Assembly (NCBI GenBank): GCA_016212525.1
Contig: JACRGD010000007.1
Span: 284,778-348,777 of the forward strand
Origin: Candidatus Micrarchaeota archaeon
GTDB lineage: Archaea > Micrarchaeota > Micrarchaeia > Anstonellales > Bilamarchaeaceae
Direction: 5' to 3'
DNA length: 64,000 nt
This document shows positions 1 to 64,000 of this stretch, piece by piece. Position numbers and translations under genes: made by a program. The notes under the pieces were generated by a model that did no database searches, was not told where the DNA came from, and saw only the letters and a program-made list of their open reading frames with translations. The first letter of the stretch is position 1. Every line of letters starts with the position of its first letter.

Positions 1-732
1 AAACAGTTAAGAGAAATCGCAGACTCAAAAGACATATATCTTATCGAAGATGCAGCTCATGCCCTAGGAGCAGAATATAATAGAAAAAGAACCGGGACTT
101 TTGCCGACATAACCGAGTTCTCGTTTCATCCGGTAAAACACATAACAACAGGTGAAGGAGGGGCACTGACAACCGAAAATGAAGAGATCGCACAGAAACT
201 ACGACTCCTAAGAACACACGGCATAGATCGATCGGCAAGAGAAAGATTCGGGCCGGATGCGGGTTATGCATATGATATGAAAATGCTAGGGCGAAACTAC
301 CGAATAACGGACATTCAGTGCGCACTTGGAATTTCACAAATGAAAAAAATAGATAGGTTCCTCCAAAGAAGAAAGGAGATTGCCCGCAAATACACAAAAC
401 TCCTGCGTGAGTTTCTTCCACAAGTTCGAATTCAACACATACCCGATGATCGCGAGAGCGCATGGCATCTTTTTGTAGTTCTGGTTCCAAATCGAGACAA
501 AGTATTCAATTTGATGAGAAAGAAAGGAATTCTGGTAAATGTACACTACATACCCACATACAAATTTAGCTACTATCGGACAAATTTCAAAATAGAGGAT
601 AAGGATTATCCAAATACTGAAAGAGTATACGCCGGACTGTTATCTCTTCCGATATATTATGATTTAAACGACGAAGACATAGAGTTCGTAGTTCGTAGCT
701 TGGGAGAATGTATCAAAGAGGCCAAATCATGA
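1..732 (+). CDS. DegT/DnrJ/EryC1-family PLP sugar aminotransferase, 5'-truncated by the window edge (PseC-like)
   Basis: Frame 1 is open from nt 1. The translation contains DAAHALGA, FSFHPVKHITTGEGGALTT (the PLP-lysine motif of sugar aminotransferases) and AWHLFVV...VHYIP. An ATGA overlap couples it to the downstream NeuB-family gene. Confidence 0.8.
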   Translation, partial: KQLREIADSKDIYLIEDAAHALGAEYNRKRTGTFADITEFSFHPVKHITTGEGGALTTENEEIAQKLRLLRTHGIDRSARERFGPDAGYAYDMKMLGRNYRITDIQCALGISQMKKIDRFLQRRKEIARKYTKLLREFLPQVRIQHIPDDRESAWHLFVVLVPNRDKVFNLMRKKGILVNVHYIPTYKFSYYRTNFKIEDKDYPNTERVYAGLLSLPIYYDLNDEDIEFVVRSLGECIKEAKS

Positions 733-1775
733 AAGAATTCAAAATAGGCAAAAGAAAGGTCGGACTAGGACACCCTTGTTTTATTATAGCCGAGATTTCC
801 TGCAATCATCTGCAAAAGAAAGAATATGCACTAAAACTCATAGCAGAGGCAAAGGCAGCGGGAGCAGATGCAGTCAAATTTCAGACATACACACCAGACA
901 CAATGACAATAGACTCCAAAGGAGAGCCCTTTTTGATAAAGGGGACTATTTGGGAGGGAAAAACTCTCTACGACCTATATAAAGAAGCATACACTCCGTG
1001 GAATTGGTTTGAGGAGTTAAGAGATTGTGCAAGAGAAGAAGGGATAGAATTTTTTTCAACTCCATTTGATGAAACAGCAGCAGATCTTCTGGAAAAATTA
1101 GGTGCGCAGATATACAAAATCGCATCTTTTGAGATAAATCACCTTCCATTATTAGCACATGTTGCAAAAAAAGGCAAACCGATAATTTTCTCAACTGGAG
1201 TTGCAACATTGTCGGACATAGAACTCGCAGTAGACACAATACGAGAAAACAAAAACGACCAGATAATGATAATGAAGTGTACGAGTTCATACCCTGCACC
1301 AGTATCAAGTGCAAATCTCAATACGATTCCAAATCTCGCAGAAACATTTGGAGTTTTGGTAGGCCTCTCAGACCACACAATGAGCAACAATGTGGCAATA
1401 GCCGCAGTTGCAAAAGGAGCAGTTGCAATAGAGAAGCACTTCATACTAAAGCGAAGTATGGGCGGACCTGACGCGAAGTTTTCCATTGAGCCAAATGAAC
1501 TAAAACAACTTGTGAATTCAGTACACGAATCCCAGGAAGCACTTGGAAAGGTAACATATTCATCATCAAAAGAGGTTGAGGAACACAAATTCTTCATGAG
1601 ATCGCTTTTTGTAGTAAAGGACATGAAAAAAGGCGAAAAATTCAGCTTAGAAAATGTTAGAGTCATTAGACCAGGTTCTGGAATGCACCCCCGACATCTA
1701 CCAAAAATCTTAGGATCAAAGGCCAGATCTGAAATAAAGAGAGGGACCCCGTTAGACTGGAATTTGGTGGAATAA
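729..1775 (+). CDS. NeuB-family nonulosonic acid synthase (pseudaminic/legionaminic/sialic acid synthase) with C-terminal SAF domain
   Basis: The protein starts MKEFKIGKRKVGLGHPCFIIAEISCNH and has a C-terminal VRVIRPG...GTPL SAF-like end. I prefer ATG 729 (ATGA overlap with the upstream stop, GAGG 8 nt upstream) over ATG 708. The PseB/PseC-like context suggests PseI. Confidence 0.85.
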   Translation: MKEFKIGKRKVGLGHPCFIIAEISCNHLQKKEYALKLIAEAKAAGADAVKFQTYTPDTMTIDSKGEPFLIKGTIWEGKTLYDLYKEAYTPWNWFEELRDCAREEGIEFFSTPFDETAADLLEKLGAQIYKIASFEINHLPLLAHVAKKGKPIIFSTGVATLSDIELAVDTIRENKNDQIMIMKCTSSYPAPVSSANLNTIPNLAETFGVLVGLSDHTMSNNVAIAAVAKGAVAIEKHFILKRSMGGPDAKFSIEPNELKQLVNSVHESQEALGKVTYSSSKEVEEHKFFMRSLFVVKDMKKGEKFSLENVRVIRPGSGMHPRHLPKILGSKARSEIKRGTPLDWNLVE

Positions 1776-1777
1776 AA

Positions 1778-2437
1778 ATGAATTTGAGAAACACTAAAAT
1801 CACAATAGTTGTTGATACTCCCTCCAGCTGGATGATCAGATATGCTAAGGAGTATGTGGCAAACCAATCTGCCAAGGGCCTAGATATCAAATTTACCCAT
1901 GATTATTCGGACATAAGCGAGGGTTGCGAAATAACGGTATTCCTAAGCTGTCAGAAAATAGTAGGCAATGAGATTCTTAAAAAAAGTAAACACAACCTAG
2001 TAGTACATGAAAGCGACCTTCCTTTGGGAAAGGGTTGGTCTCCACTGACCTGGCAGATTCTTGAGGGAAAAAACGAAATACCGATAACTCTTTTTGAGGC
2101 AGCTTCCCAGGTAGATTCGGGCAACATCTACCTAAAAGACAGCATAAAATTAGATGGAACAGAACTCATAGATGAAATGAGAGAAAAACAAGCTAAAAAG
2201 ACATTTGAATTGATAGATCGATTCCTCCAGGAGTATCCAAAAATTGAAGGTAAGAAGCAGGAGGGTAAGTCCACGTTCTACAATAAGAGAGGCCCCAAGG
2301 ATAGCGAACTCGATATAGACAAAACGATTAGAGAACAAATTAACCTACTTAGAACAGTCGATAATGAACGATACCCTGCCTATTTTGTAATTAAAGGTAA
2401 AAAATACGTATTAAAAATATTCAAAGAGACGATATAA
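1778..2437 (+). CDS. Formyltransferase-domain protein (Fmt N-terminal-like), paralogue 1
   Basis: The motif HESDLPLGKGWSPLTWQILEG...DSGNIY resembles the HxSLLPxxRG...DxG core of formyltransferases. It is tightly packed behind the NeuB-like gene. Confidence 0.55.
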   Translation: MNLRNTKITIVVDTPSSWMIRYAKEYVANQSAKGLDIKFTHDYSDISEGCEITVFLSCQKIVGNEILKKSKHNLVVHESDLPLGKGWSPLTWQILEGKNEIPITLFEAASQVDSGNIYLKDSIKLDGTELIDEMREKQAKKTFELIDRFLQEYPKIEGKKQEGKSTFYNKRGPKDSELDIDKTIREQINLLRTVDNERYPAYFVIKGKKYVLKIFKETI

Positions 2438-2438
2438 T

Positions 2439-3125
2439 ATGAAAAAAATATTGGTTGTAGCTGCGCACCCGGATGACGAAACCCTCGGAGCTGGAGCGAC
2501 AATGGCACGTCATATAAAAGAAGGGGACAGCGTTTCAGTAATAATACTTGGCACGGGACTAGCCTCAAGAAACGAAGATAAGAACTCAGATATCTCCAGA
2601 GAGATGTTAAAACTCCGAGAAGACTCGAAAAAAGCGCTTGGAGAATTAGGAGTAAAGGAGGTTGAATTTTTCGATTTTCCAGATAATAGATTTGATTCAG
2701 TGGATCTGCTGGAGATTGTAAAGACAATCGAAAAAGTAATTGATAGGAAAAAACCAGAGATCATATACACTCACCATTGGGGAGACATGAATATCGATCA
2801 TCGCATGACATTCAGTGCAGTCATGACTGCGACCAGGCCCATGCTTTCATGTTCAGTCAAAAAAATACTCTGTTTTGAAGTTACATCTTCAAGCGAATGG
2901 AATGCTCAGAATCCAAACAATGCATTTATGCCAAATTACTTTGTTGACGTTAGTCAAACATTAAAGAAAAAATTAGATGCACTTGCACACTACAAAGGAG
3001 AAATGAGGGAATATCCACACCCCCGATCAACAGAGGGCAATGAATATCTTGCCAGAATGAGGGGACTGACAATAAGTACCAAAGCAGCAGAAGCATTTGT
3101 ATTAGTGAGGGAACTAGTCAGATGA
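2439..3125 (+). CDS. PIG-L/LmbE-family N-acetyl-sugar deacetylase
   Basis: The N-terminal VVAAHPDDETLGAG and the later HHWGDMNIDH are the two signature motifs of the family. Confidence 0.8.
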   Translation: MKKILVVAAHPDDETLGAGATMARHIKEGDSVSVIILGTGLASRNEDKNSDISREMLKLREDSKKALGELGVKEVEFFDFPDNRFDSVDLLEIVKTIEKVIDRKKPEIIYTHHWGDMNIDHRMTFSAVMTATRPMLSCSVKKILCFEVTSSSEWNAQNPNNAFMPNYFVDVSQTLKKKLDALAHYKGEMREYPHPRSTEGNEYLARMRGLTISTKAAEAFVLVRELVR

Positions 3126-4048
3126 AAATTTTGTTTGTTAGCGGAGTAAAACTTGGATACGATTGCGTAACTTCATTAATAGATCAAGGGCAAGAAATTT
3201 GTGGGATAGTTACTTATCCAGAGATTCATGCCAAGAGATCAGGATATGTTGATTTTGGTTTGCTCCAGAAGAAAAATCCGAAAATGCCCATAATAAAAGG
3301 AGACATAAAAGATCCGATAGTAATCAAACAGATAGAAAGTCTAAAACCAGACCTAATATTGGTGATTGGATATTCGTTCTTAATTCCCAATGAACTACTA
3401 AAATTACCCAAATATGGCACGGTAGGGCATCACCCAACACTACTACCAAAGCACAGAGGAAATGCACCAATTCCATGGACTCTAATAAACGGACTCAAAA
3501 GAAGTGGAATAACATTTTTTTATCTAAAAGAAGAAATAGACTCGGGCGACATAGTAGCTTCAGGAGAATTCGAAGTTGAATTTGAAGATGATGCATCAAC
3601 ACTCTACGAAAAAATCACAAAAAAGACAGTAGAGATAATGCACAAAATGATAGAACAAATGAACAGAAATACGCTCAAAACCAGTCCTCAGAATCCAGAG
3701 AGATCATCAAAATGGCCAAAAAGAAGACCCGAAGACGGCATAATAGATTGGAATGTCATGTCGATTTATCTGTACAACTGGATACGAGGCTTAACACACC
3801 CATATCCAGGAGCATTTACGTTTTATCAAAACAAAAAACTCCTTATATGGAAAGCCAAAATAGCCAATAGAAATTCGGACCAAAAGATAATGCCTGGAAC
3901 AATTACTCAGTCAGATGAGAAGGTATTTGTGAAAACAGGCGATGGAGAACTTGAGTTAATCAAAGTTAGCTTTGAAAACGAAGAAGACGTAGAGGCAGCT
4001 GAATTCATAAAAAAGAACAACATAAAAAAAGACGAACACCTAGGTTAA
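3122..4048 (+). CDS. Methionyl-tRNA-formyltransferase-like sugar formyltransferase (N- and C-terminal domains), paralogue 2
   Basis: Contains HHPTLLPKHRGNAPIPWTLING and IDSGDIV, and its length fits Fmt/ArnA-like enzymes. An ATGA overlap couples it to the upstream gene. Confidence 0.75.
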   Translation: MKILFVSGVKLGYDCVTSLIDQGQEICGIVTYPEIHAKRSGYVDFGLLQKKNPKMPIIKGDIKDPIVIKQIESLKPDLILVIGYSFLIPNELLKLPKYGTVGHHPTLLPKHRGNAPIPWTLINGLKRSGITFFYLKEEIDSGDIVASGEFEVEFEDDASTLYEKITKKTVEIMHKMIEQMNRNTLKTSPQNPERSSKWPKRRPEDGIIDWNVMSIYLYNWIRGLTHPYPGAFTFYQNKKLLIWKAKIANRNSDQKIMPGTITQSDEKVFVKTGDGELELIKVSFENEEDVEAAEFIKKNNIKKDEHLG

Positions 4049-4839
4049 GAGAGTAGCTCTTTATCTAGAAATTCGCAAGTCAGTTTATGATAAGAATAGT
4101 AATTTAGGATCTTGTCCCAACGTTGTTTTTTTATAAATTGAGATTCGATAGGTAGCAATCGAAAAAGAGTAAGACGTCTCCTGGAATTACGTAAAAGACA
4201 GAGAATAATAAAGTCCCAGCCAAGCATATCTTTTTGATAAATCGAATAAAATTTATCTGCCCTGGAACTCAGACGAGGTACTATTTCAGAGAGAACATCA
4301 AATCTCAGAGCCAAAAAACCAGGGCAGAACTGAGGTATTTCCAGACCCAGGTATTTATGACTCTCGATTCGGCCAATGATCTGGTTAAATAAATAGAAAC
4401 CAATGCCATTTCTCAGATCGATCGGCATAATCCCAACAACTGCATCGGATTTATTCTGAATCAGAGGTTTAATGGCAGTAGGAATATCTTCGGGTTGGTG
4501 CTCAAGATCACTATCCATACGAAGAATGATGGTCTTTAGGGGATCAAGCCGCTTTGAAGATGTGATTTCAACGGATCGCCCAAGGCCATCTCGAATGGCA
4601 CGAATAGGACCTTCATTTTTAGTTTTTCTCACATACACAAGATCGAAATTCAGGGAGGCCTTGGTTGAAGAGACTAGAGAGACAGTTTTATCAGTGCTTC
4701 CGTCATCAACAACTATCAAAGAAACCATCGAAACATTTTGTTTTTTGAGCTCAATAACAACAGCATTAAGACGTAGGAGTAATGTAACTATCGTAGATTC
4801 GACATTGTATGCCGGCATGTAAATTATAAGATTCCACAT
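4045..4839 (-). CDS. GT2-family glycosyltransferase (dolichyl-phosphate sugar synthase-like)
   Basis: Contains IIYMPAYNVES...VVDDGSTDKT...RMDSDLEH (GT-A fold, DxD-type motifs). It is convergent with the upstream gene and overlaps it by 4 nt. Confidence 0.75.
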   Translation of the reverse strand: MWNLIIYMPAYNVESTIVTLLLRLNAVVIELKKQNVSMVSLIVVDDGSTDKTVSLVSSTKASLNFDLVYVRKTKNEGPIRAIRDGLGRSVEITSSKRLDPLKTIILRMDSDLEHQPEDIPTAIKPLIQNKSDAVVGIMPIDLRNGIGFYLFNQIIGRIESHKYLGLEIPQFCPGFLALRFDVLSEIVPRLSSRADKFYSIYQKDMLGWDFIILCLLRNSRRRLTLFRLLPIESQFIKKQRWDKILNYYSYHKLTCEFLDKELLS

Positions 4840-4895
4840 TTAATCTATAGAAGATAGATAAAAAAATTAAAGAATCGAATTGATTGTTAGTCGAA

Positions 4896-6104
4896 TTAAA
4901 TCAAATCTAAAAGACCAAGAATTCGATCTGTTGCTCCAGCTGACATATCTCCTAATTGAGATTGTTTCAACTTACCAGAAAGAGCATCTTCCAAAACAGT
5001 CATAAGTGAATCGACCGATCGGACTTCTGCTAAGACCCCAGACTCGACCAAGTGCGCATAACAATTCCCAGGTTCACCCAAATTCGGAAGCACCTGTACT
5101 CGAGGACCCGATCCGACAACTGCAGCAGTAAGAAGGGGATTGTTTAGGGTACCTGCAACCAGATCGAGAGCAAGAAGGTCAGTAAGTGAATAGCTGTTTG
5201 TCGGATCAGTGTTTCGAGGATCTTGACCTACTGGAGTAGATGGATGATGAAGAACCTTTCGAAGATTTCTGGTTTCAACTGCATCAAATGCCGCTTTGGC
5301 ATCATCCCCGCGCTTTGGGTGAGGTCGAACAATGACTTGTATAGCCATACCAGTTTGGGCAGCCAAAGCATCAAGAGTAGTGAGGAAATCTGAAAGTACG
5401 GACGCTTCCGTAAATCCGATCTTTGGTAAAGTTTTGAAAGAATCGCTAAAGAACACAACCGTCTTCGCATTAGGAGTAAAACCAGCATCGATAAAAACAG
5501 GTCTGCTCAGGAGATTTTCGCGTGCGGTTGGACTTTGTCTTGCGAACTCGGCAGCTGCAAATTCAAAATAAGGATTCCCAGTTACCTGAAGCATACCTGG
5601 ATCAAAACCCAGTGCAGACATATCAGCCTTCATACGATCATCGATAACGGCAATCATTTGAGGCAAAAGGGTTAGCGGAAATTCTACAGAAGGAGGAATA
5701 GTGGCTAAATTAAGGTCGCTAAATCGCTCTACATAATTAGCCCAAGTATCTACAACAGCCAATGTGCAGGCTCGGGTTAACTTTCCAAGAATCCAGGAAG
5801 CCTGCTCAGGAGTAAGACCCAGGTCAGGAGATTGTAGCTGGGTTCCGGTAATTATATGGGTATACGGACGATCAGAAAAATCGGCCATCAGACCAGTCAA
5901 ATCTTTCATCGAACCAAAAGACCTGCTCGAAACCCGAGTAACGCCCATACCACGAAATGTTTGTACTATGGATTCGCCATATGCATAAACGGAAACAGCA
6001 GCTGGACCCCATTTAGCAATAGCCCGTCTTGCCAAAGGAGCAATTGCTTCAGCACCACCATTCATAGAGGCAACAAAAAGAACCTTGGGGTTAGAAATAG
6101 CCAT
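4896..6104 (-). CDS. Hypothetical protein, possibly a GT-B-fold sugar transferase or hydrolase; Ala/Arg-rich compositional outlier
   Basis: A 402-aa ORF with a Rossmann-like N-terminus (KVLFVASMNGGAEAIAPL) and a later VIVRPHPKRG...GNPYFE-type pattern that recalls GT-B enzymes. I cannot assign a family. Confidence 0.35.
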   Translation of the reverse strand: MAISNPKVLFVASMNGGAEAIAPLARRAIAKWGPAAVSVYAYGESIVQTFRGMGVTRVSSRSFGSMKDLTGLMADFSDRPYTHIITGTQLQSPDLGLTPEQASWILGKLTRACTLAVVDTWANYVERFSDLNLATIPPSVEFPLTLLPQMIAVIDDRMKADMSALGFDPGMLQVTGNPYFEFAAAEFARQSPTARENLLSRPVFIDAGFTPNAKTVVFFSDSFKTLPKIGFTEASVLSDFLTTLDALAAQTGMAIQVIVRPHPKRGDDAKAAFDAVETRNLRKVLHHPSTPVGQDPRNTDPTNSYSLTDLLALDLVAGTLNNPLLTAAVVGSGPRVQVLPNLGEPGNCYAHLVESGVLAEVRSVDSLMTVLEDALSGKLKQSQLGDMSAGATDRILGLLDLI

Positions 6105-6259
6105 GAATAATATACAAAGGAAAACCTATTTAATTGTTTTTATTAGTTAAATTTTGTGTATAATACTAAGAGGAGCTAAAAATACGAAAAATAGAGAAGG
6201 TTTTTATGCAGAATTCACAATAGATCAATAGTCGTGAAATTAGTTCTAAAGGTGTTTTT

Positions 6260-7261
6260 ATGTCAGACATTTTTGAAGATAAAACAATACTACTCACAGG
6301 TGGAACTGGGTCTTTTGGTTCAAAATTCATAGAAGTCATGTTAAGGGAACATAATCCAAAAGCAATACGAGTTTATTCAAGAAACGAACTCAAACAACTT
6401 GAACTAGAAAGAAGATTTGCGGGGAACGAAAAAGCTCAGAGAGCACTAAGATTCTTCATAGGAGATGTAAGAGATAAACAACGAGTTTCGCGTGCTATGA
6501 ATGGAGTGGATTTTGTTGTCCATGCAGCTGCAATGAAACATGTACCAATTTGCGAATATAATCCCATCGAAGCCATGAAAACGAACATAATGGGAGCCGA
6601 GAGCATAATAGACGCTGCAATAGATAATGGAGTCTCAAAGGTAGTTGCAATAAGTACAGATAAGGCTGTCGAGCCGGCAAATTTGTATGGCGCCACAAAA
6701 ATGGTTTCGGAAAAACTATTCGTTCAGGCAAACTCGTACGTAGGAACGCGAAAAACCAGATTCTCCTGTGTTCGGTATGGAAATGTAATAGGAAGCAGCG
6801 GCAGTGTGATTCCGCTATTTAAGAGACAGGCCGAAAAGGGAGAAGTTACAATAACGGATGAAAGAATGACGCGATTTTGGATCACCTTGGAGGGGGGAGT
6901 GAAACTCGTAACAAAAGCATTCGAAATCATGCATGGAGGCGAAATACTTGTACCTCGAATCCCAAGTACCAAAATAACAGATCTGGTTGATGCGATAGCA
7001 CCAAATGCAAAAAGAAAGACCATAGGAATAAGACCGGGAGAAAAACTTCATGAAATATTACTTACTGAAGAAGAAGCCAGACACACAAGAAGACTCGATG
7101 ACACATACGTAATAGAGCCGGAGCAGCCGTTCTGGGAAACAAAAAATCACTCACAGGCAAAACCACTAACCGAAGGATTCTCATATTCTAGCGATAATAA
7201 TGATTGGTGGCTCAACAAAGAAGAAATAATAAAACTTTTGAAAAAAGAAGGGTGGCTCTAA
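6260..7261 (+). CDS. pseB: UDP-N-acetylglucosamine 4,6-dehydratase (inverting), PseB/FlaA1-type
   Basis: Near full-length motif agreement with PseB/FlaA1: ILLTGGTGSFGS, RFFIGDVRD, HAAAMKHVPICEYNP, LYGATK, VRYGNVIGSSGSVIP, MTRFWIT, IGIRPGEKLHE. An AAGGTG Shine-Dalgarno motif lies upstream. Confidence 0.88.
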   Translation: MSDIFEDKTILLTGGTGSFGSKFIEVMLREHNPKAIRVYSRNELKQLELERRFAGNEKAQRALRFFIGDVRDKQRVSRAMNGVDFVVHAAAMKHVPICEYNPIEAMKTNIMGAESIIDAAIDNGVSKVVAISTDKAVEPANLYGATKMVSEKLFVQANSYVGTRKTRFSCVRYGNVIGSSGSVIPLFKRQAEKGEVTITDERMTRFWITLEGGVKLVTKAFEIMHGGEILVPRIPSTKITDLVDAIAPNAKRKTIGIRPGEKLHEILLTEEEARHTRRLDDTYVIEPEQPFWETKNHSQAKPLTEGFSYSSDNNDWWLNKEEIIKLLKKEGWL

Positions 7262-7276
7262 AGATCAGGTGCATAC

Positions 7277-8944
7277 ATGAATATCCTGGTCATTGGATGT
7301 GGATCAATTGGTAGGCGACACATAAAAAATCTCGTTTCACTAGGTCATCAGGTATTTGCAGCAGACCTGAGTGAGGAAAATCGAAAATGGGTCGAGGAAA
7401 ACCTTAAGATCAAAACATATTCAGATATGCAGGAAGCGATATTACTTGAATCAATAGAAGTTGGCTGGATCTGCACACCGCCAAGCTCCCACATAATAAT
7501 AGCGAAAAAATTACTGGAAAAAAAGATCCATGTATTTATAGAAAAACCAATTTCAGACAGAACAGAAGGTATTAGAGAACTAGTACAATATGCAGACGAA
7601 CAAAAGCTCAAAATGGCAGTGGGGTATAACCTTCGATTTAATAAGGGAATCTTAAAAGTAAAGGAACTCCTAGACTCGGGAACAATAGGAAAGATTATAT
7701 CAGCACGAGCAGTTTTTGGACAGTATCTTCCGGATTGGAGACCCTGGCAGAATTATAAAGAAAGTTATACTGCCAAGAAAAGCATGGGCGGTGGGATAAT
7801 CCTAGATGGATCTCACGAAATAGATTACATAAGATGGCTACTTGGAGAGGTACAAAACATAAGTTGTGTAGCAAGAAAAATAAGCAGCCTGGAAGTAGAA
7901 ACAGAGGATAACGCTGACATAATTTACGAATTCAAAGGAGGAGCAGTTGCAAACATTCATTTGGATTTTGTAAGACGAAACTACAAAAGAGAATGTGAGA
8001 TAGTAGGAGAAAAAGGTACAATTGAATTCGTATTCGGAGAACGAGTGACTCTAATAAAAGCAGAAACACCTGAGAAAGAAAGCTGGGACATCAAAGAAGA
8101 CCATAACGAAACATATTTGAGAGAAACCAGAAACTTCCTAGAGAGCATCAAAACGAATCGGAGTCCGCTAGTAAATGCAGAAGAAGGACTCAAAAGCCTC
8201 AGATTGGCGTTAGATGCACAGCGATCTGCAGCATCGGGCAGAACAGTAAGATCAAAAAACTTAAAAACAGTCATAATAGTTCAGGCAAGAATGAGCTCAA
8301 AACGACTCGCTGGAAAATCGCTCATGGACATATGTGGAAAACCCGTTATTTGGCACGTAATAAATCGAGCAAAGATGGCCAAGGAGGCAAACGAAATAGT
8401 ACTCGCAATTAGCACAGATAAGACAGATGACCCTCTAGAAAAATTTGCAAAGGAAAACGGATTGAATGTATTTAGAGGGAGCCTTGAAAATGTTCTCCAG
8501 AGATACCAAAAGGCTGCCCAGGCACATAATGCAGATATAATAGTTAGAATCACTGGAGATTGTCCATTGATCGACCCGGAAATAATAGATCAAACGATCG
8601 ATAAGTTCGTAAACGGGACATATAACTACGTTAGTAATGGTGAAATACCCCTTGCAGATGGATTTGATGTTGAAGTGTTTAGCAAAGAAGCACTTGAGAT
8701 GGCCAATGAAAACGCCCAGGCACCAGAGGACAGAGAACACGTAACTCCACACATAATCAGAACGCAAAGGACAACACACATAGCAAACGATCCGTTTTTT
8801 GCAGAGATCCATGGAAGCATAGATGAAGAGAAAGATCTGCTATTTGTCAGAAAAGTATACGAACATTTTAACAACGAGTCAACGGGATATAGATTTACTC
8901 AAAAACAAATAAGGGAATTTTTAGAGCACGAAAAGAGAGGATAG
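7277..8944 (+). CDS. Fusion protein: N-terminal Gfo/Idh/MocA NAD(P) oxidoreductase plus C-terminal SpsF/NeuA-type cytidylyltransferase
   Basis: The N-terminus is MNILVIGCGSIGRRH...FIEKP (Gfo/Idh/MocA). From about nt 8260 the sequence VIIVQARMSSKRLAGKSL...GDCPLIDP is SpsF-like acylneuraminate cytidylyltransferase. An AGGTG Shine-Dalgarno motif lies upstream. Confidence 0.75.
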   Translation: MNILVIGCGSIGRRHIKNLVSLGHQVFAADLSEENRKWVEENLKIKTYSDMQEAILLESIEVGWICTPPSSHIIIAKKLLEKKIHVFIEKPISDRTEGIRELVQYADEQKLKMAVGYNLRFNKGILKVKELLDSGTIGKIISARAVFGQYLPDWRPWQNYKESYTAKKSMGGGIILDGSHEIDYIRWLLGEVQNISCVARKISSLEVETEDNADIIYEFKGGAVANIHLDFVRRNYKRECEIVGEKGTIEFVFGERVTLIKAETPEKESWDIKEDHNETYLRETRNFLESIKTNRSPLVNAEEGLKSLRLALDAQRSAASGRTVRSKNLKTVIIVQARMSSKRLAGKSLMDICGKPVIWHVINRAKMAKEANEIVLAISTDKTDDPLEKFAKENGLNVFRGSLENVLQRYQKAAQAHNADIIVRITGDCPLIDPEIIDQTIDKFVNGTYNYVSNGEIPLADGFDVEVFSKEALEMANENAQAPEDREHVTPHIIRTQRTTHIANDPFFAEIHGSIDEEKDLLFVRKVYEHFNNESTGYRFTQKQIREFLEHEKRG

Positions 8945-8951
8945 ACAGCAC

Positions 8952-10025
8952 ATGAAAATAGCCATTTGTTACGAATACCTTACAACCAAAGGAGGGGCAG
9001 AAAAAGTAGTGCTTGAGCTTGCAAAATCACTAGGTGCAGACATATACACATTAATCTACGATGAAAAAACGAGTTATGCTGAATTTAAACAACTTAGGGT
9101 AATGCAACTAGGATGCCTGATAAAGAAAAGTCCATTTATACAAAGCGAAGCGATCATAAAATTTAGAAGACTAAATCTCGAAAAATATGATGCGATTATA
9201 AGCATTGGAAACTGGGCAAAGCAGATAGTAATGAATCCGCGCAATAGAAAAGTTATACACTACGAGTGTACGCCTCCTCGATTTCTTTTTGACCTAAAAG
9301 ACACCGTAGAAAAGAGACTCAACCCAGTAAGCAAAGGGTTTTTTGTAGCGTGGGCAAATGAGGTAAGAAAAAGAGACATAGAGGCATCAACTAAGATAAA
9401 AAATTATATTTGCATTTCGAAAAACGTACAAAATAGGATAAAAAAATATTATGGAATCGATGCAGAGGTCATATATCCCCCCGCAGAACTCGAAAGATAT
9501 AAAATAGGAAAAACAGGAGATTATTTTTTATCAATTCAACGGCTTGCCCCTGAGAAGAGGGTGGAAATTCAAATTGAGGCATTTAGAAATCTACCTAAAG
9601 AAAGACTATTGATCATTGGTCCTCCGGACAATACGCAGTATTTTAGAAAATTAAAAGAAAACGCACCCAAAAACGTAGAATTTTTAGGGGCAGTATCTCA
9701 AGAGGAGAAGATAAATTTGCTTGCTAATTGTAAGGCAGTAATTCAAACCGCATTTGATGAGGATTTGGGACTTATACCACTTGAAGCAATGGCTTGCGGT
9801 AAAATATGCATAGCAGTTAACGAAGGTGGATTTAAGGAGACGATAATAAATGGGAAAAGCGGAATTTTGATTAACGAACCCTATGTAGAAAATTTAGAGA
9901 AGGCGATCAAGGAGTTGAAAATAGATAGCGAAACAGCAGGCGTGTGTCAAAAGAGAGCCGCGGAGTTTTCCACATCAAAATTTGTCAGTAAGATAAAAGA
10001 AAGGATAAATAAAGTGATCAAATGA
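8952..10025 (+). CDS. GT4-family (GT-B) glycosyltransferase
   Basis: The C-terminal half shows EKR...FLG...EDLGLIPLEAMACGK, the typical GT4 E-x7-E region. Confidence 0.75.
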   Translation: MKIAICYEYLTTKGGAEKVVLELAKSLGADIYTLIYDEKTSYAEFKQLRVMQLGCLIKKSPFIQSEAIIKFRRLNLEKYDAIISIGNWAKQIVMNPRNRKVIHYECTPPRFLFDLKDTVEKRLNPVSKGFFVAWANEVRKRDIEASTKIKNYICISKNVQNRIKKYYGIDAEVIYPPAELERYKIGKTGDYFLSIQRLAPEKRVEIQIEAFRNLPKERLLIIGPPDNTQYFRKLKENAPKNVEFLGAVSQEEKINLLANCKAVIQTAFDEDLGLIPLEAMACGKICIAVNEGGFKETIINGKSGILINEPYVENLEKAIKELKIDSETAGVCQKRAAEFSTSKFVSKIKERINKVIK

Positions 10026-11473
10026 AAGAAAAAATCAAATATGCAATATTTCACGGAACCGGATTTGTACCTCAGGAAGATAAGTATACAATATCCATAG
10101 CAAACAAAATGCCACAAGACTTCGAAGTTCACTTAATATCATACTATAAAAAAGAGGAGATCCAGGGGATCGATGATGAACAGGTCATAAGCCATTGGAT
10201 ATATTCAGAAGAATATTATCAAAAGGATCTTAAAAAGGAGCAAATGGAAGAATTGGAAAATTGGCTCGGAATACCTTTTTTACTCATTGCAAAATACGTT
10301 CATAGGTACTCGGACCGAAGATATAGAGATAAAATGAACAATATCGAATTCGAATCTCGAATATATCAATATATAGCAGAACACGTAAACGCATGGAAGA
10401 ATTTTTTTGAGAAAAACAAAATAGAGGCATTTACTGGGTTTTTAGAACCAAAAGTAGTAGAAACAACAGGAAATGCAGTAGCGCAACGATTGGGCATCAA
10501 GATATCTAATCTAGTTTGTGGAAGAATAACGAACACCATGATGATATATAACTCAGACTGGTCTCCACTGTTTTGGAAGAAAACACCCCCAGATAAAATC
10601 GAACAATATTACAACTATTTCGTAAACAGATATTCGAATCGCAAGGAACCAGAGGCAGATCAGGTCTTAAAAGATTTTTCTCAAAAGAAATCTGGATTAA
10701 GGGTCATAAGAAATCTAATTAAGGAATATGCAAATCACGATAGAGCACATAAAACCGACAACCTAAGATATGCAACTGCCTGGGACAGAGTACCAAGGAG
10801 GATTTTTGATAAAAGAATACGCATGCTACTAAGCCAGTTTTTCTACACCAGAAAATTTGAGTTCGAGAAGGAGAGATATTTCTTCTTCCCGCTTCATTTT
10901 GTAGAAGAATCAACATTGTCAATAAAGGAGACATTCCTAAATCAATATAATATAATAGAGGCAATAGCATGGTCACTTCCAGAAAATGTGAAACTTATAG
11001 TAAAACCACACCCGCACTGGTGCGGTTCTGACATAGAATTGACGAATTTGGCCAAAGCCAAGAAAAACAAAAAAATAGTAGTGGTGCCGCACGATGAAAA
11101 TCCATATAGGATAATTAGAAACTCGATTGGAGTGATAATAATCAATTCTACTTCTGGCATGGAAGCGATAGCATTAGGAAAACCACTAATTGTGTTTGGC
11201 CATGATATGTACGAAAGACCAGGCGCATCCATAGTAATAAGAGATAACAAGGAACTTCCTAGTGCAATAAATAACTGCATAAAGAATCCTGGGAAAACTT
11301 ATGATTTGCAGGCAAGAAAAGAGTTACTTTCAGACTATTACAATCATTCCATATTTTTAGAAGGTAAGATAGGTGCAACGATCGAACTAACAGAAAATGA
11401 CACAACAAAGGTAGCCAAGGAGTTATCAGAATGCACACGAGTACAGATTACAAAGAATGAGAAAAATAGCTAG
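10022..11473 (+). CDS. Capsule-polysaccharide-biosynthesis-like protein (KpsC/KpsS Capsule_synth-like)
   Basis: LIVKPHPHW...VVVPHDENPYRIIRNSIGVIIINSTSGMEAIALGKPLIVFG resembles the conserved C-terminal core of KpsS/KpsC-type proteins. An ATGA overlap couples it to the upstream gene. Confidence 0.5.
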   Translation: MKEKIKYAIFHGTGFVPQEDKYTISIANKMPQDFEVHLISYYKKEEIQGIDDEQVISHWIYSEEYYQKDLKKEQMEELENWLGIPFLLIAKYVHRYSDRRYRDKMNNIEFESRIYQYIAEHVNAWKNFFEKNKIEAFTGFLEPKVVETTGNAVAQRLGIKISNLVCGRITNTMMIYNSDWSPLFWKKTPPDKIEQYYNYFVNRYSNRKEPEADQVLKDFSQKKSGLRVIRNLIKEYANHDRAHKTDNLRYATAWDRVPRRIFDKRIRMLLSQFFYTRKFEFEKERYFFFPLHFVEESTLSIKETFLNQYNIIEAIAWSLPENVKLIVKPHPHWCGSDIELTNLAKAKKNKKIVVVPHDENPYRIIRNSIGVIIINSTSGMEAIALGKPLIVFGHDMYERPGASIVIRDNKELPSAINNCIKNPGKTYDLQARKELLSDYYNHSIFLEGKIGATIELTENDTTKVAKELSECTRVQITKNEKNS

Positions 11474-11495
11474 TAGAGAAACCTACAACGAGAAG

Positions 11496-11516
11496 AAGGA
11501 TAAAATCTATCCTTTT
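11496..11516 (+). terminator. Hairpin plus T-run downstream of the capsule-synthesis-like gene
   Basis: AAGGATA-aaatc-TATCCTT forms a 7-bp stem and runs directly into TTTT. It sits 23 nt after the stop codon. Confidence 0.35.
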
Positions 11517-11573
11517 AAAATCCCCCAAACATAGATAAAATAGCAAAAACAGCGCAAGAAGGAGTGAGTTCTA

Positions 11574-12209
11574 GTGATAAGAGCATTGATATTCGACATG
11601 GACGGGGTTCTTGTTGATGCAACGGAATGGCACTACGAAGCACTTAATAGGGCACTTCGATTGTTTGGATATACAATAACTAGAGAAGAACACTTAGGAA
11701 GATATAACGGAAGACCCACGAAAGTCAAATTGCAAATGCTAACTGAAGAAAAAGGGCTCCCAAAATCACTACATACATTAATCAATGAATTAAAACAAAA
11801 ATATACTGCAGAAGAAATAGAAAAACAATGCAGACCTGATTTAGAAAAAATAAAAATGCTAAGATCTTTTGGGGCCCAGCATTACAAAATAATAGTCTGC
11901 TCAAATGCAATAAGATCAAGTGTCCAGATAATGTTAAAAAATTCAGGACTACTGGAGTACTGTCTTTTCTATCTAAGTAATGAAGATGTTGAATATCCAA
12001 AACCATCTCCAGAGATATATATAAAAGCAATAAAAAAACTAGAACTGGATCCCACAGAATGCCTCATAATAGAGGACTCACCACTGGGAATCCAAGCGGC
12101 GAAGGCATCAGGAGCCAGAATAATGGGAGTTAAAAATTTCCACGAAGTAACTTATAAGAACGTTCGCGAGGCAATAGAACATTACGATAAAATAAGCAGG
12201 AAGGGATGA
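11574..12209 (+). CDS. HAD-superfamily phosphatase (beta-phosphoglucomutase-like subfamily)
   Basis: Has a GTG start with AAGGAGTG upstream. Contains LIFDMDGVLVD (HAD motif I) and EDSPLGIQAAKASG (motif IV region). Confidence 0.75.
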   Translation: MIRALIFDMDGVLVDATEWHYEALNRALRLFGYTITREEHLGRYNGRPTKVKLQMLTEEKGLPKSLHTLINELKQKYTAEEIEKQCRPDLEKIKMLRSFGAQHYKIIVCSNAIRSSVQIMLKNSGLLEYCLFYLSNEDVEYPKPSPEIYIKAIKKLELDPTECLIIEDSPLGIQAAKASGARIMGVKNFHEVTYKNVREAIEHYDKISRKG

Positions 12210-12212
12210 CTT

Positions 12213-12950
12213 ATGATAAATATTGTAGTTCCAATGGCAGGCAAGGGATCCAGATTTGCAGAAAAAGGATATGCATTTCCAAAACCACTAATCGAAGTAA
12301 AAAAAATGCCAATGATCCAGGTTGTCATAAATAATCTAAAGCTCAAAAGACCACACAGATTTGTATTTATCTGCCAGAGGGAACACTACGATAAATATTC
12401 GCTTAAAACAGTCCTAAATAACTTAGCGCCTGGCTGCGAAATAAAGATAATAGATGGAGTAACAGAAGGCGCAGTTTGCACAGTTCTTTTGGCAAAAGAA
12501 TACTTCGATAACGATGATGAATTAATAATTGCCAACTCAGACCAGTTTGTAGATATGGACATAAACGAATTTGTCATGGATGCAGAAAAAACAGGAACGG
12601 ATGGATCAATACTCACATTCCCGGCGTATCATCCAAAATGGTCATATGCAAAGACAGATGAAACAGGTCAGGTTGTAGAAGTTGCAGAAAAAAATCCAAT
12701 AAGTAACAATGCAACAGTGGGAATATATTATTTCAAGAAAGGCAGGGAATTCGTAAAGGCAGCCCAACAAATGATAATGAAAAATATAAGAGTCAACAAT
12801 GAATTCTACGTTTGTCCAGTATATAATGAGATTATTGGGAATAAGCTGAAAGTTAAAATTTATCCAATAAAAGCAGACCAAATGCACGGACTTGGAACAC
12901 CTGAAGACTTAGAAGCATTTTTCAGAACAGATGTGATAAAAAGATTGTAA
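12213..12950 (+). CDS. Sugar-phosphate nucleotidyltransferase-like protein (GT-A/NTP-transferase fold)
   Basis: The N-terminal VVPMAGKGSRF...PKPLIEV is the signature of NTP-transferase family enzymes. Confidence 0.65.
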   Translation: MINIVVPMAGKGSRFAEKGYAFPKPLIEVKKMPMIQVVINNLKLKRPHRFVFICQREHYDKYSLKTVLNNLAPGCEIKIIDGVTEGAVCTVLLAKEYFDNDDELIIANSDQFVDMDINEFVMDAEKTGTDGSILTFPAYHPKWSYAKTDETGQVVEVAEKNPISNNATVGIYYFKKGREFVKAAQQMIMKNIRVNNEFYVCPVYNEIIGNKLKVKIYPIKADQMHGLGTPEDLEAFFRTDVIKRL

Positions 12951-12964
12951 TATCAGGTGAAAAC

Positions 12965-14128
12965 ATGACAAATCAAGAGACACAACTACTTTCATTTGAA
13001 GAAGTCTTTGACCATGAACGATTCAAGGAACTCAAAAAATCCAAATATTTGATAGATATAGAAGCACTTGTAGAGTATAGACAGGAAATAGACCGGAATC
13101 GATCAGAAAAACCAAATGGAGCTTTCTGGAAGGATAAAAGAATTCTGATAACAGGCACTGCTGGAATGGTAGGTAGTACCATTGCAGACATACTGGTCGA
13201 AATGGGTGCAGAAGTATATGGAACAGTAAAGAGGCACGCAGTACCTCATTACCCAAACATAAATGCGCAGATTGCAGACGGAAGAATAAAAACTCACGAA
13301 GTAGACTTAAGAGATTATGGACGAGTGGTCGAGCTGATGAAACAGATCGAACCACACGCAATTTTTCATCAGGCTGCAGAATCATTCATACCAACCAGCA
13401 TCAAACAACCAAGCCACGTAGTAGAAAATAATTGTGTAAGCACAGTCAATTTGCTCGAAGCGGCAACTAGAGACGACAAATCACTAGAGGGCATACAGCT
13501 GGCATGCTCTTCAGAAGAATATGGATTCATAAACAACTTAGAAGAACTACCAGTAAAAGAAACGCATGAGCTTAGGCCAACATCCACATACGCAGCAACT
13601 AAGGTGTTTACGGAATATTTAGGCAGAGCATACTTCTATATGTATAAAACTCCAACAATAATGACGCGCACATTCAATCAAGAAGGACCCAGAAGAGGGC
13701 CGCAGTTCTTTACAGCCAGAATAGCGAACCAAATATCTGCAGTCCTAGAGGGCAAAGCAGACAAAATTGTAATGGGCAATCCTAATTCAGTTAGAGATTT
13801 TACCCACGTACACGACAGCGCAAGGGCGCAGATAATGGCAATCGAGAGATGTAATCGGGGAGAAGCTTACAATATATGCTCCGGAAAAGGAATTGCTACA
13901 GGAGACTACGTAAAATTAGCATTGCAAACATTTGAACTGGATAAAAAAATCAAGGTGTTCATAGATAAAGCGTTTCTTAGACCCTACGAAAGAGGAGAAT
14001 GCCTTTTTGATGGATTCATAGGAGACAACTCCAAATTTGTCGAAAAAACGAATTGGAAACCAACCCTTAGCGTGGTAGATATAATAAAGGACGGGGTCGC
14101 AAGCATAAACGGTCATTGCACAAAATAA
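12965..14128 (+). CDS. Extended-SDR NAD-dependent sugar epimerase/dehydratase with an N-terminal extension of about 55 aa
   Basis: Contains ILITGTAGMVGS (GxxGxxG) and STYAATK (YxxxK). An AGGTG Shine-Dalgarno motif lies upstream. Confidence 0.75.
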   Translation: MTNQETQLLSFEEVFDHERFKELKKSKYLIDIEALVEYRQEIDRNRSEKPNGAFWKDKRILITGTAGMVGSTIADILVEMGAEVYGTVKRHAVPHYPNINAQIADGRIKTHEVDLRDYGRVVELMKQIEPHAIFHQAAESFIPTSIKQPSHVVENNCVSTVNLLEAATRDDKSLEGIQLACSSEEYGFINNLEELPVKETHELRPTSTYAATKVFTEYLGRAYFYMYKTPTIMTRTFNQEGPRRGPQFFTARIANQISAVLEGKADKIVMGNPNSVRDFTHVHDSARAQIMAIERCNRGEAYNICSGKGIATGDYVKLALQTFELDKKIKVFIDKAFLRPYERGECLFDGFIGDNSKFVEKTNWKPTLSVVDIIKDGVASINGHCTK

Positions 14129-14195
14129 CAATGCGTGCCCAAACTGGAAAGATTTAAGTTCTTTTAGATCGACAACCACAAGAGCAGTGAATTAG

Positions 14196-15548
14196 ATGGA
14201 AAACACCCCTCCTCCACCTTCGATAGAGCAGATAATAAGCAAAATATACGATGAGCGCAAAGGGGGGAAAAGAAATAGCGACAACACCATCATAATACTA
14301 ACAAATAAAACGAATCAGTTAGTATTAGAAATGCTTGAATTACTCAGAAAACAGACAATAAGAGATTTTGACATCATAATAATATATGGACCAACTGACG
14401 AAAAGATAGAGAGCACCACGGACTTTAACATATTACATGTGATGAGAAAGGGAGATATCGGCTCTTCGGGTGGGTTTTATCTTGGAGAAAAATATGCACT
14501 TAATGAAGGATATAAACTCATAATTCGCACTGAATCAGATGCCATGCCACAAGATCGAGAATTAATCGAAAATCTGATCAAAAAAACAGGAGAATCAGAA
14601 GTAGCCATACCTATTTCATATAATGAAATGTGGGACTTAAGAGAGCGGGGAATTCATAGATATGCTGCAATAACTGCAAAGACATTCGAACGATTGGGGC
14701 TGACGTTTTATCCGTTTTATTTCGGTGCTGATGACACAGAATTGGAAAGAAGACTGGAAAAATATGCAAAAAGACAGGAAATAGAAAATTATGTTATTCA
14801 TCCTATTCGAAGCCCTATTACAATGAACACATTCAAATATTATTACTTCACAAGAAACGTACTATACACCAATTGTATACACGGAAATTTCTTGAGCCAA
14901 TTTCTATTCGTTTTTCTAAGAATCATTCACCCATATGTTTTCATGAGACTAAGTAATGATCCCGGCAGAATCGGAATCGAACGAGCAGTCAAGGATTTCT
15001 ATGATCGGAAAATGTGGAAAATAGAGATAGAAAATCTAAATTGGAACTATTTTGAAGGGGGAGTTGAGAAAGTAAATCCGAAAATAGGCATAATAAAAAC
15101 AAATTTTCCAAATTCGCCAGTCGAGAACATATATGAAAAAATGACAGAGCTCAAGAATAAACCAAACGAGCTGATTTACCTAAAGAGAGACAAACAGGGA
15201 GTTATGAATTTGCTTTTAGAGTACATAAAAATTTCGACAAAAATTGCCTCAAAAGATATCATAGTCAACATATGCCCATTCTACGATCTGATGTATTATG
15301 GACTGCTGACCAGAAGCGTAGCATTTAGGGACGGAAAAAACTGGCATCACCACAAATTTTCAATTATTGATAGGATAAAAATATTAATCACACTTGGAAG
15401 TACAGGATTAGGGCTAGTAGCGGCATTTTTATTTACGCTCCACATGGAATTGGGAGTAAAATCCAAAGTCAAAAAAATATTTAAGGAAATCCAAGCACAC
15501 TCAATAATAGTCAAAACTAATCAAGAAGACTCAAAAATTGTTTCTTAA
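14196..15548 (+). CDS. Putative membrane-anchored GT2-like glycosyltransferase
   Basis: The N-terminal half resembles a GT-A fold (IIILTNKTNQ..., DFDIIIIYGPTD, ESDAMP). A hydrophobic segment (ILITLGSTGLGLVAAFLFTL) lies near the C-terminus. The family assignment is weak. Confidence 0.4.
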   Translation: MENTPPPPSIEQIISKIYDERKGGKRNSDNTIIILTNKTNQLVLEMLELLRKQTIRDFDIIIIYGPTDEKIESTTDFNILHVMRKGDIGSSGGFYLGEKYALNEGYKLIIRTESDAMPQDRELIENLIKKTGESEVAIPISYNEMWDLRERGIHRYAAITAKTFERLGLTFYPFYFGADDTELERRLEKYAKRQEIENYVIHPIRSPITMNTFKYYYFTRNVLYTNCIHGNFLSQFLFVFLRIIHPYVFMRLSNDPGRIGIERAVKDFYDRKMWKIEIENLNWNYFEGGVEKVNPKIGIIKTNFPNSPVENIYEKMTELKNKPNELIYLKRDKQGVMNLLLEYIKISTKIASKDIIVNICPFYDLMYYGLLTRSVAFRDGKNWHHHKFSIIDRIKILITLGSTGLGLVAAFLFTLHMELGVKSKVKKIFKEIQAHSIIVKTNQEDSKIVS

Positions 15549-16539
15549 AATCAGCACACATTGGTTTCTCTCTGAAAGTAGCAGCAGCCAAACGGGATTT
15601 TTTTGAAAGAGACTGCTTTTTTGAATCAGAAAGATCCAGATAGTCTAGAATTTTCTTGGCCAACGTATCAGAATCTAAAGAAGAGATCAGTGTTGAATCA
15701 ACAGATTCCACAACTTCACTAACACCAGCATCTTGAGAAACAATTGCAGGAACTCCTGCAGCCATTGCCTCTAAAACAGCAACACCAAAAGTTTCACCCC
15801 TAGAGGGCTGAACGTATAGGGATGACGCACCCAGGAAAGAGGAAACATTAGGTACGAATCCCAGAAGATTTAAATTTCCACGAATACCAAACTTATTTGC
15901 AAAATCAAGTAAAAGCGGAGCGCTCAGGTTTCCTCCGATATTTAGTTTAACATTGGGTTTTGCTTTGCAGACTTTAGAAAATGCATCCATCAAAATGTCA
16001 ATACCCTTATAGTAAAAATCATTTGTGGCAAAGATTGTTAGTGTCTCTCCATTTAATTGCGGATTGGTAGCAGTAAGTTCTGAATAGATACCATCGAGTA
16101 TAAACGGATATGTTATTCTAAGAGGGGTTTGAATATCAAGCTGTTCCATAATCCGACGACCAAAACGACCCTGGACCAAAAAACCATCAACTTCAGAACA
16201 AAGATTCAGCAGAAGTCTGGATTCGGCAGATGAGAGATGATTATGGAGGATATTGTAGAAAAGAGGGCCTGAATTGAGATTTATTATTTTACTCTTGAGA
16301 AGTCCGAATCGTTTCTTTAGCGCAGGATAAAAATAACAATTTTCGGTAAACAGAGTACGATAACCTCCAGGTATAGAAAAAGAACTTTGTAGAAATGAAA
16401 ATGCCTTAAATGGCAAAAATTGCTTTTTTTGAGCCCGGTTTGGAAGAAAAAAGCGGTCGGATCCCAACTCATCCACATACCTTAAATGAACAGGGTGGGT
16501 TCCGGCCAGAATAGCAAGCAAATCCTTGGACATAACCAT
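15517..16539 (-). CDS. GT4-family glycosyltransferase
   Basis: SRGETFGVAVLEAMAAGVPAIVS is the typical GT4 nucleotide-sugar binding region. Confidence 0.75.
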   Translation of the reverse strand: MVMSKDLLAILAGTHPVHLRYVDELGSDRFFLPNRAQKKQFLPFKAFSFLQSSFSIPGGYRTLFTENCYFYPALKKRFGLLKSKIINLNSGPLFYNILHNHLSSAESRLLLNLCSEVDGFLVQGRFGRRIMEQLDIQTPLRITYPFILDGIYSELTATNPQLNGETLTIFATNDFYYKGIDILMDAFSKVCKAKPNVKLNIGGNLSAPLLLDFANKFGIRGNLNLLGFVPNVSSFLGASSLYVQPSRGETFGVAVLEAMAAGVPAIVSQDAGVSEVVESVDSTLISSLDSDTLAKKILDYLDLSDSKKQSLSKKSRLAAATFREKPMCADFKKQFLSLLD

Positions 16540-16572
16540 AGAAACACAATGAAGAGTTATATGTATGAGCGA

Positions 16573-18303
16573 TCAGTTATCAGAGACACCCATCAAAGCC
16601 ACTTTTTCGATAAAACCGGATATGTTTGGAGGAAGATTTCCTTTTCTTAAGATAGACTTCAAAAGGGAAACATCTTCAGAATGCAAACATTTGAAAAATA
16701 TCGAGATTAGGAAGAAAAGAATGGAGGAAATGCCAACCAAAAGACCGAGAATAGAGAGGTTCAGAATTTTGATAACATAAGCTGAGTAAGAACCAAAAGA
16801 AAGACTTGATACAAAATTAGAAAGGGCATCAAAAACGGGATCGGAGAAATAATTCAGGACGAGTAGAATCAAAAGGAGGATCACTCCGGAAAGATAAATC
16901 CTAAGAATCTGATTCGGGTAGGTGAAATTTAACAATTTTTTTGCATAAAAAACGAGAAGCAGGGTAGTTATGGTAAAACTTATTGCGGAGGAAATTGCTG
17001 CACCAATCATACCATAAGAGGGGATAAGTAAAAATCCCAAGACCACATTTGCAAGAGCTCCAAAAACAAGAACCTTAAGTTCGATCATAACTAATCGCAT
17101 ACTTGCAAGAATAAGAGAGATTATGTAGGAGATATATTGAATTGCAAGACCGATACCAAAGATAGACATTGCCAAACTGGCATCAGCATAGGATCCACCA
17201 TAAAAGAGGACCAACAAATGTCTGGAAAAAGAAATGAAAACAAGCGAGAGGGGAAGTGATGCAAGTAGAATCCAGCGCTCCGAAGTTTCCATAAGCTTAG
17301 CAACTTTCGATGAATCATTTTTTGCAATCAGCCGGGAAATGATGGGGAAAAAAATACCTCCTACAGAAGAGGGAATTATTCCAATAACAGAAACAAATGT
17401 AGTAGCAACAGTATACATAGCAATCATAGAAGAGGATTGATCTGGCGGTATTAGATATCCAAGAAGCAATCGATCGCTTGAGGAAACAATAGCATAGAAC
17501 GAGTTGAGAAGAGTGAGCATAAATCCGAATGGGATTATCTCCCGTAAAAACTGATCTTTAGAAAGAGGATCTCCGAGTTTGGGAATAGAGGAAAAATGTT
17601 TCCGTACAACAAAAACAGACCATATCCAAGAAGGCACAAACGAAAGAATATAACCCGCACAAAGAGTAAATAGAGACGCACCAAAAAAGACAAAGAAGGT
17701 GAAGGTTAGTAACAGCTTCACGAAGTTCTGAAGATTTTGAAGCAAGGATTGCATTTTTACGTCGGCCAAAGAGCCAATTAGAGCGTAATTTAATTGATAC
17801 AGAACTCCAAGAACCAGATACACACTAAAAAACCTAAGGCCATCAGCCAGTACAGGAGTTCGGTAGAGCTGTGAAAGAAAATCAGCATTAAAGAAAACAA
17901 TAAAGGCAACAATAAGAGAAAGAATAATAGAAATATGACTGATGAAAAATAAGTCATGAATCTTACGCAACATGCCCTTGCCATGAAAAAAAGGAACATA
18001 ACGACTAATTGATCCAAGAATACCAAATTCAGTAAACAATGCAAGGATTGTCATAACACTCAAAGAAAGATAGAAAATACCAATATCATCCTGAGATGCC
18101 ATTCGTGCGATAAGGATGACATATAGAAAAGATGAGAATTTGAAGAAGAATTGCCCGATCAAATTCCAAATGCTTCCTTTTGCAATAAGATTCGAGTAGG
18201 TAGAAATACCGGAGTTATCTTCCCCCAATAAACTCACACCCCCAAAAGAGCGGGATTGGGAAGAAGAGGTAATGGAATCGTCCAAATCCTTGTTTTCTGC
18301 CAT
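16573..18303 (-). CDS. Polysaccharide/oligosaccharide flippase (MOP/Wzx-like multi-pass membrane protein)
   Basis: More than 10 hydrophobic helices run through the protein, in a glycan-locus context. The first ATG is at 18303 (MAENKDL...). The ORF-track start at 18384 is a TTG, so the start is uncertain. Confidence 0.65.
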   Translation of the reverse strand: MAENKDLDDSITSSSQSRSFGGVSLLGEDNSGISTYSNLIAKGSIWNLIGQFFFKFSSFLYVILIARMASQDDIGIFYLSLSVMTILALFTEFGILGSISRYVPFFHGKGMLRKIHDLFFISHISIILSLIVAFIVFFNADFLSQLYRTPVLADGLRFFSVYLVLGVLYQLNYALIGSLADVKMQSLLQNLQNFVKLLLTFTFFVFFGASLFTLCAGYILSFVPSWIWSVFVVRKHFSSIPKLGDPLSKDQFLREIIPFGFMLTLLNSFYAIVSSSDRLLLGYLIPPDQSSSMIAMYTVATTFVSVIGIIPSSVGGIFFPIISRLIAKNDSSKVAKLMETSERWILLASLPLSLVFISFSRHLLVLFYGGSYADASLAMSIFGIGLAIQYISYIISLILASMRLVMIELKVLVFGALANVVLGFLLIPSYGMIGAAISSAISFTITTLLLVFYAKKLLNFTYPNQILRIYLSGVILLLILLVLNYFSDPVFDALSNFVSSLSFGSYSAYVIKILNLSILGLLVGISSILFFLISIFFKCLHSEDVSLLKSILRKGNLPPNISGFIEKVALMGVSDN

Positions 18304-18410
18304 AAAATCAACGAAAAAACCAAGTTTGCTTCTTAAAGAGTTACATTTACATATAGTAAATATCTTATATAAATAAGCATACAAGTAAAAATAGATAATC
18401 GGGTGGTATA

Positions 18411-19577
18411 GTGTCTACTACAGTCAGAATAGTCGGTCCAAATGAAGTTAGAAGATGTTCCAAATGCCTGCTTCCAGAAACGCAAGAAACAATAACTTAT
18501 GACAACCAGGGAGTTTGTAATGTTTGTAAACAACATGAATACAAAAATGAGAGCATTGATTGGGTAAAGCGAGAAAAGGAACTACGTGAACTAATAGAAG
18601 AGTATCGAGGTAGGTATCAATACGACTGCATCATTCCATATAGTGGAGGCAAAGACAGCACATATACCGTCTATAAGCTGGTAAGAGATTATAACGTAAA
18701 ACCATTAGTAGTTAGTTTCGATCACGGATTTTATCGGCCTCAGACAATGGCCAATACTAAAAGCGTCATGAAGCAGTTAGGGGTTGACTATCACCTATTT
18801 ACACCAAACTGGAAGGTAGTCAAGAAACTCATGGCTGAATCCCTAAGAAGGAAAGGGGATTTCTGCTGGCATTGCCACACGGGAATATTCTCATATCCAA
18901 TGCAGGTTGCAGTAAAATTCAAAATTCCACTATTGTTCTGGGGAGAACCAAGCGCCGAATATACCAGCTACTATAGATATGATGAAAAAGAAGAAGTAGA
19001 TGAAAAACGCTTCAATCGATTTATCAATTTAGGCATAACGGCGGATGACATGGTTGGTATGATCGAGGGCGTCGACATGCGAGATTTAGAACCATTCAGA
19101 TACCCTGCACTCAAAGACCTAAAAGCCATCAACTATAGATCAGTCTGCCTCGGAAGTTATATACCATGGGATCCCAAGAAGAACTCTGAAATAATCAAGC
19201 GAGAATTGGGCTGGAAGGGTGCTCCTGTAGAGGGAGTTCCGCCAGAATACGATTATGAGAAAGTCGAGTGTATGGTTCAGGGAGTCCGAGACTATTTGAA
19301 ATACGTAAAAAGAGGGTTTGGAAGAACCGCGCACCTAGCGAGTCTGGATTTGAGAAATGGACGAATAACACCAGAAAAAGCACAAGAATTAATAGACAAA
19401 TACGACGGAAAAAGACCTGCAAGCCTAGACCTGCTATTACACTACTTAGACATGAGCGAAGAAGAATTCGAAAAAATCGCGATGAGCCATGTCGTAGCAC
19501 CTCACAAGCATGACCCCAAGAAAATAAAGAAGGGAGAACCACTTCCAGACATGCCGCAGTGGGATAGGACAAAATGA
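18411..19577 (+). CDS. N-acetyl-sugar amidotransferase (WbuX/LfnA-like PP-loop ATPase)
   Basis: Contains CSKCLLPET...GVCNVC (a Zn-ribbon-like N-terminus) and IIPYSGGKDSTY (PP-loop). It is followed by HisH/HisF paralogues, the canonical trio. The start is GTG with GGGTGG upstream. Confidence 0.8.
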   Translation: MSTTVRIVGPNEVRRCSKCLLPETQETITYDNQGVCNVCKQHEYKNESIDWVKREKELRELIEEYRGRYQYDCIIPYSGGKDSTYTVYKLVRDYNVKPLVVSFDHGFYRPQTMANTKSVMKQLGVDYHLFTPNWKVVKKLMAESLRRKGDFCWHCHTGIFSYPMQVAVKFKIPLLFWGEPSAEYTSYYRYDEKEEVDEKRFNRFINLGITADDMVGMIEGVDMRDLEPFRYPALKDLKAINYRSVCLGSYIPWDPKKNSEIIKRELGWKGAPVEGVPPEYDYEKVECMVQGVRDYLKYVKRGFGRTAHLASLDLRNGRITPEKAQELIDKYDGKRPASLDLLLHYLDMSEEEFEKIAMSHVVAPHKHDPKKIKKGEPLPDMPQWDRTK

Positions 19578-20182
19578 TAGGCATAATCGATTATGGAATG
19601 GGAAATTTGAGGTCTGTTTCAAAAGCATTTGAACTAATTGGAGCAGAAGTAATAGTGAGTGGCGATACAAATGAACTGGTCAAAGCAGATAAATTAGTTC
19701 TCCCGGGAGTAGGAGCTTTTGGAGATGGGATGAACAACCTGCGAAAACTGGGCTTAATTGAATTTATGCATTCTCAAGTAATGGTGAATAAAAAACCACT
19801 ATTAGGAATCTGTCTTGGAATGCAACTGCTTGCAGAAAAGGGGTACGAGCGGGGCGAGAATAAAGGCCTTGGATTTGTTGCGGGCGAGGTAAAAAAATTC
19901 GATATGGGAGAGAGAAATCTAAAAGTCCCACATGTAGGATGGAACGAAGTTAAGTTTAAGGAAGAGGGTCTTTTTAGGGGCATAAAAAGCGGAAGTTGCT
20001 TCTATTTCGTTCATAGCTATCATCTGATTTGCAAAGAACCCAAAGACGCAATAGGAACAACCGAATACGGATACACGTTTACTTCTGCAGTCAACAAAGG
20101 CAACATATTTGGAACACAGTTCCATCCCGAAAAAAGCCAGGAAGCAGGACTAAAGTTACTGGAGAATTATCTAAAGAGGTAA
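19574..20182 (+). CDS. Glutamine amidotransferase, HisH paralogue (WbuY-like)
   Basis: Contains IGIIDYGMGNLRSV, LPGVGAFG, GICLGMQLL and HSY, which are class I GATase/HisH motifs. An ATGA overlap couples it to the upstream gene. Confidence 0.85.
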   Translation: MIGIIDYGMGNLRSVSKAFELIGAEVIVSGDTNELVKADKLVLPGVGAFGDGMNNLRKLGLIEFMHSQVMVNKKPLLGICLGMQLLAEKGYERGENKGLGFVAGEVKKFDMGERNLKVPHVGWNEVKFKEEGLFRGIKSGSCFYFVHSYHLICKEPKDAIGTTEYGYTFTSAVNKGNIFGTQFHPEKSQEAGLKLLENYLKR

Positions 20183-20200
20183 CTTAATAAGGTGAGAAAA

Positions 20201-20971
20201 ATGCTCAAAATAAGACTAATCCCCTCGTTGCTCTTAAGAGAAGGCAGATGTGTAAAGGGCACGCAGTTTTGCAACTTTAGGGATACGGGAAACCCAGTAA
20301 CAGCCGCAAAAATATACGATGCGCAGGGAGCCGATGAACTGCTGTTTCTAGACATAACCGCATCAACCCAAAAGCGCAACATTCTCTTTGACGTAGTTGG
20401 AAGAACTGCTGACGAATGCTTTATGCCCCTTTGCGTAGGCGGCGGGATTCGAACAGTAGAGGACATACGCAAACTTCTCTTAGTCGGAGCAGACAAAGTG
20501 TCGATAAATACCGCAGCACTGGATCGACCCGAATTCATAAACGAAGCCGCCCAAATATTCGGGAATCAGTGTATAGTCGTCTCGATCGACGTGAAACAAA
20601 AGGAAAATGGAAAATACGAGGTATATTCGGACTGCGGAACTAAGGCGAGGGGCCTTGATCCTGTGAAATGGGCAAAAGAAGCAGTGGAGCAGGGCGCAGG
20701 CGAAATTTTGTTAACCTCGATTGATCGCGAGGGCACACGAAAAGGATACGACCTCGAACTCATTAGATCGATCACGAACGAAGTAGAAGTTCCGGTGATC
20801 GCATCTGGAGGAGTTGGAACGCTGCAGGATCTGGTCGATGGGATAAAGAAGGGAGGTGCTTCGGCGGTTTCTGCTGCAAGCATCTTCCATTTCACAGATC
20901 AGAGCATAATAAAGGCGCGGACATACATGAGAGAGGCCGGACTGGATGTCCGGTCCATGGAAATCCGATAA
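20201..20971 (+). CDS. Imidazole-glycerol-phosphate-synthase cyclase-like subunit, HisF paralogue (WbuZ-like)
   Basis: Contains [12 protein letters not shown]...DELLFLDI...GGGIR...ASGG. I prefer ATG 20201 (AAGGTGAG Shine-Dalgarno) over GTG 20192. Confidence 0.85.
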
Positions 20972-21034
20972 AAATCAGGGCAAACACCCCAGCTTTTTTA
21001 ATTGCCGCGCCACATTGATAAGACAGGTAATTGT

Positions 21035-22057
21035 ATGAATTTTGGGAAAATAGACCAGATAATGCTTTTAGGCGGCTCGCCCAGATTGGCAGAAATTGCT
21101 CACGAACTAAAAAAAGACTGGAAAATCGCAGTTTTTACCTGTAAAAGACAACTCGAAGAAGTACTAGACGCGAAGGGAACAACTCTCGAGAAGTACCTGG
21201 AAGAAAACAAAATAGACTATTTTTATGCGGACGACATAAACACCAGCAAAGAATTCACAAAAAGGATAACACCATCAACACTTGCAATAGGAATTGGAGA
21301 GGCATGGACATTTACAAAACAAACAATAGACAAATTTGATGGCCGATTGGTCGATTTTATGGGCATACGGCTTCCCCACTTCAGAGGAGGCGCACACTAC
21401 ACATGGCAACTGCTCCAACAAAACAGAATGGGCTGCTGCAATATACAGGAAGTAAATGCAGAAATGATTCCGGGAGCATTTGATTCGGGAAGAATAATCA
21501 AAAGAAAAGAATTTTTCTTTTCAGCAGGTGCACGAACCCCACTAGATTACTTCAATGAAGCAGGCTTAGAAGAAAAGAGATTCATATTGGAGTTCGTAGA
21601 GGAGATAAAAAAAGGCCTGGAATTTAGACCAGTAACTATGGAAGAGTCATTTTCACTCTACATGCCCAGATTAAACACCAAAAAGCACGGTTTCGTAAAC
21701 TGGAATTGGGAAACAGATGAGATAGAACGATTCATATGCGCATTTGATGACCCGTACGTCGGAGCGACAACATTCGTAGATGGAAGGTTAGTAAGGATAA
21801 AGAAAGCACATAGTGAGTTTATAGATGGAAAATTTCATCCGTTCCAGGCAGGAATAATATATAGAATACATAACAATGCAGTTTTCGTTGCTACGCGAAG
21901 TGGGAGCATTGTAATAAAAGAGATTTTAGACGAAAACGGAGTAAACATAACAAACCAGATAAAACGAGGCTCACGTCTCTACACCCCTCAAAAATACATT
22001 GAAGATGCGATGCTTACTCAGATAGAATACGATACGAAAGGAATTAAGAACAAATAA
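21035..22057 (+). CDS. Formyltransferase-like protein, paralogue 3
   Basis: LPHFRGGAHYTWQLL...DSGRII resembles the formyltransferase core. I prefer ATG 21035 to the TTG at 21002. Confidence 0.5.
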   Translation: MNFGKIDQIMLLGGSPRLAEIAHELKKDWKIAVFTCKRQLEEVLDAKGTTLEKYLEENKIDYFYADDINTSKEFTKRITPSTLAIGIGEAWTFTKQTIDKFDGRLVDFMGIRLPHFRGGAHYTWQLLQQNRMGCCNIQEVNAEMIPGAFDSGRIIKRKEFFFSAGARTPLDYFNEAGLEEKRFILEFVEEIKKGLEFRPVTMEESFSLYMPRLNTKKHGFVNWNWETDEIERFICAFDDPYVGATTFVDGRLVRIKKAHSEFIDGKFHPFQAGIIYRIHNNAVFVATRSGSIVIKEILDENGVNITNQIKRGSRLYTPQKYIEDAMLTQIEYDTKGIKNK

Positions 22058-22083
22058 ATTAGTCAATAGTCGAGGCGTTTTTG

Positions 22084-23382
22084 ATGAACATGCTTGAACT
22101 ACTAAAGAAAATGTGTAAATGCGCAATGGCACCGGTTTCGCCGGGAACAGACGAAGTAAACAGGCTGGCAATAGGAGAACTTCCATTTAAGGTGCATGAG
22201 TATCCCACGCTAAGCGAACACAATGGTTGGATTGTTCCACTTAACTGGCACGCAAAAAAAGCAACAATCCATAAGGACGGCAAGCTAATCTATGATGGAA
22301 TGCAGCACCCGCTAGGGGTGATGGGCTATTCCAAATCATTTTCAGGAAAGGTGAGCCTAGAGGAGTTGAAAAAACATCTCTCATATAGAATGGACCTTCC
22401 ATACGCCATAGGCTATCATTGCGACTGGTATTACAAACCCCAAAATAGGAACTGGGGATTTTCAATGCCATATTCACTATATAGAGACCTCCAAAGCGGA
22501 GAATACGAAGTTCAGATCGAAACAGTCTCGGCTAAGGGAACCATGAAAACACTAGACCTTCTGATTCCGGGTGAGAGCCAGGAGACAATAATATTAAATG
22601 CACACAACTGCCACGGGGGACAGGCTAATGATGACATATCGGGAGTTGTAGTCGCAATAGAGGTCGCAAAGAGACTTATGAAAAAGAAAAACCGATACAG
22701 CTATCGCATAATAATAGCTCCGGAGCACTTTGGAACAGTTTTCTATCTGGCAAACTTGGATGAGAAGGAAGGCAAAAAATTCAAATACGGAATATTTCTC
22801 GAGATGCTCGGAAACAACAACCGGTTGGCACTCCAAAAAAGCTTTACTGGAAAGAGCGAGATAGATCGGGCAGCTATGAATTATCTTACACACAATCACC
22901 CAGATTTCCATCATGACGAATTTAGAAACATCATAGGAAACGACGAAACAGTTTGGGAAGCACCAGGATATGAAATACCCACCATTTCATTGTCCCGAGC
23001 TCCGTATCGGGAATATCATACCAGCTACGATAACGAATCCATAATATTTGAGGAGAAACTCGAAGAAAGCGTTAAGGCAGTTATGGGGATCCTAAATATC
23101 CTTGATACAAATTGTGCAATTGAAAGAAAGTTCAAGGGATTAATAGCACTCAGTAATCCAAAGTATGATCTGTATAAACCAACAGTCGATCCGTCTCTGA
23201 ATCGACAGATAACCAAAAACGACATACAGTGGAATAAACTGATGGATCGGATGCCAAGATACTTTGATGGAAAAACAAAAGTCCTGGACATTGCAGAACT
23301 GCATGAATTGGACTATACTGCAGTATTCAACTACATAAACCAGTTTAAAGAAAAAAAACTGGTCGAACTGTTGAGGAATTGA
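22084..23382 (+). CDS. Aminopeptidase-like (M28/DUF4910-type) protein typical of polysaccharide loci
   Basis: Pattern ELLKKM...VSPGTDEV...FKVHEYPT...GWIVPLNW, then NAHNCHGGQANDDISG and APEHFG. This resembles the aminopeptidase-like domain proteins found in O-antigen clusters. Confidence 0.55.
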   Translation: MNMLELLKKMCKCAMAPVSPGTDEVNRLAIGELPFKVHEYPTLSEHNGWIVPLNWHAKKATIHKDGKLIYDGMQHPLGVMGYSKSFSGKVSLEELKKHLSYRMDLPYAIGYHCDWYYKPQNRNWGFSMPYSLYRDLQSGEYEVQIETVSAKGTMKTLDLLIPGESQETIILNAHNCHGGQANDDISGVVVAIEVAKRLMKKKNRYSYRIIIAPEHFGTVFYLANLDEKEGKKFKYGIFLEMLGNNNRLALQKSFTGKSEIDRAAMNYLTHNHPDFHHDEFRNIIGNDETVWEAPGYEIPTISLSRAPYREYHTSYDNESIIFEEKLEESVKAVMGILNILDTNCAIERKFKGLIALSNPKYDLYKPTVDPSLNRQITKNDIQWNKLMDRMPRYFDGKTKVLDIAELHELDYTAVFNYINQFKEKKLVELLRN

Positions 23383-23383
23383 C

Positions 23384-23941
23384 ATGAAACCAGCCGGAAA
23401 GATAATGGAAAGCGGGGAAATTTACCTCTGTTACCTTAAGCCGGAGCAGGTAACCTCTCAGTATGTAGAGTGGCTTAATGACAAAACAATAAATCAGTAC
23501 CTTGAAGTCAGATTTGCCGGGCCGCACACGAAAGAAAGCACGATAGAATTTGTCAAGAATATGTATGAAGATCCGGACAATCATCTATTTGCCATAATGC
23601 TCAAAAACGGAGATCGCCACATAGGGAACATAAAGGTAGGGCCAGTAAATAAACATCATAACTTCGCAGAAGTAGGAATCCTCATAGGCGAACGGGGGGT
23701 TTGGGGTAAAGGATACGGAACTGCCGCGATAACTATGGCAACTCAATATGCATTTGAGAAGCTAAATATTCACAAACTCATAGCCGGATTTTATGAACCA
23801 AATATCGGCTCGAGAAAAGCCTTCGAAAAGGCAGGATACAAAATAGAAGGAAATGTAAAACAAAAATTCCTCCACAACGGAACATATGTGGACGATCTCA
23901 TCTGTGGAAAAATAAACGAGAAATGGAAAAAAGATAGATAA
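23384..23941 (+). CDS. GNAT-family N-acetyltransferase (RimJ/RimL-like; candidate PseH-type sugar N-acetyltransferase)
   Basis: Contains GERGVWGKGYGTAA, the acetyl-CoA binding Q/RxxGxG/A-type motif. Its size is 185 aa. Confidence 0.7.
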   Translation: MKPAGKIMESGEIYLCYLKPEQVTSQYVEWLNDKTINQYLEVRFAGPHTKESTIEFVKNMYEDPDNHLFAIMLKNGDRHIGNIKVGPVNKHHNFAEVGILIGERGVWGKGYGTAAITMATQYAFEKLNIHKLIAGFYEPNIGSRKAFEKAGYKIEGNVKQKFLHNGTYVDDLICGKINEKWKKDR

Positions 23942-23960
23942 CGAAGAGAAAAAAATAATC

Positions 23961-26036
23961 CTAGTTAGTTAGCCTCTGGAATCCTTTATGGGCAACCGGG
24001 CCTTTTAGCATCTTTTCTACATTGCCTTCATCTATGCCCTTTTTAATGGAAGCAAATACCTCAGACGCCGCCTGGGCGTATCGATCCAGAGACTCGGGAG
24101 TATGTGCATAAGAGACATAGAAACCACGTGAAGCCAGATAACCACGCCTTAGCATTTCCTGAGTAAATAGAGTTGCAAGTACCTGATTTTGATCTCCATA
24201 CTCGAAATCAAAATGCATTATTGGAAGGAATCCGAAATCTACTTTTACCTTAACACCGCTTTCCGCCCCTGCTTTTTGCCAGATCTCACCCATCTTTTGA
24301 CCCAACTTAGTCACATGCTGGGGGACTTTCTTTTCCTCAAGCTTTCGGATGGTTGCGAGGGCAGCAGTAGGACCAATGCCTTCAGTCCAATAGGTACTAC
24401 TAATGAAACTGGATTGCGCAGTGTCCATGACTTCGCTCTTTCCAACCACCGCACCCATGGCATAGCCATTACTCATGGCCTTTCCAAAGGCAACTATGTC
24501 CGGAGTGACTCCTAATGAGAGGTGTGCACCACCAACAGTAGTTCTCCAGGCAGATGTGATTTCATCGAAAATAAGAACTGCACCGATTTCGTCTGCGATC
24601 TTGCGGACCCGCTGGAGGAAGTTGTTTTCGGGCTTTTGACTTCGGATCGCTTCTACAACTATTACTCCAATATCTTTGTTTTTATCGACCAGAGCTTCAA
24701 GCTCCTCAATTTTATTATAGTGGAAGGGAAGGGTCGTACCTTGTAGAGTTGATGGAACACCCCGCGGTTCAAGACCCTTAAGTAAATGATCATTAAGTCC
24801 ATTTGGATCTTTGAGATTTGTAGCAAGGTACCAATCATGCCAGCCATGATAGCCGCACATCGCGACCTTGTCTTTCTTTGCATATGCCCGGGCAATGCGA
24901 ACGGCTACGGACATGGTTTCACCGCCTGTTCGGGTGTAGCGTACCATACCTGCCCAGGGAGTTAAAGAAAGTAATTTTTCTGCCAGCTCGACTTCTTCGG
25001 GACAGTTCAGAGTTGCCATGTTTGCATTGTCGATTCTTTGCTTTACGGCCTTATTTACATCATCGTCAGCATAACCCAGAATACATGCACCGATACCCAT
25101 GATGCACATGTCAGTATATTTCTCATTATTAAGACCCCACAATTCGATTCCCTTAGCCCTAGAATAGTAGGAAGGCCATTGATCAGGAAGAAACATTTCC
25201 GATCTCTTAGAGAGCAACTGCGAGCCGCCGGGGATTAATTTCTTTGCCTTTTTCCAGAGTTCTTGACCAGAGTTCATAAAGACACCATCTTCTTTTACAG
25301 ATTTTGCATAACCTTCATTGCGAGTATATTTGCTATTGATTTTTGAGATATCAGAATCTCGAATAATCTCCAGAATATCTTTTGTGGTAAAGTCATGAGT
25401 TTGACCTTTGCTGCCAAGCGACTCATAAACAGCGCGCACGAATTCAAGATCTTCCGGAGTATCTACTGTCCAGCGCATTTTGGAAAAATCGCCATCGGGA
25501 TTAGTAACATTTCTTTGAGTAAAGATATCCTTGTTTTTCCAGATATATGGCATTACATGCTCACGTTCGGAACTGAGTTTCGCTTCTTTGTGGGCCTTTT
25601 CGAGCGTAGATCTGGAACATACTTCAACGTCCAGACCATCGGGATATGTTGGAGGGAAAATGTTGGATACAAAATCGGCTCCGCCCTTAAGAAAATCATC
25701 TATTACGAGATCCATGACATCCGCATCGAGCAATGGGCAGTCGGCAGTCACCCGCACAACCACATCGCCACCAAAGGTTCGGATTGCCTGGACATAGCGA
25801 TCAAGGACATCGTTCTCGCTGCCCCTGAAACAGACAATATTTTCAGTTTTGCAGAGCTGCTCGATTGGATCATCAGTGCGATTTATGGTAGTTGCAACAA
25901 CGAGCTTGTTGGCTTTTTTGGATTTTTTGAGTCGTTGGATGACGTGCCAGAGCATTGGTTTTCCAAGAATATGAGAGAGGGTTTTTCCAGGCAAACGCGT
26001 TGAACTCATTCGTGCTTGTAGAATTACAGTTATCAT
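23961..26036 (-). CDS. Fusion protein: N-terminal SpsF/NeuA-type cytidylyltransferase plus C-terminal class III (GSA-aminomutase-like) PLP aminotransferase
   Basis: The N-terminus ITVILQARMSSTRLPGKTL...ADCPLLD is paralogous to the C-terminus of the 7277-8944 product. The C-terminal half has GGSQLLSKR..., YHGWHDW and FGKAMSNGYA (PLP lysine). I prefer ATG 26036 to the TTG at 26078. Confidence 0.75.
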   Translation of the reverse strand: MITVILQARMSSTRLPGKTLSHILGKPMLWHVIQRLKKSKKANKLVVATTINRTDDPIEQLCKTENIVCFRGSENDVLDRYVQAIRTFGGDVVVRVTADCPLLDADVMDLVIDDFLKGGADFVSNIFPPTYPDGLDVEVCSRSTLEKAHKEAKLSSEREHVMPYIWKNKDIFTQRNVTNPDGDFSKMRWTVDTPEDLEFVRAVYESLGSKGQTHDFTTKDILEIIRDSDISKINSKYTRNEGYAKSVKEDGVFMNSGQELWKKAKKLIPGGSQLLSKRSEMFLPDQWPSYYSRAKGIELWGLNNEKYTDMCIMGIGACILGYADDDVNKAVKQRIDNANMATLNCPEEVELAEKLLSLTPWAGMVRYTRTGGETMSVAVRIARAYAKKDKVAMCGYHGWHDWYLATNLKDPNGLNDHLLKGLEPRGVPSTLQGTTLPFHYNKIEELEALVDKNKDIGVIVVEAIRSQKPENNFLQRVRKIADEIGAVLIFDEITSAWRTTVGGAHLSLGVTPDIVAFGKAMSNGYAMGAVVGKSEVMDTAQSSFISSTYWTEGIGPTAALATIRKLEEKKVPQHVTKLGQKMGEIWQKAGAESGVKVKVDFGFLPIMHFDFEYGDQNQVLATLFTQEMLRRGYLASRGFYVSYAHTPESLDRYAQAASEVFASIKKGIDEGNVEKMLKGPVAHKGFQRLTN

Positions 26037-26164
26037 AGAAACAACTCCAAAGAAGAATGAAACTATTTGGGAAATCAATATTATAATGGTTTATGAGTCA
26101 AACAAATCAGAATCACATTAATAAATAAGTAACCATAAAAAGGCTTGCGTACTAAATTAAAATC

Positions 26165-27220
26165 ATGCAACATAGCCAGCCCATCACAGTCGTGTTAGGT
26201 GTAAATCTTTCAAAGCCGCTACCCCTAGGAATCAAACCACTTCAAATGCCACCACCAGGAACGCAGTTTAATTCAAATGACCCAAAAGAAAGAGCAGCAT
26301 CCTGGGGAAAATGGCTTGGCCATGATTATAAGGATCGAAAAGGCCCGTTTGGGGATTCTGAGTTTCCAAATAGACTTCAAAACATGTTAGAGGTAGTACG
26401 AAGAACTGGAGAACAGTTGGGTCAAATTGGAGGCAGAGTATCTATTTTCACACATGCCGAACTCGTAGTTGCTGCAAACGATCAGGGCATTCAATTCAAA
26501 GATGCTTTTAGTCCAAACGCCATCGTACCAGAAACTCATGGTTATAGACACCGAGGGCCACCAGATATCGCAGGAGAAAGATCATCAGTTGAGGATCTGA
26601 CAAAATATGCTATTGGAGCAACCGGAATCATTAAAACAGCAGCAGACTACCTTGCAGAAATAGAAGCAGCACAGGGAATTATAGGAAGAGAGCTAGGTGC
26701 AATAAATGGAACCGGAGCTTCGAAAGTGTTATTGGCACCTTTGGGAGATAGACACATAGATTCCCTAAGCACTTGGAAAACCTATCAAGAAGGCCTTACA
26801 AAGTTAGGAATACGGGGAGTTTTAAGTAAGTTCAGATCTGGCAAAGAACCCATATCCCCAGAACTAATACAAGCCCAACCCATAAGTTCAGGAGGATTAG
26901 TCCTACTTACTGCCGCAGGATTAGATGTTTGGAAATTATGTTCTATAACAAGAATGCTATTAAGTGGAGCTGCAGACGACAACACAGTGCCAAGAGAAGA
27001 AGTAGCTGCAGAGTACGTTCAAAGAGTCAAAGATGCAGCACAAATTGCCCAAACCACAAGCCAAGATTTGTATTTGCCACTATTGTTCCATGCATGGGCC
27101 CATGGAGGGGAAACTGATCCTGAGCTTAGAGTCATAGAAGCAGTTGTTTCATATGCGCGCTCAGAGAGAATTAGAGTTATCGATTATAGAACAATGGTTG
27201 AAGAAGTAAATAGTACTTAG
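26165..27220 (+). CDS. Hypothetical protein (weak NodB/polysaccharide-deacetylase-like histidine pattern); compositional outlier
   Basis: A 351-aa ORF. ETHGYRH and LLFHAWAHG could be metal-binding His motifs. I cannot make a confident family call. Confidence 0.3.
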   Translation: MQHSQPITVVLGVNLSKPLPLGIKPLQMPPPGTQFNSNDPKERAASWGKWLGHDYKDRKGPFGDSEFPNRLQNMLEVVRRTGEQLGQIGGRVSIFTHAELVVAANDQGIQFKDAFSPNAIVPETHGYRHRGPPDIAGERSSVEDLTKYAIGATGIIKTAADYLAEIEAAQGIIGRELGAINGTGASKVLLAPLGDRHIDSLSTWKTYQEGLTKLGIRGVLSKFRSGKEPISPELIQAQPISSGGLVLLTAAGLDVWKLCSITRMLLSGAADDNTVPREEVAAEYVQRVKDAAQIAQTTSQDLYLPLLFHAWAHGGETDPELRVIEAVVSYARSERIRVIDYRTMVEEVNST

Positions 27221-27229
27221 GTGGATTTT

Positions 27230-28237
27230 ATGAAAACTAATTATCCAGCAGCGATTAGGGGAGGAGTAAGTCAACAACATTACGAAGCTACCACACTCAT
27301 GCAAAGAAGAGGGATACAAACTTTGCTTAAAGCCGCAGGAGTTCAATTAGAAGGTGCAACAAAAGTTCTTGATCTTGGCGCTAGAGCCGGAGATACAACT
27401 CTAGGAGTTCTTGAACACTTGCCAAATGCACATGTAATTGGTCTAGAAGAACCCGCCAACCGGCTTGCATTATTACTTGCCAAAACGAAATTTGGCATTG
27501 CAACAGAAGTAGAACTCAAAGAAGTTGCAGAAATCTCAAGAGAATTGCCCGCGGGCTATCTTGATTCGTTTAGATTAGATAGCGCTCCACACGCTGGCCG
27601 TGTGTCATTTGAGGAATTGCATTGGTCTGCTTTACCTTTGGCGGATGCTGCGGTAGGCTACCAGTTGTTGCATTGGTTAGACGCAGATTCAACAGGTGCA
27701 CCAAAACCAGAAATTCTCCAAGCCATTGCTAATGCGCTTAGTGCTGGAGGTGTATTTATTTCCGGAACCAGCACTGCATTTGTGCAGCTTGATCCAGACC
27801 TGAGGGTTGAGGGTAAAACACAGTCAGAATATTCTATAGATAAACATCCATTTGTCCAAATGGTTTATGATCAAATAGCCAAAATAACTGCGCAGATCTT
27901 AGGCAAAGCTCCAGAACCAATTACTGCCAACCCGCCTCTTTCAATGAACGATCTTAGCTCCCGATTTCTTGCTGCGGGTTTTAGCGAAGTAAGAGTTGAT
28001 GGGTTCCTTGTGACACCTGGACGCGATCAGGTAGTTCGCGAAGTTGTGAAATTAAGGCCAGCACATCAGGGAAGACTTGAAGGTATCGCGCTTGGGGAGC
28101 GATCAACAATCATACAAACCGCCATTGCTAATGCGAACGCCGAGTGCGAAACCGTTATAGCGGCAGGTGCACAAGATCCTCGCCTGATCGAAACAAACGT
28201 TTGGGACGTTGTACCATTTATCGGGGCACGAAAATAG
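27230..28237 (+). CDS. Class I SAM-dependent methyltransferase
   Basis: Contains VLDLGARAGDTTL (motif I). I chose ATG 27230 because AGGTGG lies 6 nt upstream. The track start, GTG 27221, lies inside that Shine-Dalgarno motif. Confidence 0.65.
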   Translation: MKTNYPAAIRGGVSQQHYEATTLMQRRGIQTLLKAAGVQLEGATKVLDLGARAGDTTLGVLEHLPNAHVIGLEEPANRLALLLAKTKFGIATEVELKEVAEISRELPAGYLDSFRLDSAPHAGRVSFEELHWSALPLADAAVGYQLLHWLDADSTGAPKPEILQAIANALSAGGVFISGTSTAFVQLDPDLRVEGKTQSEYSIDKHPFVQMVYDQIAKITAQILGKAPEPITANPPLSMNDLSSRFLAAGFSEVRVDGFLVTPGRDQVVREVVKLRPAHQGRLEGIALGERSTIIQTAIANANAECETVIAAGAQDPRLIETNVWDVVPFIGARK

Positions 28238-28295
28238 AACTTTTGATTATCATTTGGCACCAAACCAATAAATAGTCAAAAGGCGAGTCTTAACT

Positions 28296-28769
28296 ATGAT
28301 CTACTCCGATCGATCAGATCTTTCAAAAGAACTGCTAAAACTTCGCAAAAAAGGCAAGAAAATCGTTTTCACAAACGGTGTCTTTGATATCATTCACAGC
28401 GGACACGTAGAGTACCTCAAAGCGGCTAAGGAACTAGGCGATGTCTTAGTTATCGGGGTCAATACCGACGATTCAGTGCGAGCACTCAAGGGCCCCCAAC
28501 GACCGATAAATAAACTCGACGAGCGTTTGTTTGTCCTAGATGCCCTAAAGCCAGTCAATTTTGTAGTTTCGTTTTCCGAATCAACGCCGATCGAGCTGAT
28601 AAAAGTGCTCAAACCGGACATTCATGTCAAAGGTGGCGATTATACTGAAGATCAACTACCTGAGGCCAAAATAGTAAAAGAATACGGAGGAACGGTAAAA
28701 ATAATTCCATTCAAAAACGGATTCTCGGTTACTGGACTAATTAAGAAGATCAAAACGACTTCGAAGTAG
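28296..28769 (+). CDS. hldC: D-glycero-beta-D-manno-heptose-1-phosphate adenylyltransferase (RfaE domain II / HldC-type cytidylyltransferase fold)
   Basis: Contains KIVFTNGVFDIIHSGHVEYL...VIGVNTDDSV at a size of 157 aa. GmhA and an HldA-like kinase are adjacent. Confidence 0.8.
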   Translation: MIYSDRSDLSKELLKLRKKGKKIVFTNGVFDIIHSGHVEYLKAAKELGDVLVIGVNTDDSVRALKGPQRPINKLDERLFVLDALKPVNFVVSFSESTPIELIKVLKPDIHVKGGDYTEDQLPEAKIVKEYGGTVKIIPFKNGFSVTGLIKKIKTTSK

Positions 28770-28824
28770 TATAAAAGCACGATATCGGATATCTTAAAAA
28801 GCCAATAAACTAGAGTATAAGAGT

Positions 28825-29400
28825 ATGGAAAAACGCATTTGCGATCAGTCGCTTGAAGATCACAATAAAGTTATAAAGTCGCTCGAAGCGCAAAAAGAGC
28901 AGATAATAGCCATTGCGCAGGAGTGCGTGGACACCATAAAAAATGGCGGAAAAATCATGTTTGCCGGAAATGGCGGAAGCGCAGCCGAAGCCCAGCATTT
29001 TGCAGCCGAATTCTGCGGTCGATACAAAAAAGAACGCGAGGGCCTCCCTGGAATCTGCCTCAACACAGATACTTCAGCACTAACGGCAATAGGAAACGAT
29101 TATGGTTATGAAAAAGTCTTCTCAAGACAGATTGAAGCAATCGCAGATTCGGGAGACATCATATTTCTACTTACTACAAGCGGTAACTCGCCTAACTTAA
29201 TTGAAGCAGCAAAGAAAGCGAACTCGATGGGCGTAGTTGTTATGGGATTATTAGGCAAAGGCGGCGGACCTCTGCTTCCGCTTTGCAACAGCTCGATAGT
29301 CATCAAATCCACAGATACAGCAAGAATTCAAGAGGCCCATCTTCTCATTTTACATATAATCTGCGAACTGGTAGACGAACAACTCACTAAAAGGAGATGA
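28825..29400 (+). CDS. gmhA: Phosphoheptose isomerase (SIS domain)
   Basis: Contains FAGNGGSAAEAQHFAAEF and TTSGNS, the GmhA signature motifs. Confidence 0.85.
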   Translation: MEKRICDQSLEDHNKVIKSLEAQKEQIIAIAQECVDTIKNGGKIMFAGNGGSAAEAQHFAAEFCGRYKKEREGLPGICLNTDTSALTAIGNDYGYEKVFSRQIEAIADSGDIIFLLTTSGNSPNLIEAAKKANSMGVVVMGLLGKGGGPLLPLCNSSIVIKSTDTARIQEAHLLILHIICELVDEQLTKRR

Positions 29401-29404
29401 AAAA

Positions 29405-30343
29405 ATGCCAAAGGAACCCTGCTTTCTGATAATTGGAGACTTCATGATAGATCATTATGTCTATGGTGCAGTAGAACGCTTATCCCCTGAAGCACCAGTA
29501 CCCATTTTGGAAGAGGAAAAAGAATCGATTTTTCCAGGCGGAGCGGGTATGGTAGTTTCGAATCTTCGCTCGCTGGGTACGCAAGTCGAATTTCTAAGTG
29601 TAGTTGGAGATGATGAGGAAGGCAAAAATGCTCTTGGAATGATGACCAAGATGAACCTTCCTAAAGACAACATACTCATCGAAAATGGAAGAAGAACAAC
29701 AGTAAAGAAACGATTTGTAGCAACCCGCCCCTTTTTCCAGAATCTTTTGAGATTAGATTACGAGACCAAAGAAGACATTGATAATTCGAATGAGGAAAAA
29801 ATAATTCGAAAGTTGAATCTACTTATTCCAAAATGCGATCTGATAATTGTTCCAGACTATAATAAAGGCGTGCTGACGAAGAAAATAATCTCCATGATCC
29901 TGAATCTGGCAAAGAAGCACGGGAAACGAATCATCGTAGATACCAAGAAAAATCTGTATCATTACACAGGAGTCGATTTCATAGTTCCCAACGCAAAGGA
30001 GTTATGTCTTACATATGGGATCAGACCCACAAACGAAGACGGACCCATACACGAGATGGCACTTAAACTTTCAGATGCGCTTGAGACACAGGTAGTCGTA
30101 AAAAGAAGCGCTCGGGGCGCAACAATAGTCCAAAAAGGAAAAGTAATAGATGTTCCAGGCAGGGCCACAAAGGTAGTAAATGTTTCAGGAGCCGGAGACA
30201 TTTTTGTAGCAGTGTTCAGCCTTGCCATCGCAAAGGGAAGAAGCACACGCGAAGCGGTTGAAATTGCCAATATCGCCTGTTCAAAAGCAATTGCCAGAGA
30301 ACGACCACACATAACACCCGAAGATCTCAAAGGACTACTTTAA
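29405..30343 (+). CDS. hldA: D-glycero-beta-D-manno-heptose-7-phosphate kinase (RfaE domain I / HldA, PfkB family)
   Basis: Contains GDFMIDHYVYG...ERLSPEAPVP and VSGAGDIF (PfkB motif). Confidence 0.8.
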   Translation: MPKEPCFLIIGDFMIDHYVYGAVERLSPEAPVPILEEEKESIFPGGAGMVVSNLRSLGTQVEFLSVVGDDEEGKNALGMMTKMNLPKDNILIENGRRTTVKKRFVATRPFFQNLLRLDYETKEDIDNSNEEKIIRKLNLLIPKCDLIIVPDYNKGVLTKKIISMILNLAKKHGKRIIVDTKKNLYHYTGVDFIVPNAKELCLTYGIRPTNEDGPIHEMALKLSDALETQVVVKRSARGATIVQKGKVIDVPGRATKVVNVSGAGDIFVAVFSLAIAKGRSTREAVEIANIACSKAIARERPHITPEDLKGLL

Positions 30344-30356
30344 ACTAAGAAATAAA

Positions 30357-31817
30357 CTATTTGGAGAGCTCAGAAAGAGGTTGTATTGCGTGTGGATCGC
30401 TATATAAGACATCCTCCCGTGCATCATAATGTAGGTTAAACTGAGGCACTTGTGATTGCATCTGAGTCAGTTGTTCGGAAGGAATCATATCTCTGACATA
30501 ATCAACCTTTAGGAAAAGTGAATTGTTATTATTTCGATGTTTAGCTCCCTGGTTTCCAATAAGATACCTAGGATATGGTTGACGTTCATATTGGTCTGCC
30601 ACAACCCTATCGTAGCCTGCAGGTCCGCCAGTAGATATTTTTATGATCTCATCAGTTCGAAGTAGTAATTTTTCAGATGGAACAAAGACAAAATCGGCAA
30701 TGTGATCCCCATGCACATACCGATCTAAAGTAGGTAAGTAAACAACTCCGTGTCCCTGGACAGATATATCTTCTGCAGGAATATTTATCGATTTCAACAG
30801 GGAACTATACAACAGAGAATTCTCATGACACCCAGTTATTCTTTCTTCAAAGAGACGATCTAATGAAAGAGGAGTCATATCAGTCCAACTTTGACTAGAT
30901 GGACGTCCATCCAAATAAACATCCCAACTCCAATTTTCATCACCATCAACATATGCATGGAAAAAATTCTGCTCCTGCCAGCTCAAGATTGAGGTGATAG
31001 TACTTGTTTGATTTGACTTATGAAGTTTGTATGCTAAATTAGTCAATTTGTACGCTGAATCCTCACGGATTTGAGGGGTGCCATAGTATTCTCCAGTGTA
31101 GTAAGATCCATCCAACGGAAGAGTTGGTTTGTTTAGAAGGAAGCCGTTGGGAACGTCCCAGCCCGGAGCAACATAAAAGAGAGAGTCCAGCTGGTCTTGC
31201 GAATAATCTTTAAGAGACCAAGGAACCAGATTATTTTTATCGACCCATATACTGTTAGTGATTACAATTAGTTTTTGCCGGATAGTTAAACGGCTTTCAT
31301 CATCGAGCTTGCTAAAATCATATTTTGAAAGAACAGAATTAATTCTTTGTTCCTTTAGGGAGTTGTCATCAAACCCATTATAGGTGCTTAAAAGATAAGA
31401 AACGACCTCACATGCATCAGTCATTGTCCCATCAACCCTAGATATCGAAATGCTTTGAAGTAGATCATCTACCCGCGAATCTGTTTCTGGACAATGATTT
31501 CCCTGATTTGGTTGAGTAGAGTAAGTCACGCAGCGATTATCAGAGCAGATTTCATTTCCGGCACACGAATAATTGCAATAGTCAGTAGGTAGAGTGAAAT
31601 TAGGTGGGTTAGATACACTAAGTGAAATACATGTATTGTTTATGCATTGTTGATTTGAACTACAGACAGGATTTTGATAGAGACATCCGGTTTGGATCGA
31701 AAAATTTTCTTGGTTTAGATTTACAGTTTGATTATTTTCTATTTTGGAGTTTGATTGAGTACAACCAATCAGTAGCAGAGACACGAACAAAAGGACAGAT
31801 AGCAAATTAGATCGCAT
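30357..31817 (-). CDS. Secreted/lipid-anchored Cys-rich protein with a possible transglutaminase-like Cys-His-Asp core
   Basis: The N-terminus MRSNLLSVLLFVSLLLIGC has a signal peptide with a lipobox-like LIGC. Two Cys-rich repeats follow (CSSNQQCINNTC and CAGNEICSDNRC). The C-terminal GCHENSLLYSSLLKSINIP...GHGVVYL...VHGD resembles a transglutaminase-like protease core. Confidence 0.45.
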   Translation of the reverse strand: MRSNLLSVLLFVSLLLIGCTQSNSKIENNQTVNLNQENFSIQTGCLYQNPVCSSNQQCINNTCISLSVSNPPNFTLPTDYCNYSCAGNEICSDNRCVTYSTQPNQGNHCPETDSRVDDLLQSISISRVDGTMTDACEVVSYLLSTYNGFDDNSLKEQRINSVLSKYDFSKLDDESRLTIRQKLIVITNSIWVDKNNLVPWSLKDYSQDQLDSLFYVAPGWDVPNGFLLNKPTLPLDGSYYTGEYYGTPQIREDSAYKLTNLAYKLHKSNQTSTITSILSWQEQNFFHAYVDGDENWSWDVYLDGRPSSQSWTDMTPLSLDRLFEERITGCHENSLLYSSLLKSINIPAEDISVQGHGVVYLPTLDRYVHGDHIADFVFVPSEKLLLRTDEIIKISTGGPAGYDRVVADQYERQPYPRYLIGNQGAKHRNNNNSLFLKVDYVRDMIPSEQLTQMQSQVPQFNLHYDAREDVLYSDPHAIQPLSELSK

Positions 31818-31866
31818 AAGAACAAATTGGCTAAATCAGTTATAAATAGTAAACCTAAATTGGTGA

Positions 31867-33177
31867 CTAGCCACCTCCAAAAAAGGTCTGGTACAGCAAA
31901 TAGAGATTGAAGACAATTATTATCGCTGCGAATGCGTATGCGACATAAGTTGTTATCGATCGATTAACCAGTTCGCCCATTATCTCTCGCTTGGAACTAT
32001 AGTAAATAATTGGCAGAAGAGCCATCGGAATAAGAAGACTCAAAATCACCTGACTCCAGACCAGTAAGGTCAAAGGCTCCAGATTGAGAAGGATTGCAAT
32101 AAGAGTTGGGACAAGATTGATAAATCGCGTAATTATCCGTCGCATCTTCACGCTTAATTTGAAGTCAGTAAGAGTTTCAATAATACTCTGACCCGAGAGT
32201 GCACCAGTTATCGATGAGGAAATACCCGCTGCAAGCAGGCCAACTGCGAAAATAACGGAAGCAAGTTTACCAAAAAGAGGAGTAAGAGTTAGATATGCCT
32301 CTTCGATTGTAGCGACCTGAATCCCCCGATCGTAAAATGCAGCAGCTGCCATCGTAAGAATGGCTGCGTTAATGAGACTGGCAATAAGAAGGGAAATGAC
32401 AATATCGGCTTTGTGGAATGATAAGAGTTTTTTCTTGTCATATTTGCCGTTTAGTTCGACCACCTTATTTTTCATCAGCCAGGAATGAACGAGCAGTGCA
32501 TGCGGCATGACAGTTGCGCCAATGATGCCGACAATCAACATAATTGTCTGAGGAGTTATGGTGGGCTGGAGAGAGTATGCGAGAACCTCGCCCAGATCAG
32601 GTTTAGTTATTAACATCTCATAAAGATAGCTCAGACCAATTGTGCCTACGAAAATTACAAATGCATATTCAAGGATGCGAAAGCGCTTTTCAGTTAGGTA
32701 GAGCAGCAAAATAACATCGAAGAGTGCAATCAATGCACCAAAGATGAGCGGGATTCCAAGTAAGAGATTTAGCGCAACCACTATCCCAAGGAATTCGGCC
32801 AGATCTGTAGCCAGAATCACGATTTCTGCGAGCAGCCAGTATATGAAGACCTGTTTTTTGCTCCAGCGGGATCGGATTATCTCGCCAATTGAATAACCCG
32901 CGACTCCGATTTTTCCAGATATGTACTGAAACAGCATAGCGGCAATGCTCGAGAACCATATTGCCCAGAGCAACTGGTAACGAAACGCGGCTCCACCACT
33001 AATCGAAGTGCCCCAGTTTCCCGGATCCATATATGCTACACTGATAATAAGGCCAGTTCCGAAAAACGACCAGAATGCACGATTTGCAAATATTCCCAAA
33101 AAGGGCAGAGATTTGATTTTTGATTTGAATTGTTCTAAAAAAGTCATGAGTATCAGATCCGTATCTAGTCCCAACAA
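31867..33177 (-). CDS. mntH: NRAMP-family divalent metal (Mn2+/Fe2+) transporter
   Basis: Contains AYMDPGNWGT (the DPGN motif) and MPHALLVHS, with about 11 hydrophobic helices. It is the last gene of the DtxR-headed operon. Confidence 0.85.
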   Translation of the reverse strand: MLGLDTDLILMTFLEQFKSKIKSLPFLGIFANRAFWSFFGTGLIISVAYMDPGNWGTSISGGAAFRYQLLWAIWFSSIAAMLFQYISGKIGVAGYSIGEIIRSRWSKKQVFIYWLLAEIVILATDLAEFLGIVVALNLLLGIPLIFGALIALFDVILLLYLTEKRFRILEYAFVIFVGTIGLSYLYEMLITKPDLGEVLAYSLQPTITPQTIMLIVGIIGATVMPHALLVHSWLMKNKVVELNGKYDKKKLLSFHKADIVISLLIASLINAAILTMAAAAFYDRGIQVATIEEAYLTLTPLFGKLASVIFAVGLLAAGISSSITGALSGQSIIETLTDFKLSVKMRRIITRFINLVPTLIAILLNLEPLTLLVWSQVILSLLIPMALLPIIYYSSKREIMGELVNRSITTYVAYAFAAIIIVFNLYLLYQTFFGGG

Positions 33178-33180
33178 AGA

Positions 33181-33540
33181 TTATTCTACAATCACAGTTC
33201 CGGTCAAGCTCGAATCAGTATGATCATGATAACCCCAAAGCCCGGGCTGGTTAAAGGTAAAGGAGAACGTTTCGCCTGATTTTAATGGTCCGCAGGAATC
33301 AAATTTACTCCCAATACACCCACCTTCTTCTGGGTATTGTGCGTGAGTCGGGTGGTTAGCCGAAGCAGGCCAATGCGGTCGATCATCTTTATTTATGAAA
33401 GTAACAGTATCGCCCACAGTTATGTTCAATATTTTTGGAACAAAACCGTTTTTGGTTATCTCTATTGTCTTTCCATTTGAGACACAACCCAAAAATAAAA
33501 ATGCCAGGATAACAGTAAGCAAAATCAATGGTTTTAACAT
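33181..33540 (-). CDS. Small membrane-anchored/lipoprotein cupredoxin-like protein
   Basis: I prefer the start MLKPLILLTVILAFLFLGC (ATG 33540). The beta-rich body contains VGDTVTFINKDDRPHWP...WGYHDH, a cupredoxin-like set of His ligands. Confidence 0.55.
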   Translation of the reverse strand: MLKPLILLTVILAFLFLGCVSNGKTIEITKNGFVPKILNITVGDTVTFINKDDRPHWPASANHPTHAQYPEEGGCIGSKFDSCGPLKSGETFSFTFNQPGLWGYHDHTDSSLTGTVIVE

Positions 33541-33544
33541 ATTA

Positions 33545-34717
33545 TCACGCCACAAACAATCCGGTAGCATACATTATCAAAAGACCCATAAAGAATCCGA
33601 AAATATTGGTAAAGGTATAGATCGATCCGGCATTTTCTCTTTTCATGTGCTTAAAGACCTCTAAGACAACATAGACAATTGCACCTGCACCAATTGAAAG
33701 GAAGAATACTGACCATAAATTGGAGAATATAAATCCTCCAATCCAGGTACCAATTATAGTTGGACCGCCGGCCAATAATCCAAGAAGTAAAAGATGATTT
33801 ATACGATTTTCATTCTCTTTTGCAATTGGTGCAACAATTGCAATTCCCTCAGTGAGATTATGGATCATAAAACCGATTACAAGCAAAGAACCAAGTGCAA
33901 TTTCACCTATTGCATATGCACTTCCAATCGCAAGCCCTTCTCCCAGATTGTGAATACCGATACCTAGGGCAATGAGGTATGACAACCTAAGAGGATGCTT
34001 TGTAATTCCGGTCTTTGTCACATCGATATCACTTCCAGTTTCCCCAAAAGCCATAAGCAATAGCAAGGACAAGAGAAAACCAATTGGGATAATCATTGCT
34101 CCCTGAAATGATACTGCGACTTCTTTTGATAGATCAATGGCGCCCTCAATTGCATCTGCTGAGAGAAATACAAGTAAGCCAATCGTAAGAGAGAGGAAAA
34201 AATCATACCATTTTTTATTTAAGGTTTTTAGAAATGGCAACCATAAAAGACCCAGGAAAACAGGCATAACACCAACATATATTCCCAGAGTAGTAAAAGT
34301 CAGAAGTTGGGTAATTCCAAATTTTGGACTCTCGGTTGCAACTGCAATATCTTTATCAAATGTGAGGCCGTCAGCAGTCAGAAGAGTTATCTTAAGTGGC
34401 ATCCCCTCTGCCCAGGGATAGTTCATCCTTATTTTTGCACCCTCAAGATGGCTAACAGTTTGATGATCTATTTCAAATTGATTATAGGCATCATTAATCA
34501 GGACCTGTGAAATTGTAACCGGATCTGGTCCGTCATTAATTATTTCCAAGAGTATAACGTCTTGCTCAAGAGTAACTCGTTCAAAAGAAACGCTTTCGAT
34601 CGGAGGAAAAGCTGTTTTTAAGAGTCCTAATGGACCGTATGCAAGAAAAACACCTACCAATGCAACTAGAAGCAAAATAGGTAAGATAGCCCAGGCATAT
34701 TTTGCTAAGGTATTCAT
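33545..34717 (-). CDS. ZIP-family metal transporter with an N-terminal extracytoplasmic extension
   Basis: Contains HNLGEGLAIG and HNLTEGIAI (ZIP/GufA signature helices). I chose ATG 34717 because of the GAGGTGG Shine-Dalgarno motif and an ATGA overlap with the upstream stop. Confidence 0.75.
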   Translation of the reverse strand: MNTLAKYAWAILPILLLVALVGVFLAYGPLGLLKTAFPPIESVSFERVTLEQDVILLEIINDGPDPVTISQVLINDAYNQFEIDHQTVSHLEGAKIRMNYPWAEGMPLKITLLTADGLTFDKDIAVATESPKFGITQLLTFTTLGIYVGVMPVFLGLLWLPFLKTLNKKWYDFFLSLTIGLLVFLSADAIEGAIDLSKEVAVSFQGAMIIPIGFLLSLLLLMAFGETGSDIDVTKTGITKHPLRLSYLIALGIGIHNLGEGLAIGSAYAIGEIALGSLLVIGFMIHNLTEGIAIVAPIAKENENRINHLLLLGLLAGGPTIIGTWIGGFIFSNLWSVFFLSIGAGAIVYVVLEVFKHMKRENAGSIYTFTNIFGFFMGLLIMYATGLFVA

Positions 34718-35754
34718 TCCACCACCTCGAACATACTCATCCATCCCTTATCAGCAAATTCACTCTGGTGGGCATGAAACATATATTTACCAGAATAGGG
34801 AAATCGCATTTCAAGCATCGAACGTTCTCCCTGACCCAGTTCAATTATATCAGTAAATGCATCTGATTCGTTGCGCGTTCCAGTGCGATATTCGTCAAAA
34901 AAGTTCCCGTGAATGTGGATGGAATTGATTGGATCGTTTTCGACCATGTTTCCAATATAAATTCTAACCAGCTCGTCTTTTTTGACTTTAATCGGGCGTT
35001 CCAGATAGTAGAATGCTCGCGTATTTACTGCGTAAATCTCATTTTCGCCATCATAATTCGTATCAAAGGCATTCATTATCATGATTAACTCATTTGCAGG
35101 TTCTCTTGAATTTTTTGGATCGATAATAAACATTCCATAAAGACCTTTTGAGATGTGATCTTTTAGAGGAGTTGAATGACAGTGAAATAGATGAACTCCT
35201 GCGGGTTCAGCTTTAAACTCATAAGTGAAATTTTTTCCAGGATCAACAAAATCAGGAGACATCGAACCATCCATATCTGCGGGATGAAATCCATGGAAAT
35301 GTACAGTGTGTGGTTTGGAACCATTATTTGTGAAATAAATTTTTATTGTATCTCCCTGAGTAGCGCGTATGGTTGGCCCGGGAACCTGATTATTATAAGC
35401 CCAAGCATCGAAAAATACGCCGGGGGCAACCTCAATTTTCTTATCTACTGCATAGATCCAGTATTCTCTTAGGGTCGTATTGTCCAAGAGAGGCGTTTCT
35501 TTGTAATAATTCTTTCGCTCGGAGATGGGCAGCTCGTTAAAGTTCCAGGATTTCATATAAACATCTGGATTAAAATCAGCAGTTGAATAGTTTCCGACAC
35601 TTCCAAAATGGCCAGCCATACCGACCGAGTAGTTAGAGGAAGAAGAATCTTGGACGTGCATTTCTTTTGTTTTTGGAACAAATTCAAAGTAGCCGATGAT
35701 TAGGGCAACTAAAATAATCACTAAAAGTGCAACTGCATAGTTATTATTGATCAT
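34714..35754 (-). CDS. Two-domain multicopper oxidase (NirK-related cupredoxin pair), N-terminally membrane anchored
   Basis: Four Cu-ligand motifs are present: HTVHFHG, FHCHSTPLKDH...M, IHIHG and FHAHQ. An N-terminal hydrophobic helix is AVALLVIILVALIIGYF. Confidence 0.7.
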   Translation of the reverse strand: MINNNYAVALLVIILVALIIGYFEFVPKTKEMHVQDSSSSNYSVGMAGHFGSVGNYSTADFNPDVYMKSWNFNELPISERKNYYKETPLLDNTTLREYWIYAVDKKIEVAPGVFFDAWAYNNQVPGPTIRATQGDTIKIYFTNNGSKPHTVHFHGFHPADMDGSMSPDFVDPGKNFTYEFKAEPAGVHLFHCHSTPLKDHISKGLYGMFIIDPKNSREPANELIMIMNAFDTNYDGENEIYAVNTRAFYYLERPIKVKKDELVRIYIGNMVENDPINSIHIHGNFFDEYRTGTRNESDAFTDIIELGQGERSMLEMRFPYSGKYMFHAHQSEFADKGWMSMFEVVE

Positions 35755-36143
35755 TAAATATCCCTTCCATGTGGATCTTTCTTTGGTTTTCCCAAAAACC
35801 GATAGAGCCTCTCGATAAAATCATTGCTCACAGAATGCTCGATGCGATTGGCTTCTTCATGTATTTTTGCCAGAGGCATGCCAAGAGAATCGACCAGAAA
35901 TGTCTCGATCACGCGATGTTTAAAGTGCATATTCTGGGCGATCTTTAGGCCATCTGGAGTGAGCCGCACCTTACCATATTTTTTCATTGAAACATAACCC
36001 TCACTCGAGAGTTTCTGAAGAGTCATAGTAACAGTATTTTTCGAAAGTGAAAGTGATTTTGAGAGATCGATCGGACGAACACCCTCGCCGCCATCGAGCT
36101 TATCGATAAAACGGCAGTAATCTTCAATAGTCCTGATTTCCAT
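35754..36143 (-). CDS. DtxR/MntR-family metal-dependent transcriptional repressor
   Basis: A winged-helix region (LSLSKNTVTMTLQKLSSEGYV) is followed by HFKHRVIETFL. It is the first gene of the metal operon, and a 1-nt TAATG overlap couples it to the next gene. Confidence 0.8.
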   Translation of the reverse strand: MEIRTIEDYCRFIDKLDGGEGVRPIDLSKSLSLSKNTVTMTLQKLSSEGYVSMKKYGKVRLTPDGLKIAQNMHFKHRVIETFLVDSLGMPLAKIHEEANRIEHSVSNDFIERLYRFLGKPKKDPHGRDI

Positions 36144-36191
36144 AGAGGAGTTCTATGTATCGAACTATTTATAAAGTTCTGCACATAGAAC
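36141..36191 (-). promoter_or_regulatory. Leaderless-type promoter with candidate DtxR/MntR operator half-sites
   Basis: The palindromic TATA box TTTATAAA lies at 36168-36175, 24 nt upstream of ATG 36143, and there is no Shine-Dalgarno motif. CATAGA(A)/TTCTATG half-sites occur three times (36141-36146, 36151-36157, 36184-36190) and form inverted repeats that flank the TATA box and overlap the start codon. Confidence 0.45.
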
Positions 36192-36554
36192 ACCGAAATA
36201 AAAGAACACTTATAGCATTCCAAGAAAATCTTCCAGACTCCTGATTTCTAGGTTTTCTTACTATTTTCCAAGCACTCATAGTCTTAGGAACCCCAGGGAT
36301 GAAAGCCAATTGGGAGTTCCAAATCCAGAAAATTAACTTGGATCAGTATACACCTCCAAAAGAATTTTCAGGGTTTCTTTGGTCGCATGGACGCTGAGCA
36401 TCGATAGAAAACGGTTTTCTTGGATCGAAATTTCTTTCTTGGTTCAGTAGAGGAGAAACCACAAAACGGAGAAAAATGTCTGAAATATCTGAACTGATGC
36501 AAGTGTTTTTAAAGCTAAAAGAAGCTTGATAAATGGGAGAAAAAAGGTGAGAAA

Positions 36555-36701
36555 ATGGATGAGAATGGTCAGATAAGACTAACTCGGGAGAAGTTAGTCG
36601 AATTGTTAAAAGAAACCCACGAACTTGGCCGGTTGGGGCTCAAATGGGAAGATATCGAGAAGATAATAGCTCCAATAGCGCCACTAACTTCGCATAGTTA
36701 A
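36555..36701 (+). CDS. Possible small ORF (48 aa), function unknown
   Basis: The ATG is preceded by AAAGGTGAG at Shine-Dalgarno distance. The product is MDENGQIRLTREKLVELLKETHELGRLGLKWEDIEKIIAPIAPLTSHS. It falls below the ORF-track cutoff and I cannot see any homology. Confidence 0.25.
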   Translation: MDENGQIRLTREKLVELLKETHELGRLGLKWEDIEKIIAPIAPLTSHS

Positions 36702-36761
36702 GCAGCAAGCGTTATCGTCGAAATAGCAAAACATTAATTAGGTTCCCTGCTAACGCTAACT

Positions 36762-37229
36762 ATGGCAAGCAGGAGAAGGCAAACCCCAGGTCATACAGAA
36801 GCCAAAGCTCCAGGACAGGATAAGGGAAACTTTGAAGCACTCTTAGTGGCAGTAAGTTCAACTAAAACCAGGGCACAAATAATCGAGGGCCTAAGAAAAA
36901 TGGGGCAGATAAGCGACACAACGATAGATATGCTTAGAATACCAGATAGACTGGAAGCTACCTCCAGAGCGTCTCCTTTTGAAATGGTTTTTTCAGAACG
37001 AAGCGAAGGTTTGCCAGAGGGAGCACTTGGAAGAATAGTCGGACACAATGCATCAGAGCCGGACTTAGATCAATATTTCCTTGCGATCTACGGAGAGGGA
37101 AACAAAGTCTATTTTATAGTCAATGACCCTCGAACTGGGCACGAACCAAGATGTGCATACGTGGGTGGAATATATACAGAAGAAGGAAAACTGCATTTTG
37201 ATAAAATAATCGGCCCGAGTATCAAATAG
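36762..37229 (+). CDS. Hypothetical protein (155 aa) with a basic disordered N-terminus, convergent with the giant-gene operon
   Basis: An ORF only. The N-terminus is MASRRRQTPGHTEAKAPGQDKG. No motif was recognised. Confidence 0.4.
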   Translation: MASRRRQTPGHTEAKAPGQDKGNFEALLVAVSSTKTRAQIIEGLRKMGQISDTTIDMLRIPDRLEATSRASPFEMVFSERSEGLPEGALGRIVGHNASEPDLDQYFLAIYGEGNKVYFIVNDPRTGHEPRCAYVGGIYTEEGKLHFDKIIGPSIK

Positions 37230-37313
37230 GCAAAAAAGTCATCAGATCCAACACGCCAAACACAAAGAATCAGACGACCAAAACGATTTTGTTGAACTTT
37301 GTCCACTTAATCA

Positions 37314-38189
37314 CTAATAGATTTCCAAGTTTGAAGGCAATGAAGCCGAATATGCCAGCTGTTTAGCCTCATCGCTTATTTTCCTAAATTCAGCCTCATC
37401 GAAAGAACCGGAAACACAACCCAGCGCCACATATTTTGGAAGAAGCTCAGTTAGATAAGCCAGATATCTTTTTTGATAGAATGCATATGCACGCCATTGA
37501 GATTCGCAGACCGGGCCGGCATAGTATTCATGAATGACGTCGGTAGAGGGTCTTGGAGCTCCACGCATATGAGAATAAACTTCTACATCAAAAAGAGCCC
37601 GATCGAAAAACTCATGCATCGGCAAGTGGGCATAGCCACGTGGGATGTATATTTGTGCACCTGGATTGTCAGAAACCAGTTGGAAAATCTGAGTTCGAAG
37701 ATCAACATCCCGTTCATAAGCGATTGCAGCGGATAATTTTAAGTCAGAAACGGGATTTGAAGGGCGATTTCGGGCCAAAAAATAAAGCCAGTTGGCAGAT
37801 AGGCTTAGTTTTTCAGGAGCAACTAAAACAGAACCGGGAGAATGTGAATTTTTATCCAAAACTGCATCAAGATAACCCCAGTCAAACCAATCACGATGAA
37901 CATTTGGAGCAATGCCCGCGTTCACTTTTGAAGTAAAACCATCATAAACAACATCATCTACTGCAGAAAGATGATCTTTCATTTGACCAAAGGCATTTGA
38001 AGGGGAAGAAGGGGTAAGGGTAGCAAAAAATTCAGGAACAATAATTTGACGTTGTGAAGGATTAGAAGCAAGAATTCTTTCGCCTATTTTTCCAAAAAAG
38101 TTTTTATCTGGGCCATATGGAACCGGACCAATAGCACCTGCATGTTCGCCAAAGAAAAAGACAAGGCGGGGCTTTCTGGAACAAAACAT
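37314..38189 (-). CDS. Hypothetical protein (291 aa), last gene of the giant-ORF cluster; weak Tiki/ChaN/erythromycin-esterase-like motif pair
   Basis: LVFFFGEHAG near the N-terminus and PRGYAHLP later recall the GExH...GxxH motifs of the Tiki/TraB/ChaN superfamily. This assignment is very tentative. It lies 31 nt downstream of the 167-aa gene. Confidence 0.45.
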   Translation of the reverse strand: MFCSRKPRLVFFFGEHAGAIGPVPYGPDKNFFGKIGERILASNPSQRQIIVPEFFATLTPSSPSNAFGQMKDHLSAVDDVVYDGFTSKVNAGIAPNVHRDWFDWGYLDAVLDKNSHSPGSVLVAPEKLSLSANWLYFLARNRPSNPVSDLKLSAAIAYERDVDLRTQIFQLVSDNPGAQIYIPRGYAHLPMHEFFDRALFDVEVYSHMRGAPRPSTDVIHEYYAGPVCESQWRAYAFYQKRYLAYLTELLPKYVALGCVSGSFDEAEFRKISDEAKQLAYSASLPSNLEIY

Positions 38190-38210
38190 AAATATGAATT
38201 AATTATAACA

Positions 38211-38218
38211 ATTTAAAA
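38211..38218 (-). promoter_or_regulatory. TATA-like box (TTTTAAAT) upstream of the 291-aa gene
   Basis: It lies 21 nt upstream of ATG 38189 in an AT-rich 31-nt spacer with no Shine-Dalgarno motif. The promoters at 36168 and 52547 have similar geometry. Confidence 0.3.
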
Positions 38219-38220
38219 GC

Positions 38221-38724
38221 CTATTTCCTAGCTCTTTTTGGAGGCAAAGGCTCCGGTGGAGTAATCTGACGAACACGAAGAGCAGGGGTCAGAGGAGGTG
38301 GATTTCTCATTAAAAGATCAGTAATGGGAGAATGAGTGGGTTTAAGGGATTTAAAAGCAGCAACTAAAGAAGAAGGCAGAGGAATCCCGTCATCGATAAA
38401 ACGTCTGGCGATTTTCACGGTTAAATCAAGATACGTCCGACGTGAACTCGAAGTAGATGAGGATGCTTTTAAAAGTAAATGAGACGTTGCAAAAGTAGCA
38501 ATAGTTTGCCAAAAAGAATCAAAAGAAGTATTTGAGATCAGCCCTAAAATCTCATCTGCGCCACCAGGGTTGGGATTAGCATCAAATTCAAGAATTTTTT
38601 TGGCAATATCATGAACTTTGCTCACGTCAGGATCTAAAGAAGACAAAGCAGACTGCTCTGAGTCGGACAACGATTCGGTCCTAAGAAGTTTTTCAAATAA
38701 CAGGGTAAGTTGGGAATATTCCAT
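38221..38724 (-). CDS. Hypothetical protein (167 aa) translationally coupled to the giant ORF; Pro-rich basic C-terminal tail
   Basis: A TAAATG junction links it to the giant ORF, and GGTGAT lies upstream. The tail is RNPPPLTPALRVRQITPPEPLPPKRARK. No family was recognised. Confidence 0.55.
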   Translation of the reverse strand: MEYSQLTLLFEKLLRTESLSDSEQSALSSLDPDVSKVHDIAKKILEFDANPNPGGADEILGLISNTSFDSFWQTIATFATSHLLLKASSSTSSSRRTYLDLTVKIARRFIDDGIPLPSSLVAAFKSLKPTHSPITDLLMRNPPPLTPALRVRQITPPEPLPPKRARK

Positions 38725-41700
38725 TTAATCACCACTAGTAGATCCTCCATGACGATGCGGAAAGAATAATCTTTCGCCCATTGTTCCAGGGTGGAAACCA
38801 TTTGTTCCGCCATCAGGCATAGCACGACGATTGCTGTCCATATATGCAAAAGGTGCACGAAGAGTAAATGTTGAGTAGCCTTGATTAAGTGGACGGTTCG
38901 CAGGAAGAACAGTGCCATTTGCCATAGTTCTGCTTTCGCCAGATAAAATTACTGGCTCAACGGAGGTGTCAGGCACAAGAGAAGGAGAATCAAGATCGTA
39001 AGAGCGAACTTCAACACCCAGTGGTTCATATCTAGAGCGGAGATTGGCAAGAATCTGGGCCTCAAGTTGTTGTCTTTGTTCAGAGGGAATATCTCTCAAA
39101 CCATAGGCAGGCTGGACCATTATAATGGGCCGACCATCATCGCCAATAAGAAGATTAAGAGTTTGCCGGTATAATGTGTTTGGAGATCCCTCAATTGGAA
39201 TAATTATCTGTCTGATCCAGGGTTGTGCAACAGAACCTACTATTCCTCCAACCACAGGATGTGTGTTTGTCGGGACCTGGCAGGCTTCATTACCAGCCAC
39301 AAGACCATAGCGGAAAGAACGATCGAAATCTCCGGTTTCGCTAACACGATATTGTCGGGTAGAGGAACCATCAGAAACACTAACCGAGAAATCATGGTTG
39401 TTGGTCCACATATTCCAGAGAGCACCAGAATCAACCGATGAATGAGAGCAGACACGATCAAGTTCAGCCCTAAATTCAGGAGGGAATTTAAAGTCCCTAA
39501 AAGTTCCGTTTGCATGGGCTGAGAGTGCACGATCAAGAACTGCGATGGCCTGGGTAAATTGAGCCGAAGTGGAGGTATGGGAACCTATACGCTCGGCCCC
39601 GCCATTAGCTAAAGCAGAGAGAGTATTGCGATAAGTTACATACTGAAGGAAAAGATCGACATTGGAGCTTAGCCATTCTTCAGTAAGATTTGCAGATGGA
39701 ACCAGAGTCCTAAATAGGCGAACACCAGCTTCAATAAATTGATCCGGATGAGCAGAGACACTGGCAATAAATTCGTTCAGTCGTAATGGAGAAATAGCAC
39801 CTGAGCGTGAAAACTCATAGATGCTGTTTATCATGCGGAACCTGCGGTTTATGAAATCGGCCCGGGCATCATCGACAACCCTGCCAGAACCCCTAAGCCG
39901 GCCTAGCTCACCTGATACAGAATCAAATACCCGATTTATTGCATCGGAATGTGCGATTCCAAGCAAACCAGAATAATAAGAGTCAAGAGATGTTTGAGTG
40001 TAGCGGGCAGGAGCAAGAAGACGAACCATAAATCTTCGTGAAGATGCAGGATCACTAAAGGTTGCATATTCCTGAGCATCATGCCTTACATATCCATCAA
40101 AGCGATAACCAACTTGTTCTGCCATGATACGCGGATGATGACCTACCCGCATAGTAGCTAACTCTGGACTAAGAGTAAAGGGAGTTGCAGAAGCAGGAAC
40201 CCCCTCTACAATAAGACCCTGATTACTTGCATCTGTATATTCAGAGCGCTCTCGAGCATAGTTAATTAATAACTGGGCAAAATCGGCATACGCACGATCG
40301 TTTGGCATGGCCTGTCTGATAAGCTTAACATCAAAAACCCTAAATGGATTTGAAGTCTGCGAACCAATCTGGGGACTCCTCAGCATAAGCTCTCCTAGAA
40401 TTGGGAGTCTGCGAATCCTTCTTGGATGCAAATCCCGATTTGCACCGACAACCAGAACTCCACTGTCTCTTGCCTGTGCATCTAATTCAGATACCCGGCC
40501 AAGAAGTTCTTCTGAATGCGAATAGTTTCGAGCGCACAAATCAAGATAGATTGATCTTAAACCCTCTGGCAATCTGGATGCGTCCTCAAGTGCCATCCTA
40601 AACATATTGCCAAGGGCAGCATGAGACTCTGGAGGACTTGATCTAAGGCTAGATGCAAAAAAAGAAAGGACTCCATTAATTGGTTCAAGATTATTTTGAG
40701 GTCTTGGAAACAGACTAAATAGATCAAAGCGCGAATCAGTAGATCCAAGTGCACTACCTACCAAAAGAGAGCTCAGGGATTCGGGATTTGTAACGGCCAG
40801 GCGGGCACAAACATAATAGAGATCGGCTGAACCGGACGTAATAGTAGTGGCATCGAAAGACTCGTATTGACTCCACACACGATATGAATACCTGATTGCC
40901 TCATAATATTCCGAATATACAGAATTAATTCTCTCTAAAGGCACGTGTTCGACAATATAACGGGCAGACTCAACGATACTATCGATACGACTACGATTAG
41001 GCCCGCTAAAACCAACGGCATGTTCAATATCCCGTGAGATCAAAGCAGAAATCATAGATGACTCAAGACAATCAGCCAAAGTCGGCTGCACATGACCTCT
41101 CGCCTGAGCATATCTCATAGCCAGAGCGGCACCAACCGCCAAATCAGGATCCGCATGCGGATTTGAAGCGGCTTGCTGAATCTGCTGGGCCCGGGACACC
41201 AGATCAGCGGAAATTTGGATTAGACGTGCAGTATAAGACAAAGAGGAACTTTCATTAGGGTAACCAAAAACAATATCCCTAAACATAGGATCTGACCTAT
41301 GAGATATAAAAAATTCCAGGGCAGGAGCATACTGGGCAGCTGCAACATCAGGAGCAACACCATGCGCAACTGCATCTCGAACCAGATCGCGCATTGCAAT
41401 AACAAGCGGCCCTCCTCTTTGAGCAACTATTTGGTCTGCTTGAGCACAAAGTTCGCGACCCAATGAAGATTCAGGAACATTTCTTAGGCGCCCTACAGAA
41501 GCGGCATAGTCAGGATGAACGCGCTCAACTTCCCGCATAGTAAGATTACCACTACGAACTTCATCAACCAGACGCCAGAGAAAAATTCCTACAGTTCGAT
41601 TATCATCGGTTAGATGGGGCATGAGCAAACTTCTCACTCTGGCCCAGGCCTGCTCGTTTGAGACAATATTGTGAACAACATCACGCTCGAGTGCTTCCAC

Positions 41701-44700
41701 AGTTGCCAGATCAACATTTGTTGAATTTGCTAAAATAGACTGAGCAACCACGCGAACAGATGGAGATGGAGGAGCAATAGAAGCTACTGGTTCAGAGGTT
41801 TGAGGTGCCCTGGCAGAAGCTCTCTGATCCAGAGCAGCCAAGGCACTGGAAATACCCGCCCTATAATAGGAGGCCCTTTCTTCAGAAGACACAGACGCGG
41901 GATCTACACACCGGACATAAATAGATGATTTTTCTTCTCCACGCTTAAGAGTAAAGCGAACATATGTTTCATCACCTACCTGAACGGCGCCATCGAATCG
42001 ATAGGCTGCACCATCAGAAGCAGTAACCTGAACAGCCCCAGGACTTAGATCGGACCCAAGAACTGCGCCAGGACTCCTTGCACGGCCACTAACAACAACT
42101 GCAGATTCTGGAAGATCAAGTAAAAAGTCGGCACTTGAGGTGGAAGTTGAGGTTGTAGTAGTCGATGAGGCCTGGGAAACCGGAGCAGTCCGAGACATTA
42201 CTGGAGGTTGAGGAGTCCGTGTGCTTGTGGCATCAGGCATGGCAGAGCGATTCTCGCCATCAGCGACGCCGGCAGCGAGCTGAGCTAGAGGTTCTGCCAC
42301 CTCCTGAACAGGAATCCTTGGAGCAACACGTGTTTCAACGCGATTAGGCCTTTGTGGAGAGGGTCTTTGATTTGGCGGAACAGTAGGCAACTCATCAACT
42401 TCGATAACTTCCGGCTCAGAACCGGGAGGATTGATTGTGGTTGGTCCCTGATGCCTGGCCGATTCGGCAAGCGGTCCCGGTCGTGCAGAAGCATCAAACA
42501 AATCTACACCAGTGTGTACCCGAAGCTCGTCTGCAGTAGTAAAGAACCGATCTGCATTTTCCCGGCTAACTCTGCCCGCAGACACTTCCACATCTAATCT
42601 TGCACGGACATATTCACGGTAGCCCGAACCATAACTCGCTCGTTGCTCAGCGGTAATAGTACCGGCAGTAACCATCGCATCCAGATCATGGTTCATCTGC
42701 TCCTGGGTAGTATGACGACCTTCAAGAACCATATAGCCGAACTGATTTGATACACCAAGTTCGGGATGATTGGGGTCATTAATTCCATAACCAACCCACT
42801 GGCCAGCAGTATTTGCCCGATAAAGAGCAGCTGCAACTTCGTACATATTATGAACATCGTTTCCGCTAATGTTTGGATCACTCTGCATGCCTAAATGAAG
42901 AAGGGCAACATCAGCAGCACCCTGCTCGAGCTGATTGTGCTGGGCTCGTGCCTGGGGAGTTCCCATTTCATTTTGCAGGTTTGCCATTTCATCTGCATGC
43001 ATTGTGAAGCGATAATTATTACGTGCAATTGGACGAGGGGCAACGTTTCCCTGATAGGTGAGATTGGCAACTGATGGAACTGCTCCAAGACCTCCAGTTG
43101 CAGTTGCAAGGCCATAAACTCCTCCATCATGATCTGCAAGGACACGCGCACGCGCTGCGGCCATTTCCGGAGTAACCGGACGTGGGGTCGATGAAACGTC
43201 CCTAGACGCAACTGCGGCGGAATGTGCAACCTCAACCGGAGTAACGGCAACCGGATCCTCTGGATGTGATGCATTGTAATTATCCAGACCAGTAGTAACA
43301 TCGCCTATCAAAAACTCAGAAGAGGCATTTCCAAAGTCCCGGTGCAACACAGAAACATCATGAACAGGATTTCCATTTGCATCACGGACCTGCTGGCCGT
43401 TTTGCATAACCGGCTCGATGCGCATTGCGACTCCATCCATATCAATCGCAACCGCTGCAGTTCGTACAACCGTGCCGTCTCTTAATCGACCTACAGCATA
43501 ACCGCTGTTGGCAGAACGACGATCGCCAAGTGCAATTTCACTTGCGGCATTATGATAATCATAAAGACTTCTGAAAAATTCGGATCGACCTTCTTCAGTT
43601 CGCATCTCATCGTAGAAAGCACGAACTGCCGGAGCTGATCTTGGATCATTCAATGCAACAGATGGCTCGTCAATTATCTCATCACTCATGAGGGCAAGAC
43701 CATCGATATACATTTCCCTTATTGTCCCATCAGGCATTCGGACATTCTGCCAGGTTCCAACTAAATCATGGATGTCCTGCATAATTCCGTAGTTGACCTG
43801 CTCGGGATTTCCACTCTGATAGGTTCTTCCATTTTCAAATGTATAGCCATGATAATGACGGGCAGTAAGAATACCTTGTGTACGGGCCAACTCTTCACCC
43901 AGCGCGGCAGCCTGTAGATCCTCAGTTTTGACAAATATTCTTCGAGTAGTTGATGGAGCACCATTTTCCCCGGGAATTTCAAGAGTAACTGCATATGCAC
44001 CACTAAGCCCTGCACGATAACTAACCCCGGTTATAGATGCCCTCTCAAATCCAGGTATCGTATGAATATTGTGTTCAAGTCCGCCAAGGGCAACCAAATC
44101 TGCAAATGCGCGGGCACCCTCAAGAGCCTGTGCCATAGTAAGGGAAGTAGGCTCACGATAAGTAATTCCACGAGAAGCCAAAAAGCCACAAATTCCCTCG
44201 AACTCGATTCGTTGCGGGACATTTAATCGGGCGATATTATTTACAGAGTGCTTCATTGCCGCAGTACCTGAAGAAACAAATGATGCTCTTAATTGTTGAA
44301 ATTGTTCCGGGGTTGCACCATGAGAAGTCAGAAGTGCATCCAGAGCATCAAGATTTCCCCCTGATAAAAAGGCATCACGCAGCTGGTTTTTGAGGGCATC
44401 CCTTCTCGCACCTGGTTCGTGAATTAGTGCGGTCGCTATTGCATCTGCACCACCTTCTGCATATTGCCTAAGAAGCATTCTTTGCATTTCTGGATTAATT
44501 GGTCCATGACCTTCTGCTGCAAAGGACATTTGCGCCCGCATCTGATCAACTGAAGCAGTTGCACCAGCCTGATCTAAAGTATGATTTAAGGCAGTTGTAG
44601 TATCAGCCAGACTAGTATTAAGACCCGCAAAACCGGAAGTTCTTAGTGCTTCAGTGAGCGCAGGAACATCAAAACCCAAAGCCGTCAGTTGAGGGGCAAC

Positions 44701-47700
44701 CGCAGGAATGCCACGATCAACATAGCCATTTCTCAGAGATTCTGCTGCATTTGGAGAATAATGCTGAGCCCTTCTTTCGCTTTCAGTAGTAGTTGTAGGG
44801 TTAGTACGCACTCGGCCACTTTCATTAAATGCAGTAACCCAGTCGTGGAAGAATCGCTGTTGTTGCAATGGATTTCGTTCGGCAAGACCAACTGCAAGGC
44901 TTCTTGCAAGAACCGGGTTTCCAGAAAATGATCGCAATGAATCGACCACAAGTCTTCCGGTTTCTTGACCCAATAGTTCGATCGCCCGGGCTTCGAATTG
45001 AGGCGAATTGATAGAGCGAATCAGATCTCTTCCTTGCTTTATCGATCCGTTTGGAGCGCGAAGATACTGATCTGAGAGAGTTGCAAGACCTTCTGCAGCA
45101 TGAGGATCCAAAAGTGCATGTGCCATATTAACCGCACGCTCTGCATATTCGGTCTCGGGTCTAGGCATCTGTGGCATCCGTGGAGCTGGCTGCTCACTAA
45201 ATCGGGCATAGGCAGTAGAAACCAACCCCGGTTCGCTAGCAGTACCGATTCCAAAGCCCCGCATATAAGCCTGGAATTGGGCAGGTGTTCCGCGAGCTGC
45301 GGCCCTAAATGCCTCGTTGGAAGTAAGCAAGCGAACGGCTTCCTGCCCAGAGGAAGATAGAGTTGCCAGAAGTGGATCGACACTACCCTCACGACGAACT
45401 GCCGCACGGGCCAGTGCTGCAAGATCTTCAACAGAGCGAATTTCAGATGGAACAGTAAACTCATGTCTTCTTCTTTGCTCAGCACGCCTGAGTCTGGCAA
45501 GCGGATCGGCGCGGGGAACGGAAGTTGTAGAAGTAACACCGGGAGCAACCGGCCTAAGCGGCGCTGGAGTAGCTGCAACCGGCGCAGGCAGAACTCCCGC
45601 CCTCACAAGCGCCTCATGGGTCAATCGTAATCTCACCGGATCAGTAGCCCGCTGGAATTCAGGACGATTAGAAAGTTCGGCTACAACGCGAGCAGTATTC
45701 AAAGTACCAAGTGGATTGGAATTTGCAGCTGGATCCATAACACGCAGATTTCGAAATGCTACCTGCTCAGTAACCGGACCGGAACTACTTGCAAGTGCAG
45801 CAGCACGGACAACCTGAGCAGTTTGAGTATCTGAAATCGGAATTGTAGTAAAATCATTGGCATATGCTACTGCAGCAAGTTCAGAAGTGCGACTATTCGC
45901 TCGCATAACTGGAGCATATACTTCATGAATCGCCAGTGCAACTACAGCCATTGCAGGCGTGAGAGTTGGTGAAGTTGTAACTGGAGCTTCAAGAGGACGA
46001 ATGGCAACAGGAACTTGCCTGGCAGTGCCAAGAACCCGAGTCTGTGGAGCGACCCGGGCAGTAGTTGGAGAAGTACCATTAAGACCAGAAACAAATTCTG
46101 GATTCGAAAGCAAAAGGAGCGCGAGAGTTCCGACATCTGCAGGCAGACCAGCCAGGCCAGCTGCACGCTGAGCCTGCTCACGGGTTACCACTGCTGTTGA
46201 TGAACCCCGCTGCTCATGCAAAGAAGTTGCAAGAGCAACTGCAGATCGTAAATTTTCCCGCTCTGCCGGAGGCATGTTTGCAAATACAGGATCAGATGAA
46301 TTTGAACCGGAAAATAGACGCTCTCTAGTACGCGCAAAGTTTTCCCTTGCAGCAGAAACGAAATCAGTAAGTTCGGGAGTAACACTTGAGTAGCCTTCCA
46401 AAGTACCTATGAGTGCCTGGGTATTTGGCAATGTCTCGGATTCAGAAATATGATGCGCAAGGAACAGCCGCTCGCCTGCGCTCAAATAGCGACCCAAAGT
46501 CGCCTCCACTGAACGAAGAGCTGCCTGACTAGAAGCCGGAAGAGCACCAAGTATTGCATCTGCATGCGCCTCATAAGCAGCAATTGCATGTGATAGAGCA
46601 ACCGGATCCCGGGCCAGTGCACTGCCCTCGCCAGAAATCATACGCAAAACATCATGACGTAATTCGAGACTGTCTGGAACTCCTGAGAGTGCCATTGCCC
46701 GATTGAAGTTCTCGCGCGTCTGTGCATCGAGGGATTGTGAAAGAGTTCTGACCCGCTCCGAAAGTCGGGCATTGTACATTTGAGCGGCCTGGTATCGATT
46801 GACACCGAAAAATCCAGCCATTGCAAATCGATAAGCTCTTGCACGGAAACTCGTTCCGAAAACCAATGAAGAATTGGCCTCACCGACAAGCTGGAAACCG
46901 CGCATCAAGCCAGGCTGGGCAGCATTGAAGAAAATCAGGCCATATTCAAATAGACCGGCTCCAGGATCACTATGCCATGTTTCATAAACAGAGCCCACAC
47001 CGATCGCAACTCCGCCAAGGCCCATAAAATAGGCCAGACCAGTATTGACTCGTTGGAGATTGAGAAGGGTGGCTTCGCCAACTAGGGCAGTCCCGCTAGG
47101 TGCGAGTTCGCCGCCAAGTTCAGTTGCCAGTCCACCTAAACCATGACTAACTACACCAATGCCGGCAAGCGCAATCCCACCAAGTCCCAAAACCCTCTGA
47201 AGAGTAGTGAGATTCTCTGCACCGCCAACAGCTCGGGCCTGATCGAAATAACCGAAGGTCGATTCGCCAAGGAAGAATGGCGCAACAAGAACACCAAAAC
47301 CAGTTGCAGAGGCAAAACCTGCACCAAGAATTCTTCCAGCCATAGCTACATTTGAATAAACCCGCTCGCGCCGAACACCGCGCTCGACAAACTCCGCTGA
47401 ATCATAACGCTGGGTTCTTGCATTATCAACGTTGGTTTCAATTGTCATAAGCTGGCCGGGACTAAGAACGCCACCGGGGCTTTGTGTAATTGTGGCAAAC
47501 GCAGTTCCCAAAAATCCGAATGATCTGGTAAGTGAATCGAATGAGGATTGAGCCTGCCTTGCAGACACAGAGCCCCTAAAAGTCAAATTAGTCGCACTGA
47601 ATCCCGGAGTAAGAGTCGCAACTGTATTTGTGAAATCATCATCAACCTGCTCACTGATAGAAAGAATGCGATCGATATGACGTCTCTGATCAACAGTATA

Positions 47701-50700
47701 TGAAACCGGACGATAATGAACGCGCGCAGTCGGATCAGTATTTGGGATAGCGGCAAAGCCCAGATCAGCAAATACAGCAGCAGTATGGACATCGGTGAGT
47801 GTCAGACGTGCAGGTAATCCAAGTAGGGAATACCTTTGATTCAACTGATCGGCACGTAATTGTCTAAATTGAGAAGGCAAGGTACCGTCTTCAATGGAAG
47901 CGGCAACGTGAGTTGGATCTGCAATTGCACTGCCACCAAGCAGACCAAATTGATGCGCGCGATCTCGCATGACCGTGGCACCTTGAGGATCTAAGCGACC
48001 TGCAGCGTAGAGCCGATCTGCAGCAGCAAGAACAGTTGATTCTTCGCTTGCCATATGAAGTGCAACGTCACGTGCAGTCTCAGTTACTGATAAACGTCTA
48101 AGTCCATCAACATGATCTGCCTGAACCAAAAGGAACCGCTCTGCAGTTTCGCTAAGATCGCCCCGCGCTCGCAATAGACCAGTTCCACGGCGAAGCAGAT
48201 CAGGATGATGCAAAAGATAATCCATGACAGCAGTATCGCCACCAGTTTGAAGGGCATCGGCGAGTGCGTGCATGTGAACTGCGTATTGACGATCAACTCC
48301 GCCAAGGCCACGAGTCGGACCCGCGTCGCCCAGTTCAGTTACAATGCTTCGTGTGATCTCAATTGGAACCATATCACTTGCAGAGTTAAGATTTTCCCGC
48401 GCAGCAGCAAGAGCATGTGCTCGCTGCTCGGCTGCATTTGCATCAGCAGTTGCAGTGGCTGCAACCTGATCCAGATTTGCATCGCGCCGAACCTGTGCAC
48501 CATTTGGACTTAGAGTCCGATGGCCATGCGCATCAACATCATAATACACCCCTGCATATTGGCGGGCAGCAGCACGAAGAGCATCGGCAGTCCTTTGATT
48601 AGCCGTCTCCATATTGTAGAGCGTCTGACGCCCCTGATAAGTGGGAATAATGTTGGTTGAAAGATCATCGAAAAGCAGGTTGCCCGCCTGGACATGACCC
48701 GCCTCAATTTGACGTAGGGCCCGACCGGCCTGTCCCAAGAGGAACGCAGTGTCAAATTCTGCCATGCTTCCAGCTTCACGCTCCTCTGGACTGGCCTGTG
48801 CCAGCAGAACATCATGAGCACCAAATAGACCGACACGGATACTGCGCTCTCGAACCCGACCAGCTACACGCATTATTAATCGCTGTGCAGCTGCCAAATG
48901 ACCAGACCGGGCCTCGACTCTTGCACGCTCAAGATCATTATGTAAAGCCTGACCATCCACAATTGCAGTCGTGGTCGGGGCCAGATGATATCCGCCATCG
49001 CCATGAAGAACTACTTCCCGATCATGCATGACTCTGCCTGAAGAATCAGTAACCGAGGCAACAAGTTCCGTAACACTGCCATCAGCAGAAGTCGCAGTTC
49101 GCACAAGCCGGGCAGCCATATTGCGAATCGCAATAATTCGGGTTACCTGAGCATAGCCGGAACTAAAATCATGTCCTGCATCGCGAAGCCGATCCTGATT
49201 CAATTGGACAAACCCCGAACTCATAGGTTCAGTTCTGGATCCAACTTCAGAAATAGTTTGCTCGAAATTATCAGCAGCCCGAACCAATGCGAATCGGCCT
49301 GCAGTAGAGGGAACTGAACCGGCTGAAGTTACAACGTCCCGATGGAGCATGAAAGTTGCATTAGAGAGACCCAGACTGGCCTGATGCAGCATATTTGCCT
49401 GGGCCGTTAAATCCCGCGCATGCCTGCGCAAAATTTCGATCGCAAAGGCCTGATCATCATGGCCGGTTTCCCTCCTTGCAGTTTCTATTGCCGCAGCATA
49501 TTCAGGGCCACTTAGAGTAATTGCTGCCCTCTGATACAAAGCAGCTTCTGCAAATCTCGCCCCTGCCAGGTCGAGTGCACCCTGTGCATGAGTCATCCGC
49601 TCGCTTGCACGCACTGGATCAATAAGAGCTGCTTCACGGGAATAGAGAAGCATGTGAGAGGGGTTGGATGCACCAGAAGAAAATCTTCTTAATCGTGCAG
49701 ACTCACGCGCATAAGCCCTGGAAGTCGCTCCAAGAGCCATAGACTGGGTTCGCAATTCTGCACGAGCGTGCTCAAGCCGCATTTCCAAAGCGGAAAGATC
49801 GGCTTCTAAAATTTCACAAAGCTGGATTTGTGCAGAAAGAGCCTCGGAATAGACATGAGGCTCGCCATTTTCATTACGAACCATTGATGAACTACGCTGG
49901 CCCTCATAGCTCAGAGAAGGATTAAGTGACAGAATAATTGCACCGAAACTTTCTCCAGAGCGCATGCGGCGCTCCAGTTCAGCAAGTGGAGGAATTTGGA
50001 TTCCACTGGAAGTAGTAAAACCATGTTCATATTGGGCTGCAATTGTTGGATCATGACTAGCTGCAGCAAGAGTAACACTGTCAGCCATTGCACCAAGGAC
50101 TCCGATGTTTGCGCCCTGGCCGTTTTGAACCTCTAATAGAGAAAGTCGGGTAAAGCGGCCAAACATTGCACGTGCAGCCGGATCAGTAATTGCAGCAAGA
50201 GGAGCGCCACGGCTTAGATAGATCTGAGCTGCATTAAGTGATTCAGTTACGTTGGAATAGGTATTTGGATTGTTAATATTTCGACCAATTTCCAAGCGAT
50301 CCGGAGAATTGGTAGAATATGCCTGTGCAAATAGAAGAGCTGAAACTGCATGTGGCAAATCAGAAGTGAAGATCGAATCAAGTGCTGCTGCATAGTAACG
50401 GGCGGCATCTGCACGATTAGCAGGCGGTGCATGCGAAAGCGATTCGCGGGCATTTTCCAATTGAGATGAATACGAAGCGATTACTGGAGCAGATTGATCT
50501 GGACCAGATATCGCAATATGCCGAATCTGGGCAGAACTACCAAACAAAAGCGCAGTAGCCAAACGTAGTCTTTGCAGCTCTGAATCAGCAATTGTTTCAC
50601 CCCTATTGAGAATAGAAAGGGCATCATTAAGACGACCCAAAAGCCTCTGATATGCAGGATAGAGTTCACCGCATGCACGACGGTTTCTACATAAGACCTC

Positions 50701-52206
50701 AAGCCGATATCGGGATTCGCTAAGTGCAGTGACAGTTGAAAGGCGGGACATATTGAGATTTTGCTCAGAGGCAGCAGCCAAAATGACAGATCGGGATTGT
50801 TGATCGCCATGAAGATAAGCACGGGAAGCACCAAAGAGAGAACTGATTTGTTCAAATGGTGAGCCCGCGCCGATGTGAGCAAATAAATTAGCAATTATGC
50901 GGTTGTATCCACTAAGAGATTCTGCTCCAAAGTTACGTGGAATTCCAGAGCGGTCAGACGCAACTTCATGGGCAATTTCAACAAAACCAAAAATACGCTG
51001 GATGTTTTGAGAAGTAGGATCGAGTCGCAAGAGAGCAGCTCTGGTCTGCCTGAATTGTTCAGATAGTACTGCATCAGAGGGAACCTGAACTGCGGCTAAA
51101 AGAGTTTGAGTAAGAGAATGGATATCTGGATTTGGACCAAGAAGGGCAGCGATAAAGTTACGATCGGCAGGAAGATGGCCAAGTGAAATTGCTCTCGCAC
51201 TAAGAGAAATAAACTGGGCCAGCTCAGATTGCCCTGCAAGGGAAAATTCGATCGATCGTGTGCAAAGAGAAATGACATCGCGTCTTGGTGATTGGGATAA
51301 AATCTCAGTTGCACTTTCAAGTGCACCTCCAATTGAACTGAGGGTTTCAAGACCTGCACGATTTGGTAATCGACCCGAAGAAAGCGAATTTTGAATAGCC
51401 TCGAGCCGTTCTCGGGCGGCCTCCAATTGCCTTGAGAGAGCAGGATCCAGATTCCGCTCCATCAGATCGTCGCAATGACCTATGAGTCGCTCGACCCGCT
51501 CTGCGGTATTGGACCTTGCAAGAGTCAGATATTCTAAAAGAGAAGAATTTGAAGCGCGAAGGTTAGTAAGTAAAAATTCATTTGTTACTGAGGTATTTGA
51601 AAAATGTCTAAACACGGAACCATATTCAGGAAGCGCAGCCTGATCCAAAGATAAGACATCATGATTAGTCAGAAGAAGACCCACATAAGAGAGAGTAGAG
51701 GTTAGAAGCTCGGCATTTGGAGTCGAAGGATTTAGTGATCGAACAAAAGCAGCTCGAACCCCGGCAATCTCAGCTTGATCAAATCCAGCTTCGCGCATAT
51801 GCTGGACTGTTTCGACCAGAGATCCAAAATTTTCGACGCCAGCCCTAAGGGCATCACGCGCGGCAGGAGTAGGCGAACGCGCATAAGTTTGTGCAAGACC
51901 AGTAAGCGCACTAATTTCAGGGTTAAACTCCCTCTCAGCAGTGGCATCGAGCATACTTCGGACAAGACGCTCGACATAAGATGGAGTCGGAGGCAAAGTA
52001 CCTGCAAGTTGCCGTCCAAGATCCCGCACTGATTCGCGGGCAGCGTCTGCACGGGCAGCCGCATCGGAGAGGGGTGAGGATGCAGTTGGCTGACGGGTTG
52101 TGGGAGCACCTACAAGGGGAGCCAATGATTCACGCAGATGATCGGTAGCCTGGGCAGCTTGTTGATCAGCCAATTGTTCAGGAGTACGAAAATTTGGTCC
52201 AACCAT
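38725..52206 (-). CDS. Giant protein (4,493 aa) of unknown family: a lysine-depleted, Ala/Arg/Ser/Leu-rich multidomain protein
   Basis: A single uninterrupted 13,482-nt ORF with TAAATG coupling at both ends. Codon and amino-acid usage differ visibly from the flanks. There is no N-terminal signal peptide. Its sub-features are listed separately. Confidence 0.85.
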   Translation of the reverse strand: MVGPNFRTPEQLADQQAAQATDHLRESLAPLVGAPTTRQPTASSPLSDAAARADAARESVRDLGRQLAGTLPPTPSYVERLVRSMLDATAEREFNPEISALTGLAQTYARSPTPAARDALRAGVENFGSLVETVQHMREAGFDQAEIAGVRAAFVRSLNPSTPNAELLTSTLSYVGLLLTNHDVLSLDQAALPEYGSVFRHFSNTSVTNEFLLTNLRASNSSLLEYLTLARSNTAERVERLIGHCDDLMERNLDPALSRQLEAARERLEAIQNSLSSGRLPNRAGLETLSSIGGALESATEILSQSPRRDVISLCTRSIEFSLAGQSELAQFISLSARAISLGHLPADRNFIAALLGPNPDIHSLTQTLLAAVQVPSDAVLSEQFRQTRAALLRLDPTSQNIQRIFGFVEIAHEVASDRSGIPRNFGAESLSGYNRIIANLFAHIGAGSPFEQISSLFGASRAYLHGDQQSRSVILAAASEQNLNMSRLSTVTALSESRYRLEVLCRNRRACGELYPAYQRLLGRLNDALSILNRGETIADSELQRLRLATALLFGSSAQIRHIAISGPDQSAPVIASYSSQLENARESLSHAPPANRADAARYYAAALDSIFTSDLPHAVSALLFAQAYSTNSPDRLEIGRNINNPNTYSNVTESLNAAQIYLSRGAPLAAITDPAARAMFGRFTRLSLLEVQNGQGANIGVLGAMADSVTLAAASHDPTIAAQYEHGFTTSSGIQIPPLAELERRMRSGESFGAIILSLNPSLSYEGQRSSSMVRNENGEPHVYSEALSAQIQLCEILEADLSALEMRLEHARAELRTQSMALGATSRAYARESARLRRFSSGASNPSHMLLYSREAALIDPVRASERMTHAQGALDLAGARFAEAALYQRAAITLSGPEYAAAIETARRETGHDDQAFAIEILRRHARDLTAQANMLHQASLGLSNATFMLHRDVVTSAGSVPSTAGRFALVRAADNFEQTISEVGSRTEPMSSGFVQLNQDRLRDAGHDFSSGYAQVTRIIAIRNMAARLVRTATSADGSVTELVASVTDSSGRVMHDREVVLHGDGGYHLAPTTTAIVDGQALHNDLERARVEARSGHLAAAQRLIMRVAGRVRERSIRVGLFGAHDVLLAQASPEEREAGSMAEFDTAFLLGQAGRALRQIEAGHVQAGNLLFDDLSTNIIPTYQGRQTLYNMETANQRTADALRAAARQYAGVYYDVDAHGHRTLSPNGAQVRRDANLDQVAATATADANAAEQRAHALAAARENLNSASDMVPIEITRSIVTELGDAGPTRGLGGVDRQYAVHMHALADALQTGGDTAVMDYLLHHPDLLRRGTGLLRARGDLSETAERFLLVQADHVDGLRRLSVTETARDVALHMASEESTVLAAADRLYAAGRLDPQGATVMRDRAHQFGLLGGSAIADPTHVAASIEDGTLPSQFRQLRADQLNQRYSLLGLPARLTLTDVHTAAVFADLGFAAIPNTDPTARVHYRPVSYTVDQRRHIDRILSISEQVDDDFTNTVATLTPGFSATNLTFRGSVSARQAQSSFDSLTRSFGFLGTAFATITQSPGGVLSPGQLMTIETNVDNARTQRYDSAEFVERGVRRERVYSNVAMAGRILGAGFASATGFGVLVAPFFLGESTFGYFDQARAVGGAENLTTLQRVLGLGGIALAGIGVVSHGLGGLATELGGELAPSGTALVGEATLLNLQRVNTGLAYFMGLGGVAIGVGSVYETWHSDPGAGLFEYGLIFFNAAQPGLMRGFQLVGEANSSLVFGTSFRARAYRFAMAGFFGVNRYQAAQMYNARLSERVRTLSQSLDAQTRENFNRAMALSGVPDSLELRHDVLRMISGEGSALARDPVALSHAIAAYEAHADAILGALPASSQAALRSVEATLGRYLSAGERLFLAHHISESETLPNTQALIGTLEGYSSVTPELTDFVSAARENFARTRERLFSGSNSSDPVFANMPPAERENLRSAVALATSLHEQRGSSTAVVTREQAQRAAGLAGLPADVGTLALLLLSNPEFVSGLNGTSPTTARVAPQTRVLGTARQVPVAIRPLEAPVTTSPTLTPAMAVVALAIHEVYAPVMRANSRTSELAAVAYANDFTTIPISDTQTAQVVRAAALASSSGPVTEQVAFRNLRVMDPAANSNPLGTLNTARVVAELSNRPEFQRATDPVRLRLTHEALVRAGVLPAPVAATPAPLRPVAPGVTSTTSVPRADPLARLRRAEQRRRHEFTVPSEIRSVEDLAALARAAVRREGSVDPLLATLSSSGQEAVRLLTSNEAFRAAARGTPAQFQAYMRGFGIGTASEPGLVSTAYARFSEQPAPRMPQMPRPETEYAERAVNMAHALLDPHAAEGLATLSDQYLRAPNGSIKQGRDLIRSINSPQFEARAIELLGQETGRLVVDSLRSFSGNPVLARSLAVGLAERNPLQQQRFFHDWVTAFNESGRVRTNPTTTTESERRAQHYSPNAAESLRNGYVDRGIPAVAPQLTALGFDVPALTEALRTSGFAGLNTSLADTTTALNHTLDQAGATASVDQMRAQMSFAAEGHGPINPEMQRMLLRQYAEGGADAIATALIHEPGARRDALKNQLRDAFLSGGNLDALDALLTSHGATPEQFQQLRASFVSSGTAAMKHSVNNIARLNVPQRIEFEGICGFLASRGITYREPTSLTMAQALEGARAFADLVALGGLEHNIHTIPGFERASITGVSYRAGLSGAYAVTLEIPGENGAPSTTRRIFVKTEDLQAAALGEELARTQGILTARHYHGYTFENGRTYQSGNPEQVNYGIMQDIHDLVGTWQNVRMPDGTIREMYIDGLALMSDEIIDEPSVALNDPRSAPAVRAFYDEMRTEEGRSEFFRSLYDYHNAASEIALGDRRSANSGYAVGRLRDGTVVRTAAVAIDMDGVAMRIEPVMQNGQQVRDANGNPVHDVSVLHRDFGNASSEFLIGDVTTGLDNYNASHPEDPVAVTPVEVAHSAAVASRDVSSTPRPVTPEMAAARARVLADHDGGVYGLATATGGLGAVPSVANLTYQGNVAPRPIARNNYRFTMHADEMANLQNEMGTPQARAQHNQLEQGAADVALLHLGMQSDPNISGNDVHNMYEVAAALYRANTAGQWVGYGINDPNHPELGVSNQFGYMVLEGRHTTQEQMNHDLDAMVTAGTITAEQRASYGSGYREYVRARLDVEVSAGRVSRENADRFFTTADELRVHTGVDLFDASARPGPLAESARHQGPTTINPPGSEPEVIEVDELPTVPPNQRPSPQRPNRVETRVAPRIPVQEVAEPLAQLAAGVADGENRSAMPDATSTRTPQPPVMSRTAPVSQASSTTTTSTSTSSADFLLDLPESAVVVSGRARSPGAVLGSDLSPGAVQVTASDGAAYRFDGAVQVGDETYVRFTLKRGEEKSSIYVRCVDPASVSSEERASYYRAGISSALAALDQRASARAPQTSEPVASIAPPSPSVRVVAQSILANSTNVDLATVEALERDVVHNIVSNEQAWARVRSLLMPHLTDDNRTVGIFLWRLVDEVRSGNLTMREVERVHPDYAASVGRLRNVPESSLGRELCAQADQIVAQRGGPLVIAMRDLVRDAVAHGVAPDVAAAQYAPALEFFISHRSDPMFRDIVFGYPNESSSLSYTARLIQISADLVSRAQQIQQAASNPHADPDLAVGAALAMRYAQARGHVQPTLADCLESSMISALISRDIEHAVGFSGPNRSRIDSIVESARYIVEHVPLERINSVYSEYYEAIRYSYRVWSQYESFDATTITSGSADLYYVCARLAVTNPESLSSLLVGSALGSTDSRFDLFSLFPRPQNNLEPINGVLSFFASSLRSSPPESHAALGNMFRMALEDASRLPEGLRSIYLDLCARNYSHSEELLGRVSELDAQARDSGVLVVGANRDLHPRRIRRLPILGELMLRSPQIGSQTSNPFRVFDVKLIRQAMPNDRAYADFAQLLINYARERSEYTDASNQGLIVEGVPASATPFTLSPELATMRVGHHPRIMAEQVGYRFDGYVRHDAQEYATFSDPASSRRFMVRLLAPARYTQTSLDSYYSGLLGIAHSDAINRVFDSVSGELGRLRGSGRVVDDARADFINRRFRMINSIYEFSRSGAISPLRLNEFIASVSAHPDQFIEAGVRLFRTLVPSANLTEEWLSSNVDLFLQYVTYRNTLSALANGGAERIGSHTSTSAQFTQAIAVLDRALSAHANGTFRDFKFPPEFRAELDRVCSHSSVDSGALWNMWTNNHDFSVSVSDGSSTRQYRVSETGDFDRSFRYGLVAGNEACQVPTNTHPVVGGIVGSVAQPWIRQIIIPIEGSPNTLYRQTLNLLIGDDGRPIIMVQPAYGLRDIPSEQRQQLEAQILANLRSRYEPLGVEVRSYDLDSPSLVPDTSVEPVILSGESRTMANGTVLPANRPLNQGYSTFTLRAPFAYMDSNRRAMPDGGTNGFHPGTMGERLFFPHRHGGSTSGD
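39964..40107 (-). repeat. Internal protein module copy 2 (aa 4034-4081)
   Basis: YRFDGYVRHDAQEYATFSDPASSRRFMVRLLAPARYTQTSLDSYYSGL shares the YRFDG, Y.(T/R)F, VR, (P/A)A and SYY.G positions with copy 1. It starts 632 residues downstream of copy 1. Confidence 0.6.
41854..42003 (-). repeat. Internal protein module copy 1 (aa 3402-3451): YRFDG...VR...P...SYY.G
   Basis: YRFDGAVQVGDETYVRFTLKRGEEKSSIYVRCVDPASVSSEERASYYRAG aligns by eye with copy 2. Confidence 0.6.
42130..42490 (-). other. Pro/Ser/Thr-rich low-complexity linker in the giant protein
   Basis: The sequence is ARPGPLAESARHQGPTTINPPGSEPE...PPNQRPSPQRPNR...TRTPQPPVMSRTAPVSQASSTTTTSTSTSS. Confidence 0.6.
43400..44040 (-). other. PI3K/PI4K-like (atypical kinase) motif region of the giant protein (about aa 2723-2935)
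   Basis: RRIFVKTEDLQAAALGEEL (K2760) resembles IFKxGDDLRQDxL. ALGDRRSAN (D2895...N2900) resembles GDRHxxN. AIDMDG (D2922/D2924) resembles IDFG. The order and spacing match a kinase catalytic core. Confidence 0.4.
46800..47360 (-). other. Central Gly-rich hydrophobic cluster of the giant protein (about aa 1616-1802), putative membrane-insertion module
   Basis: Hydrophobic stretches include AMAGRILGAGFASATGFGVLVAPFFLG, VLGLGGIALAGIGVVSHGLGGLA, GLAYFMGLGGVAIGVGSVY, GLFEYGLIFFNAA and AYRFAMAGFFGV. GxxxG motifs recur. This is the only strongly hydrophobic region in the protein. Confidence 0.55.
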
Positions 52207-52524
52207 TTAGTTCACACTCTGATAGCAGAAAATTACAAACTCCTGCAAATTTTTAATGCGCTCATAAGAGGGAGCATTAGAACTACGAAGAATGAGAGTC
52301 TGACGGGTCCAGTGTTCAAGATCAGAAAGAAACCGCTTATGTTTTTGAAAAGAATTTGCATATTTTTCTTTTTCCTTTGAACCTTCCCAGATCGCAATAG
52401 CACCAGAAAGAGAAGTCAGAGTCAGATTTACTTTTTGAATTACAAGTTCCTCAACCTGATCGAGATTTTTCTCACTAACACCACCATCAACTCCCAGCAG
52501 GGAGGCCAAAGTCTGATCTGCCAC
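52207..52524 (-). CDS. Hypothetical protein (105 aa), first gene of the giant-ORF operon
   Basis: It has a GTG start with no Shine-Dalgarno motif and a TATA-like box at leaderless distance. Its stop TAA abuts the giant ORF ATG. No family was recognised. Confidence 0.5.
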   Translation of the reverse strand: MADQTLASLLGVDGGVSEKNLDQVEELVIQKVNLTLTSLSGAIAIWEGSKEKEKYANSFQKHKRFLSDLEHWTRQTLILRSSNAPSYERIKNLQEFVIFCYQSVN

Positions 52525-52546
52525 AAAATACTGAGTACATTGAGCG

Positions 52547-52553
52547 TTTTAAA
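52547..52553 (-). promoter_or_regulatory. TATA-like box (TTTAAAA) for the giant-ORF operon, leaderless geometry
   Basis: Exactly 22 nt separate the box from the GTG at 52524. No Shine-Dalgarno-like purine tract lies in between. Confidence 0.4.
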
Positions 52554-52671
52554 CTTAACTACAAGACCAGGCAAAGATACACTATAGTAATATACAACGA
52601 AAAAGTAGGAACTTTTTAGCAAATATAAATCTAAAAAGAGTGGGATTTTGGAGAAAAAAGTGAGTTTAATT

Positions 52672-52770
52672 CTAAATATCTTCACTTTCAACAATCTCAA
52701 AAGAATCACAGGACTGCGCCTGATCAGGTAAAAAATGAGCGTAAATGGAACAAAAGAAACCGGAAACCAT
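52672..52770 (-). pseudogene. Relic duplicated 3' end of the acylphosphatase gene (32-codon remnant ORF)
   Basis: It encodes ...SIYAHFLPDQAQSCDSFEIVESEDI*, compared with ...SIEYSFLPDQEQSCDSFEIVENEDTAE* at the intact acyP C-terminus (53325-53400). The upstream 70-odd codons of acyP are missing. Confidence 0.6.
52677..52743. repeat. Direct repeat copy A (acyP 3' end-like), flanking the hicBA cassette
   Basis: By eye, 52677-52739 aligns with 53336-53397 with 5 mismatches and a 1-nt indel. The shared core is TTCAACAATCTCAAAAGAATCACA. Confidence 0.8.
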
Positions 52771-52839
52771 TTGAGTGAAAATTACTGCAGCAGACTCACA
52801 ACAAATACATTAAAAAGTGAATAAGAGATTAATTATCTG

Positions 52840-53073
52840 GTGAACTTTGAGATGTACAAGTTATCGGCAACAGTAGAGAAAGATGGAAAATGGTACGTGG
52901 CCCATTGTATGGAACTACAGATAACTAGTCAGGGCAAAACAGTTGAAGAAGCACTGGCAAATCTAAAAGAAGCACTAGAACTATATGTAAAAAATGCTGA
53001 TTCGGATGAACTGGAACACCTAAAAACAGCCCATGATGAAGCTCCCTTAATTGCCACCATAACCGTGGGTTAA
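52840..53073 (+). CDS. hicB: HicB-family antitoxin (UPF0150-type, short form)
   Basis: Contains YKLSATVEKDGKWYVAHCMELQITSQGKTVEEALANLKEALELYV, the typical HicB N-domain. The start is either GTG 52840 or ATG 52852. It overlaps hicA by 1 nt. Confidence 0.75.
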   Translation: MNFEMYKLSATVEKDGKWYVAHCMELQITSQGKTVEEALANLKEALELYVKNADSDELEHLKTAHDEAPLIATITVG

Positions 53074-53306
53074 TGAAACTTCCAATCGTTTCTGGCATTG
53101 AAGTCATAAAAATTCTTGGTAAGCTGGGATTTAGACAGCTAGACCAGCATGGAAGTCACGTGATTCTAATTAAAGAAGCTCAAGGCCGGAAATTCAAACC
53201 AGTAGTGCCAGTACATAAGGAACTTGCCCCCGGCACACTCTTAAGCATAATTAAACAAGCCGGATTGACCCGAGATGAATTTATCAATATATATTACGGC
53301 AGATGA
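53073..53306 (+). CDS. hicA: HicA-family mRNA interferase toxin
   Basis: MKLPIVSGIEVIKILGKLGF...HGSHVIL...VPVHKELAPGTLLSIIKQAGLTRDEF matches the HicA/YcfA consensus. Confidence 0.8.
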   Translation: MKLPIVSGIEVIKILGKLGFRQLDQHGSHVILIKEAQGRKFKPVVPVHKELAPGTLLSIIKQAGLTRDEFINIYYGR

Positions 53307-53324
53307 ACTGAACAAATACCAGGA

Positions 53325-53627
53325 TTACTCAGCAGTATCCTCATTTTCAACAATCTCAAAAGAATCACATGACTGCTCCTGATCTGGTAAAAATGAGTAT
53401 TCGATAGATCGGACTTGTGCACCTTCTGGACCTTTAGTACACCAGGCAATCAAATCGCCCAGAGCATCAGAATCGCCCTCTGCATAAACTTCCACTGCTT
53501 TGCCATCAGGAGTGTTTCTTGCAAAACCAACCAACTGCAATTTATCTGCCTCACTCTTGACATTTGACCTAAATGAGACGCCCTGGACTTTTCCGATAAC
53601 GAAAATACGAACGCGAGAAATAATCAT
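53325..53627 (-). CDS. acyP: Acylphosphatase
   Basis: Contains VIGKVQGVSFRS (the GxVQGVxFR phosphate-binding loop) and FARNTPDGKAVEV. Its size is 100 aa. Confidence 0.85.
   Translation of the reverse strand: MIISRVRIFVIGKVQGVSFRSNVKSEADKLQLVGFARNTPDGKAVEVYAEGDSDALGDLIAWCTKGPEGAQVRSIEYSFLPDQEQSCDSFEIVENEDTAE
53336..53399. repeat. Direct repeat copy B (the genuine acyP 3' end)
   Basis: See copy A. This copy forms the last roughly 22 codons of the intact acylphosphatase gene. Confidence 0.8.
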
Positions 53628-53669
53628 AAGATGAAGATAATGAGAAAAAAATATAAGCAGACCGAATAC

Positions 53670-54596
53670 TTAATGCACTGCAAAGCTCAGATCCCCACTA
53701 CTCTCAATTATGTCTTCGCAGTATCTTAGGAGTTTGATGCATTTTTCAGACAATGAACGAAGGGCAATGATTTCGGATTTATCTTTTTTGGTCTTTAGAC
53801 CCTCTTCAAAGGACTTGAATTTGACAAGAAACAGCTCACGGGCCCTAAGATAGTCAGACCCCTCAGCTCTCGAGTTTATAAGAGAATCACACGAAAGAAC
53901 AAATATTTTCTGGGCTAGAGAGATCAGTTCCGAGAGTTCCCTGTTTTGTCCTATAAGCGAACGGTTGGTTGACAAATCTTCCAGATGATCACTTATCTTC
54001 TCGATGCTTTTTGCAGCCATTGCCTTAAACAAAACAATACGCATGTTTGTCCCGCTAATGCATATCTGGCGCAAAAGAAGCAAATATAGCCGATCGACAT
54101 CGTCCTCTTTTCGCGAGATCTCAACATGCACATCGGACCCGTCCTTAAAGGAGTTCGAGACCAGGGCGAACATGGAATTAGTAACTGCATAAGCACGCTT
54201 TATGACAGAGTCCAGATTGAGATCATCCGAAGTAAGAATTCTCAAAACAAGTTCTTTTTCGGATTCGTCAGTTATCTCAACACCAGATAAAACCCGCCTT
54301 GCTTCCTCAGCCAGGGTGCTTATATTTTTTCCGCTTAGAATGAGTCTTCCTGCTCCAGCGACATATGCAGAAACTATGTTTCGCATAGTAGACTCAGAAC
54401 TATCGGAGGCGACAATAGAAACCGATTTTAACTCTCGTGAATTCTCCCGAACGCTCAGAGTAATTGTTCCATCATCATTTTGGAGAGTGTGAACTGCTTG
54501 ACCCTTGCTAATTTGATTTCTCTCGATCCACTGATGGGGCAACGAAATGATGTAAGTATTTCTTCCAGTTATTTGTATTTTCCTCTGATCTTCCAT
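53670..54596 (-). CDS. Archaeal phosphate-uptake regulator (N-terminal AbrB/SpoVT domain plus PhoU-like repeats)
   Basis: The N-terminus is KIQITGRNTYIISLPHQWIERNQISKGQ (AbrB-like swapped hairpin). The following helical region of about 200 aa has the DHLEDL-type PhoU pattern. Confidence 0.7.
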   Translation of the reverse strand: MEDQRKIQITGRNTYIISLPHQWIERNQISKGQAVHTLQNDDGTITLSVRENSRELKSVSIVASDSSESTMRNIVSAYVAGAGRLILSGKNISTLAEEARRVLSGVEITDESEKELVLRILTSDDLNLDSVIKRAYAVTNSMFALVSNSFKDGSDVHVEISRKEDDVDRLYLLLLRQICISGTNMRIVLFKAMAAKSIEKISDHLEDLSTNRSLIGQNRELSELISLAQKIFVLSCDSLINSRAEGSDYLRARELFLVKFKSFEEGLKTKKDKSEIIALRSLSEKCIKLLRYCEDIIESSGDLSFAVH

Positions 54597-55080
54597 AAAT
54601 ACTCAACTCAATTGGTATATATCATACATACCACAATATATACAATTTACAAAAAGTTTATAAAGGGGCTCGCCTGCAAGATAATCATGAAGACATTGTG
54701 TGATCAGTACATGGCTCAAAGAAAAAAACCCAAACTGGGAATTGGTGCAGATGGAGATCCATCGATAAGAAAGGACATGGCCCTCTTAGAAAGACGATTT
54801 TCAATAAAGCCAGACCGAATCTAATAATAATTGAAGAAAATTGAAGATGAATAAAAACCAGACAAATTAAAATAGCGTAAAAAGAACTCTTTTTGAAAAT
54901 TAGAAATCACAAAATAAAGATCATTAATCGATGAACCTCAAGGCAAACGATTACTCATCCAGAAACATGGTTTGTTACTATTTTTTAGTACAAAATTCAT
55001 CAGAAGTTTCCGTCTTTTGGGAAAGAATAGATCAAATCATTCCAGATTTTCGGAAAGAAATAGAAAATAAGAGAAATTAA

Positions 55081-55120
55081 AAAATTAAGAAAATTAGCGA
55101 ACCGCATTGTTATGCGATTC
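55081..55120 (-). terminator. Hairpin plus U-rich tract downstream of the thermosome gene
   Basis: The minus-strand RNA AAUCGCAU-AACA-AUGCGGUU forms 8 bp including one G-U pair. It starts 2 nt after the stop and is followed by ...AAUUUUCUUAAUUUUUU. Confidence 0.4.
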
Positions 55121-55121
55121 T

Positions 55122-56771
55122 CTAGTCACCCATGTCCATGCCTGGCATTCCGCCTGGGCCGCCTGGACCTGGACCGCTCTTTCCTCGAGAGCTGATGATA
55201 TCATCAATTCTCAAGATCAATCGTGCGGTTTCAGTAGCTGCAGACATTGCCTGTCTCTTTACTTTGGCTGGTTCGTAAACACCCGAAGCCTTAAGATCGG
55301 AAACCTTGGAATTTAGAACATCGACACCGACGCCAACTCCATCCTTTTCCTTGTGCTTGTTTCTTAGGGCAACCAAGGTATCGATTACATCCATACCCGC
55401 ATTTTCAGCAAGTGCTTTTGGAATCGATTCCAATGCTTCTGCGAACGCCTGGATTGCCAATTGTTCACGGCCACCGATCTGGATCGCGTATTCGTGGAGT
55501 TGTTTGGAGATTTCCATTTCGACAGATCCGCCACCAACTACGAATTTACCATCTTCGATTGCAGAAGCAACTGCGCCTCGTGCATCGATAACTGCGCGCT
55601 CGACTTCGGAAACGACGTGGTCGGTTCCTCCTCGGACAAAGATAGTAACTGACTTTGGATCCTTGCATTTTTCAACAAAGACCATTGCTTCGCCGCCGAT
55701 TTTTCGCTCTTCGACAGAACCGGCATAACCAAGTTCGGATTCTTTGATGTCTTCAAGAGAAGATGCAACCTGACCACCAGTTGCCCGTGCGAGCTTTTCC
55801 ATATCGCTCTTTTTGACTCTTCGAACTGCACTAATGCCGCGCTTTGCCAAGAAGTGCTGGACCAAATCATCGACACCCTTTTGACAGAAGACAACGGTTG
55901 CACCGGTCTTTTGGATCTTATCGACCATATCGCGCATCATTTTTTCTTCCTGGTGCAAGAATGCTTCCATCTTGTCAGGAGAAGTGATCTCGATTTTTGC
56001 ATCTGTTTCGGTTTTCTCGATCTCTAATGCAACATCCAAAAGAAGGACTTTTGCATCCTTAATGGATTTTGGCATTCCGGAGTGAACGATTTCCTTGTCG
56101 ATCAAAACACCGCGGATAAGTTCAGTGTTCATAACATCGCCACCGGCTTTCTTTTCGACTTTGATCAGATCCAAATCAACCTTGTATTTACCGGTCTTAT
56201 TTTCAGAAACCTGCATAACTGCATCAGAAATGATCTGACCAATTTTCATTTTTTCATCTTCGCTTCCGATTCCCTTTGAACCCATGGAAACAAGTGCGAT
56301 CTTTTTGAGCGTCTCGGTGTCCTTTGGAGTAACTGGGGATGAGACAGATTCGAGAACCTTCTCGGCCTTCTTTACTGCCAATTCGTAACCTTTAATGATG
56401 ACGGTTGGGTGAATTCTCTGCTCGAGCAATTGACCAGCTGATCGAAGTAAATTACCTGCCAATACAACTGAGGTAGTAGTTCCATCACCAACTTCTTTAT
56501 CCTGAGTTTTTGCGATTTCGACCATCAGTTTTGCTGCCGGGTGGTCAACGTTCATTTCTTCCAAGATAGTCGCACCGTCGTTTGTAATGACGATATCGCC
56601 CAAATCAGAAACGAGCATCTTATCCATACCACGGGGACCTAAAGTAGTCTTGACTATGTTGGCAATAGCATAACAAATTGCGATATTCATTCGCATTGCA
56701 TCGCTGCCAAGAACTCTCTGAGATCCTTCTGGCAAATAATAAACTTGTTCTCCACTTACCTGTTTAGACAT
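55122..56771 (-). CDS. ths: Thermosome subunit (group II chaperonin)
   Basis: Contains [34 protein letters not shown] and a C-terminal [13 protein letters not shown] tail. A GAGGTG Shine-Dalgarno motif lies upstream. Confidence 0.95.
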
Positions 56772-56946
56772 AATCCATACACCTCTATAAAAATCGTTTT
56801 TCTTTTGGTTTTTTTAGTTTTTAAAATAAGTTTTTGTTAGCTATATGATAAAGAGTAGATTTTATAAAAATAGCGATTTTGACTCAATGCAGTGTATCGA
56901 TTCACAAAAATAAACAGTTATATGCTCTTTCTAACACAATAGAAAC

Positions 56947-57909
56947 ATGAATCTGCTTCATCTGGCCCAAATCAGGGAAAACGATTCCTTACGCAGAGAC
57001 GTAGCCAGGCGAGCAGAGGATTCTGGAAAAAGGCTTGGTCAGCGGATGGGTGGAATAAAATTACCCAAATGGGCAGCAAAACCTGAGAGTTATTTACTAG
57101 GGGAGATCGAGCGAGTAAAGTTCGAATTATTATTAGTAGCAAAAGCAGAGGGCATAAGAATTACGCCTGAAATAGATCGCAAAATCGAGACAATAGCAAG
57201 GGAAAATTTTACAAGAGGCGAAATACCCCGAGCTCAGATAACCGAAATATTTGGAAGAAAACCACCTCGGGAAGTCTGGGAAGCTCAATCGAATAACGAT
57301 CTTGGATACTTCCGTCCAGAGCACAGATTAATTTTCATTTTCAGCCCACAACAAGTTGATATGACTCACGAACACGAACTTGTCCATGTTCTACACCATT
57401 CGAGATATCCAGGACAGTTCTCGCCCTGGCGAGGCCAGAGAACAGTAAGAATGACATATCTAGATGGGGCGGCAGACTACTTTTCTACAGATCGAGATAC
57501 AATGAGAACATTTGAAATCGAGACTGCCAGACTAGGAGAGAAACTTGTAGAACTTGGAATACATGCAAATGACTTAGTCATAGCCGAGAAACTAAGAGAA
57601 CTTAGAGACGAGGGAAGATTAAGAATCGAAAGAGTGAATCGACAAGAATGTCTGATTTTTAGTTATGGAGATACTGCCCGAGGATACGACATAAAAGCAG
57701 AAGATCAGGTTAGATATATAGCAGGAAGACGCTTCTTCGAACTCCTGACCCGAGAAACGGGAGAAGACGAATTGTTCGAGAGAGTTGCCAGTGTGCCTCC
57801 AAGAACAATGGAACATATCCACAAACCTCATACATATCTTGAATACGCCAAAACAGTGGGACCGCTCGAGCGAGCTTTGATTTGGGCAAGCGGGCAATTA
57901 CCAATTTAG
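56947..57909 (+). CDS. Hypothetical protein with an HExxH motif (possible zincin-like metallopeptidase)
   Basis: Contains MTHEHELVHVLHH (HELVH). It is Arg/Glu-rich with no signal peptide. I cannot assign a family. Confidence 0.4.
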   Translation: MNLLHLAQIRENDSLRRDVARRAEDSGKRLGQRMGGIKLPKWAAKPESYLLGEIERVKFELLLVAKAEGIRITPEIDRKIETIARENFTRGEIPRAQITEIFGRKPPREVWEAQSNNDLGYFRPEHRLIFIFSPQQVDMTHEHELVHVLHHSRYPGQFSPWRGQRTVRMTYLDGAADYFSTDRDTMRTFEIETARLGEKLVELGIHANDLVIAEKLRELRDEGRLRIERVNRQECLIFSYGDTARGYDIKAEDQVRYIAGRRFFELLTRETGEDELFERVASVPPRTMEHIHKPHTYLEYAKTVGPLERALIWASGQLPI

Positions 57910-57962
57910 AGCGCGATCATCGAATCTATAAAAAACCGTCCGTACAAATATCGTTTGAGAAT

Positions 57963-59285
57963 ATGGATCTAGGACAAAAACTGCGAGAAGCACTTGCCAA
58001 ACTTACAAACAAACCATACGTGAGTGAGGAAGATGTCAAACTATTAGTCAAGGAGCTCCAGCGGGCGCTCATTTCATCAGATGTAAATGTCAAACTGGTT
58101 TTAGCAATTTCAAAGCGAATCGAAGAGAGGGCGTTAAAATCGGAAAAACTTTCGGCCCTAAGTCTCAAGGAGCATGTGATGAAGGTTGTCTATGACGAAC
58201 TTGCATTAATGATGGGCGAGAGCTATTCGCCAAGACTCGATCGACACAAAATTCTGGTTTGCGGACTCTATGGATCTGGAAAGACTACAAGCTGCGGCAA
58301 GATCGCACATTTTTATAGGAGCAAGGGATTAAGTGTCGGCTTAGTTGGAGCAGATACGGACCGACCAGCGGCCAGAGAACAGCTAGAGCAGATCGCAAAA
58401 ACAGTCGGTGCTACATATTATACTAATAAAGAAGAGAAGAATCCGGCCAGAATAGTAAAAGAGGCAATGGAAAAATCCAAAGACGATGTTTTGATTGTAG
58501 ATTCTGCAGGCCGAAGTGCGTTTGACGAAGCATTAGTAGGCGAGTTGAAGGCGGTCGCAGACCAATTAAAACAAGACGAGACATTTTTAGTTCTAAGTGC
58601 AGACATAGGCCAGATTGCAGGCAAGCAGGCAACCGAGTTTAACAGTGCAGTCCCACTCTCAGGAGTAATAGTAACCAAGATGGATGGATCTGGAAAGGGC
58701 GGAGGCGCACTCTCGGCCGTAGGTGCATCAAATGCCAAAATTGCATTTATTGGAGTTGGCGAAAAACCAGCGGACCTTGAGATATATAATGCACAGAAAT
58801 TTGTCGGCAGGCTCTTGGGAGTCCCTGACTTCGAGGGTCTTCTCGAGAAAATCAAGAAGATTTCGGAAGAAAATGATCTTAAAAAAATCGAGAGTGACGA
58901 GCTGACGATCGAAACATTTTACGATCAGCTAAAGGCCATGAAAAAACTCGGACCGCTAGGCAATGTCATGTCGATGATGGGCCTAAATGATGTTCCAAAA
59001 GAATATGCGCAGCAATCCGAAGAGAAACTAAAGAAATTCGAGGCCATGATTGGATCGATGACTCGGGCCGAGAAGAAAGATGCCAAACTCCTTAAGAACA
59101 ATGTCTCGCGCATAGGACGAATCGCACGCGGCTCGGGCTGCACTGAAAAAGAAGTAAAGGAATTTTTGAACCAATTCGAGAAAATGGAGAAAATGGTTGG
59201 GATGTTCAAACACAACCGCGGCTTTAGAAAGAAAATGGAAAAAATGATGAGCGGCGTATCCCCAAATATTAAGATGGGAATGTGA
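57963..59285 (+). CDS. srp54: Signal recognition particle protein SRP54
   Basis: Contains GLYGSGKTTSCGKIA (G1), DTDRPAA, TKMDGSGKGGGALS and a Met-rich M domain. I prefer ATG 57963 (MDLGQKLREALAKL, the typical SRP54 N-terminus). The track start at 57882 would overlap the upstream gene. Confidence 0.92.
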   Translation: MDLGQKLREALAKLTNKPYVSEEDVKLLVKELQRALISSDVNVKLVLAISKRIEERALKSEKLSALSLKEHVMKVVYDELALMMGESYSPRLDRHKILVCGLYGSGKTTSCGKIAHFYRSKGLSVGLVGADTDRPAAREQLEQIAKTVGATYYTNKEEKNPARIVKEAMEKSKDDVLIVDSAGRSAFDEALVGELKAVADQLKQDETFLVLSADIGQIAGKQATEFNSAVPLSGVIVTKMDGSGKGGGALSAVGASNAKIAFIGVGEKPADLEIYNAQKFVGRLLGVPDFEGLLEKIKKISEENDLKKIESDELTIETFYDQLKAMKKLGPLGNVMSMMGLNDVPKEYAQQSEEKLKKFEAMIGSMTRAEKKDAKLLKNNVSRIGRIARGSGCTEKEVKEFLNQFEKMEKMVGMFKHNRGFRKKMEKMMSGVSPNIKMGM

Positions 59286-59362
59286 ACTAGTCTCAAGGTC
59301 GCTTAGTCCTCTCAAATGTGCACAATAGAGTTAAAAGGTGTAGTTAGAATAAGTATTCATAT

Positions 59363-60160
59363 ATGACAACTAAAAAGTTGTTCCTGACGGTTGCCACGAT
59401 CGCGACTCTAAGTTGCAACGTCAGACTTGATGTTCTATATCCACTCGCACCGCCTCCAAGAACCTGCAATTTGGCTGAACCATTAGCCGACACAATTCGA
59501 GATCCCAGAGCAGGAATAACGCGATTTGATCAATTTAAACGTAGACTTACACACAGAGGGTTCTGCCGCATTTTTGAAACGCAGTATGCCACTGCACAAC
59601 AAACAGGCTATAGCGCCATAACAGTCGCAAACAATAACAAAATATATGTCTTTAGAAATGACAGATTCTCATTTACGGCAAATATGCCAGATCAACAAAA
59701 TCGAACAGCCCTGACGATAGTCCCTTGTTTGGATAATCGGATTTGTCTATATGCGCTTAATTGGAATCAAGAAGGTACAAGACATCTCTTAGAGGCAAAA
59801 TTGAATGTTTATGACATTGAAAGCCGAACTTCCAATCCACTAGTTACGATTTCATTGCAACGTGCACCTGGGGAAAATGGAGAAACCATTGATGTACTTA
59901 GAGAAAATGCCTATCGGATGTATTCGCCATTTATAATTGAAGATGCAACAGGAGGCGGAATAACAGTATTTGCCAGAAGATCACTCTCTAGAGAAGCCTG
60001 TGATCAAACAGTCTGGACACATGCATACACATTTAGAATACGTGAGGAATCAGAACAGTATTTCATTCGGACTTCCAGAGTCCTAACCGAACTATATCGG
60101 GCATGTCCATGTGCAGAGGGATACATAGATCGCTGCGAGAATGAAAGAAATCCAGATTAA
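59363..60160 (+). CDS. Hypothetical secreted/lipoprotein-like Cys-rich protein
   Basis: The N-terminus MTTKKLFLTVATIATLSC looks like a signal/lipobox. Ten Cys are present. No family was recognised. Confidence 0.45.
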   Translation: MTTKKLFLTVATIATLSCNVRLDVLYPLAPPPRTCNLAEPLADTIRDPRAGITRFDQFKRRLTHRGFCRIFETQYATAQQTGYSAITVANNNKIYVFRNDRFSFTANMPDQQNRTALTIVPCLDNRICLYALNWNQEGTRHLLEAKLNVYDIESRTSNPLVTISLQRAPGENGETIDVLRENAYRMYSPFIIEDATGGGITVFARRSLSREACDQTVWTHAYTFRIREESEQYFIRTSRVLTELYRACPCAEGYIDRCENERNPD

Positions 60161-60335
60161 CGAATTACTCAGTAATTCAGTAAGTCCCTTAGATCTCCTG
60201 GTTCGACCGCCGCAGCCCAGGGACGACTGGATTCTGCGGCTCCATTGACAGCATAAGAAGACAGAGAAACCCGACTGTGGAAGAAGATGTTCGGATTCAC
60301 TGCTACTCGTTAGAGATGGGGATTTAAAATCACGA

Positions 60336-60722
60336 ATGCTAATTTTACTTATGAATAAAGACGTTGACCTTTGGATGAAACAGGCAACGGACGATCTTAA
60401 GACTGCCCAATCAAACTTTCGCAGTGAGATCTATTATGCCGCCTGTTTCTTTTCTCAACAAAGCGTCGAGAAGGCACTTAAGGCAATATACATAAAAGAA
60501 CACAACGAGTTAGCCAGAGTACACGACTTAGTATTTCTTTCAAAGAAAGTCGAATTACCATCAGAATTTCTCACGGGATGCAAATATCTGGCCAGAGTTT
60601 ATATTGAAGCAAGATATCCAAGTGAAATTCAAACTCCATCTGAACTTTTCACAAAACAGGACACAGAAAAATGCATAGAAATCGCAAGAGGAATATTAAA
60701 ATGGGCAAAAACCAGAATCTGA
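60336..60722 (+). CDS. HEPN-domain protein (toxin component of a HEPN/MNT module)
   Basis: Contains FFSQQSVEKALKA and ARVHDL (Rx4-6H-type motif) plus the ARYP ending typical of HEPN. A nucleotidyltransferase gene is adjacent. Confidence 0.75.
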   Translation: MLILLMNKDVDLWMKQATDDLKTAQSNFRSEIYYAACFFSQQSVEKALKAIYIKEHNELARVHDLVFLSKKVELPSEFLTGCKYLARVYIEARYPSEIQTPSELFTKQDTEKCIEIARGILKWAKTRI

Positions 60723-60724
60723 TA

Positions 60725-61018
60725 ATGAAGCTTAAAGAATTCAAAAAAGCAGTTTCAATAAAACTCCCAGTCGAACGGATGATTTTTTTCGGCAGTCGAG
60801 CCACGGGTAACGCTGGCAAATGGAGCGACGTAGATCTCATCATAGTTTCAAAAAAATTCAAACAGGTTAAGCCACTAGAGCGAGGCCATGAACTTTATGA
60901 TTATTGGAAATTAGACTATCCGGTCGATTTTCTCTGTTATTCACCTGACGAATTCGAAAAAGCAAAGAAACGCATTGGTCTTGCATCGGAAGCTCTGAAA
61001 AACGGAATTACGATCTAA
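60725..61018 (+). CDS. Minimal nucleotidyltransferase (MNT) antitoxin partner
   Basis: Contains FFGSRATGNAGKWSDVDLIIVS (GSx10-12DxD pol-beta NTase motif). I chose ATG 60725 because it avoids an overlap with the HEPN gene. Confidence 0.75.
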   Translation: MKLKEFKKAVSIKLPVERMIFFGSRATGNAGKWSDVDLIIVSKKFKQVKPLERGHELYDYWKLDYPVDFLCYSPDEFEKAKKRIGLASEALKNGITI

Positions 61019-61023
61019 AAGAG

Positions 61024-62169
61024 TTACTCATAAGTCCTTGTCCACATTTCCTTGGCCAGCTTGCCGCTCTTCATAAAAATCTCGATCTGACTTTCCGCTT
61101 TCTTTTTGTTTTCCCGATGCGTTTTTAGGAATGCGGTAATTTTTTCAATCAAAAGCATCTTCATCTCTCCAGAGAGCATCTTGCCCGATCGATAATCATC
61201 GTGGATCTGTCTTAGCTTTGCATCATCCGGCTCGAAAAGGATTGAGAGCCATTGATACGGAACATCAATACTCGTATCGCCACCGAGTTTTCGATGTTCT
61301 TCAAGAGTTGCACGACCGCCCGAGAAGGCATACTTATTGACTTTGTTCTTGACAGTCCTTTCATCATCAGTAAGAAGGATTGCAGTTTCTGCAGCGGCAC
61401 TTGAACTCATTTTCCCAGTTACACCAGTAAGTGGAGGGAGGAATTTACTGTGAATCGCCGCAGTTTTATTATATCCAAGACCTTCGGCAATATCCCTCTG
61501 CAGTCTCCAATAATTATCCTGATCAATGGCACAGGGAATAAGACATCTTTTCTTTTCAAAGAATGTCGGTATCGTTTGATAGACAGGATACATTGAAATT
61601 CCGACATTGGTCGAGTCGTCAAAACCGAAAATAGCTTTCATGGTTGAGCCAGTTACCCGCTTTGCAGCCTTAAGGAGCAGAGGGTAGACATTCCGGACGT
61701 ATTCGGTGTTTTTGAAAATAAATGTTCGATTAGGATCAAAACCCAGGGCAATGATGTCAAGTATATTATCATATGCAGCCGCTTGTACTTCATCCCATTG
61801 TCGTTCTTTTTTATGTAAAAAGCCTTCATCGTCAGTTATCTCGATGTAGAGATTCGTCTTGAAATGATTCTGAAGCCATTTAGTAAATACCAGAGGCACC
61901 AAATGACCGATGTGCATTCCCTTACTAGGTTTTCTGCCAGTATAGAGAAAGAATCCTTTTCCCTGCTCGTGATCTTTTAGAACCAGATCGAGATCCCGGT
62001 GAGAGAAAAAGAAATCCCGCCTTAACATCGGATGTAGCTCTCCAAAATCTTTTTTCATTCGCTCTTTGAGTTCGATTGAGATTCGGCTAGTTCCGAACTG
62101 TCGAGTTAGTTTATCATAATCGATGCTGCCCACGACTTCCCAGGGCGTAACAGTAAATTGATCTGCCAT
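61024..62169 (-). CDS. trpS: Tryptophanyl-tRNA synthetase, archaeal/eukaryotic type
   Basis: FLYTGRKPSKGMHIGHLVPLVFTKWLQ closely parallels the eukaryotic/archaeal TrpRS HIGH region. GKMSSS is the KMSKS-equivalent loop. Confidence 0.85.
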   Translation of the reverse strand: MADQFTVTPWEVVGSIDYDKLTRQFGTSRISIELKERMKKDFGELHPMLRRDFFFSHRDLDLVLKDHEQGKGFFLYTGRKPSKGMHIGHLVPLVFTKWLQNHFKTNLYIEITDDEGFLHKKERQWDEVQAAAYDNILDIIALGFDPNRTFIFKNTEYVRNVYPLLLKAAKRVTGSTMKAIFGFDDSTNVGISMYPVYQTIPTFFEKKRCLIPCAIDQDNYWRLQRDIAEGLGYNKTAAIHSKFLPPLTGVTGKMSSSAAAETAILLTDDERTVKNKVNKYAFSGGRATLEEHRKLGGDTSIDVPYQWLSILFEPDDAKLRQIHDDYRSGKMLSGEMKMLLIEKITAFLKTHRENKKKAESQIEIFMKSGKLAKEMWTRTYE

Positions 62170-62293
62170 AAGACTAGAAAATGATATGAAAGATTAAAAG
62201 CCACTTCTAAAGACCCATTGACCGATAGATGCGGTATATACCCTAACTATATAAACAACAAAAACGACACAGTATCAGAACAAAGGTGTCCAA

Positions 62294-62932
62294 ATGCCAT
62301 TAAAAAAATTAAAAAGTCTGTTTGTACCTGAGGATGGCCGATTTTTCGAATTGATGCAAAAACAGGCAGTAGTTGCACACAAAAGTGCAAATGCGCTCTC
62401 GGAATTATTCAAAGACCATGCGCATCTGGAGAAACATGCATCTAAGATAAGAGAACTCGAACACGAAGGAGATCAACTGATGCGGGACATCTACCTCGCA
62501 CTAAACAAAACATTCATAGTACCCATAGATCATAGCGACATTTCAGGACTTGCAGGTTCATTAGACGACATAATAGATCTAATAGATGAAGTGGCGGCAT
62601 TATTACCAATATACCGCATCAATGCACCATCACCAGCAATGGAACAGATGGCCAGAATATTGGTTGATCAGACAGAAGAGCTCAAAGGAGCAGTCGATGC
62701 AATAAATCATTCGCGAACATATAGCGAAGTAGCAAAACATTGCACCCGAATCAAGAGCCTCGAAAGCAGGGCAGATGAGATTTACTACAAATCACTTGGA
62801 GAGCTCTTTGGCAAGGAGGATGCCCTTGAGATAGTCAAACAGAAAGAGATCTTAGAGAGATTAGAGGCCGCGACAGATAAAGTCGACAAAACAGCGCAGC
62901 ACATCTCAGACATTGTAATGAAGCACTCGTAA
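62294..62932 (+). CDS. DUF47/PhoU-like putative phosphate-transport regulator (Pit accessory protein)
   Basis: The helical protein starts FVPEDGRFFELM...EHEGD, as in the YkaA/DUF47 family. It sits directly upstream of the PiT transporter, with an AGGTG Shine-Dalgarno motif. Confidence 0.7.
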   Translation: MPLKKLKSLFVPEDGRFFELMQKQAVVAHKSANALSELFKDHAHLEKHASKIRELEHEGDQLMRDIYLALNKTFIVPIDHSDISGLAGSLDDIIDLIDEVAALLPIYRINAPSPAMEQMARILVDQTEELKGAVDAINHSRTYSEVAKHCTRIKSLESRADEIYYKSLGELFGKEDALEIVKQKEILERLEAATDKVDKTAQHISDIVMKHS

Positions 62933-62942
62933 GCTGATTGAA

Positions 62943-63953
62943 ATGATTGAACTAATCATACTCACCATTTTGGTGGCACTCGCATTCGATTTCATGAATG
63001 GATTTCATGATAGTGCCAATGCCATCTCAACAGTTGTTGCGACGCGAGTTCTAACTCCGATGCAGGCAGTTTCGATGGCAGCAGTAGGAAATCTCATAGG
63101 TCCGCTGTTTTTTAGCACAGCTATCGCAGCGACAATTGGAAAAGGAATTATAGATACTAAAGTAATCCAGACGATCTTGCCTCAGGAAACATTTGTAATA
63201 ATGATACTTGCAGCATTAATTGGGGCGATCGTATGGGACATATTAACATGGTATTTTGGCATACCTGTCTCGAGTAGTCATGCACTCATAGGCGGACTTA
63301 TTGGAGCGGCATTAGTTGCAGTCGGTCCGAGCGTTCTTTTGTATGATGGAATCGGAAGGGTCCTCGCATTCATAGTCATTTCACCCGTTTTGGGATTTGT
63401 AAGTGCATTCTTAATGGCATTATTAGTCATGCGACTATTGAGAAACAGCGCACCAGATAAGGTCAATGACTGGTTCAAAAAACTCCAGTTGATTTCGGCA
63501 TTCTTTTACTCAGTAACTCATGGAACCAACGATGCACAAAAAACAATGGGAATAATAACAATTTTACTCATAGCAGGCGGATACCTCACCCAATTCGAAA
63601 TTCCGCTCTGGGTCATTTTAGCATGCCACGTGGCAATCAGCCTTGGAACATGGTTAGGCGGCTGGAGAATAGTAAAAACTATGGCACATAAGATAACCGA
63701 ACTCAAACCATATCAGGGATTCTGTGCTGAAACAGCAGGAGGCGTTGTGTTGGTACAAATGGCTGCAATGGGGATCCCGGTGAGTACGACTCATGCAATA
63801 GCCGGAGCCATAATGGGAGTCGGCTCAACAAAAAGTCCAAAGAGTGTCCGCTGGGGACTAAGCCGCAACATAGTAATGGCATGGATTATTACGATTCCCT
63901 TTAGTGCGATTGTCGCAGCCGGAGTTTATTGGGTATTGAAATTGTTTTTCTAG
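62943..63953 (+). CDS. Inorganic phosphate transporter, PiT family
   Basis: Contains FDFMNGFHDSANAI and, in the second half, GTNDAQKTMGII (the duplicated PiT signature). It is a multi-pass membrane protein. Confidence 0.88.
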   Translation: MIELIILTILVALAFDFMNGFHDSANAISTVVATRVLTPMQAVSMAAVGNLIGPLFFSTAIAATIGKGIIDTKVIQTILPQETFVIMILAALIGAIVWDILTWYFGIPVSSSHALIGGLIGAALVAVGPSVLLYDGIGRVLAFIVISPVLGFVSAFLMALLVMRLLRNSAPDKVNDWFKKLQLISAFFYSVTHGTNDAQKTMGIITILLIAGGYLTQFEIPLWVILACHVAISLGTWLGGWRIVKTMAHKITELKPYQGFCAETAGGVVLVQMAAMGIPVSTTHAIAGAIMGVGSTKSPKSVRWGLSRNIVMAWIITIPFSAIVAAGVYWVLKLFF

Positions 63954-64000
63954 ACCGAAATATTAGTGGCATTTAGTGTAATATTATAAACATTAGTGCC

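Follow-up and report, generated by a model that had tools for sequence, protein, structure and literature searches.

Introduction

How does a small toxin-antitoxin cassette come to lie between an intact housekeeping gene and a second copy of that gene's own 3' end? The question is raised by a hicBA locus in a metagenome-assembled genome (MAG) of a Candidatus Micrarchaeota archaeon (GCA_016212525.1; 1.47 Mb in 10 contigs, 89.6% complete), within the 64,000-nt stretch that was analysed here and is referred to below as the window, which lies on a contig of 377 kb. Few prokaryotic genes are as mobile as those of toxin-antitoxin pairs and, to our knowledge, most chromosomal copies of these pairs have no known moving vehicle or enzyme. 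A first-pass annotation of the window had read the duplicated gene end as the scar of a site-specific insertion that regenerated the acylphosphatase gene acyP, and had proposed that the detached copy might also mark the arrival of the giant-gene operon lying next to it.

Results

The end of acyP is directly repeated on either side of hicBA

The locus comprises the following features, given by window coordinates and strand:

52207-52524, minus strand: 105-aa open reading frame (ORF) that leads the 4,493-aa giant ORF (region map)
52666..52676, minus strand: tail behind the relic core, with an early TAG at 52672-74 and a TAA at 52666-68; homology uncertain (5/11 matches)
52672-52770, minus strand: 32-codon orphan ORF that contains the relic; no Pfam match
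52677..52739, minus strand: orphan 3' end of acyP (the relic), 57/63 identical to 53336-53397
52740..52839, plus strand: spacer of unassigned origin and AT-rich promoter-like stretch upstream of hicB (alignments of five cassettes)
52840..53073, plus strand: gene for a predicted HicB-like antitoxin, 77 aa when read from GTG (DUF7387, 6.7e-07)
53073..53306, plus strand: hicA, predicted toxin gene, intact, 77 aa (PF07927, 4.1e-17)
53307..53335, no strand: 18-nt gap separating the convergent stops of hicA and acyP, followed by the final three sense codons and the stop of acyP, outside the repeat core
53336..53397, minus strand: gene-attached repeat copy, within intact acyP (repeat search, BLAST and codon comparison)
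53325..53627, minus strand: acyP, acylphosphatase, 100 aa (PF00708, 1e-21, profile positions 2-85 of 85)

A repeat search of the window returned positions 52677-52734 and 53336-53393 as an ungapped 58-nt direct repeat (53/58 identical) with a spacing of 659, to which BLAST adds a 1-nt indel in a T-run, extending the pair to 63 nt (52677-52739 versus 53336-53397; 57/63 identical, 90.5%). This exact alignment bears out the coordinates, the five mismatches and the single indel that had been read by eye. The repeat corresponds to codons ~76-96 of acyP. The DNA between the two copies (~585 bp, within a 659-bp unit) contains only the intact hicB-hicA pair, and the earlier statement that the repeats enclose nothing but these two genes holds by both ORF and Pfam content.

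The pair is unique at every scale that was searched. A 24-nt core shared by both copies has just two occurrences in the window even when three mismatches are tolerated, against an expectation of zero from 100 shuffles, and the 1.47-Mb genome holds only these two copies of the acyP-end repeat; the core (24-25 nt) is absent from 185,579 species genomes, represented by one genome per species. The further core copies that the first-pass annotation had proposed to look for were thus found neither in this genome, beyond the two, nor in the species collection. Pairs of short direct repeats separated by 0.2-8 kb are themselves rare, with only six genome-wide.

Both copies lie in one reading frame and reach a TAA at the equivalent in-frame position (52666-68 and 53325-27), the relic carrying an additional TAG at 52672-74, two codons ahead of its TAA. 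In the stretch from the core to the TAA, 5/11 bases match, the three codons upstream of the core are scrambled, and the differences between the copies are distributed non-uniformly across the 84-nt register (P = 0.003). Similarity beyond the 63-nt core is not significant, and these 63 nt were therefore treated as the secure repeat. The suggestion that the similarity runs on in frame beyond the core thus has weak support.

At the protein level, the relic matches residues 74-98 of AcyP with 76% identity (tblastn). In an alignment with 34 orthologues, 20/25 residues are alike between the two copies, which are much nearer to each other than either is to any orthologue. The product of acyP matches the NCBIfam acylphosphatase models below their equivalog cut-offs. 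Since the gene-attached copy completes the Pfam acylphosphatase domain and the other is an orphan 3' fragment, the arrangement supports the reading of the two copies as traces of an insertion that did not disrupt acyP.

Neither copy forms a hairpin on either strand, their folding being no better than that of shuffled sequences (z -0.6 to +0.9). Terminal inverted repeats of the insert were not found in the repeat search of the window, Rfam gave no match in 51500-55000 at E values up to 1, and the window contains no tRNA. The idea of an integron cassette bounded by attC sites was rejected, because the repeat has no hairpin on either strand and is hence not attC-like, and because the window carries no integrase.

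The cassette encodes a predicted toxin-antitoxin pair

HicAB modules were reportedly described as type II toxin-antitoxin systems by Makarova et al. in 2006. The pair in the window resembles them in combining a HicA domain with a small HicB-like partner, in the order hicB-hicA, in the overlap of the hicB stop with the hicA start (TAATG) and in a patchy distribution tied to insertion and deletion variation, and is accordingly a predicted toxin-antitoxin pair. HicA scores 62.5 bits against PF07927 (cut-off 27). HicB scores 30.0 bits against DUF7387 (cut-off 27.9), with UPF0150 (weak) and PHD_like below their cut-offs and no match in PADLOC or NCBIfam. Its likely start is the ATG at 52852, preceded by a GGTG motif at 52839-52842, which gives a protein of 73 aa; the homologues in relatives begin with MYKLS and the 73-aa form is on record. 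Unlike the HicB of described modules, this 73-77-aa protein has no recognisable DNA-binding domain.

Relatives were gathered through the thermosome gene, and all of them are named Candidatus Micrarchaeota, Bilamarchaeaceae or Anstonellales, which makes the host a DPANN archaeon. Using hicA homologues, hicBA was found in 15 of 61 relatives, never beside acyP. Four cassettes within the genus share 67-72% DNA identity with that of the window, the similarity being confined to 52810-53299, that is, to a short promoter stretch and the two genes. Thus, only the last ~30-40 nt of the spacer at 52740..52839 are common to the related cassettes, DNA homology starting at ~52810, and on the hicA side the homology stops at ~53299. 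In three of these four genus cassettes hicA is broken; both genes of the window cassette are intact.

In a wider collection, 45 relatives of HicA were found, the closest 84% identical; several bear the name Micrarchaeota HicA, and the genes flanking them are unrelated housekeeping genes. Among viral contigs, the best HicA relative shares 51% identity, which is uninformative as to viral carriers. The patchy occurrence of hicBA at differing loci points to a mini-cassette that is mobile in this lineage, in agreement with the location of hicAB in insertion/deletion variants of ANME-1 archaea (PMC13385816).

Two further hicBA loci are bracketed by repeats of their own

The bracket was sought at 30 hicBA loci in relatives (31 with the window) by comparing the two flanks of each cassette over 600-700 nt. 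It is present at two of the 30. In G013 (contig C30), a 64-nt repeat of 97% identity, its copies 690 nt apart, lies in intergenic DNA, with a convergent Fic gene on one side and a superoxide dismutase gene on the other (names assigned from sequence only). In G004 (contig C4), a 26-nt repeat of 96% identity spans the promoter and start codon of the downstream gene. Bracketed loci thus number 3/31 when the window is counted, and no bracket was detectable at the remaining 28, nor in four further metagenome contexts of the cassette, in which HicA is 70-82% identical.

The repeats of the three bracketed loci are mutually unrelated, and alignment between the loci is limited to the hicBA genes. As a control, 400 random pseudo-cassettes of 460 nt were drawn from this genome, and the sole match among them was the acyP pair itself; the comparison of 2/30 with 0/399 gives P ~0.005 (hypergeometric). 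The window and G013 are alike in geometry, with repeats of 63 and 64 nt and spacers of ~20-35 nt on the hicA side and ~100-140 nt on the hicB side. For part of the G013 repeat, a weak third copy exists at another place in the G013 genome, so that this repeat may include a small repeated motif.

Two other repeat pairs in the genome under study were considered and set aside. An AAA_14 ATPase gene flanked by a perfect 58-nt repeat was first taken as a parallel and then dropped as support: this repeat is a palindrome, and the homologous genes of relatives bear palindromic motifs of their own on both sides, so that the AAA_14 bracket is probably a different phenomenon. A 51-nt pair on contig C8 corresponds to two tRNA genes with similar promoters.

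The species proved isolated in every collection searched. Its AcyP matches only itself among 5.8 billion protein clusters (from a collection of 15 billion proteins), the eight neighbouring proteins are all singleton clusters at 90% identity, and the best match in metagenome contigs reaches 47% identity. Across 40 species of the genus there is no DNA match outside hicBA, and a query with the joined flanks of the G013 locus returned no empty site.

The giant-gene operon is not part of the bracketed unit

The block orf105-giant-o167-o291-o155 is conserved in G009, the closest relative (89% identity in the thermosome), where it lies on another contig, directly behind a gene named from its sequence as CorA-like (Mg transporter), with no acyP relic there. 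The repeat does not bracket the giant-gene operon, which from this gene order is a conserved native block. A repeat enclosing the 17-kb giant block was rejected, since there are only two copies, 659 nt apart, and the G009 block stands elsewhere without a relic. Nor is there support for the relic as a sign of where the giant locus arrived, the repeats bracketing hicBA alone; the hicBA event accounts in full for the relic.

Behind acyP, 12-15 of 20 relatives have a common set of three genes (c2, c1 and c0, the last DNA ligase-like by sequence). This order is broken directly behind acyP both in the present genome, where c1 and c0 are located on contig C8 with no acyP fragment nearby, and in G009, where acyP is followed 57 nt later by a homologue of the dtxR-like gene of the window (35754-36143). 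The 3' flank of acyP is therefore a synteny breakpoint in both genomes. The notion of a recombination hotspot survives to that extent, but not as an entry of the giant locus through the repeat.

Discussion

The reading that we prefer, to which we would give about an even chance, is that a hicBA cassette was inserted without a recombinase, that a long stretch of its target was duplicated in the process, and that addiction then guarded the insert against deletion. What supports it is directly observed: the repeat and its uniqueness, the content of the cassette, the lack of a recombinase, and the recurrence of brackets at related cassettes. From these we infer the direction of the event (an insertion), the original single-copy state, the joining chemistry and the role of addiction. 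The acyP scar taken alone is small and fairly old; it is supporting evidence for the recombinase-free idea and not its demonstration.

Along this route, a hicBA cassette of ~0.5 kb together with some flanking DNA (~585 bp in total) would have entered at the very end of acyP by a joining process that needs no element-encoded recombinase, and ~63 nt of the target would have been duplicated. The gene would have retained a full-length frame, its final three residues and stop presumably supplied by the insert, and its attached copy would have stayed under selection. Meanwhile, the old 3' end, pushed beyond the cassette, would have decayed to its present ~9.5% divergence, one indel and early stop. 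Before the event, acyP is predicted to have ended in ...VESEDI*. As to the chemistry, a linear fragment may have been end-joined to the broken ends of two genome copies, the breaks lying ~63 nt from each other, or fill-in may have followed staggered breaks. Direct repeats normally promote the precise deletion of intervening DNA. Losing an addictive toxin-antitoxin pair, however, would be counter-selected and the scar thereby kept, so that such scars may survive preferentially around toxin-antitoxin and restriction-modification cassettes.

Nobusato et al. reportedly described, in 2000, insertion with long target duplication for restriction-modification gene units. In a later bacterial survey, such units were found between unique, target-derived direct repeats of more than 30 bp, with no mobility gene, transposase, integrase or inverted repeats; the length of the repeat varies by case, and one repeat, of 46 bp, overlaps a gene's 3' end (Furuta, Abe and Kobayashi 2010; PMC2853133). 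The acyP locus shares with these cases a direct repeat above 30 bp (63 nt here), unique in the genome rather than dispersed, an insert without mobility gene or terminal inverted repeats, and recurrence at other sites with different repeats of variable length (64 nt in G013, 26 nt in G004). It departs from them in its cargo, a type II toxin-antitoxin pair, and in its DPANN archaeal host: the survey retained no archaeal case and took comparison with the empty site as its criterion (PMC2853133), whereas the acyP locus is described here in its occupied state.

A second way to dispense with a recombinase, and the main rival, is the import of an allele, which we regard as unlikely. Here, DNA from a close relative carrying hicBA beside acyP would have undergone homologous recombination within acyP and an illegitimate join at codon ~76 of the resident gene, displacing the resident 3' end and leaving it downstream as an orphan. 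Such homology-facilitated illegitimate recombination would produce exactly the order observed, with a new 3' end, the cargo and then the old 3' end, and both the mechanism and the orphan 3' ends that result from it have been described (PMC5361080). In this regard, Rhs, CDI and T6SS effector-immunity loci, for which a recombinase-free mechanism was proposed, show a new 3' end with its cargo followed by the displaced old 3' end (PMC5361080), as the acyP locus does. Those loci, however, swap the toxin tips and immunity genes of one system, while acyP encodes a housekeeping enzyme that keeps its end and whose cargo is unrelated.

The differences between the two copies lean toward synonymous changes, with 3/6 of the single-base differences in the core against ~20% expected (P ~0.04, in a simulation run with five changes), and cluster where orthologues also vary, in the tail beyond FEIVE and in the EYS linker. 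The synonymous excess is as compatible with an imported, diverged allele as with decay, but it is weak, and it would also arise if the duplication had formed in place and selection had then acted on the gene-attached copy. A donor lineage with the cargo beside acyP was not found among 61 relatives or 40 species of the genus, which is a weak test given the sparse sampling. In addition, the G013 bracket is intergenic and that of G004 covers a promoter and start codon, so that anchoring in a gene end is not general to these cassettes. Insertion with target duplication remains the reading that we favour over allelic import.

The site-specific alternative, put forward at first pass, would take the two copies as attL and attR of an element that targeted the 3' end of acyP. 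A larger element would since have decayed to its toxin-antitoxin module, or a mini-element would have been moved in trans by one of the two tyrosine recombinases of the genome. Integrated elements of archaea do typically have direct repeats in the 3'-distal region of a protein gene that they regenerate: in Thaumarchaeota, 14/68 such elements lie in 3'-distal parts of protein genes, and crenarchaeal att sites measure 29-69 bp (PMC6563490). The acyP locus is similar in having a repeat over the end of a protein gene, a stop that the insert would supply and a length within the crenarchaeal range. Toxin-antitoxin modules are, moreover, plausible last survivors of a decaying element, and the genome does contain two tyrosine recombinase genes (PF00589).

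These two genes, however, are located on contigs C8 and C2 and not on the contig of the window; Pfam searches revealed no integrase or transposase domain in the insert and no integrase in the window, whereas the archaeal elements are defined by their integrase. The smallest cryptic element in the thaumarchaeal survey, at 2.6 kb (PMC6563490), is about four times the size of the ~0.6-kb insert. The core is not reused in this genome or in the species collection, nor is acyP a recurrent target, as a second copy of its own end was found at none of 46 acyP loci in relatives (within 6-10 kb). There are, further, three equally tight hicBA brackets with unrelated repeats, which make improbable both a single integrase with a defined att site and three separate decays of larger elements to exactly hicBA. 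The earlier interpretation therefore divides: an insertion scar that regenerated acyP is upheld by the complete domain and the orphan fragment, while a site-specific attL/attR event, although it fits the form of repeats at a regenerated gene end, is not supported and seems to us quite improbable.

That the pair is not a scar at all, but an assembly artefact or the remnant of a second acyP paralogue beside hicBA, is very improbable: the genome is an incomplete MAG and some relatives have two acyP-like matches, but a chimeric join would switch within the repeat and not leave two copies that have diverged and are 585 unique bases apart, the contig is long, the copies are far closer mutually than to any orthologue, and no 5' part of a second acyP exists anywhere in the genome.

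The window and two loci of the same genus thus present hicBA without a mobility gene, bracketed by duplications of local sequence. With them, the kind of scar known from restriction-modification units of bacteria would also be found around a toxin-antitoxin pair, and in an archaeon whose genome is tiny. It is conceivable, if somewhat doubtful at present, that small toxin-antitoxin cassettes of DPANN archaea spread in general without a recombinase, duplicating 25-65 nt or more at the point of entry and thereby sparing the neighbouring genes, and that addiction blocks the repeat-mediated deletion that would otherwise follow. Such a route is possibly wider than DPANN archaea, and the locus described here would gain in interest if it proved general. 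The repeats might also let the cassette leave in circular form together with one copy of the target end, and such a circle could enter the genomes of relatives again through homologous recombination. If this idea is correct, gene-end relics such as that of acyP would constitute a readable record of the movement of addiction modules.

Gene order around acyP

In most relatives (12-15 of 20; window 53670-54596 compared with loci L033-L052), the thermosome gene is followed by the acylphosphatase gene acyP and then by three convergent genes, c2, c1 and the DNA ligase-like c0. The genome under study and its closest relative, G009, have in common an AbrB/PhoU-domain gene inserted between the thermosome gene and acyP, and in both of them the standard neighbours downstream of acyP have been lost. 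In the former, c1 and c0 now lie on another contig (C8:561876-565805).

hicBA cassettes in the genus

Two further hicBA toxin-antitoxin cassettes, in related genomes, are each placed between direct duplications of local sequence:

G013:C30, L154 1279-2032: hicBA bracketed by a 64-nt intergenic repeat
G004:C4, L064 ~1188-1751: hicBA bracketed by a 26-nt repeat that spans the next gene's promoter and ATG

Among the four DNA-similar hicBA cassettes of the genus, three carry a truncated or frameshifted hicA together with an intact hicB (L057 in G018:C1, L153 in G003:C39 and L154 in G013:C30, the last of these being frameshifted), a pattern that looks like the usual toxin-first decay.

Other repeats in the genome under study

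A perfect 58-nt direct repeat was also observed on both sides of a lone ATPase gene:

C5:78284-79614 (L156 3285-4615), 206 kb before the window: AAA_14/DUF4143 ATPase gene with its 58-nt repeats

With PADLOC, this gene hits the candidate defence family PDC-S01 (2e-31). The repeat around it is imperfectly palindromic, with a DNA fold z of -3.3. Motifs both upstream and downstream of AAA_14 gene homologues are present in 7-8 of the 17 homologous loci in the genus, being locus-specific and mostly palindromic; they may act as operator-like sites or as sites of recombination.

A 51-nt repeat pair on C8 (290766-290816 and 291953-292003; L157) corresponds to two tRNA genes with a common promoter and 5' end, one of them tRNA-Ala(CGC) and the second an intron-containing gene that received no ARAGORN call.

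The giant ORF

Window 38725-52206: 4,493-aa ORF without a Pfam match

The G+C content of this ORF (46-53%) exceeds that of its surroundings (~40%). Its orthologue in G009 shows 31-46% identity in 750-residue pieces, rising to 50% over the kinase-like region, and lies within a conserved four- to five-gene block. The giant ORF is thus native, though fast-evolving.
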